Source: the human T2T-CHM13v2.0 reference genome, Homo sapiens
Direction: 5' to 3' (one strand)
Length of the DNA: 64,000 nt
Assembly: GCF_009914755.1 (NCBI RefSeq)
Contig: NC_060945.1
In this document: positions 1 to 64,000 of the stretch, one piece after another
Layout of the letters: every line of letters starts with the position of its first letter
Position numbering within the stretch: the stretch's first letter is position 1
Program-made: the position numbers and the translations under genes
The notes under the pieces: model-generated
Database searches by the model: none
Told to the model about the DNA's origin: nothing
What the model saw: the letters and a program-made list of their open reading frames with translations, nothing else

Positions 1-1466
1 GCTTTGCCCTTGGCTCAGCTTTGCCCTTGGCTCACCTCACTCTTGAGGTCCCAAAATGGCAAACACACTCGTGTCTCCCACTCATTGCTTTGTCTGTCGC
101 ACCCACTGCCTCACCTAAATTCACTAACTTAGCATATCATGTTTCTATAAAACAAATTAATACATTTCCCTCCTCCCACAAAAGAGGTTTACTTCTAATC
201 AATCTTAAGAAACACTACTAATCTTAACACTATTAGTAATACTAATAAAATCTCTATCACTTATGATGTACTTACCATGGGCCAGGCTTGGGCTAAATGC
301 TTTATATGTATTACCATGGTTAATTCTCACAATAATCCAATGTGGTAGGTATTATTTTTATTATTTTTATTTCACAAATGAGGGTCAATGAGGTTGGGTA
401 AATTATCCAAAGTTATTCCAGTTATAATTATTTATGCCAATCTTCAAATCTAGGTCCTTGTGACTCAAAGCCCACTGGTTTATTAGTCCCTCCTAGCTCA
501 ACCTCTAATTTGTTCTCCTGGAGCACTGCAGAGAAGTCAAAACACAATTCTGAATGACGAGCCCTGGTCATTAACCCTGATTCTCAGAAGTTGTCATCTT
601 CCGGATTCTGCAGTCTCTGTGCCTTTGCAGACTGCCTTCCTGGGAAAGGGAAGGTTTAGTTCTCAGAATTTTTATTCCAATTAAGTAAAGCCATGGTTGT
701 GTCTTTTAGAAACTGAAAAACAAAACAAAATTCTATCTATGGTAGTTGGATGAACCAGCTAAACTGAAGGTACATTTTGTCCTGAAAAGAGAGGGTAGAG
801 TTGGTGTTAGAAGACTTTCATTCATTTACCAGATCCAACATTGAGTATTTTTGTGATCTTGATCTTTCTGACTTCAGTTTCCTCATCTGTGGAAGGGGAG
901 AATATCACCCTTCTTCCAGAATCCTTGGGAGGATTCAAGAAGCTCCTGCTTGAGAAGGCTCTGGGCACAGTGCCTGGCATGTCATCTGCCGATGTTCTTG
1001 TGGGCTGTGTTTGAGTCTTAATTTATTTGAATATCCCTGAGATATCTATGTAGGAGCAAGTAAAATCTGAAATCAGATCCTGATCTCTTTACATGTTCTT
1101 CCTTAGGCTTCATTAGTTAATAAAATGTTACATTTATCAGCATTCTTTTCACCCCTACATCTGTATTACATGCATATCACAAAGTATGTGGAAAAAAAAA
1201 TGTTTCCCTTCCTTATCCTTTGGGTCTTCTCCTTCAATTAACCTCTGTTTCAAAATACTGGAAGCTAAATATGAATAAAAAATAGAAAGTTTGCCAAACT
1301 AGAACTCAGGTCAGTGTTCAGGAACCAAAATCTTGCTTTATTGATACCTACAGAAAATTCCTGGGATATTCACAGCTATTCTCAGTGCTTGCTACATCAC
1401 AGAAATGCCTGTGATCCTCTGACCTTTTGATCAATTGCTCGCCTATTATCTAACATCTTCTGCTAA

Positions 1467-1819
<353 letters not shown>

Positions 1820-1867
1820 TTATTAATATGTATTAATACATTGCATTACCCTTTCATTGGAGTGTTT

Positions 1868-2069
1868 AAAAGTGGGGGCAGGGGAGTTGTTGCTTTAAGG
1901 GGAGTTACGCTTTTTTTTTTGTCCTTTTTTTTTTTTTTTTTCCTTTTTCTGGAGAACGAGGTCTCGCTATATTGCCCAGGCAGGTCTCGAACTCCTGGGC
2001 TCAAGCTGTCCTCCCGCCTCTTGCCTCCCTGAGAGCTGGGATTACAGGCGTGAGCCACCGTGCCCGGCC
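1868..2069 (-). pseudogene. Full-length BC200 RNA (BCYRN1) copy including the unique 3' domain
   Basis: Reverse complement reads GGCCGGGCACGGTGGCTCACGCCTGTAATCCCAGCTCTCAGGGAGGC...GAGACCTGCCTGGGCAATATAGCGAGACC, A-rich linker, then AAGCGTAACTCCCCTTAAAGCAACAACTCCCCTGCCCCCACTTTT, matching the three BC200 domains. Confidence 0.9.
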
Positions 2070-2339
2070 AGGCTTTTGGATCTAGTCAAGTTTTATGAAT
2101 TGTCCATTTGAATAAGCATGGCATTTTTCAATAAATCATTGCAGCCTGGATGAGTTTACCCCATGCACCCTCCAGTCAATTGCCCAGGAAAGAGAAATGC
2201 CTGAGTGGAGATATAATGTTTTTCTTCATTTCAAATATATTCCATTTATTTTTTCTAAAAACAGCACTCAAGTTTTCCTGGAAGTTCTGCCGAGCTCAGC
2301 CCATCCATGTGGATCAATTAAACAAGTTGATTCTTCCTC

Positions 2340-2480
2340 TGTCCTCAGAGGTGGGCATTTGACCCAGAACTAGCCAATTAGCATGCAGCATTCCACTGGT
2401 TCAGTGATGGGCATGTGACCCAATCAGAACCAATCAGAACTAATCCCAAGACCTCCCCCTGAGCTTGTTCCTCATCTGAG
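2340..2480. mobile_element. Old ERVL-type LTR fragment (LTR16/LTR33-like)
   Basis: Motif gatgggcatgtgacccaatcagaaccaatcaga typical of these families; boundaries uncertain. Confidence 0.4.
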
Positions 2481-2532
2481 AGACAGAGATGGAGAGAGAG
2501 AGGGGGAGAGAGAGAGGGAGAGAGAGAGAGAA

Positions 2533-2608
<76 letters not shown>
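2478..2608. repeat. Compound microsatellite (GA)n followed by (TG)n
   Basis: Directly visible. Confidence 0.97.
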
Positions 2609-2610
<2 letters not shown>

Positions 2611-3857
2611 GGGATGTTGGCAGAGGGGGACACGTTTTATGTGGGCCCATGTTAGAAAGATTGGGAGGGAAGAAAATAATGAGCATGATCTTTTCCTTAA
2701 AATCATGAAGAATGGGTGTTTTAAAGAGACAAATATGCCGATCAAGGCCTGTGTTCTTTCTCCTCGCCAAACTGGCTTCAGACCTGTGTGGAATTTAGGC
2801 AATGGTGCCCTTCCAATGGCAACAATAGGAAATTTGGTGTTAGCAGGTGCACTTCCCTTCATTGATAAAAATCCTTTGGAATTAGGTAATTCAAAATTAC
2901 CTTGAGATGTAACTTTGAATTTAGAAAGATAGAATTGAAAGAAAAAGTGATGGATAATTTCTGGTGAAATGAATGGGCTTATGAAATATGTATTTCTCTT
3001 CCCAACTTGCATCAACTTATTTGGTATTTCAGTTTGTGTAATAGTTAAAACTCCTGGCAGAGCAGAGGCAGTAATTGCAAACAGCTGTAAAGTATTACTC
3101 ATCTTGCTGATCAAAATGACTTCCCACTAAATAAACCATGAAAAAAGCTTTTCCACCCACAGAGAAGTGAAGTGTAAATGATATAAAGACTCTACCATGA
3201 AGAGATCAACAGATTGCATTTTCTTATAACTGTGGTTTTCTATAGCTACAGTTACCTTCAAAAATGGCTTATAAACTCAGCTAGTTCAGGAAAAAGAACT
3301 TGAATAATAACATTAAGATGGCAGTGGGGATCCTGGGAAGTGTTTGAAGTTACAAAGCTTTTGGAGAGCCACCTTGGTTCCCTTCTTAGGCTTTCCAATG
3401 GATGAAAACAACTTGCAATGTGGTCTTATTCTTGCTTGTTTTGGATATCACTCCAGGTCTCTTGCCCTTCGTATCTGAGAACCATTAGCTGGACATCCAT
3501 GTCTTGGTCTTTCTATCATGGTTTTGAAGGGTGATGGAGCCATGGTGGTGGCGTCAATATGTTGATGCTACTGCCATGGGCATCTGACTGTGAGCTTCAG
3601 GTCCTGATAAAAGAATAATCTGGTGCTGGAGTCACAGAGCTGACCTCTGATGTCACTCCAGCTACTTGCCCACACTACATTGGCAGCTCCTTGTGATTCT
3701 TCTAAACTAGGAAATTCACTGGGCAGTATTCACCAAAAACCAATAAAAATTTCTCTTCACACTCAGACATAAATCTCTCTCCTCTACCTATCTCTTTTCC
3801 CTAAATCAAGACTCATCTATAAGTTGATACTAAGCCTATCATTTCAGTCTTACTGCT

Positions 3858-4550
3858 TTTTTCATTTTTAGTTGAAATGTAATTGTACATATTTATGGGA
3901 TACAGAGTGACATTTCAATATATGTATACAATATATGTATTTCTATATATGTAATGATCAAATCAGGGTAACTAACATATCCATCACATCAAACACTTAT
4001 CATTTCTTTGAGTTGTAAACATTCAAAATACTCTTTCTTAGCTTTTTTAAAATATCCAATAAATTACTGCTAACCATATTTACCCTACAGTGCTGTAGAC
4101 ACTAGAACTCATTCCTCCTATCTAGCTGTAAGTTCGTATTTGTTAACCAACCTCTCCCTGTCGTCTCCTCCCTGTTGCTTGCCCCAGCCTGTAATAACCA
4201 CAGTTCTACTCTCCACTTCCATGAGCTCAGTTTGTTTTTTTTTAGCTCCCACATATGAGTGAGAACGTGCAAGATTTACAATTCTGTACCTAGCTTATTT
4301 CACTTAACATAGTCTTCCAGGCTTACCCATGTTTCAGCCAAGAACAGGATTTCATTATTTTTATGGCTAAATAGTACTCCATTGTAAATATATACTACAT
4401 TTTAAATCTATTTATCTGTTTTTGGACATTTAGGTTGATTCTAATCTTGGCTACCGTGAATAGTGCTGCTATAAACATGAGGGTGCTGGTATCTCCTAAA
4501 TATGCTGATTTCCTTTCCTGTAGATAAATGCCCCATAGTGGGAGTGCTGG
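3858..4550 (-). mobile_element. L1MA-type LINE-1 3' fragment
   Basis: Antisense L1MA 3'UTR (aattgtacatatttatgg...aatgatcaaatcagggta) followed by ORF2 C-terminal remnant (LMFIAALFTVAK). Confidence 0.8.
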
Positions 4551-7106
4551 AAAAAAAAATTCTTTTTCTTTAAACCTGATCATGTCTGTCCTCATAAATG
4601 CATGTTACACCCATCTCTCACCATCAATGCAACCCCACCCCGAGCAGTTGTTCACTCTTCTCTTCCCTTGTTCTCTGCACACCATGTGCCTCCATACCCC
4701 AGCCTCAGGCCTTTCTATACCATTTCCTATTTGGGGCACATAGTTTTTATTCAACTTTCATGCTGTCTTTTGAGAATCTACAATGTGGTTTGGATATGGC
4801 ACTTTTTATCAGGATGCCACATCAGAGTTGATAAATTCAAAGTAATATCGTTCTTTTTCCTGCCAAAGTCAGCTCCTCCTTTCCACTGCACTTTCCTGCC
4901 AGTGCCACCACACTTTCTCCTGTTGTGTAGGGAGAACACAGGTCACCTCCCTAACATGAAAAGGTGCTCAATAAAGATGTGTTGAATATATGAATGAGTG
5001 TTCTTAGAGGACACCCTTGTACCTGGACTGGTCCTTACGTGGGTGTAAGTTTTATTCTCTAAAAGGGGTGAGTGAGAGTTTATGCTAAGATTGTAAGCAA
5101 CCCTCAGGGCAGACTCTGGATGTATATTACAGAACTGCTGAACTTGTGGAATGTGCATATTTATACTGAAAATATTTAATGCCATATGTGTAAGACTTTT
5201 GCCAACTGGAATCTGAACATCAACAGCTTTGAAGGGCTTATTCTACCTTCTCAGCACAAAAATACTTTTTATGAATGCACATATTTATGTGCAAAAGTAT
5301 AAAAAATTGACTTTAAAATATACAACAAATTCATTTTAGCAATTGGCCCTGGGGACCTAGAAGGAGAATGAGATTGGGGTGGTAGGGGTGGAATATTAGT
5401 TAATAATGCTTTATGTTATTGAAAATAATTACTGAAAACCAATACAATAAAATATTAACATGTTAATTGAGTATAGTGCTTATATTCTTCTTTACATGTT
5501 TTAATATCTTTACAATTCCTTTTTTTGCTTTTGTTAAGGAAGTCACAGTTATTTGGCAGTATGTCTATAATGGTACATGAAATAATGTCTGATTTCTAAA
5601 CATTGACATCCTACATTAGATGAAATACATTAAGCATTAAGCTTTGATATTACACTACAAAATTAATTGAAGAAAGCCACCCCTGTTTCTTTCTTTTCTT
5701 TTTATGGTTATTATGTGCCCCATATGATGTGCAGGAGTTTTTTTTCTAGGCTTTGATTGTTTTAAATAAAATCAGAATTTGTTAAAGTTCAGTTAACACT
5801 CAGCTGTGAACCCTAAGGTACTGGGGTCTTTTTCAATGGGAGATCTTTAAGCATTATTCCAAACTATTCTATGCTAATTGATCTATTGATAATTTATAAT
5901 TTATTATTAAATACATTCAATTTCTTAAAAAGAAAAAGCAAAGAAACAAAGGGAAACATTTATTACAATTTAAATAAAGGAATTAGCAGTTGAAAACAAG
6001 AAAACCTATTCTGAGCATCCGTACTTCTTGGCAACCAAAACAATCAATGAAATCAATGCATTGAGTTAAACAGTTCCCAATTTTCCACTATGTTACCTGG
6101 AGAAAAAAACCCCAGTATCATAGGGTTAAACTTTGGGAAGGATTTTTCATAAGAATCTTAATATAAAGGTTCTTGAATGACATAATGTACAAGGTCTTTG
6201 ATAGCAATGCGCCCCACAGTGCAAAGATGTTTTACTAGTCCTGTTGGTGTCTCAAATTGGTTCTCGGTAAGTAATCTGGACATACTGTGAAATTATAATT
6301 CTGTGTAGACAATTCAACTTAAGGAGTTAGAGTGATGCAATCCAAATAGATGGCTTTCTTCTGATCTGGCTTAACAGAAATCTTGAAAAATCTGGGAGTA
6401 AATGTTGAATATATCCTCAGTTCTCAACCACTCTTCTTCCCTGAGAGACAACATCACAGGCAGGACATCCTCCCAAGGGTACACACAATATTATGTACAG
6501 TTCCCACACGAGAAACACATCATAATCTTAGTGACAATGATGTTCTCATAAGGTCAGTTATACTCAGTGTGCATAGTTGTCCAAGTGTGAGTATGAAACC
6601 AAGTTATTCGCAAGTACCACTACTCTGATTATTAGTAATAACAATCCACTTGTGACATAGCTTTTCTTTGCTGAAACAAAATATTGTTTTGACATCATGG
6701 TCAAAACATTGGTCTTAGGCAAATGCTCTCTATTATCTATTGTTGCCAAGCCTTTGAGAAGTGTTTTATGTGGGGCAAAAGGTCCCTTCCTGTCTCTTTG
6801 GTCAAAGCAAAGGAGGAGTACAGATGACTGAGAGAGTGATCACGCTGCTGTGCCCACCTATGAGGTAGACCTTGTTCCTGGATTGGGAGATGTTTTGTGC
6901 TGAGGGTGCAGTAGAAAGAGCACACAGCTAGCAGTAAAGAGAGGTGACCTTGACTGCAGCTCTGCCTCTGACTTCCTGAGTAACCTCAGACTAGTCATGC
7001 AGTGCCTGCTCCCACATTTCTTTTTGTAAGCTGCAAGGGCTGAATCAGACAACAGCCTCTAAGTTTCTTCTGAGCTCTCATACTCAGGGATGCCAATGAT
7101 GTTGGC

Positions 7107-7275
7107 AGGATGAGCTACATAGTTTGTAGGACCCAGTGAAAAATGAAAGTACAAGGCTTCTTGTTCAAAAATTAAGCATTTCAAGATGCAACAGCAGATC
7201 ATTGTAAACCATGTGCACAATGCTTCTGAGACCAGGGCTCTCTGCAACTGCCCAGTTATAGCCTTTGAAGATAGG
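7107..7275 (-). mobile_element. MER45A-like hAT-Tip100 DNA transposon
   Basis: gctacatagtttgtaggacccagtgaaaaatgaaa...ttgttcaaaaattaagcatttcaagatg matches the reverse complement of MER45A as recalled. Confidence 0.6.
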
Positions 7276-8410
7276 ATGGTGTCAGCTTCCCATTACGAAG
7301 CTGATTTGTCACTCAGGGCTCAGACGTTGGATCTTCCAGGCTGAAAGTGGGAGGAGAACACATGTTGTTCTAGTCACAGCCAGAGATAACACAAAGACAG
7401 CCTAACAAGGGCCCAGGCACAACACACATTGTTATAAAGAAGAGAAGAGGGTCACCTAGTGACTCAACACAAAAATGATCCTCTGTCCACATCTCCTCTC
7501 CAGGTTTCAGTCATGGTAAGGACTGTCCCAGGTTTCAGAGCCTTCAAAGAAGATCTTAACTCTGAAACCTGTGCAAAGTCTGGGGATAGCAGGTTGTGTA
7601 CCACCTCACTTTCCTGTCTCTTTCTCTCTGAATAAACATCTTTTATCAGGAAGCCCAGCAGAACACAGTCAAGAAGCAGATAGGTGACTGCTATTCCCCT
7701 CTTGCTGAAAACGCAGCCACTTGGAGTCAGCTTGATGGCAGTGGTGGCTCAGGCCTTGAACACGTGAGAATAGACTATGTTGTCAAGATGCTGATGAACC
7801 GCACTTCTGCCTGACTTGGTGCGTTGTCTCAGGTCTCAGCACTCACAATGGATGCTCATAATCCTACACACAATCCCCAAATGTCAATGAGGATCATTGG
7901 CCAACCATACCTCAGTGCATGGGGGGTAGTAGGGTTATCCATTAAGGCCCCACCTTCCACCTCACAAATACTTCTGATCAGAGGGATGAGCTTGGGTAAT
8001 TTTGGGATGCATGACAGGATGATGTCAGCAGACTGGCCAAATCCACATTCAGTATTTCCCATCATGAGGTCTTTGGTGTCAGGTGACATTAAAGAATGAG
8101 AGTGGTGAAGAAACACCTCTGGTGAACCACTTTCCAATAGGCTGAGAATGCAGCTTTCAAATCACTTCCATTACTTGGCATAAAGAAACTGGAAAGCTAA
8201 GTGAAAGAGAGAACACAGGGCTGAAGGTCAGAGGACCTGAGATCCTGCTCTCAATTCCCACTTACAGACTGAATGACAAAAGGTAAGTCATTTGTCCTCC
8301 TGTATTGCTGCTTTCCTATTGAAAAACAGCAATAAACTACTTCCTTCATGGAGACACTATGACCAGAAAATGAGGCAACCTATAAAGCACACATTTAAAT
8401 ATAAAATCAC

Positions 8411-9037
<627 letters not shown>

Positions 9038-12000
9038 AACCTGAGTTTCTTAAAACCTCATAGGCCTCATGGATTCAATAAAATAAGTCATGATTATGAT
9101 AATAATTTTTAGAGGTTCCTGTAAGGTAGAAACTGCTGTTATTTCAACTTCCCAAAATGCCTTGTGGGGCCCTAAGGCTATCTGTATAATCTAGAAATAG
9201 ATATATATTCAAATTAGCTATGTCACATCAAAATTTGGAGAAGAAGTAAAAAAAAGAAATTTAAGAGATTTACTCCACCAATCTCTTGGTAATTTTTGTG
9301 TTCATTATCAGTAAGCTGTGTGCATCCTTTTAGAGTGCTACTGTTTGAGAAAAGCAGCATTGAAGTTGCTGCTGATCTTGGTCATGCATTTTCAGAGTGT
9401 GCTTATCAGCAGACTTGGATGCTGTTGGGGTTCTGTTTTTGATTTGCAATTTTTCCAAGACAGGCTTTCTGTTGCCCAAGCTGGAGTGGGTAGCTGCTGT
9501 TTCTCAATAGACAAGTCCTAGAAGTAGAGATAATTCAATTTTCATTCACTCTTAGCTCTTCTGCCACTGGTGTTCCTCTTTGACCCCGACAGGGCTGCAC
9601 CTGTCTTCCAGGCCTGATGTAGCACTTGTATGGTTTGCCACTTGCCAGAAGATCCACAAGCCATTCTAAAAGCCTTTTGCCCAGTAGAGACCACTCCAGT
9701 GAGCACAAATTGTCTAATGGCTTTTTTTAGACGGTCTTCCTCCTTAGCTCATTTTTCTCCCAGAACAAAGATATCAAGGTGTTGATTTAGCAGCGGTTCC
9801 TGAAGGACAATCCAGCTTGGTTGAAATCTTTTCATTATAATAGAAAATATAATAGCAACAGTAGCATCCCCTGTTACACTGAAATTAAATGACTACTCTT
9901 TCACTGTTGGGGTGGCAAGTATAATTTCTATCACTTCTTTGGAAAGCAATACAACTTACTAAAGATCACCAAAATGTTTATACTTTTTGGAACCAAAAAC
10001 CTCACTGAAAAAAATTATTCCAAGAGTATATTTCAACAGAAAAAAAAAACAAGTAATATACATGCGTATGTTTCTCCCTGTGAAAACAACAACACAGAAT
10101 TTATTAAACAAGTTTTGAAACACTTGGCTATGTGGTAACATGGAACAATGTTCTCCTATAACGTTAAAGGATAAAAGCTTAGAGAATAGAATATATTCTA
10201 TGACTGCAACTATGAAAGAAAACATAGATCTACATAGGGACAAAGGTGATAAACATGCAAAAACAGGTGTTTGATTCATGGATTATGTGTATTTTTCCTG
10301 CATTCAAATTTATCTTTATTATTGCTTTTTTATGTTCCCCCTTCCTCCCCCCAAAAAATCCTAAAGATCTTGAATATGCCCCTATCGGTATTTAACATTT
10401 CATCTGAAACTGGGTCTAGATGACTCAATCTGCTCCAGTTTTTTGAACAAGATGAATAGCAAGGTTATTCTTTCCATTGTTTTTTTTTTTTTCTTTTCTT
10501 AACAGCCAGACACAGGTCTTTAATTATACAGCTGGCTTCTTTGTTTGGGATACGTTACTTTCAATCATTTTCCTGATCCTCTGCATGATTTACAGAAGCT
10601 GAGTGGGAGGCTTTAGCATTTCCATGGTCCTCCTTCTCCACTATCATGAGATTCTTATGTGAATTTTTTTTAGAGCCATTATTCTCCATTTGCAAAGGCA
10701 GAATGCAGTGGCAGGAGCTGGGACTCTGGGAAACCAACGGCCAAGAATTCAAACTACAGCATACTATGAAACACTCAGATAAGATGTCCCCATCATATTC
10801 TATCACTGGGCAAAGTAAAATGTAAACCACGTACTCAAAACAGAAAATATTGTGGGTGACAGTGACATGGGTATTCAGAAAGAAGAAGAAATGCAATTAA
10901 GAAACCAGGCAAAGAAGTAAACATGCCATGTAGCTTACGAAAGACCAGCCACATTGTGTGTATTTTAATATTGTTTAATGGTAACACCTAATAGAGCATC
11001 ATGATTGTGTGAACTAAATTTTCAGTCATAATGAATGCTACAAACTTCACTTCCCAAGTTTAAATACGCTACAACGTCTTGGGAAAAATGCAAGAAGAAT
11101 TATTTGATAAATGTTTCTCTTCCAGCCTATCTTGATCAACAGCCAGCAGCAACACATTGCAGATACAATCTCAAGACCTTGTGGCATGCATTTGTCACTA
11201 CATGCGTAACTTACTATGGACAGAGGATCACAGAAATTTTGAATATAATTTCCCACATGACAGGAGGTTAAATAGACCACACTGGAAGAAGGCAAGAAGC
11301 AGCTAGTTCTCTGGAGTACCAAAAAGTAAACTTCAGCCAGTTCTGGAAGCAGATAAATAGCAGGAAATATACTTTCACATGGGCTACTTTCTCAATAGTT
11401 CTTGCTTGCAAGAGCTCTAGGGAAAGTATGAGTTACTGGGTAACAATGTAATAGAAAAGGGGCCAGCCTTGGGAAAAATTGCAGTGGAAGAAAATCAGTG
11501 TCTCCTCATTTACATCTTTCTTTCTCCTCTTCCTTTGTAATGCTGCCTTTCTTGGGGTATTCTTTCCCCTAGAATACCCTGCCTGTCACCCCACAACAAC
11601 CTGCTCTTGAGACTGCATTTCTAATACCTATAATGAGATGTTATGTCAATGCCTCATCTCTCAGTGTGTGTATAGACATATTAAGCTTTCTCTCTATGCT
11701 GTGTTTTCTCATGCAGGAATATCAGACATTAATGAACCAGTAAAGAGGATGCTGGGGTGCAGAAGAGCTTTCCCAGTGTCCCGGGAGCCATTCTACACAG
11801 CATCCTACAGCATGACTATGGATCTGCTGTGCTTAGTTTCTTTACTTGTGAAAACAGAGTAATAGTAGCACCTACCTCACAGGATTGTTCTGAAGATTAG
11901 AGGGGTTTTTTCATGGAAAGCTCTAGAGCAGTGCTTGAGACATGGTAAGTGCTCAACATGTGTTCATTATTAGTATCATTATCAATATTTGATGTAAAAG

Positions 12001-12084
12001 CCTTTCTGAAAGAAATCACACAAGAACATGATCAGTTAAAAAATACATATGAATGAAAGTATGTTTGGTGCTGACACAACACAG

Positions 12085-13283
12085 ACTGGCATAATGGTTA
12101 GGAACATAGAGTTTGGAAGTCAACCATCTGTGCTCAAAGCCTAGTGTCACCACATGGCCATTGTGGGACACTGGGCCTCAGATTTCTGTGGGGAAAAGAA
12201 AGAGAGGTCAGATTGTTACTGTGTCTGTGTAGAAAGAAGTAGACATAGGAGACTCCATTTTGTTCTGTACTAAGAAAAATTCTTCTGCCTTGAGATGCTG
12301 TTAATCTGACACCCTACCCCCAACCCCGTGCTCTCTGAAACATGTGCTGTGTCCACTCAGGGTTAAATGGATTAAGGGCTGTGCAAGATGGGCTTTGTTA
12401 AACAGATGCTTGAAGGCAGCATGCTCGTTAAGAGTCATCACCACTCCCTAATCTCAAGTACCCAGGGACACAAACACTGCGGAAGGCTGCAGGGACCTCT
12501 GCCTAGGAAAGCCAGATATTGTCCAAGGTTTCTCCCCGTGTGATAGTCTGAAATATGGCCTTGTGGGGAGGGAAAGGCCCTGACCGTCCCCCAGCTCGAC
12601 ACCCATAAAGGGTCTGTGCTGAGGAGGATTAGCAAAAGAGGAAGGAATGCCTCTTTGCAGTTGAGACAAGAGGAAGGCATCTGTCTCCTGCCCATCCCTG
12701 GGCAATGGAATGTCTCGGTATAAAACCTGATTGTATGTTCCATCTACTGAGATAGGGGAAAACTGCCTTAGGGCTGGAGGTAGGACATACGGGCAACAAT
12801 ACTGCTCTGTAAGGCATTGAGATGTTTATGTGTATGCATATCTAAAGCACAGCACTTAATTCTTTACCTTGGCTATGATGCAGAGACCTTTGTTCACGTG
12901 TTTATCTGCTGACCTTCTCTCCACTATTATCCTGTGACCCTGCCACAACCCTCTCTCTGAGAAACACCCAAGAATGATCAATAAATACTAAGAGAACTCA
13001 GAGGCTGGCAGGATCCTCCGCATGCTGAACGCTGGTCCCCTGGGCCCCCTTATTTCTTTCTCTATACTTTGTCTCTGTGTCTTTTTCTTTTCCAAGTCTC
13101 TCATTCCACCTAACGAGAAACACCCACAGGTGTGGAGGGGCAACCCACCCCTTCAGATTTCTAGCCTGAAAAATGGAGGAACAATGTCTGTCATATAAAG
13201 TTGCTGTAAATATAAAACCAGCTAAGAAATGTAAAATACTCAACAGTGTCTGACACAAAATAAACACCCAATTAATGGTAGCA
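12085..13283 (+). mobile_element. MIR SINE split by the LTR5 insertion
   Basis: MIR 5' half at 12085-12186 (ggcataatggttagg...gggcctcagatttc) resumes at 13156 (gatttctagcctgaaaaatggagg...cagtgtctgacacaaaataaacacccaattaatggtagc). Confidence 0.6.
12187..13155 (+). mobile_element. Solo HERV-K(HML-2) LTR (LTR5_Hs/LTR5B type), 969 bp
   Basis: TGTGGGGAAAAG...CAACCCACCCCTTCA termini, internal aataaa near 12980, perfect 6-bp TSD GATTTC (12181-12186 and 13156-13161). Confidence 0.95.
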
Positions 13284-14769
13284 GCAAGAAAAGAGCTCTC
13301 TTCAACCAACATCTTACCTTCAGAAATTGGTTAAGAAGAAATGAGTGCTTGGGAACCTTCCTGTTAGAGCTGGGGAACACAAATAACCCCAAGATATGAC
13401 CCAACTGGGAAATGAGGCACCAGAGTCAGCAGGTCTCAGGACTCGAGAACATGTCATAGATCTGGGGCCAAGGGGACTTCCCAATACCCCAGTCCTGAAT
13501 TAGCCAGATGTGCCTTTCAGTCCTTGGCTGAGCTGGACTGAGGCCTCCTCCAAAGGGAGAAATAAATGTGCATCCTGAAGAGAGCTGACTCTGAAAGAGA
13601 GAGAAACCCACAGAGGCTGAGTTTCACCAGCACAACTACTTCCAAGCACATTCCTCAGGTAAGTCATTTCTCTTCCCAAGGGGAGGATTGAATGAGTTTA
13701 TGGTGAGAGGCTGAAAGCTTTTCTCCTTTATTTTCCCTCATGGGAGAGGAGTGGAAGTACTATGTTCTCTGTGGGAATCTGCAGACTATGGACGTTTCCC
13801 CCAACAGTTGGCATTGACTGATTTATCTGCATGTCTCTCTATCCACATCTTCTATATGAAGAATCTAAGTGGGAATAGCCTCCAAAGTACTCTGATAGTA
13901 CCAAAGCACTATTCTAGTTTTGTATAATTTTTAAGTCTCTTCTTTAAATTTTTTTTTTGCAGACTCCATCCTAGACACAGCATACCAGAGTCTCCAAAGG
14001 GCTAAGCTCAAGAATCTATTCTGAAGCTCCCAACAGGAGTCTTATATAGCCAGGCAGGCAATGATCATATTTGGGGACCATTAGAAATAATCGAATGCAT
14101 ATACTCTGAACTTCAAATTTTTAATATTCTCGTTTTCTGCTCAGTAAGCTCAATTTCAATGCAGTTCACAGTTTCTCATATCCACCATGGCATTCTGCCA
14201 AGGAACTACAACTTGTATTCTCTAAACCCAACTGTTCTAAGAATGCTGGGCTGCTTATCAACTTCTAATGTACCTTGCTTAAACTTTCCTCTCTCGATGT
14301 GTCCCTGACTGAACTGCAGAAGACAGAACAACTGTACTAGCCATCTCTTTCTGCATATCCCATGTCTCCACAGAGGCCACGGTGTCTTCACAAAGCTAAC
14401 TGCAACGATTTTCGCAGGTGATATTTTCCCTTCATGATTTTCCATTTTCTACTTGAGCATTAAAATATCAGGAAGAAAAAGAAGATATAACCATATAGCA
14501 GTTGGTAAAATAAGATATCTGCCCCAGCACAGCCCATACTAAGTATTCAGAATTTACAGTTATATTAGATAACTACAAATTAGATAACTATTAACATAGT
14601 TATATTAGATAAGTAATATTTTCTCATCTTCAAGAACTAAAAAATTAACTTTTAAGTGATATTCAAAAAAGGAAGATACTCACTCACATCAACCCAATTA
14701 AAACCACATTTTCTATAGCTGGATGTAACAATCTTAATCCAAATCATTCACAAAAGTTGTTTAACATTC

Positions 14770-15653
14770 TTTTTTTTTTAAATTATACTTTAAGTTTTAG
14801 GGTACATGTGCACAATGTGCAGGTTAGTTACATATGTATACATGTGCCATGCTGGTGTGCTGCACCCATTAACTCGTCATTTAGCATTAGGTATATCTCC
14901 TAATGCTATCCCTCCCTGCTCCCCCCACCCCACAACAGTCCCCAGAGTGTGATGTTCCCCTTCCTGTGTCCATGTGTTCTCATTGTTCAATTCCCATCTG
15001 TGAGTGAGAACATGCGGTGTTTGGTTTTTTGTCCTTGTGATAGTTTACTGAGAATGATGATTTCCAATTTCATCCATGTCCCTACAAAGGACATGAACTT
15101 ATCATTTTTTATGGCTGCATGGTATTCCATGGTGTATATGGGCCACATTTTCTTAATCCAGTCTATCATTGTTGGACATTTGGGTTGGTTCCAAGTCTTT
15201 GCTACTGTGAATAGTGTCACAATAAACATACGTGTGCATGTGTCTTTATAACAGCATGATTTATAGTCCCTTGGGTATATACCCAGTAATGGGATGGCTG
15301 GGTCAAATGGTATTTCTAGTTCTAGATCCCTGAGGAATCGCCACACTGACTTCCACAATGGTTGAACTAGTTTACAGTCCCACCAACAGTGTAAAAGTGT
15401 TCCTATTTCTCCACATCCTCTCCTGCACCTGTTGTTTCCTGACTTTTTAATGATTGCCATTCTAACTGGTGTGAGATGGTATCTCATTGTGGTTTTGATT
15501 TGCGTTTCTGTGATGGCCAGTGATGATGAGCATTTTTTCATGTGTCTTTTGTCTGCATAAATGTCTTCTTTTGAGAAGTGTCTGTTCATATCCTTTGCCC
15601 ACTTTTTGATGGGGTTGTTTGTTTTTTTCTTGTAAATTTGTTTGAGTTCATTG
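14770..15653 (-). mobile_element. 5'-truncated young L1PA (L1PA2/3-like) with ORF2 C-terminal remnant
   Basis: Poly(T), L1PA 3'UTR, 200-aa ORF2 C-terminus (14987-15589, ...[18 protein letters not shown]...); TSD ttaac(a/t)ttct. Confidence 0.93.
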
Positions 15654-18010
15654 TTAACTTTCTTAAAGTAAGGCTCTAGACATTTGCTTCTTTACAAGTA
15701 TCTTGCAAAGCCATTATGAGGTAGAAGAAAAGTTTAAATGCACCACATTTTTCTACTCCATCGTAACTAAAATTACTACTCACAGGATGTGTATAGCTTC
15801 TGAATTTTGGTCCATCACATTTTCCACCATCAAATGAGTATACCCTTAAGGTTCTCACTTTATCATCAGCATAATATATTTTGCTTCCAGAATACCCAGT
15901 AAAGCTGAAATTTTTTCATTTAAAGTGATAAAAAAAATTCCCCAAATATCTACTTAACAATCTTAGATCTGAGTTTTGGCAAGACAGTTTAATGCATACA
16001 CAATGAAAACACTACATTTCTCACTCTCTCTCACACATGCACAGATTAAAACCCCAAAGTTTTCACTATATTTCCTCTTTCTTATACAGTTCAATTTTTA
16101 ACATGCAGCTTACTTATAATCTAAAAACAATTTTAAACATGATTGTCATAAAAATATTTTAAAACAGACATGAAATGTATAAAGGCAGACATAGATCATC
16201 CATGGTTACATCTGTTACATTTCTTTAGAAACAGAACTGTTTCTTCTCCTGTAAACAAACTTTTTTTTTCACACATTTAAAGCGAGGTCAGTGCTGACAT
16301 AAAATTATCGCTCTACTCACAGCCTTGTCTAGAGCCTTACTTTAAGAAAGTTAAAGTTTGCACTGTGCTTGAGATACATTTTCTTCATCTTCACAGCCCC
16401 AGCACTCTTACTTGAGAGTATGAGTCAACAGAAGTTTGCAGGCTAAAACCATTCAATAATATTTTCACCAATACTGGAATGGTAGTAAGTAACATTACAA
16501 AACATCAGAGGCCAAAAATGTTTCTTTGTTGGAGCCCAAGATTTTAATTTATTCTTCATTACCTGAAAATACTGCTCATTTAACCTCTTTGGGAAAAAAA
16601 ATATTCCAGAGATGAATAATTCCTTCATTAATGCTTCACCCAAGATGATTCCTTCACACTTATCCTCCAATGCTTTGCTGTTTTCATCCTTTGATGTAGC
16701 AGGCACCAAGAATCACCTTTCCTTTGGTCATCTGGCATAATGATCTCTTATGGTTTTTGCTAGTTGTTTGACAAATATTTTGTAAATTTTTCCACGGTAT
16801 GTATGCACTGTTTTTTGTAGTTCCAGTTCTAAAGGTTTTATTAGGGAATGAATGTTGTCATCTTAAAAGAACAATTTCTCAGTGCTTCATAAACAGCTCT
16901 AAATGCTGGTTGCTTATCATCATGGTAAACACCTCTGTTCCCTGAAGAATCAAGATTCCTTCTTCTGCTTCTTGGCAACTGCTTCCATATAGACAATGAT
17001 CTGGATGATAATTCCATTGACACGGAAAGGCAAAAAGACTTTCTGGATTATGAAAAAACATGATATCCAACAAATCTTGATTGCCCATGTAAATCTTGAT
17101 TGCCTATGTAATGTTTAGTTTGTATTCTTTAAGCCATGTCATAAGTATATCTCTTCATTGTAGTCACACAGTTTGTCATATCATTCTTGAAATACTTCCT
17201 TCTCATTCGAGTCATATTCATCAACATAATTCCAGGGTTTACTCCAGTTTTTCCACAGTATGGTTGCCTAGCAAAGCGACTATACCATCTTATTTGAGGT
17301 TCCTTGTGTTCTGAGGCCACTGGAGCAATTTATGTGGAATTAAATTTCTTTAGTAAAGAACAAATATGATCAACTGGTCGTAAAAAAGGCTATTAGTGTG
17401 GGAGTCAACTTCTTTCAGGAATAACGGCAAGAACAATCTCTGCGGACCACATGGTTTAAAGAGTTTTTCCATGCTGCTGCATTCTCACTTGGAAAGGTTA
17501 TGGGGTATATTGTATAATTAAATATTTGCAGAAATGACCCCTGTCACGTCTTCCTTTAAAGCTATAATGTAGCTGATCTTCAGCAAAAACCTGGAATTGA
17601 AGAGCTTTGATCCTGAAAAATGATAGCTGACTTCAACGTGGTCATAGTTTCTTCCAGTCTTTCATCACAGGCAACTACAGCTAGATGCATTTTCTCAACA
17701 GGCTGTATTTTCAGACGACACCTGTCCCACCCACCAGGATGCACAGCAGGACCAGCGCTGCCCGCGCCTCTCACGGCACCGCATCCGCCTCCTGCCAGCC
17801 AGGAAGCCACTGAGGCCTGCTGCTTCCCGCCACCACCGCCTGCTGCTTCCTCCAGGGACATGGGGAGCTGGCTGAAGGCGTAAAGGAGCGAGCAGAAGCC
17901 GCAGGCCAGACACAGCGCCACCACGTGCGGGTAGCGCCGCATCGCCCCAGCCGTGTTCCTTGGTCTCCGTCTCCGCCGCGCCCGCCTGGTGAACTGGAGC
18001 ACAGGGACCA
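15654..18010 (-). pseudogene. GXYLT1P: Processed GXYLT1 (glucoside xylosyltransferase 1) pseudogene; CDS remnant 17942->16713 plus UTRs (3'UTR may continue left of the L1)
   Basis: Intronless translation MRRYPHVVALCLACGFCSLLYAFSQL...KIQPVEKMHLAVVAC...[33 protein letters not shown]...; multiple frameshifts, deletion at the DxD motif, 19-bp tandem duplication at ~17072-17109. Confidence 0.93.
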
Positions 18011-18337
18011 TAGTTCTGGAAATTTATCCTTTTTCTCTCCATGGATTCAGCAGCAGTGTCTAAAAGAAAAAAATTCATCAATCATTTATGTATATTTTAA
18101 TATAAAGGTAAAACACTGCGAACCAGTGGAACCGGATAGAAAGTAATTCAGTTTTACAGAACACAACTGTTTTTCAGGCTCTTTTATTAAATATAAAAGA
18201 GCCATATATATTTCTGTGGAATTCCCCTTTTACTTAAGAATTCATTATCAGCGAATTAGTTTAAGGAGGCTGTTTTGTTAGAGGCTGTGGTTGCATTCAA
18301 AAATTGGAATAGGAACAATGACTTGTAAAAATTCAAC

Positions 18338-18636
18338 ATTTTATTTTATTTTTGAGATGGAGTCTCGCTCTGTCGCCCAGGCTGTAGTGCAGTGGCGCGA
18401 TCTCGGCTCACTGCAACCTCAGCCTCCCGGGTTTAAGGAATTCTCTGCTTCAGCCTCCTGAATAGCTGGGATTACAGGCGCATGCCACCAAGCCCAGCTA
18501 ATTTTTTTTGTATTTTTAGTAGAGACGAAGTTTCACCACCTTGGCCAGGCTGGTCTTGAGCTCCTGACCTCGTGATCAGCCCACCTCAGCCTTCAAAAGT
18601 GCTGGGATTATAGGCGTGAGCCGCCGCGCCCGGCCG
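18338..18636 (-). mobile_element. AluS, CpG-rich
   Basis: Antisense dimer ending ...gagccgccgcgcccggcc. Confidence 0.9.
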
Positions 18637-18956
18637 GAAGTTCTTTCTTCTTAAAAGGATTATAAATGTAATTCCCACTGGCATGACACTTTTACTAATA
18701 TAGGTTGACTTTTTGCTTCAAATAACCCATTCGTACATCTAAATTAATTTCGCTCAGTATGTGTGTGTGCATGTGTGTGTGTGGATGTGTGTGTGTGTGT
18801 GTGGATGTGTGGATGTAAATCACAGTAAAGGGTAAAGGGAAGGTGGAAAAAAGGGAGATGGTCTAACATTTTTCACACATTTTTTAAATACACAAAAGAT
18901 ATGTAGTAAAAACAATGGTGTGGCGAAAACAAAATCTTGCAAACTAGAAAAAAGAC

Positions 18957-21135
18957 AGTCCCCGGTCCCGTGTGGTCCCGTCCCGCCACGGGGCCAGCCA
19001 GCTGTAAGCTCCACGCAGTTCAACAAAGGCCCCTCCTACAGGCTCTTGGCGGACGTCCAGAACCGGTTCCTGTCCAAATATGACTCCCAGAAGGAGGTAG
19101 AGCTCCGCAGCTGGATCTAGGGACTCACTGGCCTCTCCATCGGCCCGACTTCCAGAAGGGCCTGAAGGACGGGATTATCTTATGCACACTCATGAACAAA
19201 CTGCAGCCGGGCTCAGTACCCAAAAATCAACCGCTTCAGTGTAGAACTGGTACCAGCTAGAAAGCCTCTCCAACCTCCTCAAGGCCATGGTCAGCTACAG
19301 CATGAACCCCGTGGACCTATTTGAGACCAACGACCTGTTTGAGAGTGGGAACGTGAGGCAGGTGCAGGTGTCTCTTCTCGCCCTGGCAAGGAAGGCCAAG
19401 ACTAAGGGGCTGCAGAGCGAGGTGGACATCGGTGAGGAGTACTCAGAGAAGCAGGAGGGGAACTTCGACGATGCCACCATGAAGGCTGGCCAGTGCATCA
19501 TCCGGCTGCAGATTACCAATAAACGCGCCAGCCAGTCAGGCACGACTGTGTACGGCAGAGCACGAGGAGGCATCTCTACGACCCCAAGAACAACATCCTG
19601 CCCCCCATGGACCACTCGACCATCAGCCTCCAGATGGGTACAAGCAAGTGTGCCAGCCAGGTGGGCATGGCGGCTCCTGGGACCCGGTGGCACATCTACG
19701 ACACGAAGCTGGGAATCACAAGTATGACAACTCTTCCACGACCCTGAAGATGGGCTACACGCTGGGCACCAACCAGAGCAGCCAGGTCTTCAGCCTGGGC
19801 CGACAGATATACGACCCCAAGTACTGCCTGGGAGCACAGTGGCCCACGGGGCTCCCTCAGGTGCAGGCGACTGCCCGGGGCCAGTGGAGGCCCCTGAATA
19901 TCTCCCTTACTACCAAGAGGAGACCAGCTACTGAGGCTCCCAGCACGCTCTCTCCCCACATGGTCTCCCTGTCTGGGTGTTTGGGTTTTTCTGTGTTTTC
20001 ATCTTTTTTTTTTTTAACCTGTTCAGTGCTGCCAGTCAACGGAGCGTCTGTGAGTAGCAGCGTGGGATCAGGCAGCAGGGTTTTTTTTCCCCGTTGCTTT
20101 CGTTCCTTTGCAGGACTGAGCCACCGGGCTGTGGGGGAAGGGATCAAGGCCATATCCCGATGCGTGTCGGGTGAGGGTCCCCGCTGGCGCGTCCAGGCTG
20201 TGGGCCTAGCTGTGCTGGGGAGACGAGACCTGGGCATGGAGGGAACCGGTCCCCGAAGGTTTCCCGTTGCCTCGCCTCTTCCCCCTTTTGTCAGCCGATC
20301 AGTTTGTGGTTTCTGTACCCGCAAAAGTTTCAAGAAGTATTAACAAAAGAAAAAAATTTTTTTTCCCCCAGGAATGGGGCAGGGACAGTGGGTGCTGGGA
20401 AATCAGTCCCTTGGGACAGGGGGCCAGGCCAGGATGCTAAAATATCTCAGGCTCCTGAGTGGCTGGATTTCCCTAGGACCCTCAGACCAACAGACCTCAG
20501 ACCCTCAGACCTACGCTGGGGCCCGGTGAGGAAACAGGCCCATACAAGGTAGTGGAATTCTCCGTTGTTAGTGTTAAGCCTGACCCCTCTCCATACTAGT
20601 CCCCTTACCCCCGTGGCCCTCAGTAGGGTTTTTTTGTTTGTTTTTGTTTTTGTTTTTTTGAGATGGAGTCTCACTTTGTCTCTCAGGCTGAAGCACAGTG
20701 GAGTAATCTCGCCTCACTGCACCAGCCTCCCATGCTCAAGCGATCCTCCTGCCTCAGCCTCCAGAGTAGCTAGGACTACAGGCCTGTGCCACCACACCTG
20801 GCTAATTTTTTGTATTTTTAGTAGAGACAGGATTTCACCATGTTGGCCAGGTTGATCTGGAACTCTTGACCTCATGTGATCTGCCTGTCTCGTCCTCCCA
20901 AAGTGTTGGGATGGCAGGTGTGAGCCACCACGCCCAGCCCCTCAGTAGGTTTTAAGGAGCCCCAGCCCTCCTTCTCCCCTTCTGGGCCTGACCAGGTCTA
21001 CTGCTGTATCTCCCCCAACCACACGCCCTGCCAAGTACTGCACAGGGCCCCCCACCCAGGGACCCCGGATCATGAGATAATGTGAAATACCGACTGTGGA
21101 CCAAACACAATAAAACCTCTGTTTTTAAGAAGAAA
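18957..21135 (+). pseudogene. CNN2P: Processed calponin-2 pseudogene (CDS remnant 19004-19934, start ATG mutated)
   Basis: SSTQFNKGPSY...LSKYDSQKEVELRSWI...MNPVDLFETNDLFESGNVRQVQVSLLALA...GRQIYDPKYC; intronless, stops and frameshifts, AATAAA at 21109, approximate TSD aaaagac. Confidence 0.95.
20628..20939 (-). mobile_element. Old Alu (J/Sx-like) inside the CNN2P 3'UTR
   Basis: Antisense dimer with TSD ccctcagtagg. Confidence 0.88.
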
Positions 21136-22399
21136 ATGAAAAGACTTAAAATTGGCATTTTAGGACTTTATATATATTATTAAATATATATTAAATATAA
21201 ATGTTATACAATTTAGCGCCTTTATCTCCCAGTCTCTGGGAGAGGTTAGGAACTTAACTTTCTTAAGCCTCAATTAGTAAATACATCTGGCCTAGCCACA
21301 TTGATCAACCTCTCTCCTAACATCATCCTGTAAATTTCAGAAGCTCATGCAAAACTCTCCCACCTTTTGTTACAACAGATATGTCAACTGATACAATTAT
21401 ACAACAATTGTATAAGATAATATTAGATTTAATCTCACAATCACACTCAGCTGGATTACTAACCCTTCTCCTACATCTTGCTCACCTAAATTTATCTACA
21501 TTTTCTATGAATTGAATAGCTTAGAAATGTATGTCATCTGTGTATTATAGTGTAAGTTATTGTAATACAGAAATATGGACTTTCTTTAACTCCCTTTTGC
21601 TGCCTAGGAAATACCAATTTTTTTGAGCATGGCAAGTGTTTCCAAGCATTCAGAAGTGCAGAATGAGGTCTGCTTGTCATCCTCTCAGTCTCAGCTCCTC
21701 TCCCTCCTTCATCTCTCTGTTTCATTGATGAGTATAGAAGATCAGTGATTTTTATATGAAATGAAAACTGATGGAACTAAGGTGTTGATTTGATTATCCA
21801 ACCGACCATTTATTGAGTGTCCATTACAAGTTAAATTGTGTTCTGGAGAACAGCTCAGGAAATGAATGCTTGACATTGATGTACATAATAGAAATACAAA
21901 CATACCATTAAAAAATCAGACCTCTTATGACAATCCAGATTCTCAAGTAAGTTTTGTGAAGCTCTTTCAAGATGAGAATGTAAAATTTCAAAAAAAAAAA
22001 TCATTTTAACAAGTCCTTCTTGAGACAGAAAAGTGGAATTAGAAGATCATATATGGTTGTTTCACTAGCTCAAATCTTAAGTACAGTTTTTAGTCAATTG
22101 ACAGCCATATAATTCTTAGTTTTGTATACTGATATTCATTAGAAATTATAAACTTTAAAAAATATTCCTGTCTCATTCTACTAATCAATTTAAAATTTTC
22201 ATTCATTTGGTTATATTTCTTCATTTTACCTGGTCTTTAATACTTCTTTCCTGCCCAGCATTAAACTTAATTAATGTCTAATTTGCTTACTTGGTTTAGT
22301 TACTTTTGGCCATGTTCAATACACTTCTTATGAAGCAGGCATGTAGGAGTGTTTACAAGTTTATGGTTCTCAGTCTTCCAAATCCCTGATGGCAGCACC

Positions 22400-22535
22400 C
22401 CAACAGACACACACCACAATATAAACACATACACACACACCCGTGCACACTCATACTCACCCACCTACATGCAGACACACACACACACCCATACTCACCC
22501 ACCTACACACAGAAACACACCCACACACACACTTC
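22400..22535. repeat. Degenerate (CA)n-rich simple repeat
   Basis: Directly visible. Confidence 0.85.
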
Positions 22536-24129
22536 AGTGGATAAACACAGAAAACACTCTACAGGCAAAGACATCATACATCAGGGATCTCTTAATGCAC
22601 TACACACTTCTGTAAATTATCAGGACTGCTCAACTGAGGTGAGTCTACAGAGATTTCAAAGGCTATTTGAGTGCTAAGCTATCTAACTAGTGGTTGGAGA
22701 CTATTTAAATAGTGCATTAAACACAACTCTTGAGGCTCTGAAGAATTTCTGTGCTTTCCAATGAACCAGGAGTTACAAGGTCCTGAAAACCACAAGCTTG
22801 TTATATACTTTAATAGATAAAGCAAAGCTGATATTAATGTGAATATACTTTATATTTACTTCCATTCATGTTAATTTTTCTTTGCCTGTAATATACATTT
22901 TTATATAACTGGAAATAAAAAACATCTTAGGAAAAAGAAAACAAAAAATAAAATTTCCCTGATTACACTGTGCCTTGGTTCAGTAACCCTGCACTGCACG
23001 TATAGACTATAAATGGGTGTCTTGGGGAGCCACTTTGGTATTTCATTTTAATAGCTCAGCCTGGAGAATATATTTGTGAGTGGATCACATATTACAACTG
23101 ATTTAAATTTTGACCCATAGAGAAATAAGTTTTCAAAAATATATCTGAAGCCTGGATACTGAAAAATATTTATCATCATAGAATAATAAAAGGCTAGCCA
23201 TTAGTTACTCAGAAATTGTTCAATAACTCTAAGAAAACTTAGACATAAAGAGTTATGAGTGAGTATAGTTCATCATTAATGTTTGTAAAAATTAATGGTG
23301 TCATTTATGTTTGGGAATAAAAAACTAGAAATATAACTTTATTTGATAGAGATAAATGATAGACATAAAGTTTACATAAAGCAAGAGAATAATACTAGGT
23401 GTGTAAAAATATTGTTTTATAGATAAGATTTTATGATGAAATTGTGTTGAACAACATGAATCAAACATGTTTTGCATACTACATATGAAGTTACAACATC
23501 ACAGCCTTTTAAGTATTTCATTAACTTCAAAATGTAACTTATCGCTGAAACAATCTGATTTAATGAATTGGGATAATGGGTAATGATTGGTGTAAGCTGA
23601 AAGCAATACTATACTTTTAAAGTTATATCTCTTTGTGTATTAATACAAACACCAGAGAAGATGGTCAATAAATTAATTACTGTACAATGTCTATCATAAT
23701 ACTTAAACCTGGAAGAAAATCATTAAATGCTTAGTGAATAGAATTGGTGAATTGCTTCCATTTTATACAATTTTCTGTTCATTTTAGGGCTTACCAAAAC
23801 TTACAGCTGTAAGGCCCAATTATTTACTCCTTCAAATAAAGCAAGATTCCAAGAATAAGTGTGAATGTTTTGTTTTGTTTTTCACTGAAATATTCCGGTC
23901 TGTAGCTACTCCAAATCACACTAATCTTTCTAGAGTCTGGTATAGGTCCTGGTCTCAAGGCCACTGTTACCACCATCACCATCTTTTGTGCCTCAAGGTT
24001 GAGCCATCCTAACTTACCTGCGTGGAACTGGAAAAGTCCCATTTCATGATACTTTAAGCAACCCAGATGTCTCTTTCACTGAAAGTGGTATTCTTCCTGT
24101 GTTTTTTCTTTCCAGCAAGTGATGTCGAC

Positions 24130-24450
24130 CTCTACCTACACCTGACATCTCAGTGTAATTCTTGACATTTTCTTCTTCACATTTCCATTTTCAGTCACCA
24201 AGTGTTGTCAGATTTTACCTTCTCTCTTTTTCTTGAATGAATTTTTCTCTTTCTGTCTTCATTGCCATCATGAATTCCACCCCATCACTCTCTCACCTGG
24301 GCTACAGTGAGCACCTCTAAAGTGCTCTCCCTGATTCTCTCTCCAAAAATGTTTCTGTGCTATATCCAAAATGACTTACTTGAAATGTAAATACAATTTA
24401 CATTGTAAATTGCTTGGCTTAAAAATTCCCAAAGACTTCACATTGGTACT
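24130..24450 (+). mobile_element. L2 LINE fragment
   Basis: Degenerate L2 ORF2 3' motifs (atcactctctcacctgggctacag...cctctaa, ttggcttaaaaattccc). Confidence 0.5.
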
Positions 24451-27001
24451 AGGAGTCCAATCAAGAGTCAAAAAATGGGTTCAAGCAGTACAAAATTTGT
24501 TTCTTTTCTCTCTCCCCCATCTTGTGGCATGAACATTATTGAGCTAAATGATTCAGATATATTTTTTCTTGCCTTCTGGACTTTGGTCTTCTTATTCATA
24601 TGCTTTTCCCACTACCATCCCAGATTTACATAATTAGCTCTTACTTTTATTTTAGTTTGCTCTTCATCTTCCCCACCAAGAGAAGCCTTACCTGATATCC
24701 CTAAATATGAAAGGCTTTCATAACAGTGCATAGCTTTTCTCTGTTATTTATAATATTGTTTTCAAATTTTTATATTTTTGTTACTATTAATAATAAATAA
24801 ATCTGAGCATGCTCTTTGATAAGAAGTCTAATAAAATTTTGGTGCAATTAGTAATTCAGTACATAATTGTTTTCTATAAGCCATGATTCTAGAGATTGAG
24901 GGGAAAATGCAGCAGTAATCTCTCCCAAGTGGAAGGACAAATAGCCAAGCAATATTGACCTACCCATTCATCTCTCAAAAACAGGGTTAAGATATTGATT
25001 CTCCTGTTTTCAGGATGAAGAAGGGACAGGGAGTTTCTTGCTGGTTAGTTTCTCAACTCACTCTTTTTATGGAAAAAGTAATTAATCTGATAAATGACAC
25101 AGAAGATTTTGATGTTTATTAGCAAGGTGGTGATTCCAAGAAGTTGAAATAAAAAGGCTTCAGAGCCTGTCTCTCTCAATCACTATCTTTGGGTTCTTGA
25201 GGCTGCTTGTGCACAAAATAGGAAGCACTTGTGTAAGAGCTGCATAGGCAGGCTCAGTCCAGCTACTGGTTTCATAAATCCAACTTTTCCAAGCATGACA
25301 GAATGTCAGAATCCCATGAGCCAAAACTTTTATGATGAGAGAGAAAGAATGATATTTTGCTCCCCAATCTAATTTTCAAATTAAATTTTAAACAAAGTTA
25401 ATAAAGTTAAATAAATATAACAAAGCTGAATATACACACACATGCATACACCCATGCACATGCACACAAGCTTCTTGCATTTATTTTTTTAATTGTTTAA
25501 TCATTCATGAGAAATGGTTTGATTTTGTATTTTCTATCTACCAATACTTGCACAAGCTCTGGCTGCAAAACTTTTGTTGGTCAAACATTAGCATTTGGGG
25601 AACATGTCCCTGCTGAGAGATAGATCTTGATACAGCCTTAACTACATCATCAGTAGACATGGGACTGTTTTTAACTAGAGGGAGGCAAATGGCTTTCAGA
25701 TGGTTGTGTAGCTGGTTTTAACAGTAGCCTGCAGTGGCTTTTTGACAGACATGAACCTTACTAGTTATTATTAGGCTTCAGAGCATTAGTATGAGGTTTT
25801 AATTTGCTTATGTTAGGCACGAGAAGGTAGCACTATCCTAGATGCCCTAAATATTGTTCCTTGTCACTTTTTTCCCACTGAATTCAGAGGTAATTTGGGG
25901 ACTGTGTCTAAAATGGTCTTATATTCATGTGCCATAGGTTTCTGAAGCTTCCATTCTGAACATGGTCTCAAGTTGGCTCTTGAGGGCTAATTTCATTACA
26001 CATGATCATAGGTATAAATTTAAATTTATGGGGGATTGTTTTGTACATCCCACAGAACCTGGATTTACTACAAAGAGACTGTAGAGTTTATCAAAAAGAA
26101 GATTAACAGGAATAAGAGTTCTTGCTGTCTAGGGAATATATCATCTTCTTTGGGTAATGCCTATTAATGCTCCTCAAAATAGCTAGAGCATTCAAGGTTT
26201 GTAACCAGTTCACAATGACAGAAGTAGCTTCTACTAGAAATTAAATATATTAGTTCTTTCATTGAGTAACTATTGCTACAAGAATATATTTGCTGAATAA
26301 ACTAACATGCTTATTGACATAATTGATTTGCATACCATGGCAACACTTCATGGACCAAACCCTAAGTCCCATGAAAAATTGAATAGAATTATTTGACAGT
26401 TAAGAATCATTGGAAAAGCCTGGCTCTAGGTCTCAGGAAGCAATCTGGTTGATTATGTGTTTTCAGTGTGTAGTCATAATACAACTGTATATCAGTAGTG
26501 TACATTAGACACTTTATACACTCTACATATATTTTCTCATTTGATCCTTCAATACATGAATAATATAGGAAATAGACTTGAATTTAACTGCTCCAGTAAG
26601 GTCAAAGACCAAAAACCTCATTACAATGCCTACATTAGAGATTCTTCTTCCAATTAAAATAAAGTTACCAAGGGCAATTGCTCCTGCCATAACGAGAAGA
26701 CATTGGATGAACTTAAAATTTTTTTTTTGTTTAAAGCCATCAAAACACTATGGGCCTAAAGTTACAATGAACTAAATTTCAGAGAAAAATAAGCCTTTCC
26801 TAGGTGATCACAGATTAGCAGCGGAGTCCATCTCTGAGGACATTTGCTGGATCTGGGGCCTTGAGTAGGTAGAAGGACAAGCCTACAATGTGGAGAAACA
26901 CCTGGAACATTGGGAATAAGCAAAATAATCTACAGGGAACTTCAATAGGGGCTGAAAACTAGAAAATCATGTGGTCTCCTAGCTCTTACTTATTTTCACT
27001 T

Positions 27002-27290
27002 AAGAGACAGGGTCTCATTCTGTCACCCAGGCTATGGTGCAGTAGAGTGATCATGGCTCACTGCAGCCTCAAACTCCTCCCTCAGGTGATCCTCCTGCCT
27101 CAGCCTCTCCAGTAGATAGAACTACAGGTGCATAGCATCATGCCTAGCTAATTTTTATTTTTTGTGTGTGGACACAAAAACCCACTATGTTGCCCAGGCT
27201 GGCCTAGAACTCTTGGCCTCAAGTGTTCTTCCTGCCTTGCCCCCCACCCTCAAGCACTGCTATTACAGGTGTGAGTCACCACATCTGGCC
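27002..27290 (-). mobile_element. AluJ
   Basis: gagacagggtctc...tgatcatggctcactgcagcctcaaactcc...cactatgttgcccaggctgg. Confidence 0.85.
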
Positions 27291-28037
27291 TCCCCTAGCA
27301 TTTAGATACTAAACTGTTGGAAAAATGAGTAAAAGATAAATATAAGTAGCATTTTGAGTATTTTCTTCCCATACACCCATGGGATTGTTTCGTGTATCTT
27401 ACTACTTCACATAGGAGACCATTCCTCCATCCAACTATGCAAACTAAGTCTTTAAAATTTGATTTTTGCCCTACAATAAGCTCTATACTAAAGCTCATTA
27501 CATGTGATTTTGACAGTTTCTGTTTTTATACCACAGTTGCAAAAAATTAATCATATTCTTTACTACATGAGACATTATTATTATTGTTTCCTAAAAGTTT
27601 CTTTCTGGTTTTACTTATTCAATTTTTTTATTCTTTATCCCTTGTCACAGACAGGCATGCTAATGTGTTTGATATAAGTTCTTTACTCTTAAAGAATTCT
27701 TACAAGATAAGAAGGTTGTTTTCTGAGTGTGTGTATGTGTATATACAAAAGTGTATACATTTTTCTTAAAGAGTATCGTGCCATAAATCTGATTTTATTT
27801 CTATTTTTGTCACAGAGCATCACATCCTTCATATATTCCCACACTGCTGTAGGTTATTTTTGGTTGTTTATTCCCCTGCAGCTGCTGCATAGTTTTGGAC
27901 AAAATGAATCAACCGCATTTTCCCTATCCAGTCTTGCAGTAGAATTCACACTGATATCCTGCTACTGAAATATTCACTTCCTTGTGGTATTCTTATGAAA
28001 ACACTTTTTGGTCATGTGTCACAATTTGGCAGGGTCT

Positions 28038-28448
28038 ACGTTAGTCTGTTACTATTGCTATGAAGACACACGCGATGCTGGGTAATTTATTCATTTATTT
28101 TTTAAAAAAAGAGGTTTATCTTGGTTCAGGGTTCTGCAGGCTGCACAGGAAGCAATGGCGTCTGCTCTGGGTGAGGCCTCAAGAAGCTTACAATCATGGC
28201 AGAAGGTGAAGGGAAGCCAGTGTGTCACATGGTCAGAGAGGGAGTAAGAGAGAGAAGGGGGCAGTCCCAGGCTGTTTTTAACAATCAGATCTCTCATGAC
28301 CTCACTGATAAGAACTCACTCACAAGGGGATAGTGCTAAACCAAGCTTGTCTAACCTGCAGTTTGCAGGCTGAATGCAGGTCAAACAGCTTTGAATGTGG
28401 CCCAAAACAAATTTGTCAACTTTGTTAAAACATAAGAGATTTTGTGTG

Positions 28449-28499
<51 letters not shown>

Positions 28500-28713
28500 A
28501 GCTCAGCAGCTATTTTTAGTGTATTTTATGTGTGGCCCAAGAAAATTATTCTTCCGTTGTGGTCCAGGGAAGCCAAAAGTTGGACATTCCTGTGCTAAAC
28601 TATTCATAAGGGATCCACCCCATGATCCAATACCTCTCACTGGGCCCCACCTCCAACATGGGGGATCACATTTCAGCATGAGATTTGGAGGGGACACACA
28701 TACAAACTATATC
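28038..28713. mobile_element. MSTB-type MaLR solo LTR interrupted by MER30
   Basis: MST LTR motifs (aagaggtttat...aagcttacaatcatggcagaaggtgaagg; gatccaatacctc...gagatttggaggggaca...aactatatca). Confidence 0.85.
28342..28592. mobile_element. MER30 (hAT-Charlie) with internal (TG)n
   Basis: CAAGCTTGTCTAAC...TTGGACATTCCTG termini and perfect 8-bp TSD TGCTAAAC (28334-28341, 28593-28600). Confidence 0.85.
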
Positions 28714-29349
28714 AGGTATATGTGCCCGTCATTGAGACAGGTTGTAGAGTATGCATACTTTCAGATGGGTCCTGTCATGTTATTTTCTGAAATGTTTAAA
28801 ACCATTGAATTTCCCATCCATTGCCCATAAAGGTTGTTTTCCTCATATCCTCATCACACAATGTTACGTAGGATTCTTATATTTTCTAAGCGAGTGGTGA
28901 AAATACAGATCTCATTTTATTGTGCACATTTGCATCTGTCATATTGTTAATAATGTATTGGAATTTTTCGGCCCATCTTTCTATTGAGTTGACTATCTTC
29001 TTTGTTCATTTGAAAATCAATCATATTCACTGTGCCCTAAGCACTGTCAACATTTTCTACTACTCTGTCACATGTCTGATAACCTTGCATGCCAGCCTTT
29101 ATTGAAATGAATCTTTATGATTTTTATACTCCTTCCAGAGTTTATGTATTTAAGTAAATTTTTTGGTTTAGTAAATCCTTTATTAAATTGTAACAACAGG
29201 CCCAAATCTCTGTTTTGTTGGGTTCATTCAGATTTAGAGTTCAGAAAACTTTTTGGTGGATAAATTCTTTTTATCATAATAAAGAAGGGCTATGATAATG
29301 CAATATGATTATTTCTGCTAATGCTTGTTGTTTTATAGCCTACTTTGTT

Positions 29350-29770
29350 TATGTGGTCAGGAGGACAAGACCTGAATGGCCTTGGCCAACTCAGCTTTCT
29401 GTACCTCCTGGTTCTCAGAATAATTTTAGAATGTTCCGAGAAGACAATATCCTGAGATAAGGAGAAACTGTCTGGGACAGTCTGGGCTCTGCCCTTGTTG
29501 TTCCTAGAACAGGATATTCCTGCAACTCTTAAACTCAGAGAGCCAAGTAGCACATGGGGAGTGAAACCTAGGGCAGAGCACTCAGGGGTTCCTCAGCTGC
29601 AGTACACAGTGGAGCATGTGCAGAGGAGACTCCATCAACCCTGGGCAACTTTTCTGACCTCAAGGGTCAGGCTTGCCATAGAACTTAGGCTTTTGCTGAT
29701 TCTTCCTGCTCCTCTGTGAGTGATAAATTTGGTTTATCTGACTTACTGTGTGAGCATTCTTCTGTTTCTG
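29350..29770 (+). mobile_element. ERVL-class LTR remnant (MER54/MER73-like)
   Basis: Motifs tcctgagataaggag and ggggttcctcagctg; family assignment tentative. Confidence 0.4.
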
Positions 29771-30519
29771 GCAGCTTGGTTTATATAAAAAAACCTCTTG
29801 CTAGACCTATGAATCTATGCAATGTGGAAGTGTCATAGAGGTAAATAGGAAGCAACTTAACTGAGTTGAAAACTAACATACACAACATGGGGCCACTGCA
29901 CCAAGGGGCAAAATGAGCTGGCCAAAAAGGCCACATGTGACAATGCCAGCCACACTGTGGAAGAAGAAGGATGCTGAAACTCAGAGAGATCTGAAGATCT
30001 TATCCAAGCCAACAGGAGGCAGGGAATTCCACTGTACTCTGATTCAAGAGTACAAGCTTCATCTCAGAGAAAAGCAATGCAATGGCCTCAGCGATCAGAC
30101 CAGAGAGACCCTCTGCCACAGAGAAAGCAGAGATCCAGAGAACAGCATGAAGACAATAGGAGACTTGAGACTCACTTTCACTTTGCCTTGAGGCCACAGA
30201 AAGCCCAAAGCATCTGAATATCTTCTTGGAGGCATTTTCCTAAAATAGAGCTATTGAAACTTGAAGAAAAATGTGAATCAAGAAGCTAAATTTAAAGATA
30301 TGTTATTTTCTCCTGCCCTTCCCCACAAATTAACCACAGGATGAGTCTAGTGAGATAAAGCATATCATTTATACAAAATACAGAAGTTACATATCCTTTA
30401 TGTGAGCAGAAATATGTTCAAATTTTACTCAATAAATGTATTTTGTTTTACTACTAGAAATAGTAATTTTCACTTGGTGATTACTTTATTTTATAATTAT
30501 TTCTATTTAAATTTGTATT

Positions 30520-31027
30520 AGCCCACTCCTGGGTATCTACCTAGAGGAAAATAAGTCATATGAAAAGACATTTGTACACACATTTATAGCAGCACAATTT
30601 GCAGTTGCTAAAATGTGGAACCAGGTTAAATGTCTATCAGCCAATGAGTGGACAAAGAAAATGTGTTATAGATACACCATGGAACTGCTCAGCCCTAAAA
30701 AGGAATGAAATAATGCCATTTGCAGCAATCTGGATGGAGTTAGAGATGATTATTCTAAGTGAAGTAACTCAGGAATAAAAAAACAAATATTGTATGTTCT
30801 CACTTATAAGTGGGAGCTAAGCTATGAGGGTGTAAAGACAGAAGAATGATATAAGGGACTCTGGGCACTCGGAGGGAAGGTTGGGGGGTTGAGGGATGAA
30901 AGACTACACATTGGGTACAGTGTACACGACTCGAGTAGTGCATACACCAAAATCTCAGAAAATCACCACCAAATAACTTTTCCATGTAACCAGAAACCAC
31001 TTGTTTCCCAAAAACTATTGAAATAAA
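30520..31027 (+). mobile_element. L1PB-type LINE-1 3' fragment
   Basis: ORF2 tail plus 3'UTR (gttctcacttataagtgggagctaagc...caccaaaatctcagaaaatcacc...ctattgaaataaa). Confidence 0.8.
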
Positions 31028-31029
31028 GT

Positions 31030-32250
<1,221 letters not shown>

Positions 32251-32764
32251 ACAGTTACTGCAATTATCATTGTCTTATATCTCAATTAGAACCCAAATTC
32301 ATAATTTTATAGTTTTTCTTTTCTTAAAAAAATGGTATAAAATGACAGATAGCTGTCTTAGCCCCCTTTCTGCTCTGCCACCTTAATGTTGCTATGTAGT
32401 AGCTTTGTTACAATTCACTTACATACCCATGGTTTTATTTTCAATGTGAAGCCCTCTTTGAGTTCCATTCAATTTAGATTTAGAATTTGTATGCTCCAGG
32501 ATACCCTTTTTTTTTGTCAGTTTGTTTTAATTGGTCACAATTTGCCTGCATTATGGTCACATTATGTGGCTTTAATGGTACTGATTTGGGGTGCCTATTA
32601 TGACTTTCATTATGGTCTAATATGGCCATTTCTGTCCATTTCCCTGCTATATCCATTATTCTCATCTTCTTCACTAAGGGAGCATAGATTTATCTTTTAC
32701 AAGGAGCACAGTTTATATGTCTTTATTTATTTATCCTTATTTTATTATTTAATTTATAATTTGT

Positions 32765-33049
32765 TTTTGAAAAATGGTCTGTCTCCCAGGCTGGAGTGCA
32801 GTGGCATGAACATAGCTCACTGCAGCCTCCTGGGTTCCTGTGACCTCCCAGCTCAGACTCCTGAGTAGGTAGCACTTCAGGCATAACAGGTGTGCACCAC
32901 CACAGTCAGATTTTGTTTTGTTTTGTTTTTGTAGAGACTGGGTTTCATTATGCTGCCTGGACTGGTTTCAAGTTCCTGTGCTCAGGTGATTCTCCCACCT
33001 TGGCCTCCAAAATTGCCAGAATTACAGGCATGAGCCACCATGCCTGGCC
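32765..33049 (-). mobile_element. AluJ
   Basis: Diverged antisense Alu dimer. Confidence 0.8.
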
Positions 33050-34089
33050 CTGATTAATGTCTTTAAATGAGTTTCCCAGTTTTTCTCATAACTGCAGTGA
33101 GCAGAGCTTATAGTCTTGGCCAATGTGAAATGCAGAATTCACTGGTTTGGATTTCTGAAAATCTGTTTGGAAAGGGAAGAGTTATTGTTCCTTTTTTCCC
33201 TTAATCATATTCCCTTTGCTCTCTCTGCTTGCTGCTCTCTGGAAATAGGATGAAATGCCCTGAGTCCAGTTTAGCACCTTGAAGACCATTGGAATGATGC
33301 TCCCAACAACACAATCTTCAATATACAAGATTTCTCACTCCCCAATGGCATGTTGGGTATCCATGGCTGCCCTGGACTATTTCTGGACTTGTTTCATAAA
33401 ACTAACCCCTAGTAGAACTAAGAAACAATTTTAGGAGAGATACTTATAATAAATTAAATGATAAACCTAAAAATGAATAAAACATATTATAAAAATAAGG
33501 AGAATAGACAAAATGGGCTTGCAGATGCTGACTGGCCACACATCCTTGGTGCTCACCCCCATGGATGCCTCACCAACTGTGACACTTGGAGAGCTGGCAG
33601 CCATCACTCAAGAAATCAGAACACAGTGGCCTCTACCACAGCATCAGGGAACAAAAACTAAGCCTGTCAGCTCTCAAGAAACATACTTATGTGTATGTAT
33701 ATATATATGACATAAATTCATTCAGTTACTTTGAGATATCTCATTGCTAAACAGATAAAATGAATTAAAACTAGTGCAAATTTCTGGCAACAGTACTTCA
33801 TCTCCCCATTATTTATCCAGGGCATTGAAAATTGGCACACATCACAGATCCTTAAGTCATTCTCTGAATCAGGAGGAGAAAAGAGGAGAACAGAGAGAGC
33901 TTACCATATGTGCCAGTCACTGGGCTGAGTGCTGTGCCTAAAGGATCCCACTTGATGCTTGAAATAACCCTGCAAGATCAAACTAAAAACTCATACACAC
34001 TCACACACACACACTCACACATACACACACATGCTCAAGCACACACTAGAAACTACAGAAGAAAACATTGACAACTAATAGAAGTATAG

Positions 34090-34190
34090 TGCTGGCTAAG
34101 CACAGTGGCTCATGCCTGTAATCTCAGCACTTTAGGCCAGGAGTTCAAGACAAGCCTGGGCAACATAGCAAGACACCATCTCTACAAAAC
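34090..34190 (+). mobile_element. FLAM/Alu monomer fragment
   Basis: cacagtggctcatgcctgtaatc...gagttcaagacaagcctgggcaacatagcaagac. Confidence 0.75.
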
Positions 34191-34429
34191 ATTTTCTTAG
34201 ATAAAAATCATTTTTAAAAAGTGGTATAATGTCTAAGGGCTCAGGGAAACAGTACCCCTATGGCTGTATGGTAAGCAGCAGGCAAGGCTACTTGTCAGAC
34301 CAAGGTGGTAGTGATTCCAGGGTTCCTTTGCACACTTATCCAGGAGCCTGGCTAGCTCAGCACTGCCTGGGTTTACTTTATACCTTCTACAGCTCTAAAG
34401 CTCTGGCAGGTGGGACCTAACCATAAGAG

Positions 34430-34860
34430 AAATTGCTATTACGCAGGACTCTCTTAACTGCAAGTGACTGAAACCTACTCGATCCAGGAGAACATTGAAT
34501 TACTTGACTCTAATTACTAAAAATATCCTTAAGTAGATGGGCTTCTGGCTCAGTGAGATCAGGGGTCAAATAATATCAACCAAGACTCATTCTGTCCCTT
34601 CATTTCCTGTGTCAGCTCTGCTTTTCATGCAAGCTATTTTGAGAGAACAGCAAAAATGGCCCCATAAATTCCATATAATTTACTTCCTTGCAAGTAACTG
34701 TGCCAATAAAAAGAAAGCACCTCATTCCCAGCAGTTTCATCAAAAGTGCAGGGATGACTTCCATCAGCCCAGCTTGGTTCACATGCCTGTCCCTGAATTA
34801 ATTACCCTGCTGATTGCCCAGGGTGGCCAGCCTCACCCCAATCACATGGACTAGTATTGA
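34430..34860. mobile_element. Old MLT1-family MaLR LTR
   Basis: ggactctcttaactgcaagtgactgaaacctactc start and cagcttggttcacatgcc motif. Confidence 0.5.
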
Positions 34861-35386
34861 AAGAGTGGTCCTCACATGAAAAAAAAATGGAAGAATAGTG
34901 GCAGAGAAATATGGGAGGGAGGGCCTCATCTCTATATAAAAAGTATGAGCATATTTGTGTTCTTTTGTAAACTTATTGATATAGTCACTGGGGAAAAAAA
35001 TTGAGAAAAACCCACACACGACTTTCTACATGCCTCTGTGCTTTGTATTCAACACTGAGCTGTGACAACTGTAATTATTAAAACAAAACTTTGAAAGGAA
35101 GTAACAATTTAGGACAATGGGGACCCTTAGCTGATGCGACAGTGAGCAGTTCTTCTTTTGTGTGCATGAAGATGCAATTCCCAGGAGCCCGCCTGGGGTC
35201 TTCTAGAACAAGCATGTGGGCACCTACTGGCTGCAGTTCCACTTTTCCTTCCCTGGACTCTCGGGAGAAACAAGTTCTGGATTCAGCTGAACTGAGTTTA
35301 AGTTCAGGCTCTGTGACTCACTGGGTAAATCTCTTGCTCTCCTTGAGTCCCATATCCTCATTGGTAAAATGGAGAGGTAGAGTTAT

Positions 35387-35775
35387 TGTTAGGTTTGGAA
35401 GGCAAGGCGAGGGTTAAAGAAAGACAGAGAGACAGTTGGTGGCTTCAACAGCAACATCTTTATTGCCAGCAAAACCCTGGGGAGGAGGAAACCAGCTTAG
35501 TGCCAGCACCAACTGCCACTCACAGGCTGGGGTAATCATGGGACTGGGAGGGAGGGATCTGGGTGGTAGAGCTTGCTGCCCAGCAGGATATGGCAAGGAT
35601 GTCCCTGCAGTCAGGCTGTTGGGCCTTTGCCCAGGAGGACGCGATAAGGATGTTTCTGCAGTCACGTGGTTAGGAAGGATGTTTCTCATGGCCCAAGTTC
35701 CCATGGAACGTTTCACTGTGATCAGAGTCTGCAAAATGGCTGGAGGTTTACAAAATGGTACAGGTTAGACTAACA
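35387..35775 (-). mobile_element. LTR18-like (ERVL) solo LTR inserted next to a MIR
   Basis: Reverse complement starts TGTTAGTCTAACCTGTACCATTTTGTAAACC, contains AATAAA and ends TAACA. Confidence 0.65.
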
Positions 35776-38009
35776 GTAACATCTCCCAGGTAAGTGGTTC
35801 TACAAAGTAAACTTCCCTTGAGCATCTACACTGTACCAGACATGGTGCTAGGACCCAGGCCACAGGAGGAACAGGACAGATGAGGCCCCTGCCATCCTGG
35901 TGCTCACGTCTGATGAAGAAAGCTAACAGGTCATAAGACCAGGTCAGATGGTGGTGGTAATCAAAGACATTACCAGAGTGAGATGAGCTAGAAAGAAACT
36001 GAAGGAGCTCTTACAAACACAGTGACAGGTGGAGACCCCTCCAAAAGGTGACTTTTGAGCAGAAACCTGAGAAATGTGGAGGGGACTATGGAGAATGACA
36101 AGCCCCTGAAGCAACCCCAGGATTGGGAGGGCAAACCCGGCACCAGGAGGGCAATGGAATGGCCTGACCTGTGCGTCCTTCATGCTTCCTTTCTCAGTGA
36201 TGCACAAACAGAAACATGGGGCAATTTCGTGCAGGGTCCATGGATGAAACAAGAAGCAGCCGCACTGCAGAGCTGGAGTGGGGATAAAATCTGACCCAAC
36301 AGTAAAGCTAGAAGCAGGTGCTGCTTACCACTGACCACAGTGCAGGTCATGAAGCATAACCAGACCATGAAGGCACGTCCAGGGCCAGACCAGCTGGCCG
36401 GGCTGCCAACATCTTAGTAGAGATCCCAGGAGATCAGTTGAGCTGGTTAGGGGGAGAAAAAAAAAAACAGGAAAGCTTCAGAAAATTCCAGAGGACCCAT
36501 GACACTTAACATCAACTTCCCCCAAGTGGGATCTGTTTGTCATTGCTGGTTCTAAAGAGTTGGTTCCACCACCCCCACCTGCCCGTTGCCTAACCAGGGG
36601 AAAACTCAGGGTGGGGTCCACAGAAACAATCCCTCTGGAAGGGGAAAGGGTGTTTCTCATCCAAAACCAAGGGAAAACACCACTCATAAGGAGCAGAGGG
36701 GCCTGAAGGGAGAGACAGGATTCTGCTGCTCATTTGGATATCTGCTTCCCAGCAGGAAAGGGGACCACGCAGGATACAGTGTCTAAGTGGACCCTGTGCT
36801 GTGGGACTAGGGGGGCTGGTGCTGACTCACTGTTGGAGGTGAGCCACTATAGGAGGCTTAGAACCCCTCCCTGCAGCCTCTCCAGTCTAATAAGGGGATG
36901 GTAGTGTGGTCAGTGGGGGCATCCAGATGCAGTCAAAGGGCACAGTGAGTGATGTCTCCTCTGGCCTCCTCTTTCAGCTGCAGATTCTCCGAGTTACTGG
37001 AACAGCTTCTCCATGGCCCCACCAGCCTGGAGGGTGGTGACAGCTCCCAGATGACGCTAACCCCAGGGCCCTGCGCCATCACCCCTGGTTCCCCTTGGCC
37101 CTGCCCACACCTATGTAAACAGCTTTTTCTTAATGACCCTTCAGCCGCTTCGAGGTCCCTGCCAGTACCTGACTGCCACATTCCCCAAAGGGAACAGGCT
37201 CCTCAGCCCAGGAGCTGAGGTTTCTACAGGCACAGAGAAAACACTGTCCCAACTGTTGGAATGGAGTCGGGAGTGGAAAAAAGAACGTTTTTTCTCAATG
37301 CTTAGACTCACCAATTGTTTCATTTTATCACATGAAGGCTGTGTGGCATTTTGAAGTAGAATTAATAATCTACATAATTACAAATTATATTCTTAAAAGA
37401 AGGTGCTCAGTGCCATGCCTGACACATGGTGGAACTCCACGATGAGATGTGTGAGAAGCCAGGGTGCCATGGTTACAGACAAGGACTGCAGGTACAGACT
37501 GCTTGCTTCAAACCTGGACCAGCGGTGTGAATTTTGGCAACTCTCTGTATTGCTCTTTGCCACTGTTTTTTAATCTAACAACTAGAAGTAAAAACAAGGT
37601 TATTGTAAAAATTAAATGAATTAAAGTAAGCAGAGTGCCTACAACACCCCCAGGCACACAGTCAGCACTGAGCATGTTTTTCATTATACTCTTAAAGAGG
37701 TAAGAGTGAGAACACAGGTGCCAGCCATGAGCCTGGGTTTCTCTGGAGAGGCATCAGAGACTCTACTTTTAACATCCTCCATTCATTCATTTGACCCTGG
37801 TAAGGGAGGAGTCTCATGGGATACAAACAAGCATCCACCTTGGGGCCAGACTTCCCATGGTCAAAGTTGAACTCCACCACTGTTCAGCTGGGTGACTTTG
37901 GGCAAGTGACTTCCCCTCTCTGATCCTCATATTCCCTTTTGATAAAAACAGCACAATGGCAGGCCTATGGGGATTGAAGGAGCTGACAGAAAAATGTGTG
38001 CCTTAGTAT

Positions 38010-38400
38010 AATTTTCCTGGAAGTAGATCCTGAGGCAAATATTCAAATACAAAAATTCTATTTGGAGATAACTCTAGGATAGTAATTCGACTGCCAGTTC
38101 TTCCTTAGGGTGCGTATCCCAGGAAACACCAGTAGAGGAGTGGGGAACTGAGACAGGAAAGGAATGCAGCAGTTAAAGGGACCTTCATCAAGAAAGTTTC
38201 CCCTGTGGCAGCCAGGACTCAGCCCTGCCAGGTACATCTGCAGAGACAGCACAGAACATGTGCCTCAGAGTCACCCACCCAAAGCAAGGGAGCTGGGGTA
38301 TTTATCCACCAATACCCACCAGTCACTCCTCAGGGATCCTTCCAAGGGCATGATTCCTCCAGAATGTCCTGCCTGATCTGCAAGTGTCAGACCAGGGGTT
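38010..38400. mobile_element. Old MLT1-family MaLR LTR
   Basis: ggaagtagatcctgaggcaa...atcccaggaaacaccagtagaggagtgggga...ggagctggggtatttat. Confidence 0.55.
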
Positions 38401-39065
38401 GAGGACAGGGACCCTGACAGTACCTCCAGCAATGAGCAGGAACACAGCCTGGTGTGGAGAGTTTCAGTCAGTGATTCCAACTCATACACTTACCCACACA
38501 CCACACTCCAGCCCCAACAATGTGTATATGTACACACACATACATGCATACATGACTGTTACCCACTTTGATCCTGGTGACTCCATGGGATATACAGTAA
38601 GGCAGAAATCAGAGGGAAGAGCAGAATTAAGGGGAGTGAAAATCTTAAGAAGAAAATGCAAATTTAGGCAGAAAATCAAGGGGGAAGAGGAGTGTTCTGG
38701 ACACCAAATGCTGGCTGGGTGGCACCTACTCTACACACACTGTCACTAATTATCCAAGAAGCCTTGTGGGGTAGAAGAAATTCCTCTTAATTTACAGATG
38801 ACAGAAATGTAGTCCAGAAAACTGACTTTACTAATGTCTCAGCAAGCTAGTGGGTGATAGATATGGACTCCCAGATCTTTCTGTCCACAGAGCCTATAAA
38901 TTCTTCCTTGTTAGGCAGGCTGCATACCAGGCCCTGCTTCTGGGCTCTGCTCCTTTTCCTGCTAGGCAATCGTGGCAGAATTGACAGAAATGTTATCCCC
39001 CTTCACCACCTGGAGCAGAGCCAATGAGAGGAGCTGGGGAACAGGCCATGAGGCCCTGCACCCAC

Positions 39066-40024
39066 CATTCAATGTCTTCAGGATTGTGGTCCCTCAGAAC
39101 TCTTGCACCACATGATGGCATCACTCCTGGGTGTCTTCTGAGGTTGCATAGGATTCAGTAGAGGCCAGTGGCTGTGCTGTCATATCCTAAGAGGCAGCCA
39201 CGCAGGCTTGCGTCTCTTGGCTGCTTCAGCACCAGAGGTTGGACAGCGCCCATGCACTGAGGCCCTCGGGAGAATGGGAGGAGGGAAAGGAAGGGCAGAA
39301 TGGAGTGATGTAGTGTCCATCCACCATGTCCCTGGATGGAGAGACCCACACCGGGACCACCGCTGGTACTCATGAAGATGCCAGCCTCCATTTATATGTC
39401 CTCATCTGACAACTCCTTCCCATTTTCATCCTGGAGACAAGACCTCTGAACACATTAGCTCTGAGGGCACCTGAGTGTAACCTGAGACAGTCCCTGAAGA
39501 CTTTTCATCCAAGCAGGATCCCTCCCTTGCCATCTCCAGACCTGCCCCACAAGCTCCCTCCCGGGTCTCCTGGCTCTTGTTCACTCCTTCCAGGCAGCCT
39601 TCTACAGTCATCTCTAAAATATATCTGACTGTCCCTCCTTTATCCAGCACCTTCTATGGCTCCCCAGAGCCCTCCAGCTCAAGTTCAAGTTCTTTGATCA
39701 GACATTTGATCTCAAGCTGCATTCTACCTCCCAAATTAAGATACTGGAGAAGCCACCTTGCCCAGCACAAGTGCATCACTGAAGTCCCAAGTCTTGAACG
39801 TGGCCTTGGTCTTGAGGAAGTCATGAACACCCTGGCTAGTGAGGGTGCAGGGCTGCTCCAGGATGATGGTGTCTAAAGTTGTGCACAAGGTCACAGGCCC
39901 TGCAGAAGCATCACCCCTCAGGAATGGGTAGTACAGGAAGTCCATGCACAGGCAGATCTGCTGGTGCCATTACACTATGAGGGCACTGAGCTCAAATAGG
40001 GTGGCAATATATTCACTGGGATTC
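39066..40024 (-). pseudogene. Unprocessed CYP4F pseudogene fragment: exon 7 (40024-39757), exon 8 (39430-39364), exon 9 (39186-39066)
   Basis: NPSEYIATLFELSALIV*WHQQICLCMDFLYY...TLTSQGVHDFLKTKATFKTWDFSDALVLGK / DENGKELSDEDI*MEAGIFM / GYDSTATGLY*ILCNL..HP..PEDIEW; AG acceptors intact; CYP4F29P/30P/34P/35P-type locus. Confidence 0.9.
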
Positions 40025-40396
40025 CTGCAAGGTGAGGCTGGGGAGAGGAAGCAGCTCCATAACACATATGAAACCCTGGAAACCCTTCTCAGCCAAAATC
40101 TCAGGACCACATTACACCCAGAAATGGGTGCCCTCTGAGCACAATTGTCTCTCTGTCTCCCACTCTGAGCTCCCTCATGGCCCCACATGCCCCAGCCTGG
40201 CCCAGAGCTTGAAGCCCAGTAACTGTTCAGTCCATGGTGTTGACTGCTCCCTGGGACAGGAGAGCGCTTGGTGGCTCTGGGACTCCTCCTGTGGAACCCC
40301 TGCATCTGCCTTGGGACCTCCCAATTCCCATGGGAAGCCCCCATGGCTCTGGATTGCCCCACCTGCCCTGGGATCCTCCAGCCCCATAAGACTTAC

Positions 40397-42238
40397 TTGA
40401 TGCCTTAGACCTCCCAGAACATGACATGTTTCTCAGAATGTGGCTGATGTCCAGGGCCATCTGTGGATGTTTCTGGGGACTTCTAGCTGATTTCCTTTAT
40501 GGTCTGTAGGGCACGGCCAAGAGGAGAAACCAGCCCAACCTCAGAATGGACAAAAGGCTCACTGCCCCAATGGCAACCACCAAACTGTCAGCAGTGCTTC
40601 TGAAAGGAAAGGTTTCATTCTGCAGAAAGCTCCTTGTTTGGCTTCTTTCTGATGCCAGGGAGGGGTACCAATCCCTGCATACCTGTGGTGCCTACGTTAC
40701 CATCTCTGCCTAGGATGTGCAATGGGCCCCTGCTCTCACTGCGGGGTTGACGTTACCTCCAGCTGGAGACCTGGGCTCCTGACACCGCCTGGCCTCTTTG
40801 TCCTTCTCTGGATGAGGGTGGAAAGGCTGTACCTGGTATTTCCCTAGGTCCTTGGTTTCCACCTTCTAAACATCCAGCAGGAGTGACCATGCCCAGCACC
40901 ACACCTGAAGTGGGACTCCCTTGTGGAGCAGCCAAGAAATCTACAGATGGAAGAATGCTCTGGTGAGATAAGCCACAGGGGTCCCTGGGGAGGATCTGGG
41001 GCCAGAGGATTCTGGAGGTTTCCAGCCTTGGGCTCTGTGGGAACTATGATCTGGAGATATTTTTTTCATTTAGGTCACCAAGAGACAACCCCTAACCCCT
41101 GAGCAAGGCATGGTCAAGCTCTGGCATGAGATTCTCTTCCAGCAATGCAATGCTTGCAGAGACAGGTACAAAAGCTGGTGACCAGGCCTGCTGTCCCCCA
41201 GGTAAGGACAGTGTGCTACCCACCCTCTGAGAGGTGGTGCCAGTCCACAGCACTGGGTGCCTGTACCCCTGGCTCTGCAGATACCGGTCATGGAAGTCCC
41301 ATGGAGGTCCTCCCCTCTCCACATTACCTTCTTGCTGCTTCTAGACTTCTTCTAGTCATTAAGCATGTTGAGCCATTTTTCTGTGCATCCGATCTGACAT
41401 TTTTGCTCTCAGATGAAACACGACAAAGTAAGCTGAGCCACCAGGATTCCTGGAGGGAACCTTGGATGCTTGGTCTTGGGCTCCAGGGCACTGATGGGAG
41501 GGAGCCAGGGAAGAACAAACACTGGGGCTGAGCCCCTATGACCCAATGGGAACTTGTGGCCTGTCCTTATGGCCCCAAGACACCCTGTCCTCAGGCCACA
41601 GGCACCACGGGCTTTGGTCAGATCCCAGCCTCCCAGTAGTGTCCCGGCACTAGTGGGTGCTGACCCCTGAGCCACAACCACAGTTCTGGGTTTGGGGTAT
41701 GGTAAAACCACCCCAGGGACAGAGTTCTGGGGCCGGGTTTGGGAGGAACCAAGGCACCTCCCAGGGATGGTGTGTCACTCCTACTTGCCATGAAATGTGC
41801 ACAAAGGCTGTCCTCCTGCCCATCCCATCCTGCTGGACAGGATGGAGGAAGTGAGGGAACAGGCAGCGTGGACAGCTAGGGTGCAGGGAGAGGCAGGTGC
41901 ATGCTGGGAGGTCAGGCCCTGTGAGGGCTGTGGGGGCATCAGGTGGAGTGGGCTTCAGGTACACCCTCAGTGCAATGGGCAGGTCTCAGGCCAGGCTTCC
42001 TGGACCCCGGCTGGGTGATGTGGTCACTCCCTGGGGGACTACTGTCAGACCCTGGCCACGCACCCTGGGCAGCACTGTCCCATCCCAGGACTGGATTTTC
42101 TGAGTCCTCAGACAGGAAAACACTGCCCAGGCCTGACAGACTGGGAAGACCTCTTAAGTCCTCCATCCCTAGACCAGCCTCCCAACAGCAGGGACAGTCT
42201 CCTACCTTTACCTTCAGGGCACTGACTGATCCATCTCA
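40397..42238 (-). pseudogene. Four fossil exons of a TBC1D3/TBC1D26/USP6(NL)-family RabGAP N-terminus (42238-42206, 41405-41328, 40940-40833, 40503-40397)
   Basis: AG...GT-flanked exons of 33, 78, 108 and 107 nt translating (some with frameshifts) EMD..SALKVK / QKCQIGCTEKWLNMLND*KKSRSSKK / ISWLLHKGVPLQVWCWAWSLLLDV*KVETKDLGKYQ / TIKEIS*KSPE..MALDISHILRN(HVMFW)..GIK, comparable to TBC1D26/TBC1D3 exons (recalled sizes 40/81/108/110). Confidence 0.8.
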
Positions 42239-42800
42239 CTCTAAGGCAACCAAGGCAGAGCTGAGGACCTGTGCCAGGCTGGAAGCCAGTCCCCTCCCTA
42301 AATAGGCCTTAGGGAAGCCTCATCCCTGTCCCAGTGCACTGCAAGTTTCAGCCCAGGAGACACATAGGGAAGGGAGGATGGGGCCTCCCCACTGGCTGAC
42401 CCTGGAAAAGCGGGACCTGGGAGAAGAGGGAGTGCAGGGCTGGCAGGGGATTCTCCAGGCCCATGGAGAGCTCAGTCTGCACCATGGGGCTGCCCCTCCT
42501 GGGCTGGAGGCTGTGCCCTCTGCAGGATCTGAGGAAGTGCAGTCCTGAGATGGGACAGTGCTACCCAGGTTGGGTAGCCAGAGCCTGACAATAGTCCCCC
42601 AGCAAATGACCACATCACCCAGCCAGGGTCCAGGGAGCCTGGGCCAAGACCTGCCCAGTGCACTGACGGTGCACCTGGAGCCCAGTCCACCTGATGCCCC
42701 AACAGCCCTCACTGGGTCTGACCTCCCAGCATGCACATGTCTCTCCCTGAAACTCAGCTGCCCACCCTGCCTGTTCCCTGGCCTCCTCCATCCTGTGCAG
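41832..42800. repeat. ~270-bp diverged inverted repeat (arms ~41832-42098 and ~42534-42800)
   Basis: caggatggaggaagtgagggaacaggcag...gcactgtcccatcccaggactg on + matches the reverse complement of 42534-42800. Confidence 0.9.
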
Positions 42801-42989
42801 CCCATAGACTGTGACCATCTCTCTGGCCACTCTGGTACTTCCTTTACTTTTGTCCTGTCAGAATCCCTGAGCAAGATCTCCCAGGTCCATCCAAACACCT
42901 GCTTTGTCCACTTTTGACTGGGCCATTGAACACCACTGGGCCATCCCAGCTGTCCACAGGGTCCTCGATAACATGCATTTCTCCTGACA

Positions 42990-43867
42990 TCTCCCTGCAG
43001 TGCTCAGCAGCCCCCACTGACCAGGTCCCTGCTGACCAGATCCAGCATATCAGATCCTCCCTGACCACACCCTCACTGACTAGACCCCCATCACCAGGCC
43101 TCACTAACTAGATTCCCGCTGACAGGCCCACAATGACCAGGACTCCACTGATGAGGACCTTACTGATAAGTCCTCACTTGTAAGGCCTCACTGACCAGGT
43201 CCTTACTGACAAGGCCTCGCTGATCAGGTTCCACCGATAATGACCCCATTGCCTGGTCCCACAGATGAAGCCCCACTGAGCAGGCCTCCAGGGAATAGGC
43301 TGCCAGTGACCAGGCTCCTACTAACCACGCCTGAGGTGACCAGATGCCCCTGACTGGGACTCTAATGAGTATGCCCCACTGAACAGGCATGCACTGCTCA
43401 GATCCCCGCTGACCTGGTCACCCCGTAGACCAGTGCTACAAAAGCCACCACTGATCAAGTCCTCTCTGACCAGGCCCCCACTGATTAGGTTCCACTGAGC
43501 AGCCTGCCCTGACCAGGGCCCCACTGACAAGCGCCTCTGCTGACTAGGTCCCATGTGGCCAGGCCTCCACTGAATAACACCCCTTGACCTGGTCACCAGT
43601 AACCCAGCCCAATCAGACAAGGCCACAACTAAGCCCCAGCTGACAAGGTCTCCACTGACCAAGTCCCACAGCCCAGGTTGGCATTGACCAGACACCAAAC
43701 ATTTGTCTGCCACTAGGAACCCACTCACCAAGAGCTGCACTACTAGATCCCTCTAATGAGACCCTCTCTAGGCAGACACCTGCTGACCACCCCCCACTAA
43801 ATAGGCCTCACTGACAAAGTCCCAACTGACTAGGTCCCCTGAGCAGGCCTACACTGATCAGGCCCCT
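42990..43867. repeat. Degenerate ~15-bp minisatellite, consensus ~AGGCCCCACTGACC(A)
   Basis: Recurrent cactgacc(a/t)gg core with ~15-nt spacing. Confidence 0.8.
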
Positions 43868-46800
43868 CCTAACCATATCAGAAGGCCAAGCGGCAATGAG
43901 ATGTTTCATATGGCAGGAGTAGGAGCAAGACAGAGAGAGGAAAGAGGTGTGACATCCTGTTAGACAACCAGATCACATAAGAACTCACCATCAGGACATC
44001 GGCATCAAGAAAACTAACCAATGGTGAAGGATCCTCCACCCACACCACCGCCCACTGTTTCCAGGCAGAAGCCTCCTGCAGAAGCAGAACCTCTTAGGAA
44101 ACATCCACTATGGCAGTGCAGAAGGAAAATATAGGCTTTGAGCCCCCACACAGGAGGCCACCTTCCTCCAGACTCCAGGTTCATAAGCCCACCAACAGCT
44201 CACACCCTCAGTATGGAAAAGCTACAGGCACTCGACACCAACCCAGCCCATGAGAGCAGCCATGGGGGCAACACCCTGCAAAGCCAGAGATGCACTGTCC
44301 TAGTAGAGGTTTCCCATGAGCCTCTGCCTCTGCAGCAAGTTACTCCCACCCTCCCACCACCCTACTGACGACCTACTCCTCCCCACACTACTCCTCCTTT
44401 TCCTTCCACCCCAACCCCCTCCCATCCAAGATTAAATCACCTCCCACCTGGCACACCTCCGACATTAAGGATGACACGTGAGTTTTACAGGGACACACAG
44501 CCAACCCATATTATTCTGACCCTGATACCCCAGAACCTCATGTCCTTCTCACAGAGCAAAACACAATCATGCCTTTTCAAAAGTTTCCAAAAGTCTTAAC
44601 TCATTCCAAATGTAAAAATTTCAAAGTCTCATCTGAGACAAGGTTACAATCCCTTCTGCCAATGAGTCCCTGAATTTAAAAGGGATTTCTTTTCCTTCAA
44701 GGTACAATAGGCATTGGGTAAGTTTTCTCAATCCAAAGGGAAGAAATTCCCCAGAAAAATAACACAAATGCAAGTCCAAACCCCAGCAGGACAGTATTCA
44801 TTCAATACAGTATCTCACAGCTCTGTAATCATCAAGAGAACTCACTATCATGCAGACAGCATTAAGGAGACAGTGTTAAACAATTTATGAAGAATCCAAT
44901 CCCCACCCTCATCTTTCACACCCATCCACAAAATAATCTCCACCATTCTCCCCACACCCCTACCTCCAACACCCACTCTTCGCCATGATTAAATCACCTC
45001 CCACCAGGCCCCACCTTTAACTTTCACCATCACAATTCCATGAGAGTATTGGTAGGGACAAAAAGTCAAATCATATTATTCTGACATGGGTCCCCCCCAA
45101 TCTCATATCCTTGTCACACTACAAAATACAATGATGCCTTCTGTACAGTCCCCCAAATTCTTAACTCATTCCAGCATTTACTGAAATGCCCAAAGCCCAG
45201 AGTCTCATCTGAGGCAAGTCTACAGTCCCTTCTGCTCATGAGCCACTGAATTACATATAAAGCAAGTTTACTACTTCCAAGGTGCAATGATTGTACAGGC
45301 GTTGGGTAAGCATTCCCAGCCAAAAGGAAAAAAATTGCCAGAAAGAAGCACAAAAAACAGATGGGGCTTACAGACCCCATGCAAGTCAAAAACCCAGCAG
45401 GCCAGTCATTGAATCCTACAGCTCCCAAATCATATTTTCTGAATCTGTATCCCACATCTGGAGCACAGGGGTGGATAGCTGGGCTCCCAAGGCCTTGGGC
45501 AGCTCAGCATCTGTGACTGTGCAGGGTCTATCCCCCACAGGTGACCTCATGGGCTGGGCTGGTGTTGAGTGCCTGTGGCTTTTCCACACTGAGGGTGCCA
45601 GCAGTTGGCGGGTCTATGAATCTGGGGTCTGGAAAATGGTGCATTCCTGTGTGGGCGCTACAACCCTATATGTTCCTTCTGTACTGCCCTAGTAAATGTT
45701 TCCCATGAGGCTCTGCCTCTTGGAAAAGCTGCTGTCTCAACACCCAGGTTTTCCCATACATACTCTGGAGTCTAGACAAAGGCTCCCAAGCCTCTAGTTT
45801 TGTGCTCTGTGCACCTGCTGGCTTAGTACTATGTGGAAGCCACCAAGGTTTGAAGCTTGCACCCCTGAAGCAGTGATGCAAGCTGTACCTGTGCATCTTT
45901 CAGCCGTGACTGGAGCTGGAGCTGGAGCTGGAGCTGCAGGGATGCAGGCAGCAGTGTCCTGAGGATGAACACAGCAACGCGACCATGGGACTCACCCAGG
46001 AAAGCATTCTTGGGTCCTAGAACTCGGGGCCTGTGACAGCAAGCTCTGCTGCAAAGGTCTCTGAAATGGCTTCAAGACCTTTTAACCTTGTCTTAGCTAT
46101 TAGCACTGGGCTCCATTTTATGCAAATTTCTGAAGCCTTCTTGAATTTTCCCACTGAAAATCAGCTTTGCTTTTTGACCACTTGGCCAGGCTGCAAATTT
46201 TCCAAACTTTTAAGTCCTGCTTCTCATTTAAATATAACTTTCAACTTGAGGTCATTTATTCAGTCACAGAGAAGACCACAGGCTGTTCAAAACAGACAAG
46301 ACACCTCTTGCGCTTTGCTGCCTACTTCATTTCACCAGATATACCCTAAATTATCACTCTCAAGTTCAAAGTTTCAGAGGTCTCCAGGGCAGGAACACCA
46401 TCCAGCCAAGTTCTTTGCTAAGGCAAAACAAAAGTAACCTTAACTCCTGTTCCCAGTAAGTTGCTCATTTTCATCTGAGACCTTCTAAGTCTGGCCTTCA
46501 CTGTCCATCCTTCAGTCACTCTTTTAATTATAGCTATGTAACAAGTCTCTATGGTCACCGTTTTAATTTAACACATCTCTACAATAGTCCAAATTTTCCC
46601 TCATCTTTCTGTCTTCTTCCAAGCCCCCCAAACTGTGCAGCATCTGGTCGTTACCCACGTCTGAACCTGCTTCTACATTTTCAGCTACCGTTGTGGCAGC
46701 CTGGCAATGTGGTAAAAGAAGAAAAGTCCATTTTCAGGGGGAAAATTCAAGAAGCCTTCAGATATTTGCATATAGAAGAAGCCAAATGCTAATAGTAAAA

Positions 46801-49800
46801 AAAAAAAAGATGAAGAAACCTTGAGGGCATTTCATAGCTCCACTTTACAGTACAAATTTTCTGTAGTATTATTTTTAAAAGAGGTTTAACTGGCTCATGT
46901 TTCTGCAGGCTGTAAAGGCAGCAAGTGGCTTCTGCTTCTGGGAGGACTCAGGAAGCCTCCCAATCATACCAAAAGGCCAAGTGACAATGAGATGTTCCAT
47001 ATGGCAGGAGTAAGAAGAAGATACAGAGAAGAAAGAGGTGCCACACCCGGTTATACAACCAGATCTCATGAGAACTCACTATCAGAAGATCAGCCTCAGG
47101 AAGATTAACCAATGGTGAAGGATCCGCCCGCACCACCCCTCGCTGTTTCCAGGCGGAAGCCTCCTGCAGAGGCAGAACCTCTTGGAGAACCTCTACCAGC
47201 GCAGTGCAGAAGGAAAATATGAGCTTGTAGCCCCCACACAGGAGGCCACCATCCTCCAGACAGGAGATTGATAAACCCACCAACAGCTTGCACTCTCTGC
47301 GTGGAAAAGCTACAGGCACTCAACACCAGCCCAGCCCATGAGAGCAGCCATGGGGGCTACACCCTGCAAAGCCACAGGTGCACTGCCCTAGTAGAGACTT
47401 TCCATGAGCCTCTGCCTCTGCAGCAGGCTACTTCCCCCTCCTACTACCCACCACCCTATCACCACCCTACTAACAACGTACTCCTCACCCTACCAACCCC
47501 TTTTCCTTCCACCCCCGGCCCCCGAACATCCATGATTAAATCACCTCCAGCCAGGCCCCACCTCCAATATTAAGGATTACAATTCACATGAGTTTTGGTA
47601 AAGAAACACAGCCAAATCATATTATTCTGACCCTGATCCCCACAGTCTCATGTCCTTCTCACAGAGAAAAATATATTCATGCCTTTTCAAAAGTTTCCAG
47701 AAGTCTTAACTCATTCCAACATTAACTCAAATGTAAAAAAATCAACATCTCATCTGAGACAAGTCTACAGTACCTTTTGCCTATGAGTCCCTGAATTTAA
47801 AAGGATGTTCTTTTCTTTCAAGGTACAATAATGGTACAGGCTTTGGGTAAGATTTTTCAATCCAAAGGGAAGAAATTTCCCAGGAAGAAAACACAAATGG
47901 GACCACAGGCCCAATACAAGTCCAAAACCCAGAAGGCCAGTATCCATTCAATCTTACAGCTCCAAAATCATGAAGAGAACTCACTATCACAAGGACAGCA
48001 ATAAGGAGAGTGTTTAATCATTTGTGAAGCATCCGTCCCCCACCCCCAATTTTCACTGCTCACCCGCACCATAAATCCCCCAGTCTCCCTAAGCCCCATC
48101 TTCCAACCCCCACCCTCCACCGTGATTAAATCACCTTCCTCCAGGCCCCACCTTTAACATTCCGATGACAATTCCACATGAGTTTTGGTAGAGACACAGA
48201 GCTGAATTTTATTATTCTGTCCCTGGCTCCCCAAATCTCATGTCCTTCTCACATTGCAAAATACAATGATGCCTTCCCTACAGTCCCCCAAAATCTTATA
48301 TCATTACAGTATTTATACAAATGTTGAAAGCTTAAAGTCTCATCTGACACAAGGCTACAGTTTCTTAGGCCCATGAGCCTCTGAAATATAACGCAAGTTA
48401 ACTACTTCCAAGGTACAATGCTTGTACAGGCATTGGGTAAGCATTCCCAGCCAAAAGGAAGAACGTTGCCGGAAAAAAACAAAACACAGATAGGACTTAC
48501 CGGCCCCATGAAACTACAAACCCAGAAGGCCAGTCATTCCATCCTACAGTTCCAAAATCACCCTTTTTGAAACCTTGTCCCACATCCAGGGCACAGGGGT
48601 GTGAGGGCTGGGCTTCCAAGGCCTTGGGCAGCTTGGCACCTGTGGCTTTGCAGGGTTTATGCCCCACAGCTGGCCTCATGGGCTCGGCTGGTGTTGAGTG
48701 CCTGTGACTTTTCCTCACTGAGAATACAAGTTGTTGGGGGGTCTATGAATCTGGGGTCTGCATGATGGTGGCCTCCAGTGTGGGGGCTCCAACCCCATGT
48801 TTTCCTTCTGCACTGCCCTAGTAGAAGTTTCATATAAGGCTCTGCCTTTTTGGGGTGCTTTTGCCTGGACACCCAGGCATTTCCATACATCTTCCAAAAT
48901 CTATAGAGAGGTTCCGAAGCCTCTAGTCTCATGCTCCGTCCGCCAGTGGCTTAACACTATGAGGAATTTACCAAGGCTTCTAGCCAGCACCCTCTGTAGC
49001 AGTGACCCAAGCTGTAGCTGTGCATCTTTCAATCATGGCTGGAGCTGGAGCTGGAGCTGGAGATGGAGCTGGAGATGGAGCTGCAGGGATGCAGGCAGCA
49101 GTGTCCTGAGGCTCCACACAGAGGGGGTCATGGAACTGGCCCAGGAAACTGTTCTTCTCTCCTAGGCCCCAGGGCCTGTAACAACAAGGGCTGCTGCAAA
49201 GGTCTCTGAAATGCCTTCAAGGCCTTTTCCCTATTGTCTTGTCTATTAGCACTGGGCTCCTTTTCATGCAAGTTTCCGAAGCCTTCCTCAATTTTCCCCC
49301 TGAAAATCAGCTTTTCTTTTGGACCACATGGCCAGGCCGCAAATTTTCCAAACTTTTGAGTTCTGTTTCTCATGTAATGTAAGAGTTGGGACTCATTTAA
49401 TGTAAGTCTCATCCAGAGGTCATTTCCTCCATCCCACATAAGAGCACAGGCTGTTCAATGGAAACAGGACAACTCTTGAGCTTTGCTGCTCAGTTCATTC
49501 CACCAGATACTCAGTAAATCATCACCCTCAAGTTCAAAGTTTCACAGATCTCCAGGGCGAGGTCACCGTGCAGCCACGTTCTTTGCTAAGGAAACAAAAG
49601 TAACTTTGACTTCTGTTCCCAGTAAGTGCTTCATTTTCATCTGAGACCTTCTAAGTCGGGCTTTCACTGACCATTTTCCTGTGAGCCTTCTGATCACAAA
49701 TGTTTAACAATTCTTTACAAAGATCCAAACTTTCATTCATCTTCTTGTCTTCGAAGCCCTCCAAACTCTTCCGACCTCTGTATGCTACTCCCTTCTGAAC

Positions 49801-52800
49801 CTGCTTCTACATTATCACTATCTTTGCCACAGCCTGGCAATGTGGTAAAGGAAAACAAGTCCATTTTCAGGGGGAAAATTCATGAAGCCTTCACATACTT
49901 GAATGAAAAGAAGCTGAGTGCTGATTGCCACGACAATGACATTTAATAGTTCCACTTTGCACTACTAATTTTCTCTATGATCATAAAGAAAAGAGGTTTA
50001 ATTGGCTCATGATTCTGCAGGCTGTAAGGAAACACAGTGGCTTCTGAATCTGGGAGGACTCAGGATGCCTCCCAATCATACCAGAATGTCCAGGGGCAAT
50101 GAGATGATTCATGTGGCAGGAGTAGGCACAAGACAGAGAGGAAAGAGGGCCACACCCTATTATACAACCAAATCTTATGTGAACTCACTATTACAAGGTC
50201 AGCATCATGAAGATGGTGCTTAAACATTGATGAAGGAACAACCACCCACACCCAACTCCCACTGTTTCCAAACAGAAGCCTGCTGCACAGGCAGAGCCTC
50301 TTGGAAAACCTGTACTAGGGCAGTGTGGAAGGAAAATATGAGCTTGGAGCCCCCACAGAGATGGCCACCACCCTCCAGACCCCAGATTCACAGACCCATC
50401 AGCAGCTCACACCCTCTGTGGAAAAGCTACAGGTTTTTCCAAACCTCAACACCAACCCAGCCCATGAAAGCATCTGCAGGGGCTCAACCCTGCAAAGCCA
50501 CAGGTGGATTGCCCTAGTAGAGGTTTTCCATGAGGCTTTGCCTCAGCAGCAGGCTACTCCCCCTTCCTACTACCCCCAACCCTCCCACCATTCTACTGCC
50601 AGCCTACTCCTCCCCACCCCAACCAACCATTTTGTGATACCCTACCTTGTTTTAACCTGATCGACTCTCCCTTAGCTGAGGGAGCCAGGCAGACTCCATC
50701 TTGGCTGTTTCACTTGCAGCCCCTTACACACATCCCTTCCTCAAGGACATAACTTGTGCAAGCTGACTCCCAGCACATCAACGAATGCAATTACTGACAA
50801 GATACTGTGGCAAGCTATATCCACAGTTCCCAGGAATTCACCCCGTTGATGGTACCTAAAACCCCCGCATTTCTGTCCAGTTGATAGCACCCAAAGCCCC
50901 CACCTCTATCACCTTTTGATGGATTTAAAGTCCCTGCACCTGGAACTGTTTGTTTTCCTGTAGCCATTTACCTTTTTAACTTTTTTGCCTGTTTTGCTTC
51001 TGTAAGATTGCTTCAACGAGGCCTCCCCTCCCCTTTCTAAACCAAAGTATAAAAGAAAATCTAGCCCCTTCTTCCGGGCCGAGAGAATTTTGAGCACTAG
51101 CGCTCTCTCAGTCGCTGGCAATAAAGGTCTCCTGAAGTCGTCTCATAGTGTGGCGTTTCTCTACCACTCGCTTGGTTACAACCCTTTTCCTTCCACCCCC
51201 CAACCCACCTCCAATCCATGATTAAATCATCGCCCCCAGGCCCCACTTTCAACATTTGGAATTACAATTCCACCTGAATTTTTTTAGGGACTCACAGCCA
51301 AACCATATTATTCTTACCCTGATATCCCAGAATCTCATGTCCTTATCACAGAGCAAAATACAATCATGCCTTTTCAAAAGTTCCAATAGCCTTAACTAAT
51401 TCCAAGTGTAAAAAGTTCAAAGTCTCATCTGAGACAAGGCTACTGCCCCTTCTGCCTATGAGTCCCTGAATTTAAAAGAGATTTCTTTTCTTTCAAGGTA
51501 CAATGATGGTAGAGGTATTGTGTAAGCTTTCTCAATCCAAAGGGAAGAAATTTCCCAGAAAAATAACACAAATGGGCCCACAGGCCCAGTGCAAGTCCAA
51601 AACCCAGCAGGACAGTATTCACTCAATCTCACAGCTCAAAAATCATTAAGAGAACTCATCGTCATGCGGAAAGCATTAAGGAGACAGTGTTTACCCATTT
51701 GTGAAGAATCTGTTCCCCCGCCCTCATCTTTCACTCCCATCCACAAAATAATCTCTCCCGTTCTCCCCACACCCCTACCTCCAACACCCACTCTTCTCCA
51801 TGATTAAATCACCTCCCACCAGTTCCCACCTTTAACATTCCCCCCTAAAATTCCACATGAATATTGGTAGAGACACAAATTCAAATCATATCATTCTGGC
51901 TCTTGCTCCCCAAATCTTGTATCCTTGTCACACTGCAAAATACATTGATGACTTCTTTACTGTCCCCCAAAGACTTAACTCATTCCAGCATTTACTAAAA
52001 TGTACAAGGACTTACAGACCCCATGCAAGTCAAAAACCCAGCAGGCCAGTCATTGAATCCTACAGCTCCAAATCATCTTTTCTGAATGGACATCTCTCAT
52101 CCGATCACAGGAGTGTCATGGCTGGGCTCCCAAGGCCTTGGGCAGCTCTGCACCTGTGGCTGTGCACGGTCTATCCCCCACAGCTGCCCTCATGGGCTGG
52201 GCTGGTGTTGAGTGCCTGTAGCTTTTCCAAACTAAGGTTGGAAAAGCCAGCTGTTGGTGGGTCTATGAATCTGGGGTCTGGAGAATGGTGCCTCCATATT
52301 TAGGGACCCCAGCCCTATATTATCCTTCTGTACTGCCCTAGTAAAGGTTTCCCATGAGGCTCTGCCTCTTGGAAAAGCTTCTACCTGAAAACCCAGGTTT
52401 TTCCGTAGATACTCTGGAGTCTAGACAAAGGCTCCCAAGCCTCTAGTTTTGTTCTCTGTGCACCTGCTGGCTTAACACTATGTGGAAGCCACCAAGGCTT
52501 GAAGCTTACACCCCTGAAGCGTGATGCAAGCTGTACCTGTGCATCTTTCAGCCATGGCTGGAACTAGAGCTGCAGGGATGCAGGCAGCAGTGTCTTGAGA
52601 CTGCACATAGAGGGGGGTCATGGAACTGGCCTAGGAAACCATTCTTCTCTCCGAGGCCCCAGGGCCTATGATAGCAAGGGCTGCTGCAAAGGTTTCTGAA
52701 ATGGCTTCAAGGCCTTTTCCCTATTGTCTTGGCTATTAGCACTGGGCTCCTTTTCATGCAAATTTCTAAAGCCTTCCTCAGTTTTCCCCTGAAAATCAGC

Positions 52801-55800
52801 TTTTCTTTTTGACCATTTGGCCAGGCTGCAAATTTTTGAGTTCTGTTTCTCATTTAATATAAGAGTTGGGACTCATTTAATGTAAGATCCATCCAGATGT
52901 CATTTTCTCGGTCACACATAAGGGCACAGGCTGTTTGATACAGACAGGACACCCCTTGAGCTTTGCTGTCCAGAAGTTCATTCCAACAGATACGCAGTAA
53001 GTCATCACCCACAAGTTCAAAGTTTCACAGATCTCCAGGGCAGTGTCACTGTGCATCCACGTTCTTTGCTACAGCAAAACAAAAGGCACCTTGGCTCCTG
53101 TTTGCAGTAAGTTCCTCATTTTCATCTGAGAGCTTCTCAATCTGATCCTTACCGTCTATTTTCCTATGAGTCTTCTGATCACAAGTATTTAACAACTTTT
53201 TACAAAGATCCAAACTTTCCCTCATCTCCCTGTCTTTGAAGTCCTCCAAACTCTCCAGAACTCCATCTGCTACCCCCTTCTGAACCTGCTTCTACATTTT
53301 CAGCTATCTTTGTCACAGTCTGGCAGTGTGGTAAAGGAAGACAAGCCCATTTTCTTGGGAAAAATTCAAGGGGCTTCAGATACTTGAATGAAAAGAAGCT
53401 GAGTGCTGATTGCCAAGACATTAGGGAGAAGGCCTTGAAGACATTTAATAGATCCACTTTGCAGTAATAATTTTCTCCATAATCATAAAGAAAAGAGGTT
53501 TAATAGGTTAATGATTCTGCAGGCTGTAAGGAAGCATAGTGGCTTCTGCACCTGACAGGACTCAGGAAGCTTCCCAATCATACCAGAATGTCAAGGGGCA
53601 AGGAGATGTCTCATATGGGAAGAGTAGGAGCATGACAGAGAAAGGAAACAGGTGTCATGTCCCATTATACAAGCAGATCTCATGAGAACTCACTATCACA
53701 AGGTCAGCATCAAGAAGATGGTGCTTAAACATTGGTGAAGGATCCGCCCCACACACCCAACTCTCACTGTTTCTAGGCAGAAGCCTCCTACAGATGCAGA
53801 GCCTCTTGGAAAACCTCTATTATGGAAGTGCAGAAAGAAAATATGGGTTTGGAGTCCCCACACAGGTGGCCACCAAACTCCAGATCCCGGATTCATAGAC
53901 CCACTAGCAACTCACGCACTTAGTGTGGTAAAGCTACAGGCCCTCAATACCAGCCCACCCCACGAGAACAGCTGAGGGGCTAAAACCTGCAAAGCCACAG
54001 GTGCACTGCCCTAGTAGAGGTTTTCCACGAGGCTTTGCCTCTGCAGCAGGCTACTCCCCCTTCCTACTACCCCCCACCCTCCCACCACCCTACTGCCAAC
54101 CCACTCCTCCCAATCCTACCCATCCCTTTTACCTTCCACCGCCACCAACTTCCTGTCCATAATTAAGTCACTTGCTTCAACATTAGGGATTACAATTCCA
54201 CATGAGTTTCATAGGGACACACAGGAAAACCATATAATTCTGACCCTGATATTCCAGAATCTCATGTCCTTATCACAGAGCAAAATACCATCATGACCTC
54301 TCAAAAGTTTGCAAAAGTCTTAACTCATTCCAAATGTAAAAAATTCAGTCTCATCTGAGACAAGGCCACAGTCCCTTCTGTCTATGAGTCCCTGAATTTA
54401 AAACGGAGTTCTTTTCTTTCAAGGTACAATGATGGTAGAGACATTGTGTAAGCTTTCTCAGTCCAAAGGGAAGAAATTTCCCAGAAAAATAACACAAATG
54501 GGCCTACAGGCCCAATGCAAGTCCAAAACCCAGCGGGACAGTATTCACTCAGTCTCTCAGCTCCAAAATCATCAAGAGAACTCACTATCATGTGAACAGC
54601 ATTAAGGAGAGCGTGTTTATCCATTTGTGAAACATCCGCCCCCCACCCTCATCTTTCACTCCCACCCACAAAAAAATCTCTTCTATTCTCCCCACTCCCT
54701 TACCTCCAACCCCCATGCTTCTCCATGATTAAATCCCCTCCCACCAGGCCCCATTTTTAACATTCCCCATTATAATTCCACATGATTTTGGTAGGGATGC
54801 AGAGTCAAATCATATTATTCTGACCCTGGCCCCCGTATCTCATGTTCTTCTCACACTGCAAAATACCATGATGCCTTCTCTACAGTTTCCCAATCTCTTA
54901 ACTCATTCCAGCATTTACTGAAATGTCCAAAGCCCAAAGTCTCTTCTGAGACAAGGCTGGGGTCTCTTCTGCCCCTGAGCCTCTGAAATACAAAGTAAGT
55001 TAACTACTACCAAAGTACAGTGATTGTACACACATTGGGTAAGTATTCCCAGCCAAAAGGAAGAAATTAGCCAGAAAGAAGAACAAAACACAGATGGGAC
55101 TTACAAACCCCATAGGAGTCAAAAATCCAACAGCCAGTCATTGAATCCTACAGTTCCAAACCATTTTTTTTGAATCCAGATCCCACATTCAGAGCACAAG
55201 GGTATGAGGCCTGGGCTCCCAAGGCCTTGGGCAGCTCTGCACCTGTGAAGTTGCAGGGTCTAACCTCCACAGTTGTCCTCATGGGCTGGGCTGATGTTGA
55301 ATACCTATAGGTTTTCCACAATGAGGGTGCAAGCTGCTAGTAAGTCTATGAATCTGGTGTTTGCAGAATGGTGCCTCCCTGTATTGGGGTTCCAACCCTA
55401 TATTTTCCTTCTGTACTGCCCTAGTAAAGGAGGCTCTGCCTCTTGGAAAAATTTCGACCTGGACACCCAACTTTTTCCATACATACTCTGGAGTCCAGAC
55501 AAAGGATCCCCAGCCTCCAGTTTTGTGCTCTGAGCACCTGCTGGCTTAACACTATGTGGAAGCCACCAAGGCTTGCAGTTTGCACCCTCGGAAGCAGTGA
55601 CCCAGGCTGTACCTGTGCATCTTTCAACCATGGCTGGAGCTGGAGCTTCAGGAATCCAGCCAGCAGTGTCCTGAGGATGGACATAGCAGCGGGGTCATGG
55701 GGCTGGAGAAGGAAACCATTCTTTTCTCCCAGGCCTCAGGGCCTGTGATAGCAAGGGCTGCTGAAAAAGTCTCTGAAATGCCTTCAAGGCCTTTTTAACA

Positions 55801-58800
55801 TTGTATTGGCTATTAGCACTGAACTCCATTTTATAAACATTTCTGAAGCCTTCTTGAACTTTCCCACTGATAATAAGCTTTTCTTTTTGACCACTTGGCC
55901 AGGCTGCAAATTTTCACAACTTTTAATCTCTCCTTGTCATTTAAATATGTTTCACCTTGAGGTCATTTCTTTGGTCACATATTTTCATGTGAGACCTTCT
56001 AAGCCTGGTGGTCACTGTCCATCCTTATGTCACCTTCTTAATTATAACTATTTAACAAGTCTCTACACTGATCCAAACTTTTCCTCATCTTCCTGTCTTC
56101 TTCCAAGACCTCTAAACTCTCCAACCTCTGGCCATTACACACTTCTTAACCTGCTTCTACATTTTCAGCTACATGTGTCACAGCCTGGCAATGTGGTAAA
56201 AGAAGAAAAGTCCATTTCAGGAGAAAAATTAATGCAGGCTTTAGACGTTTGCCTGAAAAGAAGCTGAGTGCTGATTGCCATGACAATAGGGAAAAGGTCT
56301 TGAAGGCATTTCATAGCTCCACTTTACAGCATTAATTTTCTGTATAATCAGAAAGAAAAGAGGTTGAACTGGCTCATGGTTCTGCAAGCTTTAAATAAAT
56401 CATAGAGGCTTCTGCTTCTGGGAGGACTCAGGAAGCCTCCCAATCATACCAGAAGACCAAGCAACAATGGGAAGTTTTATATGGCAGAAGTAGAAACAAG
56501 ACAGAGAGGAAAAAGGTGGCACACGTTGTATAAACCTGTTATACAACCAGATTTCCTGAGAACTCACTATCACAAGGTCAGCATCAAGAAGATGTTGCTT
56601 AACCATTGGTGAAAGATCTGCCCCCTACCACCCCCACCCCCCACTGTTTCCAGGCAGAAGCCTGAGGCACAGGCAGAGCCTCTTGGAAAACCTCTACTAG
56701 GGCAGTGCAGAAAAAATATATGGGCTTGGAGGCCCCACGCAACCATCCACCAGACCACAGATTCATAGACCCAACAATAGCTTGCATTCTCAGTATGGAA
56801 AAGCCACAGGCACTCAACACCAGCCCAGCCGACGAAGGCAGCCATGGGGGCTAATGCCTGCAAAGCCACAGGTGCACTGCCCTGGTAGAGCTTTTCCATG
56901 AGGCTCTGCCTCTGCAGCAGGCTACTCCCTCTTCCTACTGCCCACCACACTCTCACCACCCTACTGCCAGCCTACTCCTCCCCACCCTACCCACTTGTTT
57001 TCCCTTCCACCCCTACCAACCTCCCATTTGTGATTAAATCACTTCCCACCAGGCCCCACCTGCAACAGTCAGGAATACAATTCACCAAGAGTTTTTGTAG
57101 GGAAACACAGTCAAACCATATTATTCTGACCCTGAAACCCCCACATCTCATGTCCTTCTCACACAGAAAAATACAAACATGCCTTTTCAAAAGTTTCCAA
57201 AAGTCTTAACTCATTCCAGCAGTAACTCAAATGTAGTAAGTTCAAGTCTCATCCAAGACAAGGCTGCAATCTCTTCTGCCTATGAGTCCCTGAATGTAAA
57301 AGACAATTCTTTTCTTTCAAGTTACAGTGATGGCACAGGCACTGGGTAAGCTTTCTCAATCCAAAGGGAAGATTTTCCCTGAAAAATAACACAACTGGGA
57401 CACAGGCCCAATCCGAGTCCAAAACCCAGCAGGACAGCATTCATTTATCATGAGAACTCACTATCGCACAGACTGCATTAAGGTGATAGTATTTAACCAT
57501 TTGTGAAGGATCTGCCACCCATCCCCATGTTTCACCCTCACCCACACCATGAACCCCCATTCTCCCACATCCACCTTCCAACCCCCATTCTCTACCATGA
57601 TTAAATCACCTTCTACCAAGCCCCACATTTGACATTCCCCATTACAATTCCACATGAGTTTTGGAAGGGACACAGAGCCAAATCATATTATTCTCCCCTT
57701 GGTCCCCAACCTCATGACCTTCTTATACTGCAAAATATAATGATGTGTTCTCTAAGGTCCCCCAATGTCTGAACTCATTCCAGCATTTACTCAAATGTCC
57801 ATTTGTGAAGGATCCACCCCCCACCCCTCCCTTTCAGCCACAAATGCACCACAATCCGCCAACACTCCCCACCCACCTATAGCCCCAACCCTCCACACCA
57901 CCCCCAGCATCCACCCTCCATGCTCCACCATGATTAAATCACCTTCCACCAGCCCCCACCTTTAACATTTCCCATTAAAATTCCACATGAGTTTTGGTAG
58001 AGACACAGAGCCAAAACATATTATTCTGCCCCTGGTCCCCCAAATCTCATGTCTTTTTCATATTGCAAAATGCAATGATGCCTTCCCTAGAGTCCCCTAA
58101 ATCTCAACTCATTCCAGCCTTTACTCAAATATCCAAAGCCCAAAGTCTCTTCTGAGACAAGGCTGCAGTCTCTTCTGCCCTGAGACTCTGAAATACACAG
58201 CAAATTAACTACTTCCAAGGTACAATGACTGTACTGGCATTGGTTAAGCATTCCCAGGCAAAAAGAAGAAATTTGCCAGAAAGAAGCATAAAACACAGAT
58301 GGGACTTACAAACTCCCTGCAAGTCAAAAGCCCAGCAGACCAGTCATCCATCATACACCACCAAATCACCTTTTTGGAATCTATGTCCACATCCAGAGCA
58401 CAGGGTGATGTGACAGCTGGGATCCCAAGGCCTTGGGCAGCTCTGCACCTGTGGCATTGCAGAATCTTTCCCCTACAGTTGCCCTCATTGACTAGGCTGG
58501 TGTTGAGTGCCTGTAGCTTTTCAACACTAAGGGTGCAAGCATCTGGTGCGTCTATGAAACTGGGGCCTGGAAAATGGTGCCTCCCTGTATGGGGACTCCA
58601 ACCCTATACTCTCCTTGTGTACTGCCTGAGTAGAAGTTTACGATGAGGCTCTGCCTCTTGGAAAAGCTTCTGGCTGGACAATCAGGCTTTCTGATACATC
58701 CTCTGAAGTCTAGATGAAGGCTCAGAAGCTTCTAGTCCTTGCTTTATGCAACTGCTGGCTTAACACCTTGTGGAAGCCACCAAGTCTTCGAGCTTGCATC

Positions 58801-61800
58801 CTCTGAAGCAGTGACACAAGCTGTACCTGTGCATCTTTCATCCATGGCTGGAGCTGGAGATGGAGCTGCAGGGATGCAGGCAGCAGTGTCCTGAGGCTGC
58901 ACACAGCAGTGGAGCCATGGGGCTGGTGCAGGAAACCATTCTTTTCTCCTGGGCCCCGGGGCCAGTGACAGCAAGGGCTGCTACAAAGGTCTCTGAAATG
59001 CCTTCAAGACCTTTTTCCCATTGTCTTGAATTATTAGCACTGGGATCCTTTTTATGCAAATATCTGAAGCCTTCTTCACTTTCCCCCAGAAAATCAGCTT
59101 TTCTTTTTGACCACTTGTGCAGATTACAAATTTTGCGTATGTTTAAACTCTCCTTCTCATTTAAATATAAGTTCCAACTTATAGTCATTTCTTTGATCAC
59201 ACATAGGTGCGCAGGCTGTTCAATGTAGGCAGGACAACTCTTGAGCATTGTTGCTTAGAAGTTCATTCTACCAGATACACTCTAAATCATCACCCTCAAG
59301 TTCAGTTTCACAGATCTCCTGGAAAGGATCAATGTGTAGTCAATTACTTTGCTAAGGCAAAACAAAAAAACCTTGGCTCCTCTTCCCAGTGAGTACTTCA
59401 TTTTCACCTGAGATCTTGTAAGCCTGACATTCACTGTCCATCCTTATGTTAGCCTTTTAATCACAACTATTGAACAAGTCTCTGCAATGGTCCAAACTTT
59501 CCCTCATCTTCCTGTTTTCTTCCAAGATCTCCGAACTCTCTAACCTCTGGCCATTACCTAATTCAGAACCTGCTTCTACACTATCAGGTATCATTTTCGC
59601 AGCCTGGCAATGTGGTAACAGAAGAAAAGTCTATTATCAGGGGGAAACATCAAGATGGTATCCAATATTTGCATTGAAAAAAGCTCAGTGCTAATAACCA
59701 AGAGATTGGGGGAAGGCCTAGAAGTCATTTCATAGCTTCACTTCGCAGCATTAATTGTCTGTATGTACATAAAGAAAAGAGGTTTAGTTGACTCACAGTT
59801 CTTCAGGCTATAAAGAAAGCATAGTGGATTCTGCTTGTAGGAGGACTCAGGAAGCCTCCCAATCAAACCAGAGGCCAAGCAGCAATGAAATGTTTCATAT
59901 GCCAGAAGTAGAAGCAAGACAGAAAGAGGAAAGAGGTGCGACATCCTCTTATACAACTAGATCTCATGAGAGCTCACTGTCAGGAGATCAGCATCAAGAA
60001 GATGGTGCTTCACTGTTGGTGAAGGAACCGCCCACCACCCCATATCCACCACCCACTGTTTCCAAGTAGAAGCCTGAGACAGAGGCAGATCCTCTTGGAA
60101 AACCTCTACTATGGCTGTTTAGAAGAAAACTATGGGCTTGGAGCCCCCATGTAGGATACCAGCATCCTCCAATCCCCAGATTCATAGAACCATCAACAGC
60201 TCACACCCCCAGTATCGAAAAGCTACAGGCACTCAACACCAGCCCAGCCCATGAGAGCAGCTACAGGTGCTAAACCCTGCAAAGCCCCAGGTGCACTGCC
60301 TTAGTAGAGTTTTTCCATGAGCCTCTGCCTCTGCGGCAGGCTACTCCCATCCTGCTACACACCACCCTACAGCCAGCCTACTCCTCCCCACCTTACCCAC
60401 CTGTTTTGACTTCCAATCCAACCCCTCTCCCATCCATGAATAAATCACCTCCCACCAGGCCTCACCTGCAACATTGGGGATTACAATTACATGTGAGTTT
60501 AGGTAGGGACACACAGCTAAACAATATTATTCTGACCCTGATCCCCCAAATATCATATCCTTCTCACAGAGTAAAATACAATCATGCCTTTTCAAAAGCT
60601 GCCAAAAGTCTTAAGTCATTTCAGCATTAACTCAAATTTAAAAAGTTCAAAGTCTCACCTGAGAAAAGGCTACAGACCCTTTGGCCTATAAGTTCCTGAA
60701 TTTAAAAGGGATTTATTTTCTTTCAAGATACAAAGATGGTACAGGCATTGGGTAAGTTTTGTCAATCCAAAGGGGAGAGGTGTGCCAGGAAAATAACACA
60801 AATGGGATCACAGGGCCAATGCAAGTCCAAAACCCAGGAGGCCAGTATCCATTCAATCTCACTGCTCCAAAACAATCACAAGAACTCATCATCATGAGGA
60901 AAGGATTAAGGAGATGGTGTTTAACCATTTGTGAAGGATCCTACCCCCACCCCCACTTTTCACCCCTCACCCCCACCATAATCCACCCATTCTCCCCAAT
61001 CCCCACCTTCCAATACCCAGTGCCCTCCACGATTAAATCACCTTCCACCTGGCCCCACTTTCAACATTTCTGATTACAATTCCATATGAGTTTCCATAGG
61101 GACACACAGCCAAATCTTATTATTCTGTCCCTGCCCCACAAATCTCATGTCCTTCTCACTTTGCAAAATACAATGATGCCTTACTTACCATTCCCCAAGC
61201 CACTGTGCTTTTTTTTTTACAGCCTGCAGAACCATGAGCCCATTAAACCCCTTTTTGTTATGATCATACAGAAAATTAGTATTGTGAAGTGAAGCTATGA
61301 AATGCCTTCAATGACTTTTCCCCATCATCTCGGCTAAGACCCCCAAGGTCTTAACTCATTCCATCATTTACTCAACTGTCTGAAGCCCAAAGTCTCATCT
61401 AAGACAAAGATGCAGTCCCATCTCCTCCTGAGCCTCTGAAATACAAAGCAAGTTAACTACTTCCAAGGTATGATTGTCCAGACATTGAGTAAGAATTCCC
61501 AACCAAAAGGAAGATTTATGCCAGAGACAAGAACAAAACACAAACGGGACTTATAGGTCCCATGAAAATCCAAAACCCAGCAGGCCAGTTATTCAAACCT
61601 ACAGCTCCAAAGTCATCCTTTTTCAATCCTTGTCCCACATCCAGGGCACAAGTGTATGAGGGCTGGGTTCCCAAGGCCTTGGGCAGCACTCTACCTGTGG
61701 CTTTGCAGTGTTCAGTCCCCACAGCTGCCCTCATGGGCTGTGCTGGTGTTGAGTGCCTGTAGTTTTTACCCACAGAGGGTACAAAGTTCTTGGTGGGTCT

Positions 61801-64000
61801 ATGAATCTGGGGTCTGCATGATGCTGGCATCCAGTGTGGGTGCCCCAACCCCATATTTTCCTTCTGCAATGCCCTAGTAGAGGTTTCCCAGGAGTCTCTG
61901 CTTTTTTGGCAGCCTTCTGTCTGGACACCAAGACACTTTCATACATCTTCCGAAATCTGTATGAAGGCTCCAAAGCCTCTGGGCTAGTGCTCTGTGCACT
62001 CGCTAGCTTAAAACTATATGGAAGCCATGAAGCCTTACAGCCTGTACCCTCTGAAGCAGTGATGCAATCTGTACCTGTGCATCTTTCAGCCAAGGTCGGT
62101 GCAGGAGCTGGGGCAGCCGGGTTTCAGGCAGCAGTGTCCTGAGGCTGCACACAGCAGCAGGGTCATGGGGCTGGCCCAGGAAACCATTCTTCTCTAATAG
62201 GCCCCAGGGACTGTGACAGCAAGGGCTGCTGCAAACATCTCTGAAATGCCTCCAAGGCTTTTTCCCCCAGTGTCTTGGCTATTAGCACTGGCCTCCATTT
62301 TATGCAAGTTTCTGGAGCCTTCATGAATTTTCCCCCTGAAAATCAGCTTTTCTTTTTAACCACTTGGCCAGGCTGCGGATATTCCAAACTTTTGAGCTCT
62401 GCTTGTCATTTAAATATAAGTTCCAACTTGAGGTCATTTCCTCGGTCACACATAACCTCGGTCACACATGAAAGCACAGGCTGTTTGATGCAGACATGCC
62501 CCCACCCTTGTGCTATGCTGCCTAGAAGTTCTTTCCACCAGATATGCACTAAATCTTCACCCTAGAGTTCAAAATTTCACAGATCTTGAGGGCAAGGTCG
62601 CCCTGCAGCCATGTTCTTTGCTACAGCAAAACAAAAGCTAACCTTGGCTCCCGTTCCCAGTAAGATCCTCATTTTCATCTGAGACCTTGTAAGCCTGGCC
62701 TTCACTGTCCATCCTTCTGCCAGCCTTTTAATCACAACTATTTAACAAGTGCCTACAATGGTCCAAATTTCCCTTCATCTCCCTGCCTTCTTTCAAGATC
62801 TCCAAACTCTCCAACCTCTGGCTGTTACCCACTTCTGAACCTGCTTTACATTTTCAGCTATCTTTGTTGCAGCCTGGCAATGCAGAAGAAAAAGAAGTCC
62901 ATTTTCAGGGGGAAAACTTCAGGAAGCCTTCAGATATTTGCATTAAAAAGAAGTCCAGTGCTAATAGCCAAGAAGATGGGGAAATGTCATTGAAGATATT
63001 TCATAGCTCCACTTCGCAGTACTTTATTTTCTGCATGATCATAACGAAAAGGGGTTTAATTGGCTCATGGTTCTGCAGGCTGTAAAGAAAGCATAGTGAC
63101 TTCTGCTTCTGGGAGGACTCAGGAAGCCTCCCAATCATACCAGTAGGAAAACAGCAATGAAATGTTTCATACAGCAGGAGTAGGAGCAAGGCTGAGAGAG
63201 GAAAGTGGTGCCACACCGTCCTATAACCAGATCTCATGAGAACTCACTATCACTAGGTCAGCATCAAGAAGATGGTGCTTAAACATTGGTGAAGGATCCG
63301 CCCCCCAACACAGCTCCACCCCCTACCGTTCCAGACAGAAGCCTGCTGCAGAGGCAGAGGCTCTTGGAAATCCTGTACTGTGGCAGTGCAGAAGGAAAAT
63401 AAGGGCTTTGAGTGACTATGCAGGAGGCCACCAGCCTCTAGACCCCAGATTCATAGACCTACCAACAGTTCACACCCTCAGTATGGAAAAGTGATAGGCA
63501 CTCAACACCAGCCAAGCCTATGAGAGCAGCCTTGTGGGCTAAAGCCTGCAAAGCCACAGGCGCACTGCCCTGGTAGAGGTTTTCCAAGAGCCGCTGTCTC
63601 TGCAGCAGGCTACACCCCCTTCCTACTACCCACCACCCTCCCACCACCCTACAGCCAGCCTACTCTTCCCCACCCTACCCACCCCTTTTTTCTTCCACCC
63701 CTACCCCTCCCATCCATGATTAAATAATCTCCCACCAGACCCCAACTCCAACATTTGGGATTACAATTCCACATGAGTTTTTCCAGGGGCACACAGCCAA
63801 ATCATATTATGCTGACCTTGACCCCACCAAATCTCATATCCTTCTCACAGAATAAAATAAAATCGTGTCTTTTCAAAGTTTCCAAAAGCCTTAACTCATT
63901 CCCACATTAACTCAAATGTAAAAAGTTCAAAGTCTCATCTGAGACAAGGCTACAATCTCTTCTGCCTATGAGTCCCTGAAGTTAAAAGGGTGTTCGTTTC
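43868..64000. repeat. MST (MaLR) LTR/internal-derived macrosatellite, ~2.9-3.5 kb units, about 6.5 units, continuing past the window end
   Basis: Marker aaaagaggtt (diverged to aaaaggggtt in the last) recurs at ~46877, 49989, 53491, 56356, 59775, 63047; units are made of MST LTR and MST-int pieces in mixed orientation. Confidence 0.92.
50633..51183 (+). mobile_element. Solo ERV1 LTR (LTR6A/B, HERV-S71-like) inserted in array unit 3
   Basis: TGTGATACCCTACCTTGTTTTAACCTGA start, TATAAAA at ~51048, AATAAA at ~51120, ends GGTTACAAC; imperfect 4-bp TSD (a/c)ttt; array sequence resumes on both sides. Confidence 0.75.

What the first reader, a model, noticed from the sequence alone, without database searches (positions are those of the whole stretch)
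39066..42238. Fossil TBC(RabGAP)-CYP4F chimeric gene hidden in the 'CYP4F pseudogene'
Seen: four consecutive AG/GT-bounded minus-strand exons encode the N-terminal TBC region (KWLNML, HKGVPLQVW..AWSLLLDV, LDISHILRN). The last ends in phase 2 (ATC AA|gtaagt, 40397). Only 372 nt downstream, CYP4F exon 7 starts with a phase-2 acceptor (ttgcag|G AAT CCC AGT GAA TAT, 40024), so splicing gives an in-frame ...GIK-NPSEYIA... junction. I see no CYP4F exons 1-6 and no downstream TBC exons. Known: TBC1D3-family duplicons create fusion genes; USP6/Tre2 is TBC1D3 fused to USP32. Inference: this is a parallel exon-shuffling event, spread with the pericentromeric duplicon. It is now disabled by stops or indels in each exon, but most splice sites are intact, so it may still be spliced as a lncRNA.
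Basis: partly seen in the sequence, partly recalled or inferred. Interest (0 to 1): 0.85.

Follow-up and report, generated by a model that had tools for sequence, protein, structure and literature searches.

The report
TBC1D26/28–CYP4F mosaic transcribed pseudogene
The human "CYP4F29P" pseudogene is really a patchwork of four exons from a TBC1D26/28-like RabGAP gene joined to three middle exons of a CYP4F gene; the patchwork was copied to 17 places in the genome, was already broken before it spread, and is best read as spliced non-coding RNA rather than a lost fusion protein.

Summary
On the minus strand, window 42923-40178 derives from a TBC1D26/TBC1D28-type RabGAP gene and carries four internal exons. 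Window 40195-38916 derives from a chr19 CYP4F gene and carries exons 7, 8 and 9 only. The breakpoint lies at 40178-40195, inside the 372-nt "intron", in about 18 nt that look alike in both sources. The TBC exon ends after two bases of a codon and CYP4F exon 7 starts with one base, in the source genes too, so the junction is phase-compatible.

The same junction occurs at 17 loci on chr2, 8, 9, 13, 18, 20 and 21, so it formed once and then spread. An orangutan predicted protein reads across it.

The "fossil fusion gene" reading is not supported. There is no TBC start exon, no complete TBC domain, and no CYP4F exons 1-6 or 10-13. Two stop codons and four frameshifting deletions are present in every copy that keeps the site, including the basal chr8 copy. 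A third stop, in T2, is in 12 of 17 copies. Exons diverge about as fast as introns among copies.

Inherited splice sites are used in RNA: RefSeq NR_026755.1 exon 1 ends at the TBC donor, and a human protein model maps as a TBC-to-CYP4F splice chain on the chr13 copy. It is a mosaic transcribed pseudogene, new only as an annotation detail.

The parts
40178..42923 (-). Segment derived from a TBC1D26/TBC1D28-type gene: the 3' part of the intron before exon T1, through to the first part of the intron after exon T4
   Evidence: blastn matches TBC1D28 locus L009 and TBC1D26 locus L024 at 65-79% identity. Eight of 8 TBC-family-only loci end their match at window 40178.
42206..42238 (-). TBC exon T1, equivalent to TBC1D26 residues about 54-66 (EMELPRVSALEVK). 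It is 33 nt against 40 nt in the source gene.
Evidence: Alignment. A 7-nt deletion is present in 16 of 17 copies; the chr8 copy keeps 40 nt.
41328..41405 (-). TBC exon T2, equivalent to residues 67-93 ([27 protein letters not shown]). It has a TAG stop at 41354-41352 where the source has Trp.
   Evidence: The TAG is in 12 of 17 copies, including the basal chr8 copy; five chr9 copies have CAG.
40833..40940 (-). TBC exon T3, equivalent to residues 94-129, where the RabGAP-TBC domain begins. It has a TAG stop at 40868-40866.
   Evidence: tblastn E 2.4e-6. It is 108 nt, as in the source. The TAG is in 15 of 17 copies and absent from the chr8 copy and C2a.
40397..40503 (-). TBC exon T4, equivalent to residues 130-166. 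Its donor AA|gtaagt is the donor of RefSeq exon 1. It has a TAA at 40407-40405 and a TAG at 40485-40483 that is private to this copy.
   Evidence: The source exon is 110 nt and ends after two bases of a codon. All 17 copies share two 1-nt deletions and the TAA. The window has a third, private 1-nt deletion, giving 107 nt.
40178..40195 (-). Breakpoint between the TBC-derived and CYP4F-derived DNA: about 18 nt that resemble both sources (CTGGGGCATGTGGGG-like)
   Evidence: TBC homology ends at 40178 and CYP4F homology starts at 40195.
38916..40195 (-). Segment derived from a chr19 CYP4F gene: the last about 170 nt of intron 6, exons 7 to 9, and about 150 nt of intron 9
   Evidence: blastn to L010 (C19:15701517-15702840) gives 75% identity over 1333 nt.
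39757..40024 (-). CYP4F exon 7, residues 217-306. It has a TAA at 39972-39970 and a 2-nt deletion.
   Evidence: tblastn E 1e-12 to 1e-15. The TAA is in 16 of 16 copies that keep the site and the 2-nt deletion is in 17 of 17.
39361..39430 (-). CYP4F exon 8, residues 307-329. It has a TAA stop.
   Evidence: The TAA is in 9 of 15 copies that keep the exon.
39066..39186 (-). CYP4F exon 9, residues 329-372. Its donor at 39066 is the end of RefSeq exon 2.
   Evidence: tblastn E 2e-5. A shared 1-nt deletion is in 16 of 16 copies that keep the exon. The 13/18/21 clade has an extra 8-nt deletion and a TGA.
35889..38508 (-). DNA derived from chr19 intergenic sequence 5-10 kb downstream of the same CYP4F gene. 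RefSeq exons 3, 4 and 5 lie in it; exon 6 (35440-35739) lies just beyond the mapped homology.
   Evidence: blastn to C19:15715159-15719535 gives 66-75% identity. The CYP4F gene's last coding exon ends at C19:15709804. There is no p450 coding similarity here.
40397..40671 (-). RefSeq NR_026755.1 exon 1. It lies wholly in TBC-derived DNA (the T3-T4 intron plus exon T4).
   Evidence: Hub annotation, combined with the homology map.
41832..42801 (.). Inverted repeat whose arms (41832-42104 and 42529-42801) bracket exon T1
   Evidence: The arms are 273 nt and 85% complementary, with 424 nt between them. The same arrangement is found at both chr17 TBC1D26/28 loci and in the paralogues.

Best explanation
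This is a mosaic (chimeric) transcribed pseudogene.

Origin:
- An internal 2.75-kb fragment of a TBC1D26/TBC1D28-lineage RabGAP gene (exons for residues about 54-166) was joined head to tail, in the same orientation, to an internal fragment of a chr19 CYP4F gene.
- The CYP4F fragment holds the end of intron 6, exons 7-9, and then downstream intergenic DNA. Exons 10-13 are lost.
- The join lies in intronic DNA at a short stretch that looks alike in both sources.

Spread:
- The join happened once. The unit was then copied as a block to at least 17 loci on chr2, 8, 9, 13, 18, 20 and 21.
- It predates the human-orangutan split.

Coding state:
- Neither half has a start, an end or a complete domain.
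- The last common ancestor of the surviving copies already carried stops and frameshifts in both halves.
- The copies have drifted neutrally since.

What survives is RNA-level function of inherited splice signals. The TBC exon T4 acceptor and donor and the CYP4F exon 9 donor, together with cryptic sites, are stitched into polyadenylated non-coding transcripts (CYP4F29P and its paralogues).

Shown here: homology, breakpoint, copy number, shared lesions, and use of the splice sites in annotated models. Inferred: a single origin by microhomology-assisted joining during duplicative transposition, and that the locus never coded for a protein.
For: Source identity:
- TBC1D28 exon T4 (L009) is 97% identical to named human TBC1D28 and Pan TBC1D26 proteins that carry PF00566.
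- The window aligns to both chr17 loci across exons and introns.
- The chr19 exon 7 hits Pfam p450 at 4.5e-11 and named CYP4F proteins.
- tblastn places CYP4F residues 218-372 at 40020-39065.

Single junction:
- In the junction search all 25 of 25 candidates were scored. Seventeen span the junction, and 8 TBC-family loci all stop at window 40178.

Fragmentary content:
- No TBC residues 1-53 or beyond 166, and no CYP4F residues 1-217 or 373-520, occur in the window.
- Pfam places the TBC domain at residues 106-306 and p450 at 53-504.

Dead ancestor:
- The chr8 copy is basal in both halves (FastTree).
- Lesions shared with it: the T4 TAA (17/17), two T4 1-nt deletions (17/17), the exon 7 TAA (16/16) and 2-nt deletion (17/17), an exon 9 1-nt deletion (16/16), and the T2 TAG (12/17).

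Neutral drift:
- Exon versus intron p-distance between copies is 0.098 vs 0.098 and 0.11 vs 0.12 in the TBC half, and 0.10-0.11 vs 0.08 in the CYP half.

RNA:
- RefSeq NR_026755.1 joins 40397 to 39256 (hub annotation).
- Human model P0155 (hCG1793603) maps to the chr13 copy at 96% identity as four blocks with GT/AG at every junction. It enters at the T4 acceptor and continues into CYP4F exons 7 and 9.

Age:
- Pongo protein P0154 reads through the breakpoint.
Against: - The junction is phase-compatible and in the same orientation, which a once-coding fusion would also need. By chance this happens about 1 time in 6.
- The T4 acceptor, T4 donor and exon 7 acceptor are intact in 17 of 17 copies. 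That could hint at constraint on splicing, although at 5-18% divergence from the ancestor it is not beyond chance.
- The stem between the source genes and the copies' common ancestor is long (0.22-0.32 substitutions per site). A coding phase before that ancestor cannot be excluded from human paralogues alone.
- Gene conversion among copies could in principle have spread lesions.
- The closest extant "sources" are only 65-79% identical, so the true donor genes may be lost paralogues.
- Pfam gave no hit on any single TBC exon. The TBC assignment rests on homology to named TBC1D26/28 genes.
Confidence: 0.8

Rival explanations
1. Fossil of a once-functional, in-frame TBC-P450 fusion protein gene. 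It would have been created by exon shuffling, then inactivated and dispersed.
For: - The two halves share orientation, and the phases are compatible in both source genes.
- The exon boundaries are conserved.
- The chr8 copy keeps T1 at full length and lacks the T3 and exon 8 stops.
- The long stem before the common ancestor leaves room for an early coding phase.
Against: - There is no initiator exon. TBC residues 1-53 are absent and the TBC homology ends at 42923.
- Only about 30% of the TBC domain and the middle third of the P450 fold are present, without the C-terminal exons.
- At least two stops and four frameshifting deletions are shared by every copy that keeps the site, including the basal one.
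- Exons evolve as fast as introns among copies.
- None of 32 TBC hits and none of the 120 listed CYP4F hits of 659 found combines PF00566 with PF00067.
Confidence: 0.06
2. A functional long non-coding RNA family. On this view the TBC-derived first exon and donor and the CYP4F-derived exons are kept because the spliced RNA does something.
For: - RefSeq and Celera-type models use the inherited sites (hub annotation).
- The T4 acceptor and donor and the exon 7 acceptor are intact in 17 of 17 copies.
Only listings and abstract starts were seen.
Against: - Other inherited sites decay freely. The T3 donor is GT in only 9 of 17 copies and the T1 source-position donor in only 6 of 17.
- Exon and intron divergence are equal.
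- Different copies use different cryptic sites (NR_026755.1 versus P0155).
- No functional study was found.
Confidence: 0.12
3. The TBC resemblance is spurious, and the CYP4F fragment simply sits next to unrelated GC-rich DNA.
For: Pfam finds nothing in the single exons. T2 alone reaches only E 0.13.
Against: - There are 2.7 kb of collinear DNA homology to both TBC1D26/28 loci, introns and a flanking inverted repeat included.
- All four exon boundaries coincide with the source genes' boundaries.
- T3 scores E 2.4e-6.
- Eight TBC-family loci match up to the same breakpoint.
Confidence: 0.01

Closest known systems
USP6 (Tre2), the hominoid fusion of TBC1D3 and USP32
   Same: A TBC1D3-superfamily 5' portion is joined to an unrelated gene's 3' portion in primate segmental duplications and is transcribed. 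Basis: a passage in PMC2621205 citing Paulding et al. 2003. The USP6 locus also shares the TBC intron sequence up to the breakpoint, at 76% identity.
   Different: As I recall, USP6 keeps an open frame, a start codon and complete domains. Here both halves are internal fragments, and the common ancestor of all copies was already disrupted. The donor lineage is TBC1D26/28, not TBC1D3.
Mosaic or fusion transcripts from juxtaposed duplicons in pericentromeric segmental duplications (recalled: Bailey et al. 2002 on chromosome 22, She et al. 2004; not retrieved here)
   Same: Gene fragments of different origin are juxtaposed, copied as a block between chromosomes near centromeres, and spliced together through inherited and cryptic sites into non-coding RNA.
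   Different: I found no paper that describes this particular TBC1D26/28-CYP4F pairing. The copies are unusually diverged: K2P is up to 0.24 between the chr8 copy and the rest.
TBC1D26 / TBC1D28 (17p11.2 RabGAP-TBC genes)
   Same: They are the closest extant relatives of window 42923-40178. The exon boundaries are identical, T4 ends at the same codon position, and the same inverted repeat surrounds T1.
   Different: DNA identity is only 65-79% (K2P about 0.35). Only four of their exons are present. There are stops and frameshifts.
CYP4F cluster genes on chr19 (nearest: the copy at C19:15689144-15709804, whose exon 7 is 92% identical to a Pongo 'CYP4F2-like' protein)
   Same: Exons 7-9 with their introns are collinear with window 40195-38916. 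Intergenic DNA downstream of the same gene follows in the same order and orientation.
   Different: Identity is 75-78%. Exons 1-6 and 10-13 are missing, so the C-terminal part of the P450 fold (residues 373-524, where I recall the heme-binding region lies) is absent.

Membership tests
RabGAP-TBC domain proteins (Pfam PF00566) | A complete TBC domain of about 200 residues that is recognisable by the family profile | tested here: not met
   Pfam gives no hit on T3 of the window or on single source-gene exons. The genome-wide PF00566 scan lists no hit inside C21:12152001-12216000. The domain spans residues 106-306 of macaque TBC1D26, and the window encodes only up to residue 166.
RabGAP-TBC domain proteins (Pfam PF00566) | Catalytic arginine finger and glutamine finger motifs (IxxDxxR and YxQ; recalled) | tested here: not met
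   The exon that carries the later part of the domain (profile positions 82-122, L024 7536-7634) is absent from the window. The T4 region is frameshifted.
Derivative of the TBC1D26/TBC1D28 gene lineage | Collinear DNA homology that includes introns, with exon boundaries and codon positions identical to those genes | tested here: met
   These are the best TBC-family matches at the breakpoint, at 80% identity against 74-76% for the six other TBC-family loci.
TBC1D3 proper (17q12 cluster) | Closest similarity to the TBC1D3 paralogues | tested here: not met
   No 17q12-cluster locus (C17:37-39 Mb, where one search finds the TBC1D3-type exons) appears among the DNA matches.
Cytochrome P450 (Pfam PF00067), CYP4F subfamily | A full P450 fold, including the C-terminal heme-binding region | tested here: not met
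   Only residues 217-372 of about 520 are represented. A 71-aa open piece of exon 7 gives no Pfam hit. Exons 10-13 are absent.
Cytochrome P450 (Pfam PF00067), CYP4F subfamily | Sequence derivation from a CYP4F gene | tested here: met
   tblastn gives E 1e-15, 0.002 and 2e-5 for exons 7, 8 and 9. There are 1333 nt of DNA homology to a chr19 CYP4F gene, and that gene's exon 7 hits p450 at 4.5e-11.
Fusion (chimeric) protein-coding gene of the USP6 type | An open reading frame with a start and a stop that spans parts of both source genes, now or in the reconstructed ancestor | tested here: not met
   There are stops in T2, T3, T4 and exons 7, 8 and 9 of the window. Lesions shared by all 17 copies place the disruption in their common ancestor.
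Fusion (chimeric) protein-coding gene of the USP6 type | A transcript that joins sequence from both source genes by splicing | tested here: met
   The hub annotation has NR_026755.1 joining 40397 to 39256. P0155 maps as a GT/AG-bounded chain on the chr13 copy. The canonical 40397->40024 junction itself was not testable.
Duplicon mosaic or transcribed pseudogene dispersed by segmental duplication | Several copies on different chromosomes that share the identical junction between pieces of different origin | tested here: met
   Seventeen of 17 junction-spanning loci lie on seven chromosomes.
Duplicon mosaic or transcribed pseudogene dispersed by segmental duplication | Location next to centromeres | not testable with these tools
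   No cytoband or satellite map was available. That the coordinates (for example C8:43.8 Mb, C20:30.1 Mb, C18:14.5 Mb, C13:17.9 Mb) are pericentromeric is recalled, not tested.

The most novel reading that the evidence does not exclude
Before the last common ancestor of today's 17 copies, the same-orientation, phase-compatible join of TBC exon T4 to CYP4F exon 7 was part of an expressed chimeric coding gene in an early anthropoid. Alternatively, the TBC-derived first exon and donor now drive a lncRNA family kept by selection. In either case the whole "CYP4F pseudogene" family would be the remains or re-use of a primate fusion gene that formed independently of USP6.
Probability: 0.07. Interest if true: 0.55.

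Novelty: new member of a known kind. Interest (0 to 1): 0.3.

Why it matters
This corrects how a 17-member human pseudogene family is understood.
- The loci named as CYP4F pseudogenes contain only CYP4F exons 7-9.
- The 5' part, including the first exon and first splice donor of the RefSeq transcript, comes from a TBC1D26/28-type RabGAP gene.
- The 3' exons come from chr19 intergenic DNA.

Three practical consequences follow.
- Expression studies that list CYP4F29P, CYP4F35P, CYP4F26P and others as "P450 pseudogene lncRNAs" are measuring something different from what the names suggest.
- Read mapping among 17 paralogues is affected.
- The shared junction gives a clean single-origin marker for tracing how this block moved between chromosomes.

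It does not reveal a new protein or a new mechanism.

Tried and rejected
- **Pfam on single exons**. No RabGAP hit for the window's T3, for source exons T3 and T4, or for two further TBC1D28-locus reading frames. The exons are too short. I replaced this test with named full-length relatives and tblastn.
- **Own-genome search upstream of the TBC part** (window 42900-47300). It was swamped by repeats: 10563 candidates, 1 scored. The origin of the DNA 5' of 42923 is unknown.
- **Possible CYP4F exon 3 remnants** at 45348-45404 and 61534-61587 (E 0.14-0.4). Rejected: the two sites are copies of one window-internal repeat (78.6% over 397 nt) with no DNA homology to the exon 3 region.
- **"LPPISALEPK" at 41504-41475** as a second T1-like exon. 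Rejected: by the DNA alignment it lies in the intron homologue between T1 and T2.
- **Exon-versus-intron divergence as a sign of past constraint**. There is none among copies. Against the TBC source, the exons are more diverged than the introns (0.33 vs 0.23), which I cannot explain. Only alignable intron columns were counted, which may bias this.
- **Absolute dating.** I left it out because no other primate genome was available for calibration.
- **Literature.** Six searches found no structural description. For these I saw only listings and abstract starts.
Full report
**Observation.**
- T3 is 40940-40833. It is preceded by tctgtag, followed by gtacag, and translates to ISWLLHKGVPLQVWCWAWSLLLDV*KVETKDLGKYQ.
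- T2 ends AAG AAG|gtaatg at 41328.
- T4 is 40503-40397 and ends ATC AA|gtaagt.
- After 372 nt the sequence reads ttgcag|G AAT CCC AGT GAA TAT at 40024.

**Identity of the 5' half.**
- A DNA search of the window's own genome with 39700-42500 found two chr17 loci that match window 42923-40178 in collinear blocks at 65-79% identity.
- The T4-equivalent exon of one locus (L009) is 97% identical to proteins named TBC1 domain family member 28 (Homo sapiens) and member 26 (Pan paniscus). All of these carry PF00566.
- Mapping these proteins on the loci gives the exon map. The window holds the equivalents of four consecutive internal exons, covering TBC1D26 residues about 54-66, 67-93, 94-129 and 130-166.
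- tblastn of these proteins over the whole 64-kb window finds T3 (E 2.4e-6 and 4e-5) and T2 (E 0.13), and nothing for residues 1-53 or beyond 166. T4 is visible only at DNA level because of frameshifts.
- Pfam places the RabGAP-TBC domain at residues 106-306 of the 492-aa macaque protein. The window therefore encodes at most the first 60 or so residues of the domain.
- Single exons gave no Pfam hit.
- A small correction: T2's ancestral acceptor is at 41407-41406.

**Identity of the 3' half.**
- Window 40195-38916 matches C19:15701517-15702840 at 75% identity over 1333 nt.
- That chr19 exon hits Pfam p450 (4.5e-11). It is 92% identical to a 524-aa Pongo protein named "cytochrome P450 4F2-like" and 80-82% identical to human CYP4F proteins.
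- tblastn places CYP4F residues 218-306, 306-326 and 329-372 at 40020-39757, 39433-39371 and 39187-39065. These are exons 7, 8 and 9 of the gene mapped.
- No other CYP4F residues are in the window. Two weak hits to residues 84-101 are chance matches inside a window-internal repeat.
- Downstream, window 38508-35889 matches C19:15715159-15719535. This is intergenic DNA 5-10 kb past the last coding exon of the same chr19 gene, in the same order and orientation.
- The chr19-derived block therefore lacks about 12 kb that includes exons 10-13.
- RefSeq exons 3, 4 and 5 of CYP4F29P lie in this intergenic-derived DNA, and exon 6 lies just beyond the mapped homology. None of these four exons shows P450 coding similarity.

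**Breakpoint and phase.**
- TBC homology ends at 40178 and CYP4F homology begins at 40195.
- The roughly 18 nt between them resemble both sources, which is microhomology.
- A 271-nt query centred on the junction returned 25 candidates, and all were scored. Seventeen loci span it: C21, C18, C13, C20, C8, seven on C9 and five on C2. Eight TBC-family loci (six on C17, one on C1, one on C6) all stop at the base that corresponds to window 40178.
- The junction is therefore unique and arose once.
- In the source genes, T4 is 110 nt and ends GGA GTC AA|gt, while exon 7 begins G AAG CCC.
- For two randomly joined fragments, same orientation and matching phase have a chance of about 1 in 6.

**Was it ever a gene?**
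- I fetched all 17 copies. I aligned them with the source loci and scored each exon in the source gene's codon columns.
- FastTree places the source sequences next to the chr8 copy in both halves. That copy is therefore sister to the other 16.
- Lesions shared with it:
  - T4: TAA three codons before the donor (17 of 17) and two separate 1-nt deletions (17 of 17).
  - Exon 7: AAA->TAA (16 of 16 that keep the site) and a 2-nt deletion (17 of 17).
  - Exon 9: a 1-nt deletion (16 of 16).
  - T2: TGG->TAG (12 of 17; five chr9 copies have CAG).
- Lesions that arose after the chr8 split:
  - T1: 7-nt deletion (16 of 17).
  - T3: TAG (15 of 17).
  - Exon 8: TAA (9 of 15).
- Private to this window: a TAG in T4 and a third 1-nt deletion. 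That deletion makes T4 107 nt and, by length alone, restores the two-base codon overhang at the donor. The other 16 copies have 108 nt.
- Among copies, exons diverge about as fast as introns.
- There is also no initiator exon, no complete domain and no 3' coding end. This argues that the common ancestor was already non-coding and that the fusion was most likely never a protein gene.
- An earlier coding phase on the long stem (0.22-0.32 substitutions per site) cannot be formally excluded.

**Splicing and age.**
- The hub annotation shows that NR_026755.1 exon 1 (40671-40397) lies wholly in TBC-derived DNA and ends at the T4 donor. It joins to 39256, a cryptic acceptor in CYP4F intron 8. Exon 2 ends at the exon 9 donor (39066).
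- A database protein named hCG1793603 isoform CRA_b (Homo sapiens, P0155) maps to the chr13 copy at 96% identity as four blocks bounded by GT/AG.
- In window coordinates the chain runs: a donor at 40683, the T4 acceptor at 40503, a donor at 40363, an acceptor inside exon 7 at 39899, a donor at 39800 and an acceptor inside exon 9 at 39137.
- TBC-to-CYP4F spliced RNAs are therefore annotated from at least two paralogues, although through partly cryptic sites. The canonical 40397->40024 junction remains untested.
- A Pongo abelii predicted protein (P0154) reads straight across the breakpoint and exon 7. It is closest to the C9:33.6 Mb subclade, at 83%. The mosaic therefore predates the human-orangutan split.
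- Kimura two-parameter (K2P) distances:
  - within the 13/18/21 clade: 0.02-0.035
  - across the main clade: 0.07-0.135
  - chr8 copy to the rest: 0.175-0.25
  - to TBC1D26/28: 0.35 (0.48 for the chr8 copy)
  - to the chr19 CYP4F: 0.29
- The nearest extant "sources" may therefore be cousins of the true donors.

**Comparison and verdict.**
- The structure works like the mosaic transcripts known from juxtaposed duplicons (recalled literature).
- It resembles USP6 only in having a TBC-family 5' part. USP6 as a TBC1D3-USP32 fusion rests on a passage in PMC2621205.
- It fails the defining test of a fusion gene, an open frame now or in the ancestor.
- I found no paper that describes the TBC-derived part of the CYP4F pseudogene family. 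The searches were made, with listings and abstract starts only. Older subscription literature on P450 pseudogenes is outside the library.
- It is a new member of a known kind. It is useful for annotation and as a duplication marker, and of modest interest.

Noticed in passing
window 41832-42104 and 42529-42801: A 273-nt inverted repeat, 85% complementary, brackets TBC exon T1 with a 424-nt loop. The same arrangement is present at both chr17 TBC1D26/28 loci and in the paralogues, so it is an old feature of that gene's intron-exon region.
   Followed up: partly
window 41649-42500 (query 1-852): Fourteen further loci (C21 x3, C22 x3, C14 x2, C4 x2, and one each on C1, C9, C13 and C20) match only this piece, which is T1 plus upstream DNA, at 90-94% identity, and all stop at about 41649. 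This looks like a younger sub-duplicon cut out of the mosaic and spread widely, apparently into acrocentric short arms.
   Followed up: no
own genome, e.g. C14:13533944, C18:15153733, C22:16475830, C9:47830922, C21:5642524, C21:9758589: The PF00566 scan found about 20 isolated RabGAP-TBC exon hits (profile positions about 82-124), mostly in open frames of 82-98 aa, on acrocentric chromosomes and at what appear to be pericentromeric coordinates. This is a separate dispersed TBC fragment family, not adjacent to the mosaic copies.
   Followed up: no
window 45200-45600 and 61380-61780: Two stretches on the same strand are 78.6% identical over 397 nt. They are an internal duplication or an unmasked repeat, and they caused spurious weak CYP4F tblastn hits.
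   Followed up: partly
window 41040/41041: The chr13/18/21 clade lacks about 80 bp that the chr2, chr9, chr20 and chr8 copies have here. The chr18 copy also lacks window 39732-39660.
   Followed up: no
L010 (C19:15696500-15706400), exon 7 acceptor at local 5190-5191: The nearest chr19 CYP4F copy has GG where the acceptor AG should be, and several of its exons match the Pongo protein imperfectly (63-98% identity). It may itself be a pseudogene in human, while orangutan is annotated with an intact 524-aa protein.
   Followed up: partly
TBC exons T1-T4 versus introns, window 42900-40200: Against TBC1D26, the exons of the mosaic are more diverged than the alignable intron columns (0.33 vs 0.23). 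This is the opposite of the usual pattern and is unexplained. Fast evolution of the source gene or alignment bias are possible causes.
   Followed up: no

What the first reader, a model, noticed from the sequence alone, without database searches (positions are those of the whole stretch)
44061..46834. Three built-in fold-backs per unit: candidate dsRNA/small-RNA-producing array
Seen in unit 1 and repeated in the other complete units: (A) ~230-bp arms 44061-44289 vs ~45510-45745 (unit 2: 47149-47381 vs 48637-48868); (B) ~130-bp arms 46062-46192 vs 46698-46834; (C) a ~50-bp stem with ~165-nt loop, e.g. 56659-56709 (agcc..aggcagagcctcttggaaaacctctactagggcagtgca) vs 56873-56923 (tgcactgccctggtagagcttttccatgaggctctgcctctgcagcaggct). 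Known: MaLR LTRs act as germline/embryonic promoters, and hairpin transcripts feed endo-siRNA and ADAR pathways. Inference: transcription of either strand yields MST-sense and antisense RNA, so the array could be a MaLR-silencing small-RNA locus or a dsRNA immune trigger.
Basis: partly seen in the sequence, partly recalled or inferred. Interest (0 to 1): 0.7.

Follow-up and report, generated by a model that had tools for sequence, protein, structure and literature searches.

The report
Retroelement megasatellite yielding oocyte piRNAs
This is a known human tandem array built from a rearranged MaLR retroelement; its fold-backs are real but show no sign of being kept paired, and a published egg-cell table lists a weak one-strand piRNA cluster over it, so the inverted pieces likely matter, if at all, as a source of anti-retroelement piRNAs and not as double-stranded RNA.

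Summary
The three fold-backs are real, at the stated coordinates, and recur in all 55 complete monomers tested. The array is the chr21q11 MaLR "LTR array" megasatellite of Warburton 2008: their primers match, with 16 monomers and a 6-monomer higher-order repeat. The arms are inverted pieces of MaLR internal sequence; 8 of 8 dispersed copies have no such inversion. Arms within a unit are no more alike than arms from different units (A 0.748 vs 0.752, B 0.745 vs 0.743, C 0.797 vs 0.793), and there is no excess of compensatory change. A and B would still fold stably if transcribed; C competes with A.

New link: a published human oocyte piRNA table lists a minus-strand cluster that converts to window 37,462-98,794, covering the whole array. 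Four paralogous arrays are listed on the equivalent strand. Three papers report no endo-siRNA in human oocytes. So "small-RNA locus" is supported, but as single-stranded piRNA, not Dicer siRNA. That strand is about 88% MaLR-sense, and the inverted arms are its only antisense part. Output is low (row 723 of 1,000; 0-54 RPM). Silencing function is inferred, not shown.

The parts
43865..64000 (.). MaLR (MSTA/THE1) LTR-array megasatellite, monomers 1-6 and the start of 7 (3.1-3.5 kb each); continues to about window-equivalent 97,400 (16 monomers, ~53.5 kb; 6-monomer HOR of ~19.3 kb)
   Evidence: PMC2588610 section 8
37462..64000 (-). Human oocyte piRNA cluster chr21:15217476-15278808|- (hg19), converted to window 37,462-98,794: the whole array plus 6.4 kb into CYP4F29P
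   Evidence: PMC13111593 supplementary top-1000 table, row 723; offset from the CYP4F29P hg19 span, which reproduces both gene ends
44057..44293 (+). Unit 1 arm A-left: inverted MaLR-internal fragment inside the LTR; antisense to MaLR on a minus-strand transcript
44291..44345 (-). Unit 1 arm C-right: ~55-nt snap-back copy of the first part of A-left
44411..45354 (-). Internal direct duplication (44411-44768 and 44966-45354, 69%): 3' end of the internal region plus the start of the LTR, ~570-590 nt apart
45507..45743 (-). Unit 1 arm A-right: the same internal segment in its native place in the MaLR body
46055..46194 (-). Unit 1 arm B-left: native internal segment
46697..46858 (+). Unit 1 arm B-right: inverted internal fragment near the start of the internal region; antisense on a minus-strand transcript
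46863..47106 (-). 3' part of the MaLR LTR between monomers; a TATA-like word occurs in 46 of 55 monomers and a polyA-like word in 28 of 55 (motifs recalled, function untested); overlaps RefSeq silencer 47002-47202
   Evidence: supplied annotation
47145..47435 (.). Unit 2 A-left (47145-47381) and C-right (47379-47435)
48636..49970 (.). Unit 2 A-right (48636-48872), B-left (49200-49340), B-right (49830-49970)
50633..51180 (.). ~550-nt insertion with TG...CA ends in monomer 3, recurring in monomers 9 and 15; fits the once-per-HOR LTR6A of Warburton 2008 (name from the paper, not from a repeat library)
56652..56930 (.). Unit 5 stem C (56652-56709 with 56873-56930, 86%)
41832..42801 (.). Separate GC-rich inverted repeat in the flank (41832-42112 with 42519-42801, 85%, duplex about -510 kcal/mol), inside the cluster's read-through part

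Best explanation
The array is the known MaLR LTR-array megasatellite, its fold-backs are likely passive relics of inversions in the founder monomer, and a published oocyte table lists a weak minus-strand piRNA cluster over it, in which the inverted arms would supply the only antisense MaLR guides. Steps: (1) Shown: one MaLR element (LTR plus internal region) carries two inverted internal fragments (A-left with its snap-back C, and B-right) and a 590-nt direct duplication; dispersed copies lack these. (2) Shown for structure, inferred for process: that monomer was amplified head to tail, then as a 6-monomer unit, then spread by segmental duplication. (3) Shown: the arms have since diverged independently, like the rest of the monomer. 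(4) Taken from published tables: uniquely mapped piRNAs come from the minus strand of this array and the equivalent strand of four paralogues. (5) Inferred: a long single-stranded precursor, from the LTRs or from upstream read-through, is cut into PIWI-bound piRNAs, about 88% MaLR-sense and 12% antisense. (6) Inferred and weakest: the antisense share makes a small contribution to cleaving array and dispersed MST/THE1 transcripts.
For: Identity with the published family: primer 1A matches 6 of 6 complete window monomers, 0 expected; 16 monomers, ~53.5 kb and the HOR match Table 3. Origin of arms: 0 of 8 dispersed elements have an internal inverted match; both A arms map to one internal segment and share a ~38-nt deletion against dispersed copy L029, with gaps in both arms against 4 of 5 copies aligned. 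No co-evolution: permutation P = 0.96 (A), 0.31 (B), 0.11 (C) over 8 monomer types; double changes 5.0 vs 8.8, 3.1 vs 3.7, 2.1 vs 1.6; duplex energies within equal cross; arms conserved 0.79-0.85 vs non-arm 0.79-0.84; arms match dispersed copies at 0.67-0.81, about as well as each other. piRNA: chr21 row; chr18, chr9q22, chr2q11, chr4p11 rows in two studies; three 30-nt clusters with essentially no opposite-strand reads; 30-nt MSTA-int piRNAs are 11-20% antisense in three oocytes (family-wide, not locus-resolved). Targets exist: one hand-picked 24-mer of A-left has 1,568 genomic matches at <=2 mismatches.
Against: The chr21 cluster is weak (0-54 RPM, zero in 4 of 23 oocytes) and absent from the 2019 os-piRNA and 30-nt lists; the top 20 clusters make 91.7% of unique piRNAs. 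'Unique' was judged on hg19, which lacks several T2T paralogues, so some reads may come from other arrays. No read sequences were seen, so production from the inverted arms is not shown. Only 13% (A-left) and 4% (B-right) of 1U 20-mers match any of 8 dispersed copies at <=2 mismatches. The chr4 cluster has many plus-strand short piRNAs. No top-1000 row begins at the 9p13 array starts searched, and no chr13 array row was among 15 of 21 chr13 rows seen. C-right is somewhat more conserved (0.88), though three non-arm windows match it. With 8 types the covariation test would miss weak selection. MaLRs are held to be long immobile (recalled), so the benefit of silencing is unclear.
Confidence: 0.68

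Rival explanations
1. Pure genomic fossil: the array is neutral, and the piRNAs are incidental spill-over from read-through of upstream minus-strand pseudogenes (SNX18P13, LOC110091776, ANKRD20A11P) or misassigned reads from stronger paralogues. No effect on MaLR control.
For: Low RPM; all arm tests neutral; the cluster starts ~1.4 kb beyond the array, inside SNX18P13 (supplied annotation); 14,603 clusters were called genome-wide; read-through piRNA precursors are a described class (PMC11615739 passages).
Against: Five arrays on four chromosomes plus chr21 appear as clusters whose edges track the array; the chr9q22 array is row 108 and rises at GV/MII. This rival differs from the best explanation only in steps 5-6.
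Confidence: 0.2
2. One reading: hairpin transcripts are diced into endo-siRNAs that silence MaLRs, and the stems are kept for that purpose.
For: A and B form in whole-unit folds on both strands; in one two-unit fold each A arm paired with its own unit; an LTR-to-LTR transcript would hold all arms of one unit (inference).
Against: No covariation; median perfect run 18 bp (A), 14 (B), 13 (C); endo-siRNAs undetected in human oocytes in three papers; 30-nt clusters are single-stranded; no Rfam match in 36,000-64,000.
Confidence: 0.04
3. Incidental dsRNA: when de-repressed (DUX4 expression, demethylation), array transcripts fold like inverted Alus, are ADAR-edited and may add to innate sensing. No selection is needed.
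For: Stable duplexes; WC+GU runs of 30 bp or more in arm A of 17 of 55 monomers on the minus strand and 8 of 55 on the plus; a stronger flank hairpin; DUX4 activates MaLRs and DUX4-induced dsRNA is modestly enriched for LTR elements (passages).
Against: No locus-level dsRNA or editing data seen; 0 mentions of chr21 or chr18 in the dsRNA preprint's main text; B and C never reach a 30-bp run; only 1 match to the recalled canonical DUX4 words in the array. Can coexist with the best explanation.
Confidence: 0.08

Closest known systems
MaLR 'LTR array' megasatellite, 21q11.2 (Warburton et al. 2008, PMC2588610)
   Same: It is this array: ~3.5-kb monomers of MSTA/THE1 LTR and internal fragments in both orientations, 16 units, 6-monomer HOR marked by an LTR insertion, same primers.
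   Different: The passages and section read do not describe the fold-backs as such, test them, or mention any RNA; 'piRNA' occurs 0 times in that paper.
Human oocyte piRNA clusters (PIWIL3 short piRNAs and 30-nt piRNAs; PMC6662892, PMC13111593)
   Same: One-strand clusters of several to tens of kb, rich in LTR elements; this array and its paralogues are rows in those tables.
   Different: The top clusters are described as mixtures of insertions biased to antisense ERV; this is a tandem amplification of one element read mostly in sense, with ~12% built-in antisense. 'MaLR' and 'THE1' occur 0 times in either main text.
Mouse oocyte endo-siRNA loci from inverted repeats
   Same: Retroelement-derived inverted repeats in a germline transcript.
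   Different: Depend on the mouse-specific Dicer-O isoform; endo-siRNAs were undetected in human oocytes; arms here are ~75% identical.
Inverted-Alu dsRNA (ADAR substrates)
   Same: Oppositely oriented repeat fragments of 140-240 nt within 0.2-1.5 kb, pairing at 75-80% with no selection needed.
   Different: Fixed in a founder and multiplied by tandem amplification; editing not shown here.

Membership tests
MaLR LTR-array megasatellite (Warburton 2008) | ~3.5-kb tandem monomers of MaLR LTR and internal fragments in both orientations | tested here: met
   Spacing 3,078-3,504 nt; both orientations against dispersed elements
MaLR LTR-array megasatellite (Warburton 2008) | Published conserved primer sites once per monomer | tested here: met
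   1A: 6 matches in the window; 1B: 7 plus-strand matches; 0 expected
MaLR LTR-array megasatellite (Warburton 2008) | 21q array of 16 units, 53.8 kb, 6-monomer HOR | tested here: met
   16 anchors, ~53.5 kb, 92-93% identity at ~19.3-19.6 kb offset
MaLR LTR-array megasatellite (Warburton 2008) | LTR6A insertion once per HOR | tested here: inconclusive
   A ~550-nt TG...CA insert sits in monomers 3, 9, 15; its family name could not be checked without a repeat library
piRNA cluster | Clustered, uniquely mapped small RNAs on one strand in germ cells | tested here: met
   Published row converts onto the array; mapping was to hg19 and not repeated here
piRNA cluster | PIWI binding, 1U/10A bias and piRNA length at this locus | not testable with these tools
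   Read-level files were too large to open; chr9q22, chr2q11 and one more chr9 row passed the 30-nt cluster criteria of PMC6662892; chr21 did not appear there
piRNA cluster | Antisense bias toward the targeted transposon | tested here: not met
   The cluster strand is MaLR-sense except A-left and B-right, ~380-400 of ~3,200 nt
Endo-siRNA hairpin locus | Long stem kept by selection or conversion (covariation, within-unit excess identity) | tested here: not met
Endo-siRNA hairpin locus | 21-23-nt Dicer products with 2-nt 3' overhangs | not testable with these tools
   No reads available; the class was undetected in human oocytes
ADAR/MDA5-type endogenous dsRNA | Thermodynamically stable long duplex | tested here: met
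   A 177-198 bp and B 86-108 bp in unit folds, interrupted by mismatches
ADAR/MDA5-type endogenous dsRNA | Editing or dsRNA-antibody enrichment in cells | not testable with these tools
   No locus-level data seen

The most novel reading that the evidence does not exclude
The LTR arrays are a primate family of self-priming germline piRNA clusters. One LTR-driven strand carries both the MaLR sense target and, through the inverted arms, its antisense guide, so ping-pong partners both map to the same strand and escape standard opposite-strand tests. Their tandem amplification, at about the age of the dispersed MST copies, was favoured as a defence against that family, and array copy number, which varies on the acrocentrics, sets the dose of anti-MaLR piRNA.
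Probability: 0.1. Interest if true: 0.78.

Novelty: new variant of a known kind. Interest (0 to 1): 0.42.

Why it matters
The repeat and the piRNA rows are each published, but seven searches of the paper library found no paper linking them; subscription papers and several supplements were not visible. If the link holds, a megasatellite known since 2008 only as DNA has an RNA output in human oocytes. It would also show a route to a piRNA cluster by inversion plus tandem amplification of the element itself. It gives a cheap test on existing data: same-strand ping-pong between arms. The negative result is useful too, since these stable predicted hairpins carry no sign of selection.

Tried and rejected
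Selected hairpins: rejected by permutation, double-change and energy tests. An apparent G-U bias in stem A (161 minus vs 114 plus, P = 0.005) fell to 94 vs 80, P = 0.32, once columns that differ between the arm families were removed. Fold-backs as an intrinsic MaLR trait: 0 of 8 dispersed copies. C-right as a specially conserved site: 0.88-0.90, matched by three non-arm windows of 101. Known RNA family: none. CpG-island promoter at either end: CpG o/e at most 0.30. Co-evolving flank hairpins: left 0.859 within vs 0.857 cross, 6 loci; right about 0.90 both ways in 4 loci after dropping one mislocated arm. T2T composite-repeat preprint: 0 mentions of MST or MaLR in the main text. Testis cluster list of PMC11615739: Data S2 has no chr21 rows, Data S1 too large. 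A whole-monomer genome search was not scored. Macrosatellite review and two CYP4F29P papers gave nothing on function. Earlier scan findings were not available.
Full report
1. Observation. The fold-backs are present as described. E-values are 1.6e-51, 4e-21 and 5.5e-13. All five arms were found in 16 of 16 chr21q monomers and in 55 of 62 monomers sampled; 6 were cut by stretch ends and 1 partial monomer was dropped. C reuses the first ~55 nt of A-left, so only two stems can form at once. Whole-unit folds give A (177-198 bp) and B (86-108 bp), not C, on both strands of units 1 and 2. C alone folds well (z -6.5).

2. What the array is. It is the 21q11.2 member of the MaLR LTR-array megasatellite of Warburton et al. 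2008 (PMC2588610; abstract, passages and section 8 read). That paper describes ~3.5-kb monomers of MSTA and THE-1 fragments in both orientations, 16 units and 53.8 kb on 21q, and a 6-monomer higher-order repeat. Its primer 1A matches once in each of 6 complete window monomers and 1B matches 7 times on the plus strand, with none expected by chance. The T2T array runs from 43,865 to about 97,400 in window-equivalent coordinates, with 16 monomers and 92-93% identity at a ~19.3-19.6 kb offset. A ~550-nt insert recurs in monomers 3, 9 and 15. Primer 1A has 163 genomic matches at <=1 mismatch; the 100 listed lie on chromosomes 1, 2, 4, 9, 13, 14, 18, 20, 21 and 22.

3. Where the arms come from. Eight dispersed MaLR elements, picked by a shared motif, have no internal inverted match. 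Against them the monomer is one element on the minus strand, colinear over ~1.7 kb, with three changes: an inverted internal fragment (A-left) plus a snap-back (C-right) inside the LTR, a ~590-nt direct duplication, and a second inverted fragment (B-right) near the start of the internal region. Both A arms lack the same ~38 nt relative to copy L029, and both show a gap against 4 of 5 copies aligned. This suggests A-left was copied from the same element or a close sibling; a subfamily trait is not excluded. The arm families differ in their commonest letter at 25 of 237 (A), 12 of 107 (B) and 4 of 56 (C) columns, so the arms probably already differed when amplification began (inference). Monomer types are 77-82% identical, like the paired LTRs of dispersed copies (about 77-82%), so the first amplification is roughly as old as those copies.

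4. Are the stems maintained? No sign of it. Over 8 monomer types, within-unit versus cross-type arm identity is 0.748 vs 0.752 (A, P 0.96), 0.745 vs 0.743 (B, P 0.31), 0.797 vs 0.793 (C, P 0.11). Double changes are 5.0 vs 8.8, 3.1 vs 3.7 and 2.1 vs 1.6. Duplex energies are equal within and across units, for example A minus strand -322 vs -317 kcal/mol, against -543 for a perfect duplex. A G-U bias seen at first vanished after removing pseudo-replicated columns. Arms are no more conserved than spacers (0.79-0.85 vs 0.79-0.84; C-right 0.88, equalled by three non-arm windows). Arms match dispersed copies at 0.67-0.81. The test has only 8 types, so weak selection could be missed. Median perfect runs are 18, 14 and 13 bp; runs of 30 bp or more with G-U occur only in A, in 17 (minus) and 8 (plus) of 55 monomers.

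5. Small RNAs. The top-1000 human oocyte piRNA cluster table of PMC13111593 (hg19, uniquely mapped reads; passages, section 12 and table rows seen) has chr21:15217476-15278808 on the minus strand, row 723, 0-54 RPM, zero in 4 of 23 oocytes. CYP4F29P is 15215454-15220685 in hg19 (table row of PMC4891794) and 35,440-40,671 here; one offset fits both ends and puts the cluster at 37,462-98,794. That is the whole array, 1.4 kb upstream and 6.4 kb downstream. The same table has chr18:14253072-14340499 (+, row 440), chr9:99891157-99917884 (-, row 108), chr2:95423649-95453489 (-, row 275) and chr4:49211658-49235979 (-, row 739). PMC6662892 (passages, section 10, rows of Data 5, 7 and 10) lists hg38 clusters at the same four places. 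Its two chr18 rows span 79.0 kb and fit both ends of Warburton's 79.5-kb array with one 10-kb offset. The build offsets for chr2, chr4 and chr9 are recalled, not from a call. Three further chr9 rows (40.30, 42.93, 64.44 Mb) fit by size and region only and are not counted. With T2T orientations, 5 of 5 clusters lie on the strand equal to the window's minus strand. Against: chr21q is in neither 2019 list; no chr13q array row was seen (15 of 21 rows in the 2026 table); none began at the 9p13 starts searched; chr4 has many plus-strand short reads; hg19 lacks several paralogues, so unique assignment may be wrong. Human oocytes lack detectable endo-siRNA in passages of three papers.

6. Mechanism. 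The cluster strand is MaLR-sense except A-left and B-right, about 12% of each monomer. Family-wide, 30-nt MSTA-int piRNAs are 11-20% antisense in three oocytes, which fits but is not locus-resolved; short piRNAs are mixed. Guides from the inverted arms could pair with the native arm of the same or other monomers: 45% (A) and 25% (B) of 1U 20-mers match some monomer at <=2 mismatches, but only 15% and 8% match their own unit, and 13% and 4% match any of 8 dispersed copies. One hand-picked A-left 24-mer has 1,568 genomic matches at <=2 mismatches, more than three sites in each of ~163 monomers could supply. The promoter is unknown: LTR pieces keep TATA-like words in 46 of 55 monomers and polyA-like words in 28 of 55 (recalled motifs), while upstream minus-strand pseudogenes offer read-through (supplied annotation; class described in PMC11615739 passages). 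Steps shown: anatomy, amplification pattern, neutral arm divergence. Taken from tables: one-strand piRNA output. Inferred: precursor, arm-derived guides, any silencing.

7. Novelty and verdict. The array is known and the cluster rows are published. No paper joining them turned up in seven searches. Unseen material may bear on this: piRNA sequence files of PMC6662892, Data S1 of PMC11615739, files 13-14 of PMC13111593, preprint supplements and subscription papers. The dsRNA preprint (10.1101/734541) and PMC3836709 were seen as passages only. Verdict: real feature, ordinary origin, dsRNA/siRNA reading unsupported, piRNA reading supported at low output. Interest 0.42.

Noticed in passing
window 41832-42112 and 42519-42801: GC-rich inverted repeat, 85%, duplex about -510 kcal/mol, stronger than any stem in the array; kept in 6 of 6 paralogous flanks; arms not co-evolving (0.859 vs 0.857). 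Best local candidate for dsRNA or editing.
   Followed up: partly
L004 4252-4410 and 4809-4967 (window-equivalent 98,252-98,967): Second flank inverted repeat, 159 nt at 91%, in SNX18P13, at the upstream edge of the piRNA cluster; shared by chr4, chr18 and chr21p paralogues.
   Followed up: partly
window 43015-43860: Degenerate 15/29-nt tandem repeat just left of the array; a related tract lies at window-equivalent 100,830-101,390 on the other side.
   Followed up: no
window 35440-40671: CYP4F29P lies 3.2 kb downstream of the array on the cluster strand, and the cluster runs into it; the chr18 cluster also extends about 6 kb past its array. Array-driven transcription of CYP4F pseudogenes is possible.
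   Followed up: no
window-equivalent 72,987 (L001, near 8,987): A methylation signal tied to skeletal muscle mass (hg19 chr21:15,253,001, PMC4891794) falls inside the array, though the paper labels it by CYP4F29P.
   Followed up: no
array LTR pieces, e.g. window 47531-47541: The palindrome-like word TGATTAAATCA occurs 17 times in the chr21q array and 0 times in 8 dispersed copies, which carry TGATCCAATCA 7 times; possible altered homeodomain site (motif link recalled).
   Followed up: partly
window 61197-61336: A monomer-6-specific inverted 140-nt piece matching the LTR/internal junction (87% to 62965-63102): a fourth, younger fold-back.
   Followed up: no
window 28037-28700: Separate MST-type solo LTR split by an unrelated insert with a TG tract.
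   Followed up: no
hg38 chr21:6,075,216-6,093,225 (PMC6662892 Data 7): An 18-kb plus-strand short-piRNA cluster on 21p that may be a short-arm LTR array; not checked.
   Followed up: no

What the first reader, a model, noticed from the sequence alone, without database searches (positions are those of the whole stretch)
43868..64000. Macrosatellite built from a scrambled MST retroelement
Seen: each ~3-kb unit has the same non-native order: LTR part, inverted internal segment, C-rich spacer, LTR end plus ~330 bp internal, second LTR piece, C-rich spacer, LTR end plus long internal segment, second inverted internal segment. Periods are ~3112, 3502 (with LTR6), 2865, 3419 and 3272 bp. Known: MST elements normally occur as solo LTRs or LTR-int-LTR. 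Inference: one rearranged element was tandemly amplified long ago (units are clearly diverged). Repeat annotation would shatter it into many fragments and hide the array.
Basis: partly seen in the sequence, partly recalled or inferred. Interest (0 to 1): 0.7.

Follow-up and report, generated by a model that had tools for sequence, protein, structure and literature searches.

The report
Known LTR-array macrosatellite on chromosome 21
This is a 54-kb tandem array of roughly 3-kb units made of rearranged pieces of an old retroelement on human chromosome 21, likely grown by unequal crossing-over; it matches an array described in 2008, so it is real but not new.

Summary
It starts at window 43,865. 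The six full units in the window measure 3091, 3112, 3502, 2866, 3419 and 3272 bp. The non-native joins recur in 12-15 of 15 other units and in 0-1 of 16 dispersed elements. The array continues past the window to about 97,670: 53.8 kb, 16 full units plus a partial one. It has a six-unit higher-order repeat (HOR, 94-96% between copies, 79-84% between unit types), one LTR insert per HOR and a three-unit deletion in the third HOR. These features match the 21q11.2 'LTR array' of Warburton et al. 2008 (PMC2588610): 53.8 kb, 16 units, MSTA/THE1 pieces, 6-mer HOR with LTR6A, three-monomer deletion. Their FISH primers match once per unit. Small additions here: the HOR junction is a hybrid of the last and first unit types, which marks the founding unequal crossover; the deletion crossover lies near 91,500; the CHM13 13q array is one HOR shorter than the published one. 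No long reading frame is left. Verdict: already known, low interest.

The parts
43865..64000 (.). Window part of the LTR array. The whole array runs on to about 97,670 in window numbering (53.8 kb, 16 full units plus a partial one); outside the window lie unit 15, a C/F hybrid with crossover near 91,500, and an LTR-internal-LTR remnant at 96,440-97,670
   Evidence: size and unit count equal Table 3 of PMC2588610
43865..46955 (.). Unit 1 (type A), 3091 bp; begins inside an LTR piece
46956..50067 (.). Unit 2 (type B), 3112 bp; 95% to units 8 and 14
46877..47140 (-). LTR piece that spans the unit 1/2 boundary (the boundary is arbitrary); right end approximate
   Evidence: element sense on the minus strand is inferred from the purine tract next to the LTR boundary near 48210
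47148..47390 (+). First inverted internal piece (unit 2)
47379..47435 (-). Short direct internal piece that overlaps the source of the inverted piece (small fold-back)
47436..47525 (.). C-rich spacer 1; no match in dispersed elements
   Evidence: sequence, gap
47526..47971 (-). LTR end plus about 340 bp of adjoining internal region (part of an internal duplication about 0.59 kb long)
47975..48042 (-). Second short LTR piece
   Evidence: matches unit positions 112-181 of another unit
48043..48111 (.). C-rich spacer 2
   Evidence: sequence
48112..49826 (-). LTR end plus nearly the whole internal region, colinear with ordinary elements at 63-68%; stops about 30-40 bp short of the far LTR
49830..49938 (+). 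Second inverted internal piece
50068..53569 (.). Unit 3 (type C), 3502 bp, carries the LTR insert
50633..51183 (+). Solo LTR of another family, 551 bp, with a 4-bp target-site duplication; same site at 69.96 and 89.50 kb and on chr13 and chr18. The name LTR6A comes from PMC2588610
53570..56435 (.). Unit 4 (type D), 2866 bp
56436..59854 (.). Unit 5 (type E), 3419 bp
59855..63126 (.). Unit 6 (type F), 3272 bp
63127..64000 (.). Start of unit 7 (runs to 66,309), a hybrid: first ~1.45 kb like unit 16 (type G), rest like unit 1 (type A); HOR junction near 64,600, just outside the window; unit 13 has the same switch near 84,160

Best explanation
This is the chromosome 21q11.2 member of the published 'LTR array' megasatellite family, a decayed tandem array of rearranged MaLR (MST-type) retroelement pieces that likely grew and still changes by unequal crossing-over and likely does no coding work. 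Order of events: (1) an MST-type element was rearranged once into a ~3.1-kb unit with an internal duplication, two inverted pieces and C-rich inserts (shared joins shown; single origin inferred). (2) Out-of-register exchange copied it into at least seven units, A-G, now about 20% apart (divergence shown; process inferred). (3) Blocks of this array were copied to other chromosomes inside segmental duplications (units group by type, not by chromosome: shown for the units sampled). (4) A solo LTR entered unit C once (same site in all five copies read in full: shown). (5) A crossover between units G and A, six units out of register, made the 19.3-19.6-kb HOR (hybrid unit shown on chr21 and chr13; crossover inferred). 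(6) A later C-to-F crossover removed three units from the third HOR on chr21 (hybrid unit shown).
For: Match to PMC2588610: 53.8 kb here (43,865 to ~97,670) vs 53.8 kb; 16 full units vs 16; 6-mer HOR; one LTR insert per HOR at 50.6, 70.0 and 89.5 kb; three-unit deletion in the third HOR. Their primer 1A matches once in each of 16 units and 1B once in each of 17 (0-2 mismatches); in the window 6 and 8 matches against 0.01 and 0 expected (one of the 8 is a 3-mismatch hit in an inverted piece). Genome-wide 163 matches to 1A at up to 1 mismatch vs 2 for the control, 100 listed, and 76 exact matches to 1B vs 0, on 11 chromosomes together. Hybrid unit 7: 216 of 250 informative sites like G left of the switch, 270 of 304 like A right of it; same in unit 13 and in a chr13 unit; non-hybrid controls show no such switch. 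Tree of 32 units: seven type clades, each 100/100. Longest stop-to-stop frame in the window part is 171 aa (28 frames of 100 aa or more). CpG observed/expected is 0.13.
Against: No coordinate lift from hg18 to CHM13 was run, so identity rests on matching features. No repeat library was on hand: the names MSTA, THE1 and LTR6A come from the paper, not from a call of mine. Gene conversion could also make hybrid units, though it would not by itself change unit number. How the first unit was scrambled (template switching during reverse transcription, or DNA repair after insertion) was not resolved. RefSeq lists a silencer at 47,002-47,202 inside an LTR piece, so some regulatory activity is not excluded.
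Confidence: 0.96

Rival explanations
1. A hotspot of independent MST insertions and nested fragments that only looks periodic.
For: Units are only 79-84% alike across types, not far above their 63-72% to dispersed elements.
Against: Four non-native joins recur in 15 of 15 other units and a fifth in 12 of 15, against 0-1 of 16 dispersed elements. Spacing is regular and the HOR copies are 94-96% alike.
Confidence: 0.01
2. The first concatemer arose in one step, as a multimer of a rearranged element made during reverse transcription or by rolling-circle copying of an excised circle, and unequal crossing-over only acted later.
For: The seven types join by very short inner branches (0.0025-0.015) against long type stems (0.04-0.08) in the tree, as a rapid burst would give. 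Units are head to tail with a backbone of one LTR and one internal region.
Against: A quick run of unequal exchanges gives the same star shape. The units lack the internal/LTR join on the side where reverse transcription is inferred to start, which is kept only at the distal end. All later steps that can be read are crossovers. This rival concerns step 2 only and does not change the identity of the array.
Confidence: 0.2
3. The array is kept by selection as a regulatory or heterochromatin element (for example a silencer block or an embryonic-factor binding array).
For: RefSeq silencer at 47,002-47,202 (annotation given with the finding). MSTA LTRs are modestly enriched in DUX4 peaks, 588 of 19,782 copies (table passage, PMC3836709). 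An 11-mer at the LTR end is identical in 16 places across the 16 units.
Against: The strict DUX4-type motif (recalled, from no call) is in 0 of 16 units and 1 of 16 dispersed loci. Units are not homogenised. Arrays vary in presence between people on the acrocentrics.
Confidence: 0.07

Closest known systems
'LTR arrays' megasatellite family, 21q11.2 array (Warburton et al. 2008, PMC2588610)
   Same: [quoted passage not shown]
   Different: Units average about 3.2 kb rather than '~3.5 kb'. The text I read does not give the G/A hybrid junction, the crossover positions or the ordinary element at the distal end (figures not seen). The CHM13 13q array is about 41 kb against their 60.4 kb.
Dispersed MST-type MaLR elements (LTR-internal-LTR)
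   Same: All pieces of the unit except the C-rich spacers map on them at 63-90%; about 1.7 kb is colinear.
   Different: Ordinary elements have two whole LTRs and none of the joins (0-1 of 16); they are single, not arrayed.
Composite macrosatellites of T2T-CHM13 such as ACRO_Comp (Hoyt et al., 10.1101/2021.07.12.451456)
   Same: Kilobase units built of transposon pieces, arrayed, spread over several chromosomes, thought to grow by unequal crossing-over (passages).
   Different: Here nearly all of the unit comes from one element type, units are far more diverged and there is a HOR. The preprint's main text has no 'MST', 'MaLR' or 'LTR array'; its supplements were not seen.

Membership tests
LTR arrays (Warburton 2008), 21q11.2 array | Tandem monomers of about 3-3.5 kb | tested here: met
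   16 units of 2866-3502 bp
LTR arrays (Warburton 2008), 21q11.2 array | Unit made of LTR and internal pieces in both orientations | tested here: met
   Mapping on dispersed LTR-internal-LTR elements
LTR arrays (Warburton 2008), 21q11.2 array | Pieces are MSTA/THE1 by RepeatMasker | not testable with these tools
   No repeat library on hand; name taken from the paper. Element build (LTRs of about 0.37-0.42 kb, about 2 kb apart) fits MaLR by my own knowledge
LTR arrays (Warburton 2008), 21q11.2 array | Published conserved primer sites in each unit | tested here: met
   1A in 16 of 16 full units, 1B in 16 of 16 plus the partial unit; chance 0.01 and 0 in the window
LTR arrays (Warburton 2008), 21q11.2 array | Six-monomer HOR with one LTR6A insert in monomer C | tested here: met
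   Offsets 19.26-19.57 kb at 91-97%; insert at 50.6, 70.0, 89.5 kb. The family name of the insert was not tested
LTR arrays (Warburton 2008), 21q11.2 array | [quoted passage not shown] | tested here: met
   43,865 to about 97,670; C/F hybrid unit 15
LTR arrays (Warburton 2008), 21q11.2 array | Same genomic coordinates after lift-over | not testable with these tools
   No lift-over tool; the array fills the 57-kb gap between CYP4F29P and SNX18P13 in the given annotation
Intact MaLR element | Two whole LTRs flanking a colinear internal region | tested here: not met
   In the repeat units the LTR is split and the far internal/LTR join is missing
Homogeneous macrosatellite under concerted evolution (D4Z4/DXZ4 type) | Near-identical units within an array | tested here: not met
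   79-84% across types, 94-96% between HOR copies; tree groups by type

The most novel reading that the evidence does not exclude
The LTR arrays are a neglected, still unstable macrosatellite family. Their founding crossover can be read in the sequence, HOR number differs between reference haplotypes (13q: about 41 kb in CHM13 vs 60.4 kb in hg18), a young exact 6,208-bp dimer repeat has arisen on chr9, and the near-identical arrays on chr13, 18 and 21 act as a copy-number-variable silencer block or as a site of exchange between these chromosomes.
Probability: 0.08. Interest if true: 0.5.

Novelty: already known. Interest (0 to 1): 0.12.

Why it matters
As a finding it adds little: the array, its HOR and its likely history were published in 2008. 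It is a clean record of how a retroelement becomes a satellite with a higher-order repeat. The hybrid units mark the crossovers, which makes the unequal-exchange model checkable base by base. I found no follow-up study in seven searches of the open library, so copy-number variation, ape history and chromatin state of the family seem little studied; that is the only opening.

Tried and rejected
Tandem Repeats Finder does not see the array (longest period 500; 7 short rows). A whole-unit search of the genome was not scored; short queries and patterns were used instead. A 431-bp query returned only array-type copies among the 40 candidates scored of 3021, so dispersed elements were picked from a 26-mer search (218 matches, 100 listed, 16 fetched, all plus-strand hits on contigs 1-3; 13 of 16 show an LTR-like direct repeat). 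Coding role rejected: longest frame 171 aa; no protein search was run. DUX4-array idea: strict motif (recalled) absent from 16 of 16 units; PMC3836709 gave no motif string in the text searched. Independent insertions rejected. In the tree I left out 7 of 39 units: chr21 hybrids 7, 13 and 15, and four hybrid or truncated units from 13q, chr9, 21p and 2q11. Papers searched by term without a mention of this array: PMC2836564, 10.1101/2021.07.12.451456, PMC11610602, PMC3836709, PMC12767296, PMC5687341, PMC7767330; passages only.

Full report
1. Observation. Self-BLAST of the window shows that 43,865-64,000 is a head-to-tail array with diagonals at 75-84% identity and short inverted matches. Tandem Repeats Finder misses it because its longest period is 500.

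2. Anatomy of a unit. I picked 16 dispersed loci from the 218 genome matches to a 26-mer of the unit; 13 of 16 show an LTR-like direct repeat, mostly about 2 kb apart. Unit 2 maps on them as: LTR piece (46,877 to ~47,140), inverted internal piece (47,148-47,390), short direct internal piece (47,379-47,435), C-rich spacer, LTR end plus ~340 bp internal (47,526-47,971), short LTR piece (47,975-48,042), C-rich spacer, LTR end plus nearly the whole internal region (48,112-49,826), inverted internal piece (49,830-49,938), then LTR again. So the backbone is one LTR and one internal region in normal order, with a ~0.59-kb internal duplication and two inverted pieces added. The element's sense is likely the minus strand, since a purine tract abuts the LTR boundary on that strand near 48,210 (sequence; inference). 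Probes across the five non-native joins span them in 15, 15, 15, 15 and 12 of 15 other chr21 units and in 0, 1, 0, 0 and 0 of 16 dispersed loci; two native controls pass in 16 and 11 of 16 dispersed loci (my own cut-off; the first control is biased by how the loci were picked). Independent insertion is therefore excluded.

3. Beyond the window. Stretches of the same genome show 17 unit starts up to 95,571 and an end near 97,670 in window numbering: 53.8 kb, 16 full units and a partial one. Units six apart are 94-96% alike and other pairs 79-84%, except the hybrids. A 551-bp solo LTR of another family sits at 50,633-51,183 with a 4-bp target duplication (ends set against 3 dispersed copies). 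It recurs at the same site at 69.96 and 89.50 kb and on chr13 and chr18 (five copies read at both ends; nine array copies rank first among 40 scored of 421 candidates). The distal end holds an LTR, an internally deleted internal region and an LTR, and keeps the join that the repeat units lack.

4. Traces of the mechanism. Units 7 and 13 are hybrids. In unit 7, 216 of 250 informative sites left of position ~1,477 follow unit 16 and 270 of 304 right of it follow unit 1; unit 13 gives 200 of 230 and 264 of 298; a chr13 unit switches at ~1,440. Two controls show no clean switch. This is what one crossover between the seventh and the first unit of an older array would leave, and it fixes the HOR length at six. 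Unit 15 follows type C up to ~91,490-91,520 and type F after it (327 of 357, then 158 of 162 sites against units 9 and 12), which is the three-unit deletion. Distances without CpG columns: 0.17-0.23 among the seven types (21 pairs), 0.036-0.063 between HOR copies on chr21 (8 pairs), 0.026-0.056 to chr13/18 units, 0.062-0.105 to chr2, 4, 9 and 21p units. A tree of 32 units (7 hybrid or truncated ones left out) has seven type clades at 100/100, each holding units of several chromosomes except C, for which only chr21 units were whole. With recalled primate calibrations (about 6% human-macaque) the HOR would be roughly 15-25 million years old and the types much older; this dating is inference and was not tested against ape genomes. 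No frame longer than 171 aa remains in the window part and CpG is depleted (0.13), as for old methylated repeat DNA.

5. Comparison with print. Warburton et al. 2008 (PMC2588610; I read the abstract, passages and all of section 8, not the figures) describe 'LTR arrays': ~3.5-kb monomers of MSTA and THE-1 LTR and MSTA-int pieces in both orientations, 25 arrays, the largest at 13q11, 18p11.21 and 21q11.2. [quoted passage not shown] Each of these is met here. Their primers match once per unit and mark clusters on chr1, 2, 4, 8, 9, 13, 14, 18, 20, 21 and 22 (one search lists 100 of 163). They also proposed nearly the same order of events. Giordano et al. 2007 (PMC1914374, passages) already show a 22-kb LTR array of ~3-kb repeats on chr9 in a supplementary legend. 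No lift-over was possible, and the family names are the paper's. Seven searches returned no later study of the family; subscription journals and the supplements of Hoyt et al. (bioRxiv) were not seen and may treat it.

6. What is added here. The G/A hybrid as the HOR junction, the crossover positions, the ordinary element at the distal end, and a shorter 13q array in CHM13: 17,960,507 to about 18,001,500, about 41 kb and 12 full units (9 kb in the middle not fetched, bridged by primer hits), with two LTR inserts, against 60.4 kb and 18 units in hg18. The difference is one HOR. These are details of a known object.

7. Verdict. Already known. Interest 0.12.

Noticed in passing
G000:C13:17960507-18001500 (L008-L010, L035): The 13q array in CHM13 is about 41 kb with 12 full units and two LTR inserts, one HOR (about 19.4 kb) shorter than the 60.4 kb and 18 units listed for hg18 in PMC2588610. 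Copy-number polymorphism or an old assembly difference.
   Followed up: partly
G000:C9:77818447-77837071: Primer 1B hits recur at exactly 6,208-bp steps four times and primer 1A hits at the same step: a young two-unit higher-order repeat in a chr9 array, not mentioned in the text of the 2008 paper that I read.
   Followed up: no
G000:C21:299801-311154, 6594209-6605542, 7517599-7532000: Three more, smaller arrays on the short arm side of chr21, with matching ones on chr13, 14 and 22; fits the short-arm arrays seen by FISH in 2008. The 7.52-Mb one starts with a C/D-like hybrid unit without the LTR insert.
   Followed up: partly
L014 (G000:C9:77814790-77817973): A chr9 unit whose second half follows type F at about 90% and whose first half follows neither C nor F closely: a separate crossover scar.
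   Followed up: partly
window 43015-43860: Degenerate 14-15-bp / 29-bp C-rich repeat directly before the array start (TRF 43015-43229; similar motifs continue to 43,860).
   Followed up: no
window 41832-42112 and 42519-42801: Inverted repeat of about 283 bp at 85% identity, 400 bp apart, in GC-rich DNA between CYP4F29P and the array.
   Followed up: no
window 8412-9035: Two Alu-sized repeats head to head that form a 620-bp near-palindrome at 76%.
   Followed up: no
window 45910-45936 and 49038-49083: A CTGGAG hexamer run inside the internal segment varies in length from unit to unit.
   Followed up: no
window 47002-47202: The RefSeq silencer given in the annotation lies on the LTR piece and the first inverted join of unit 2.
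   Followed up: no
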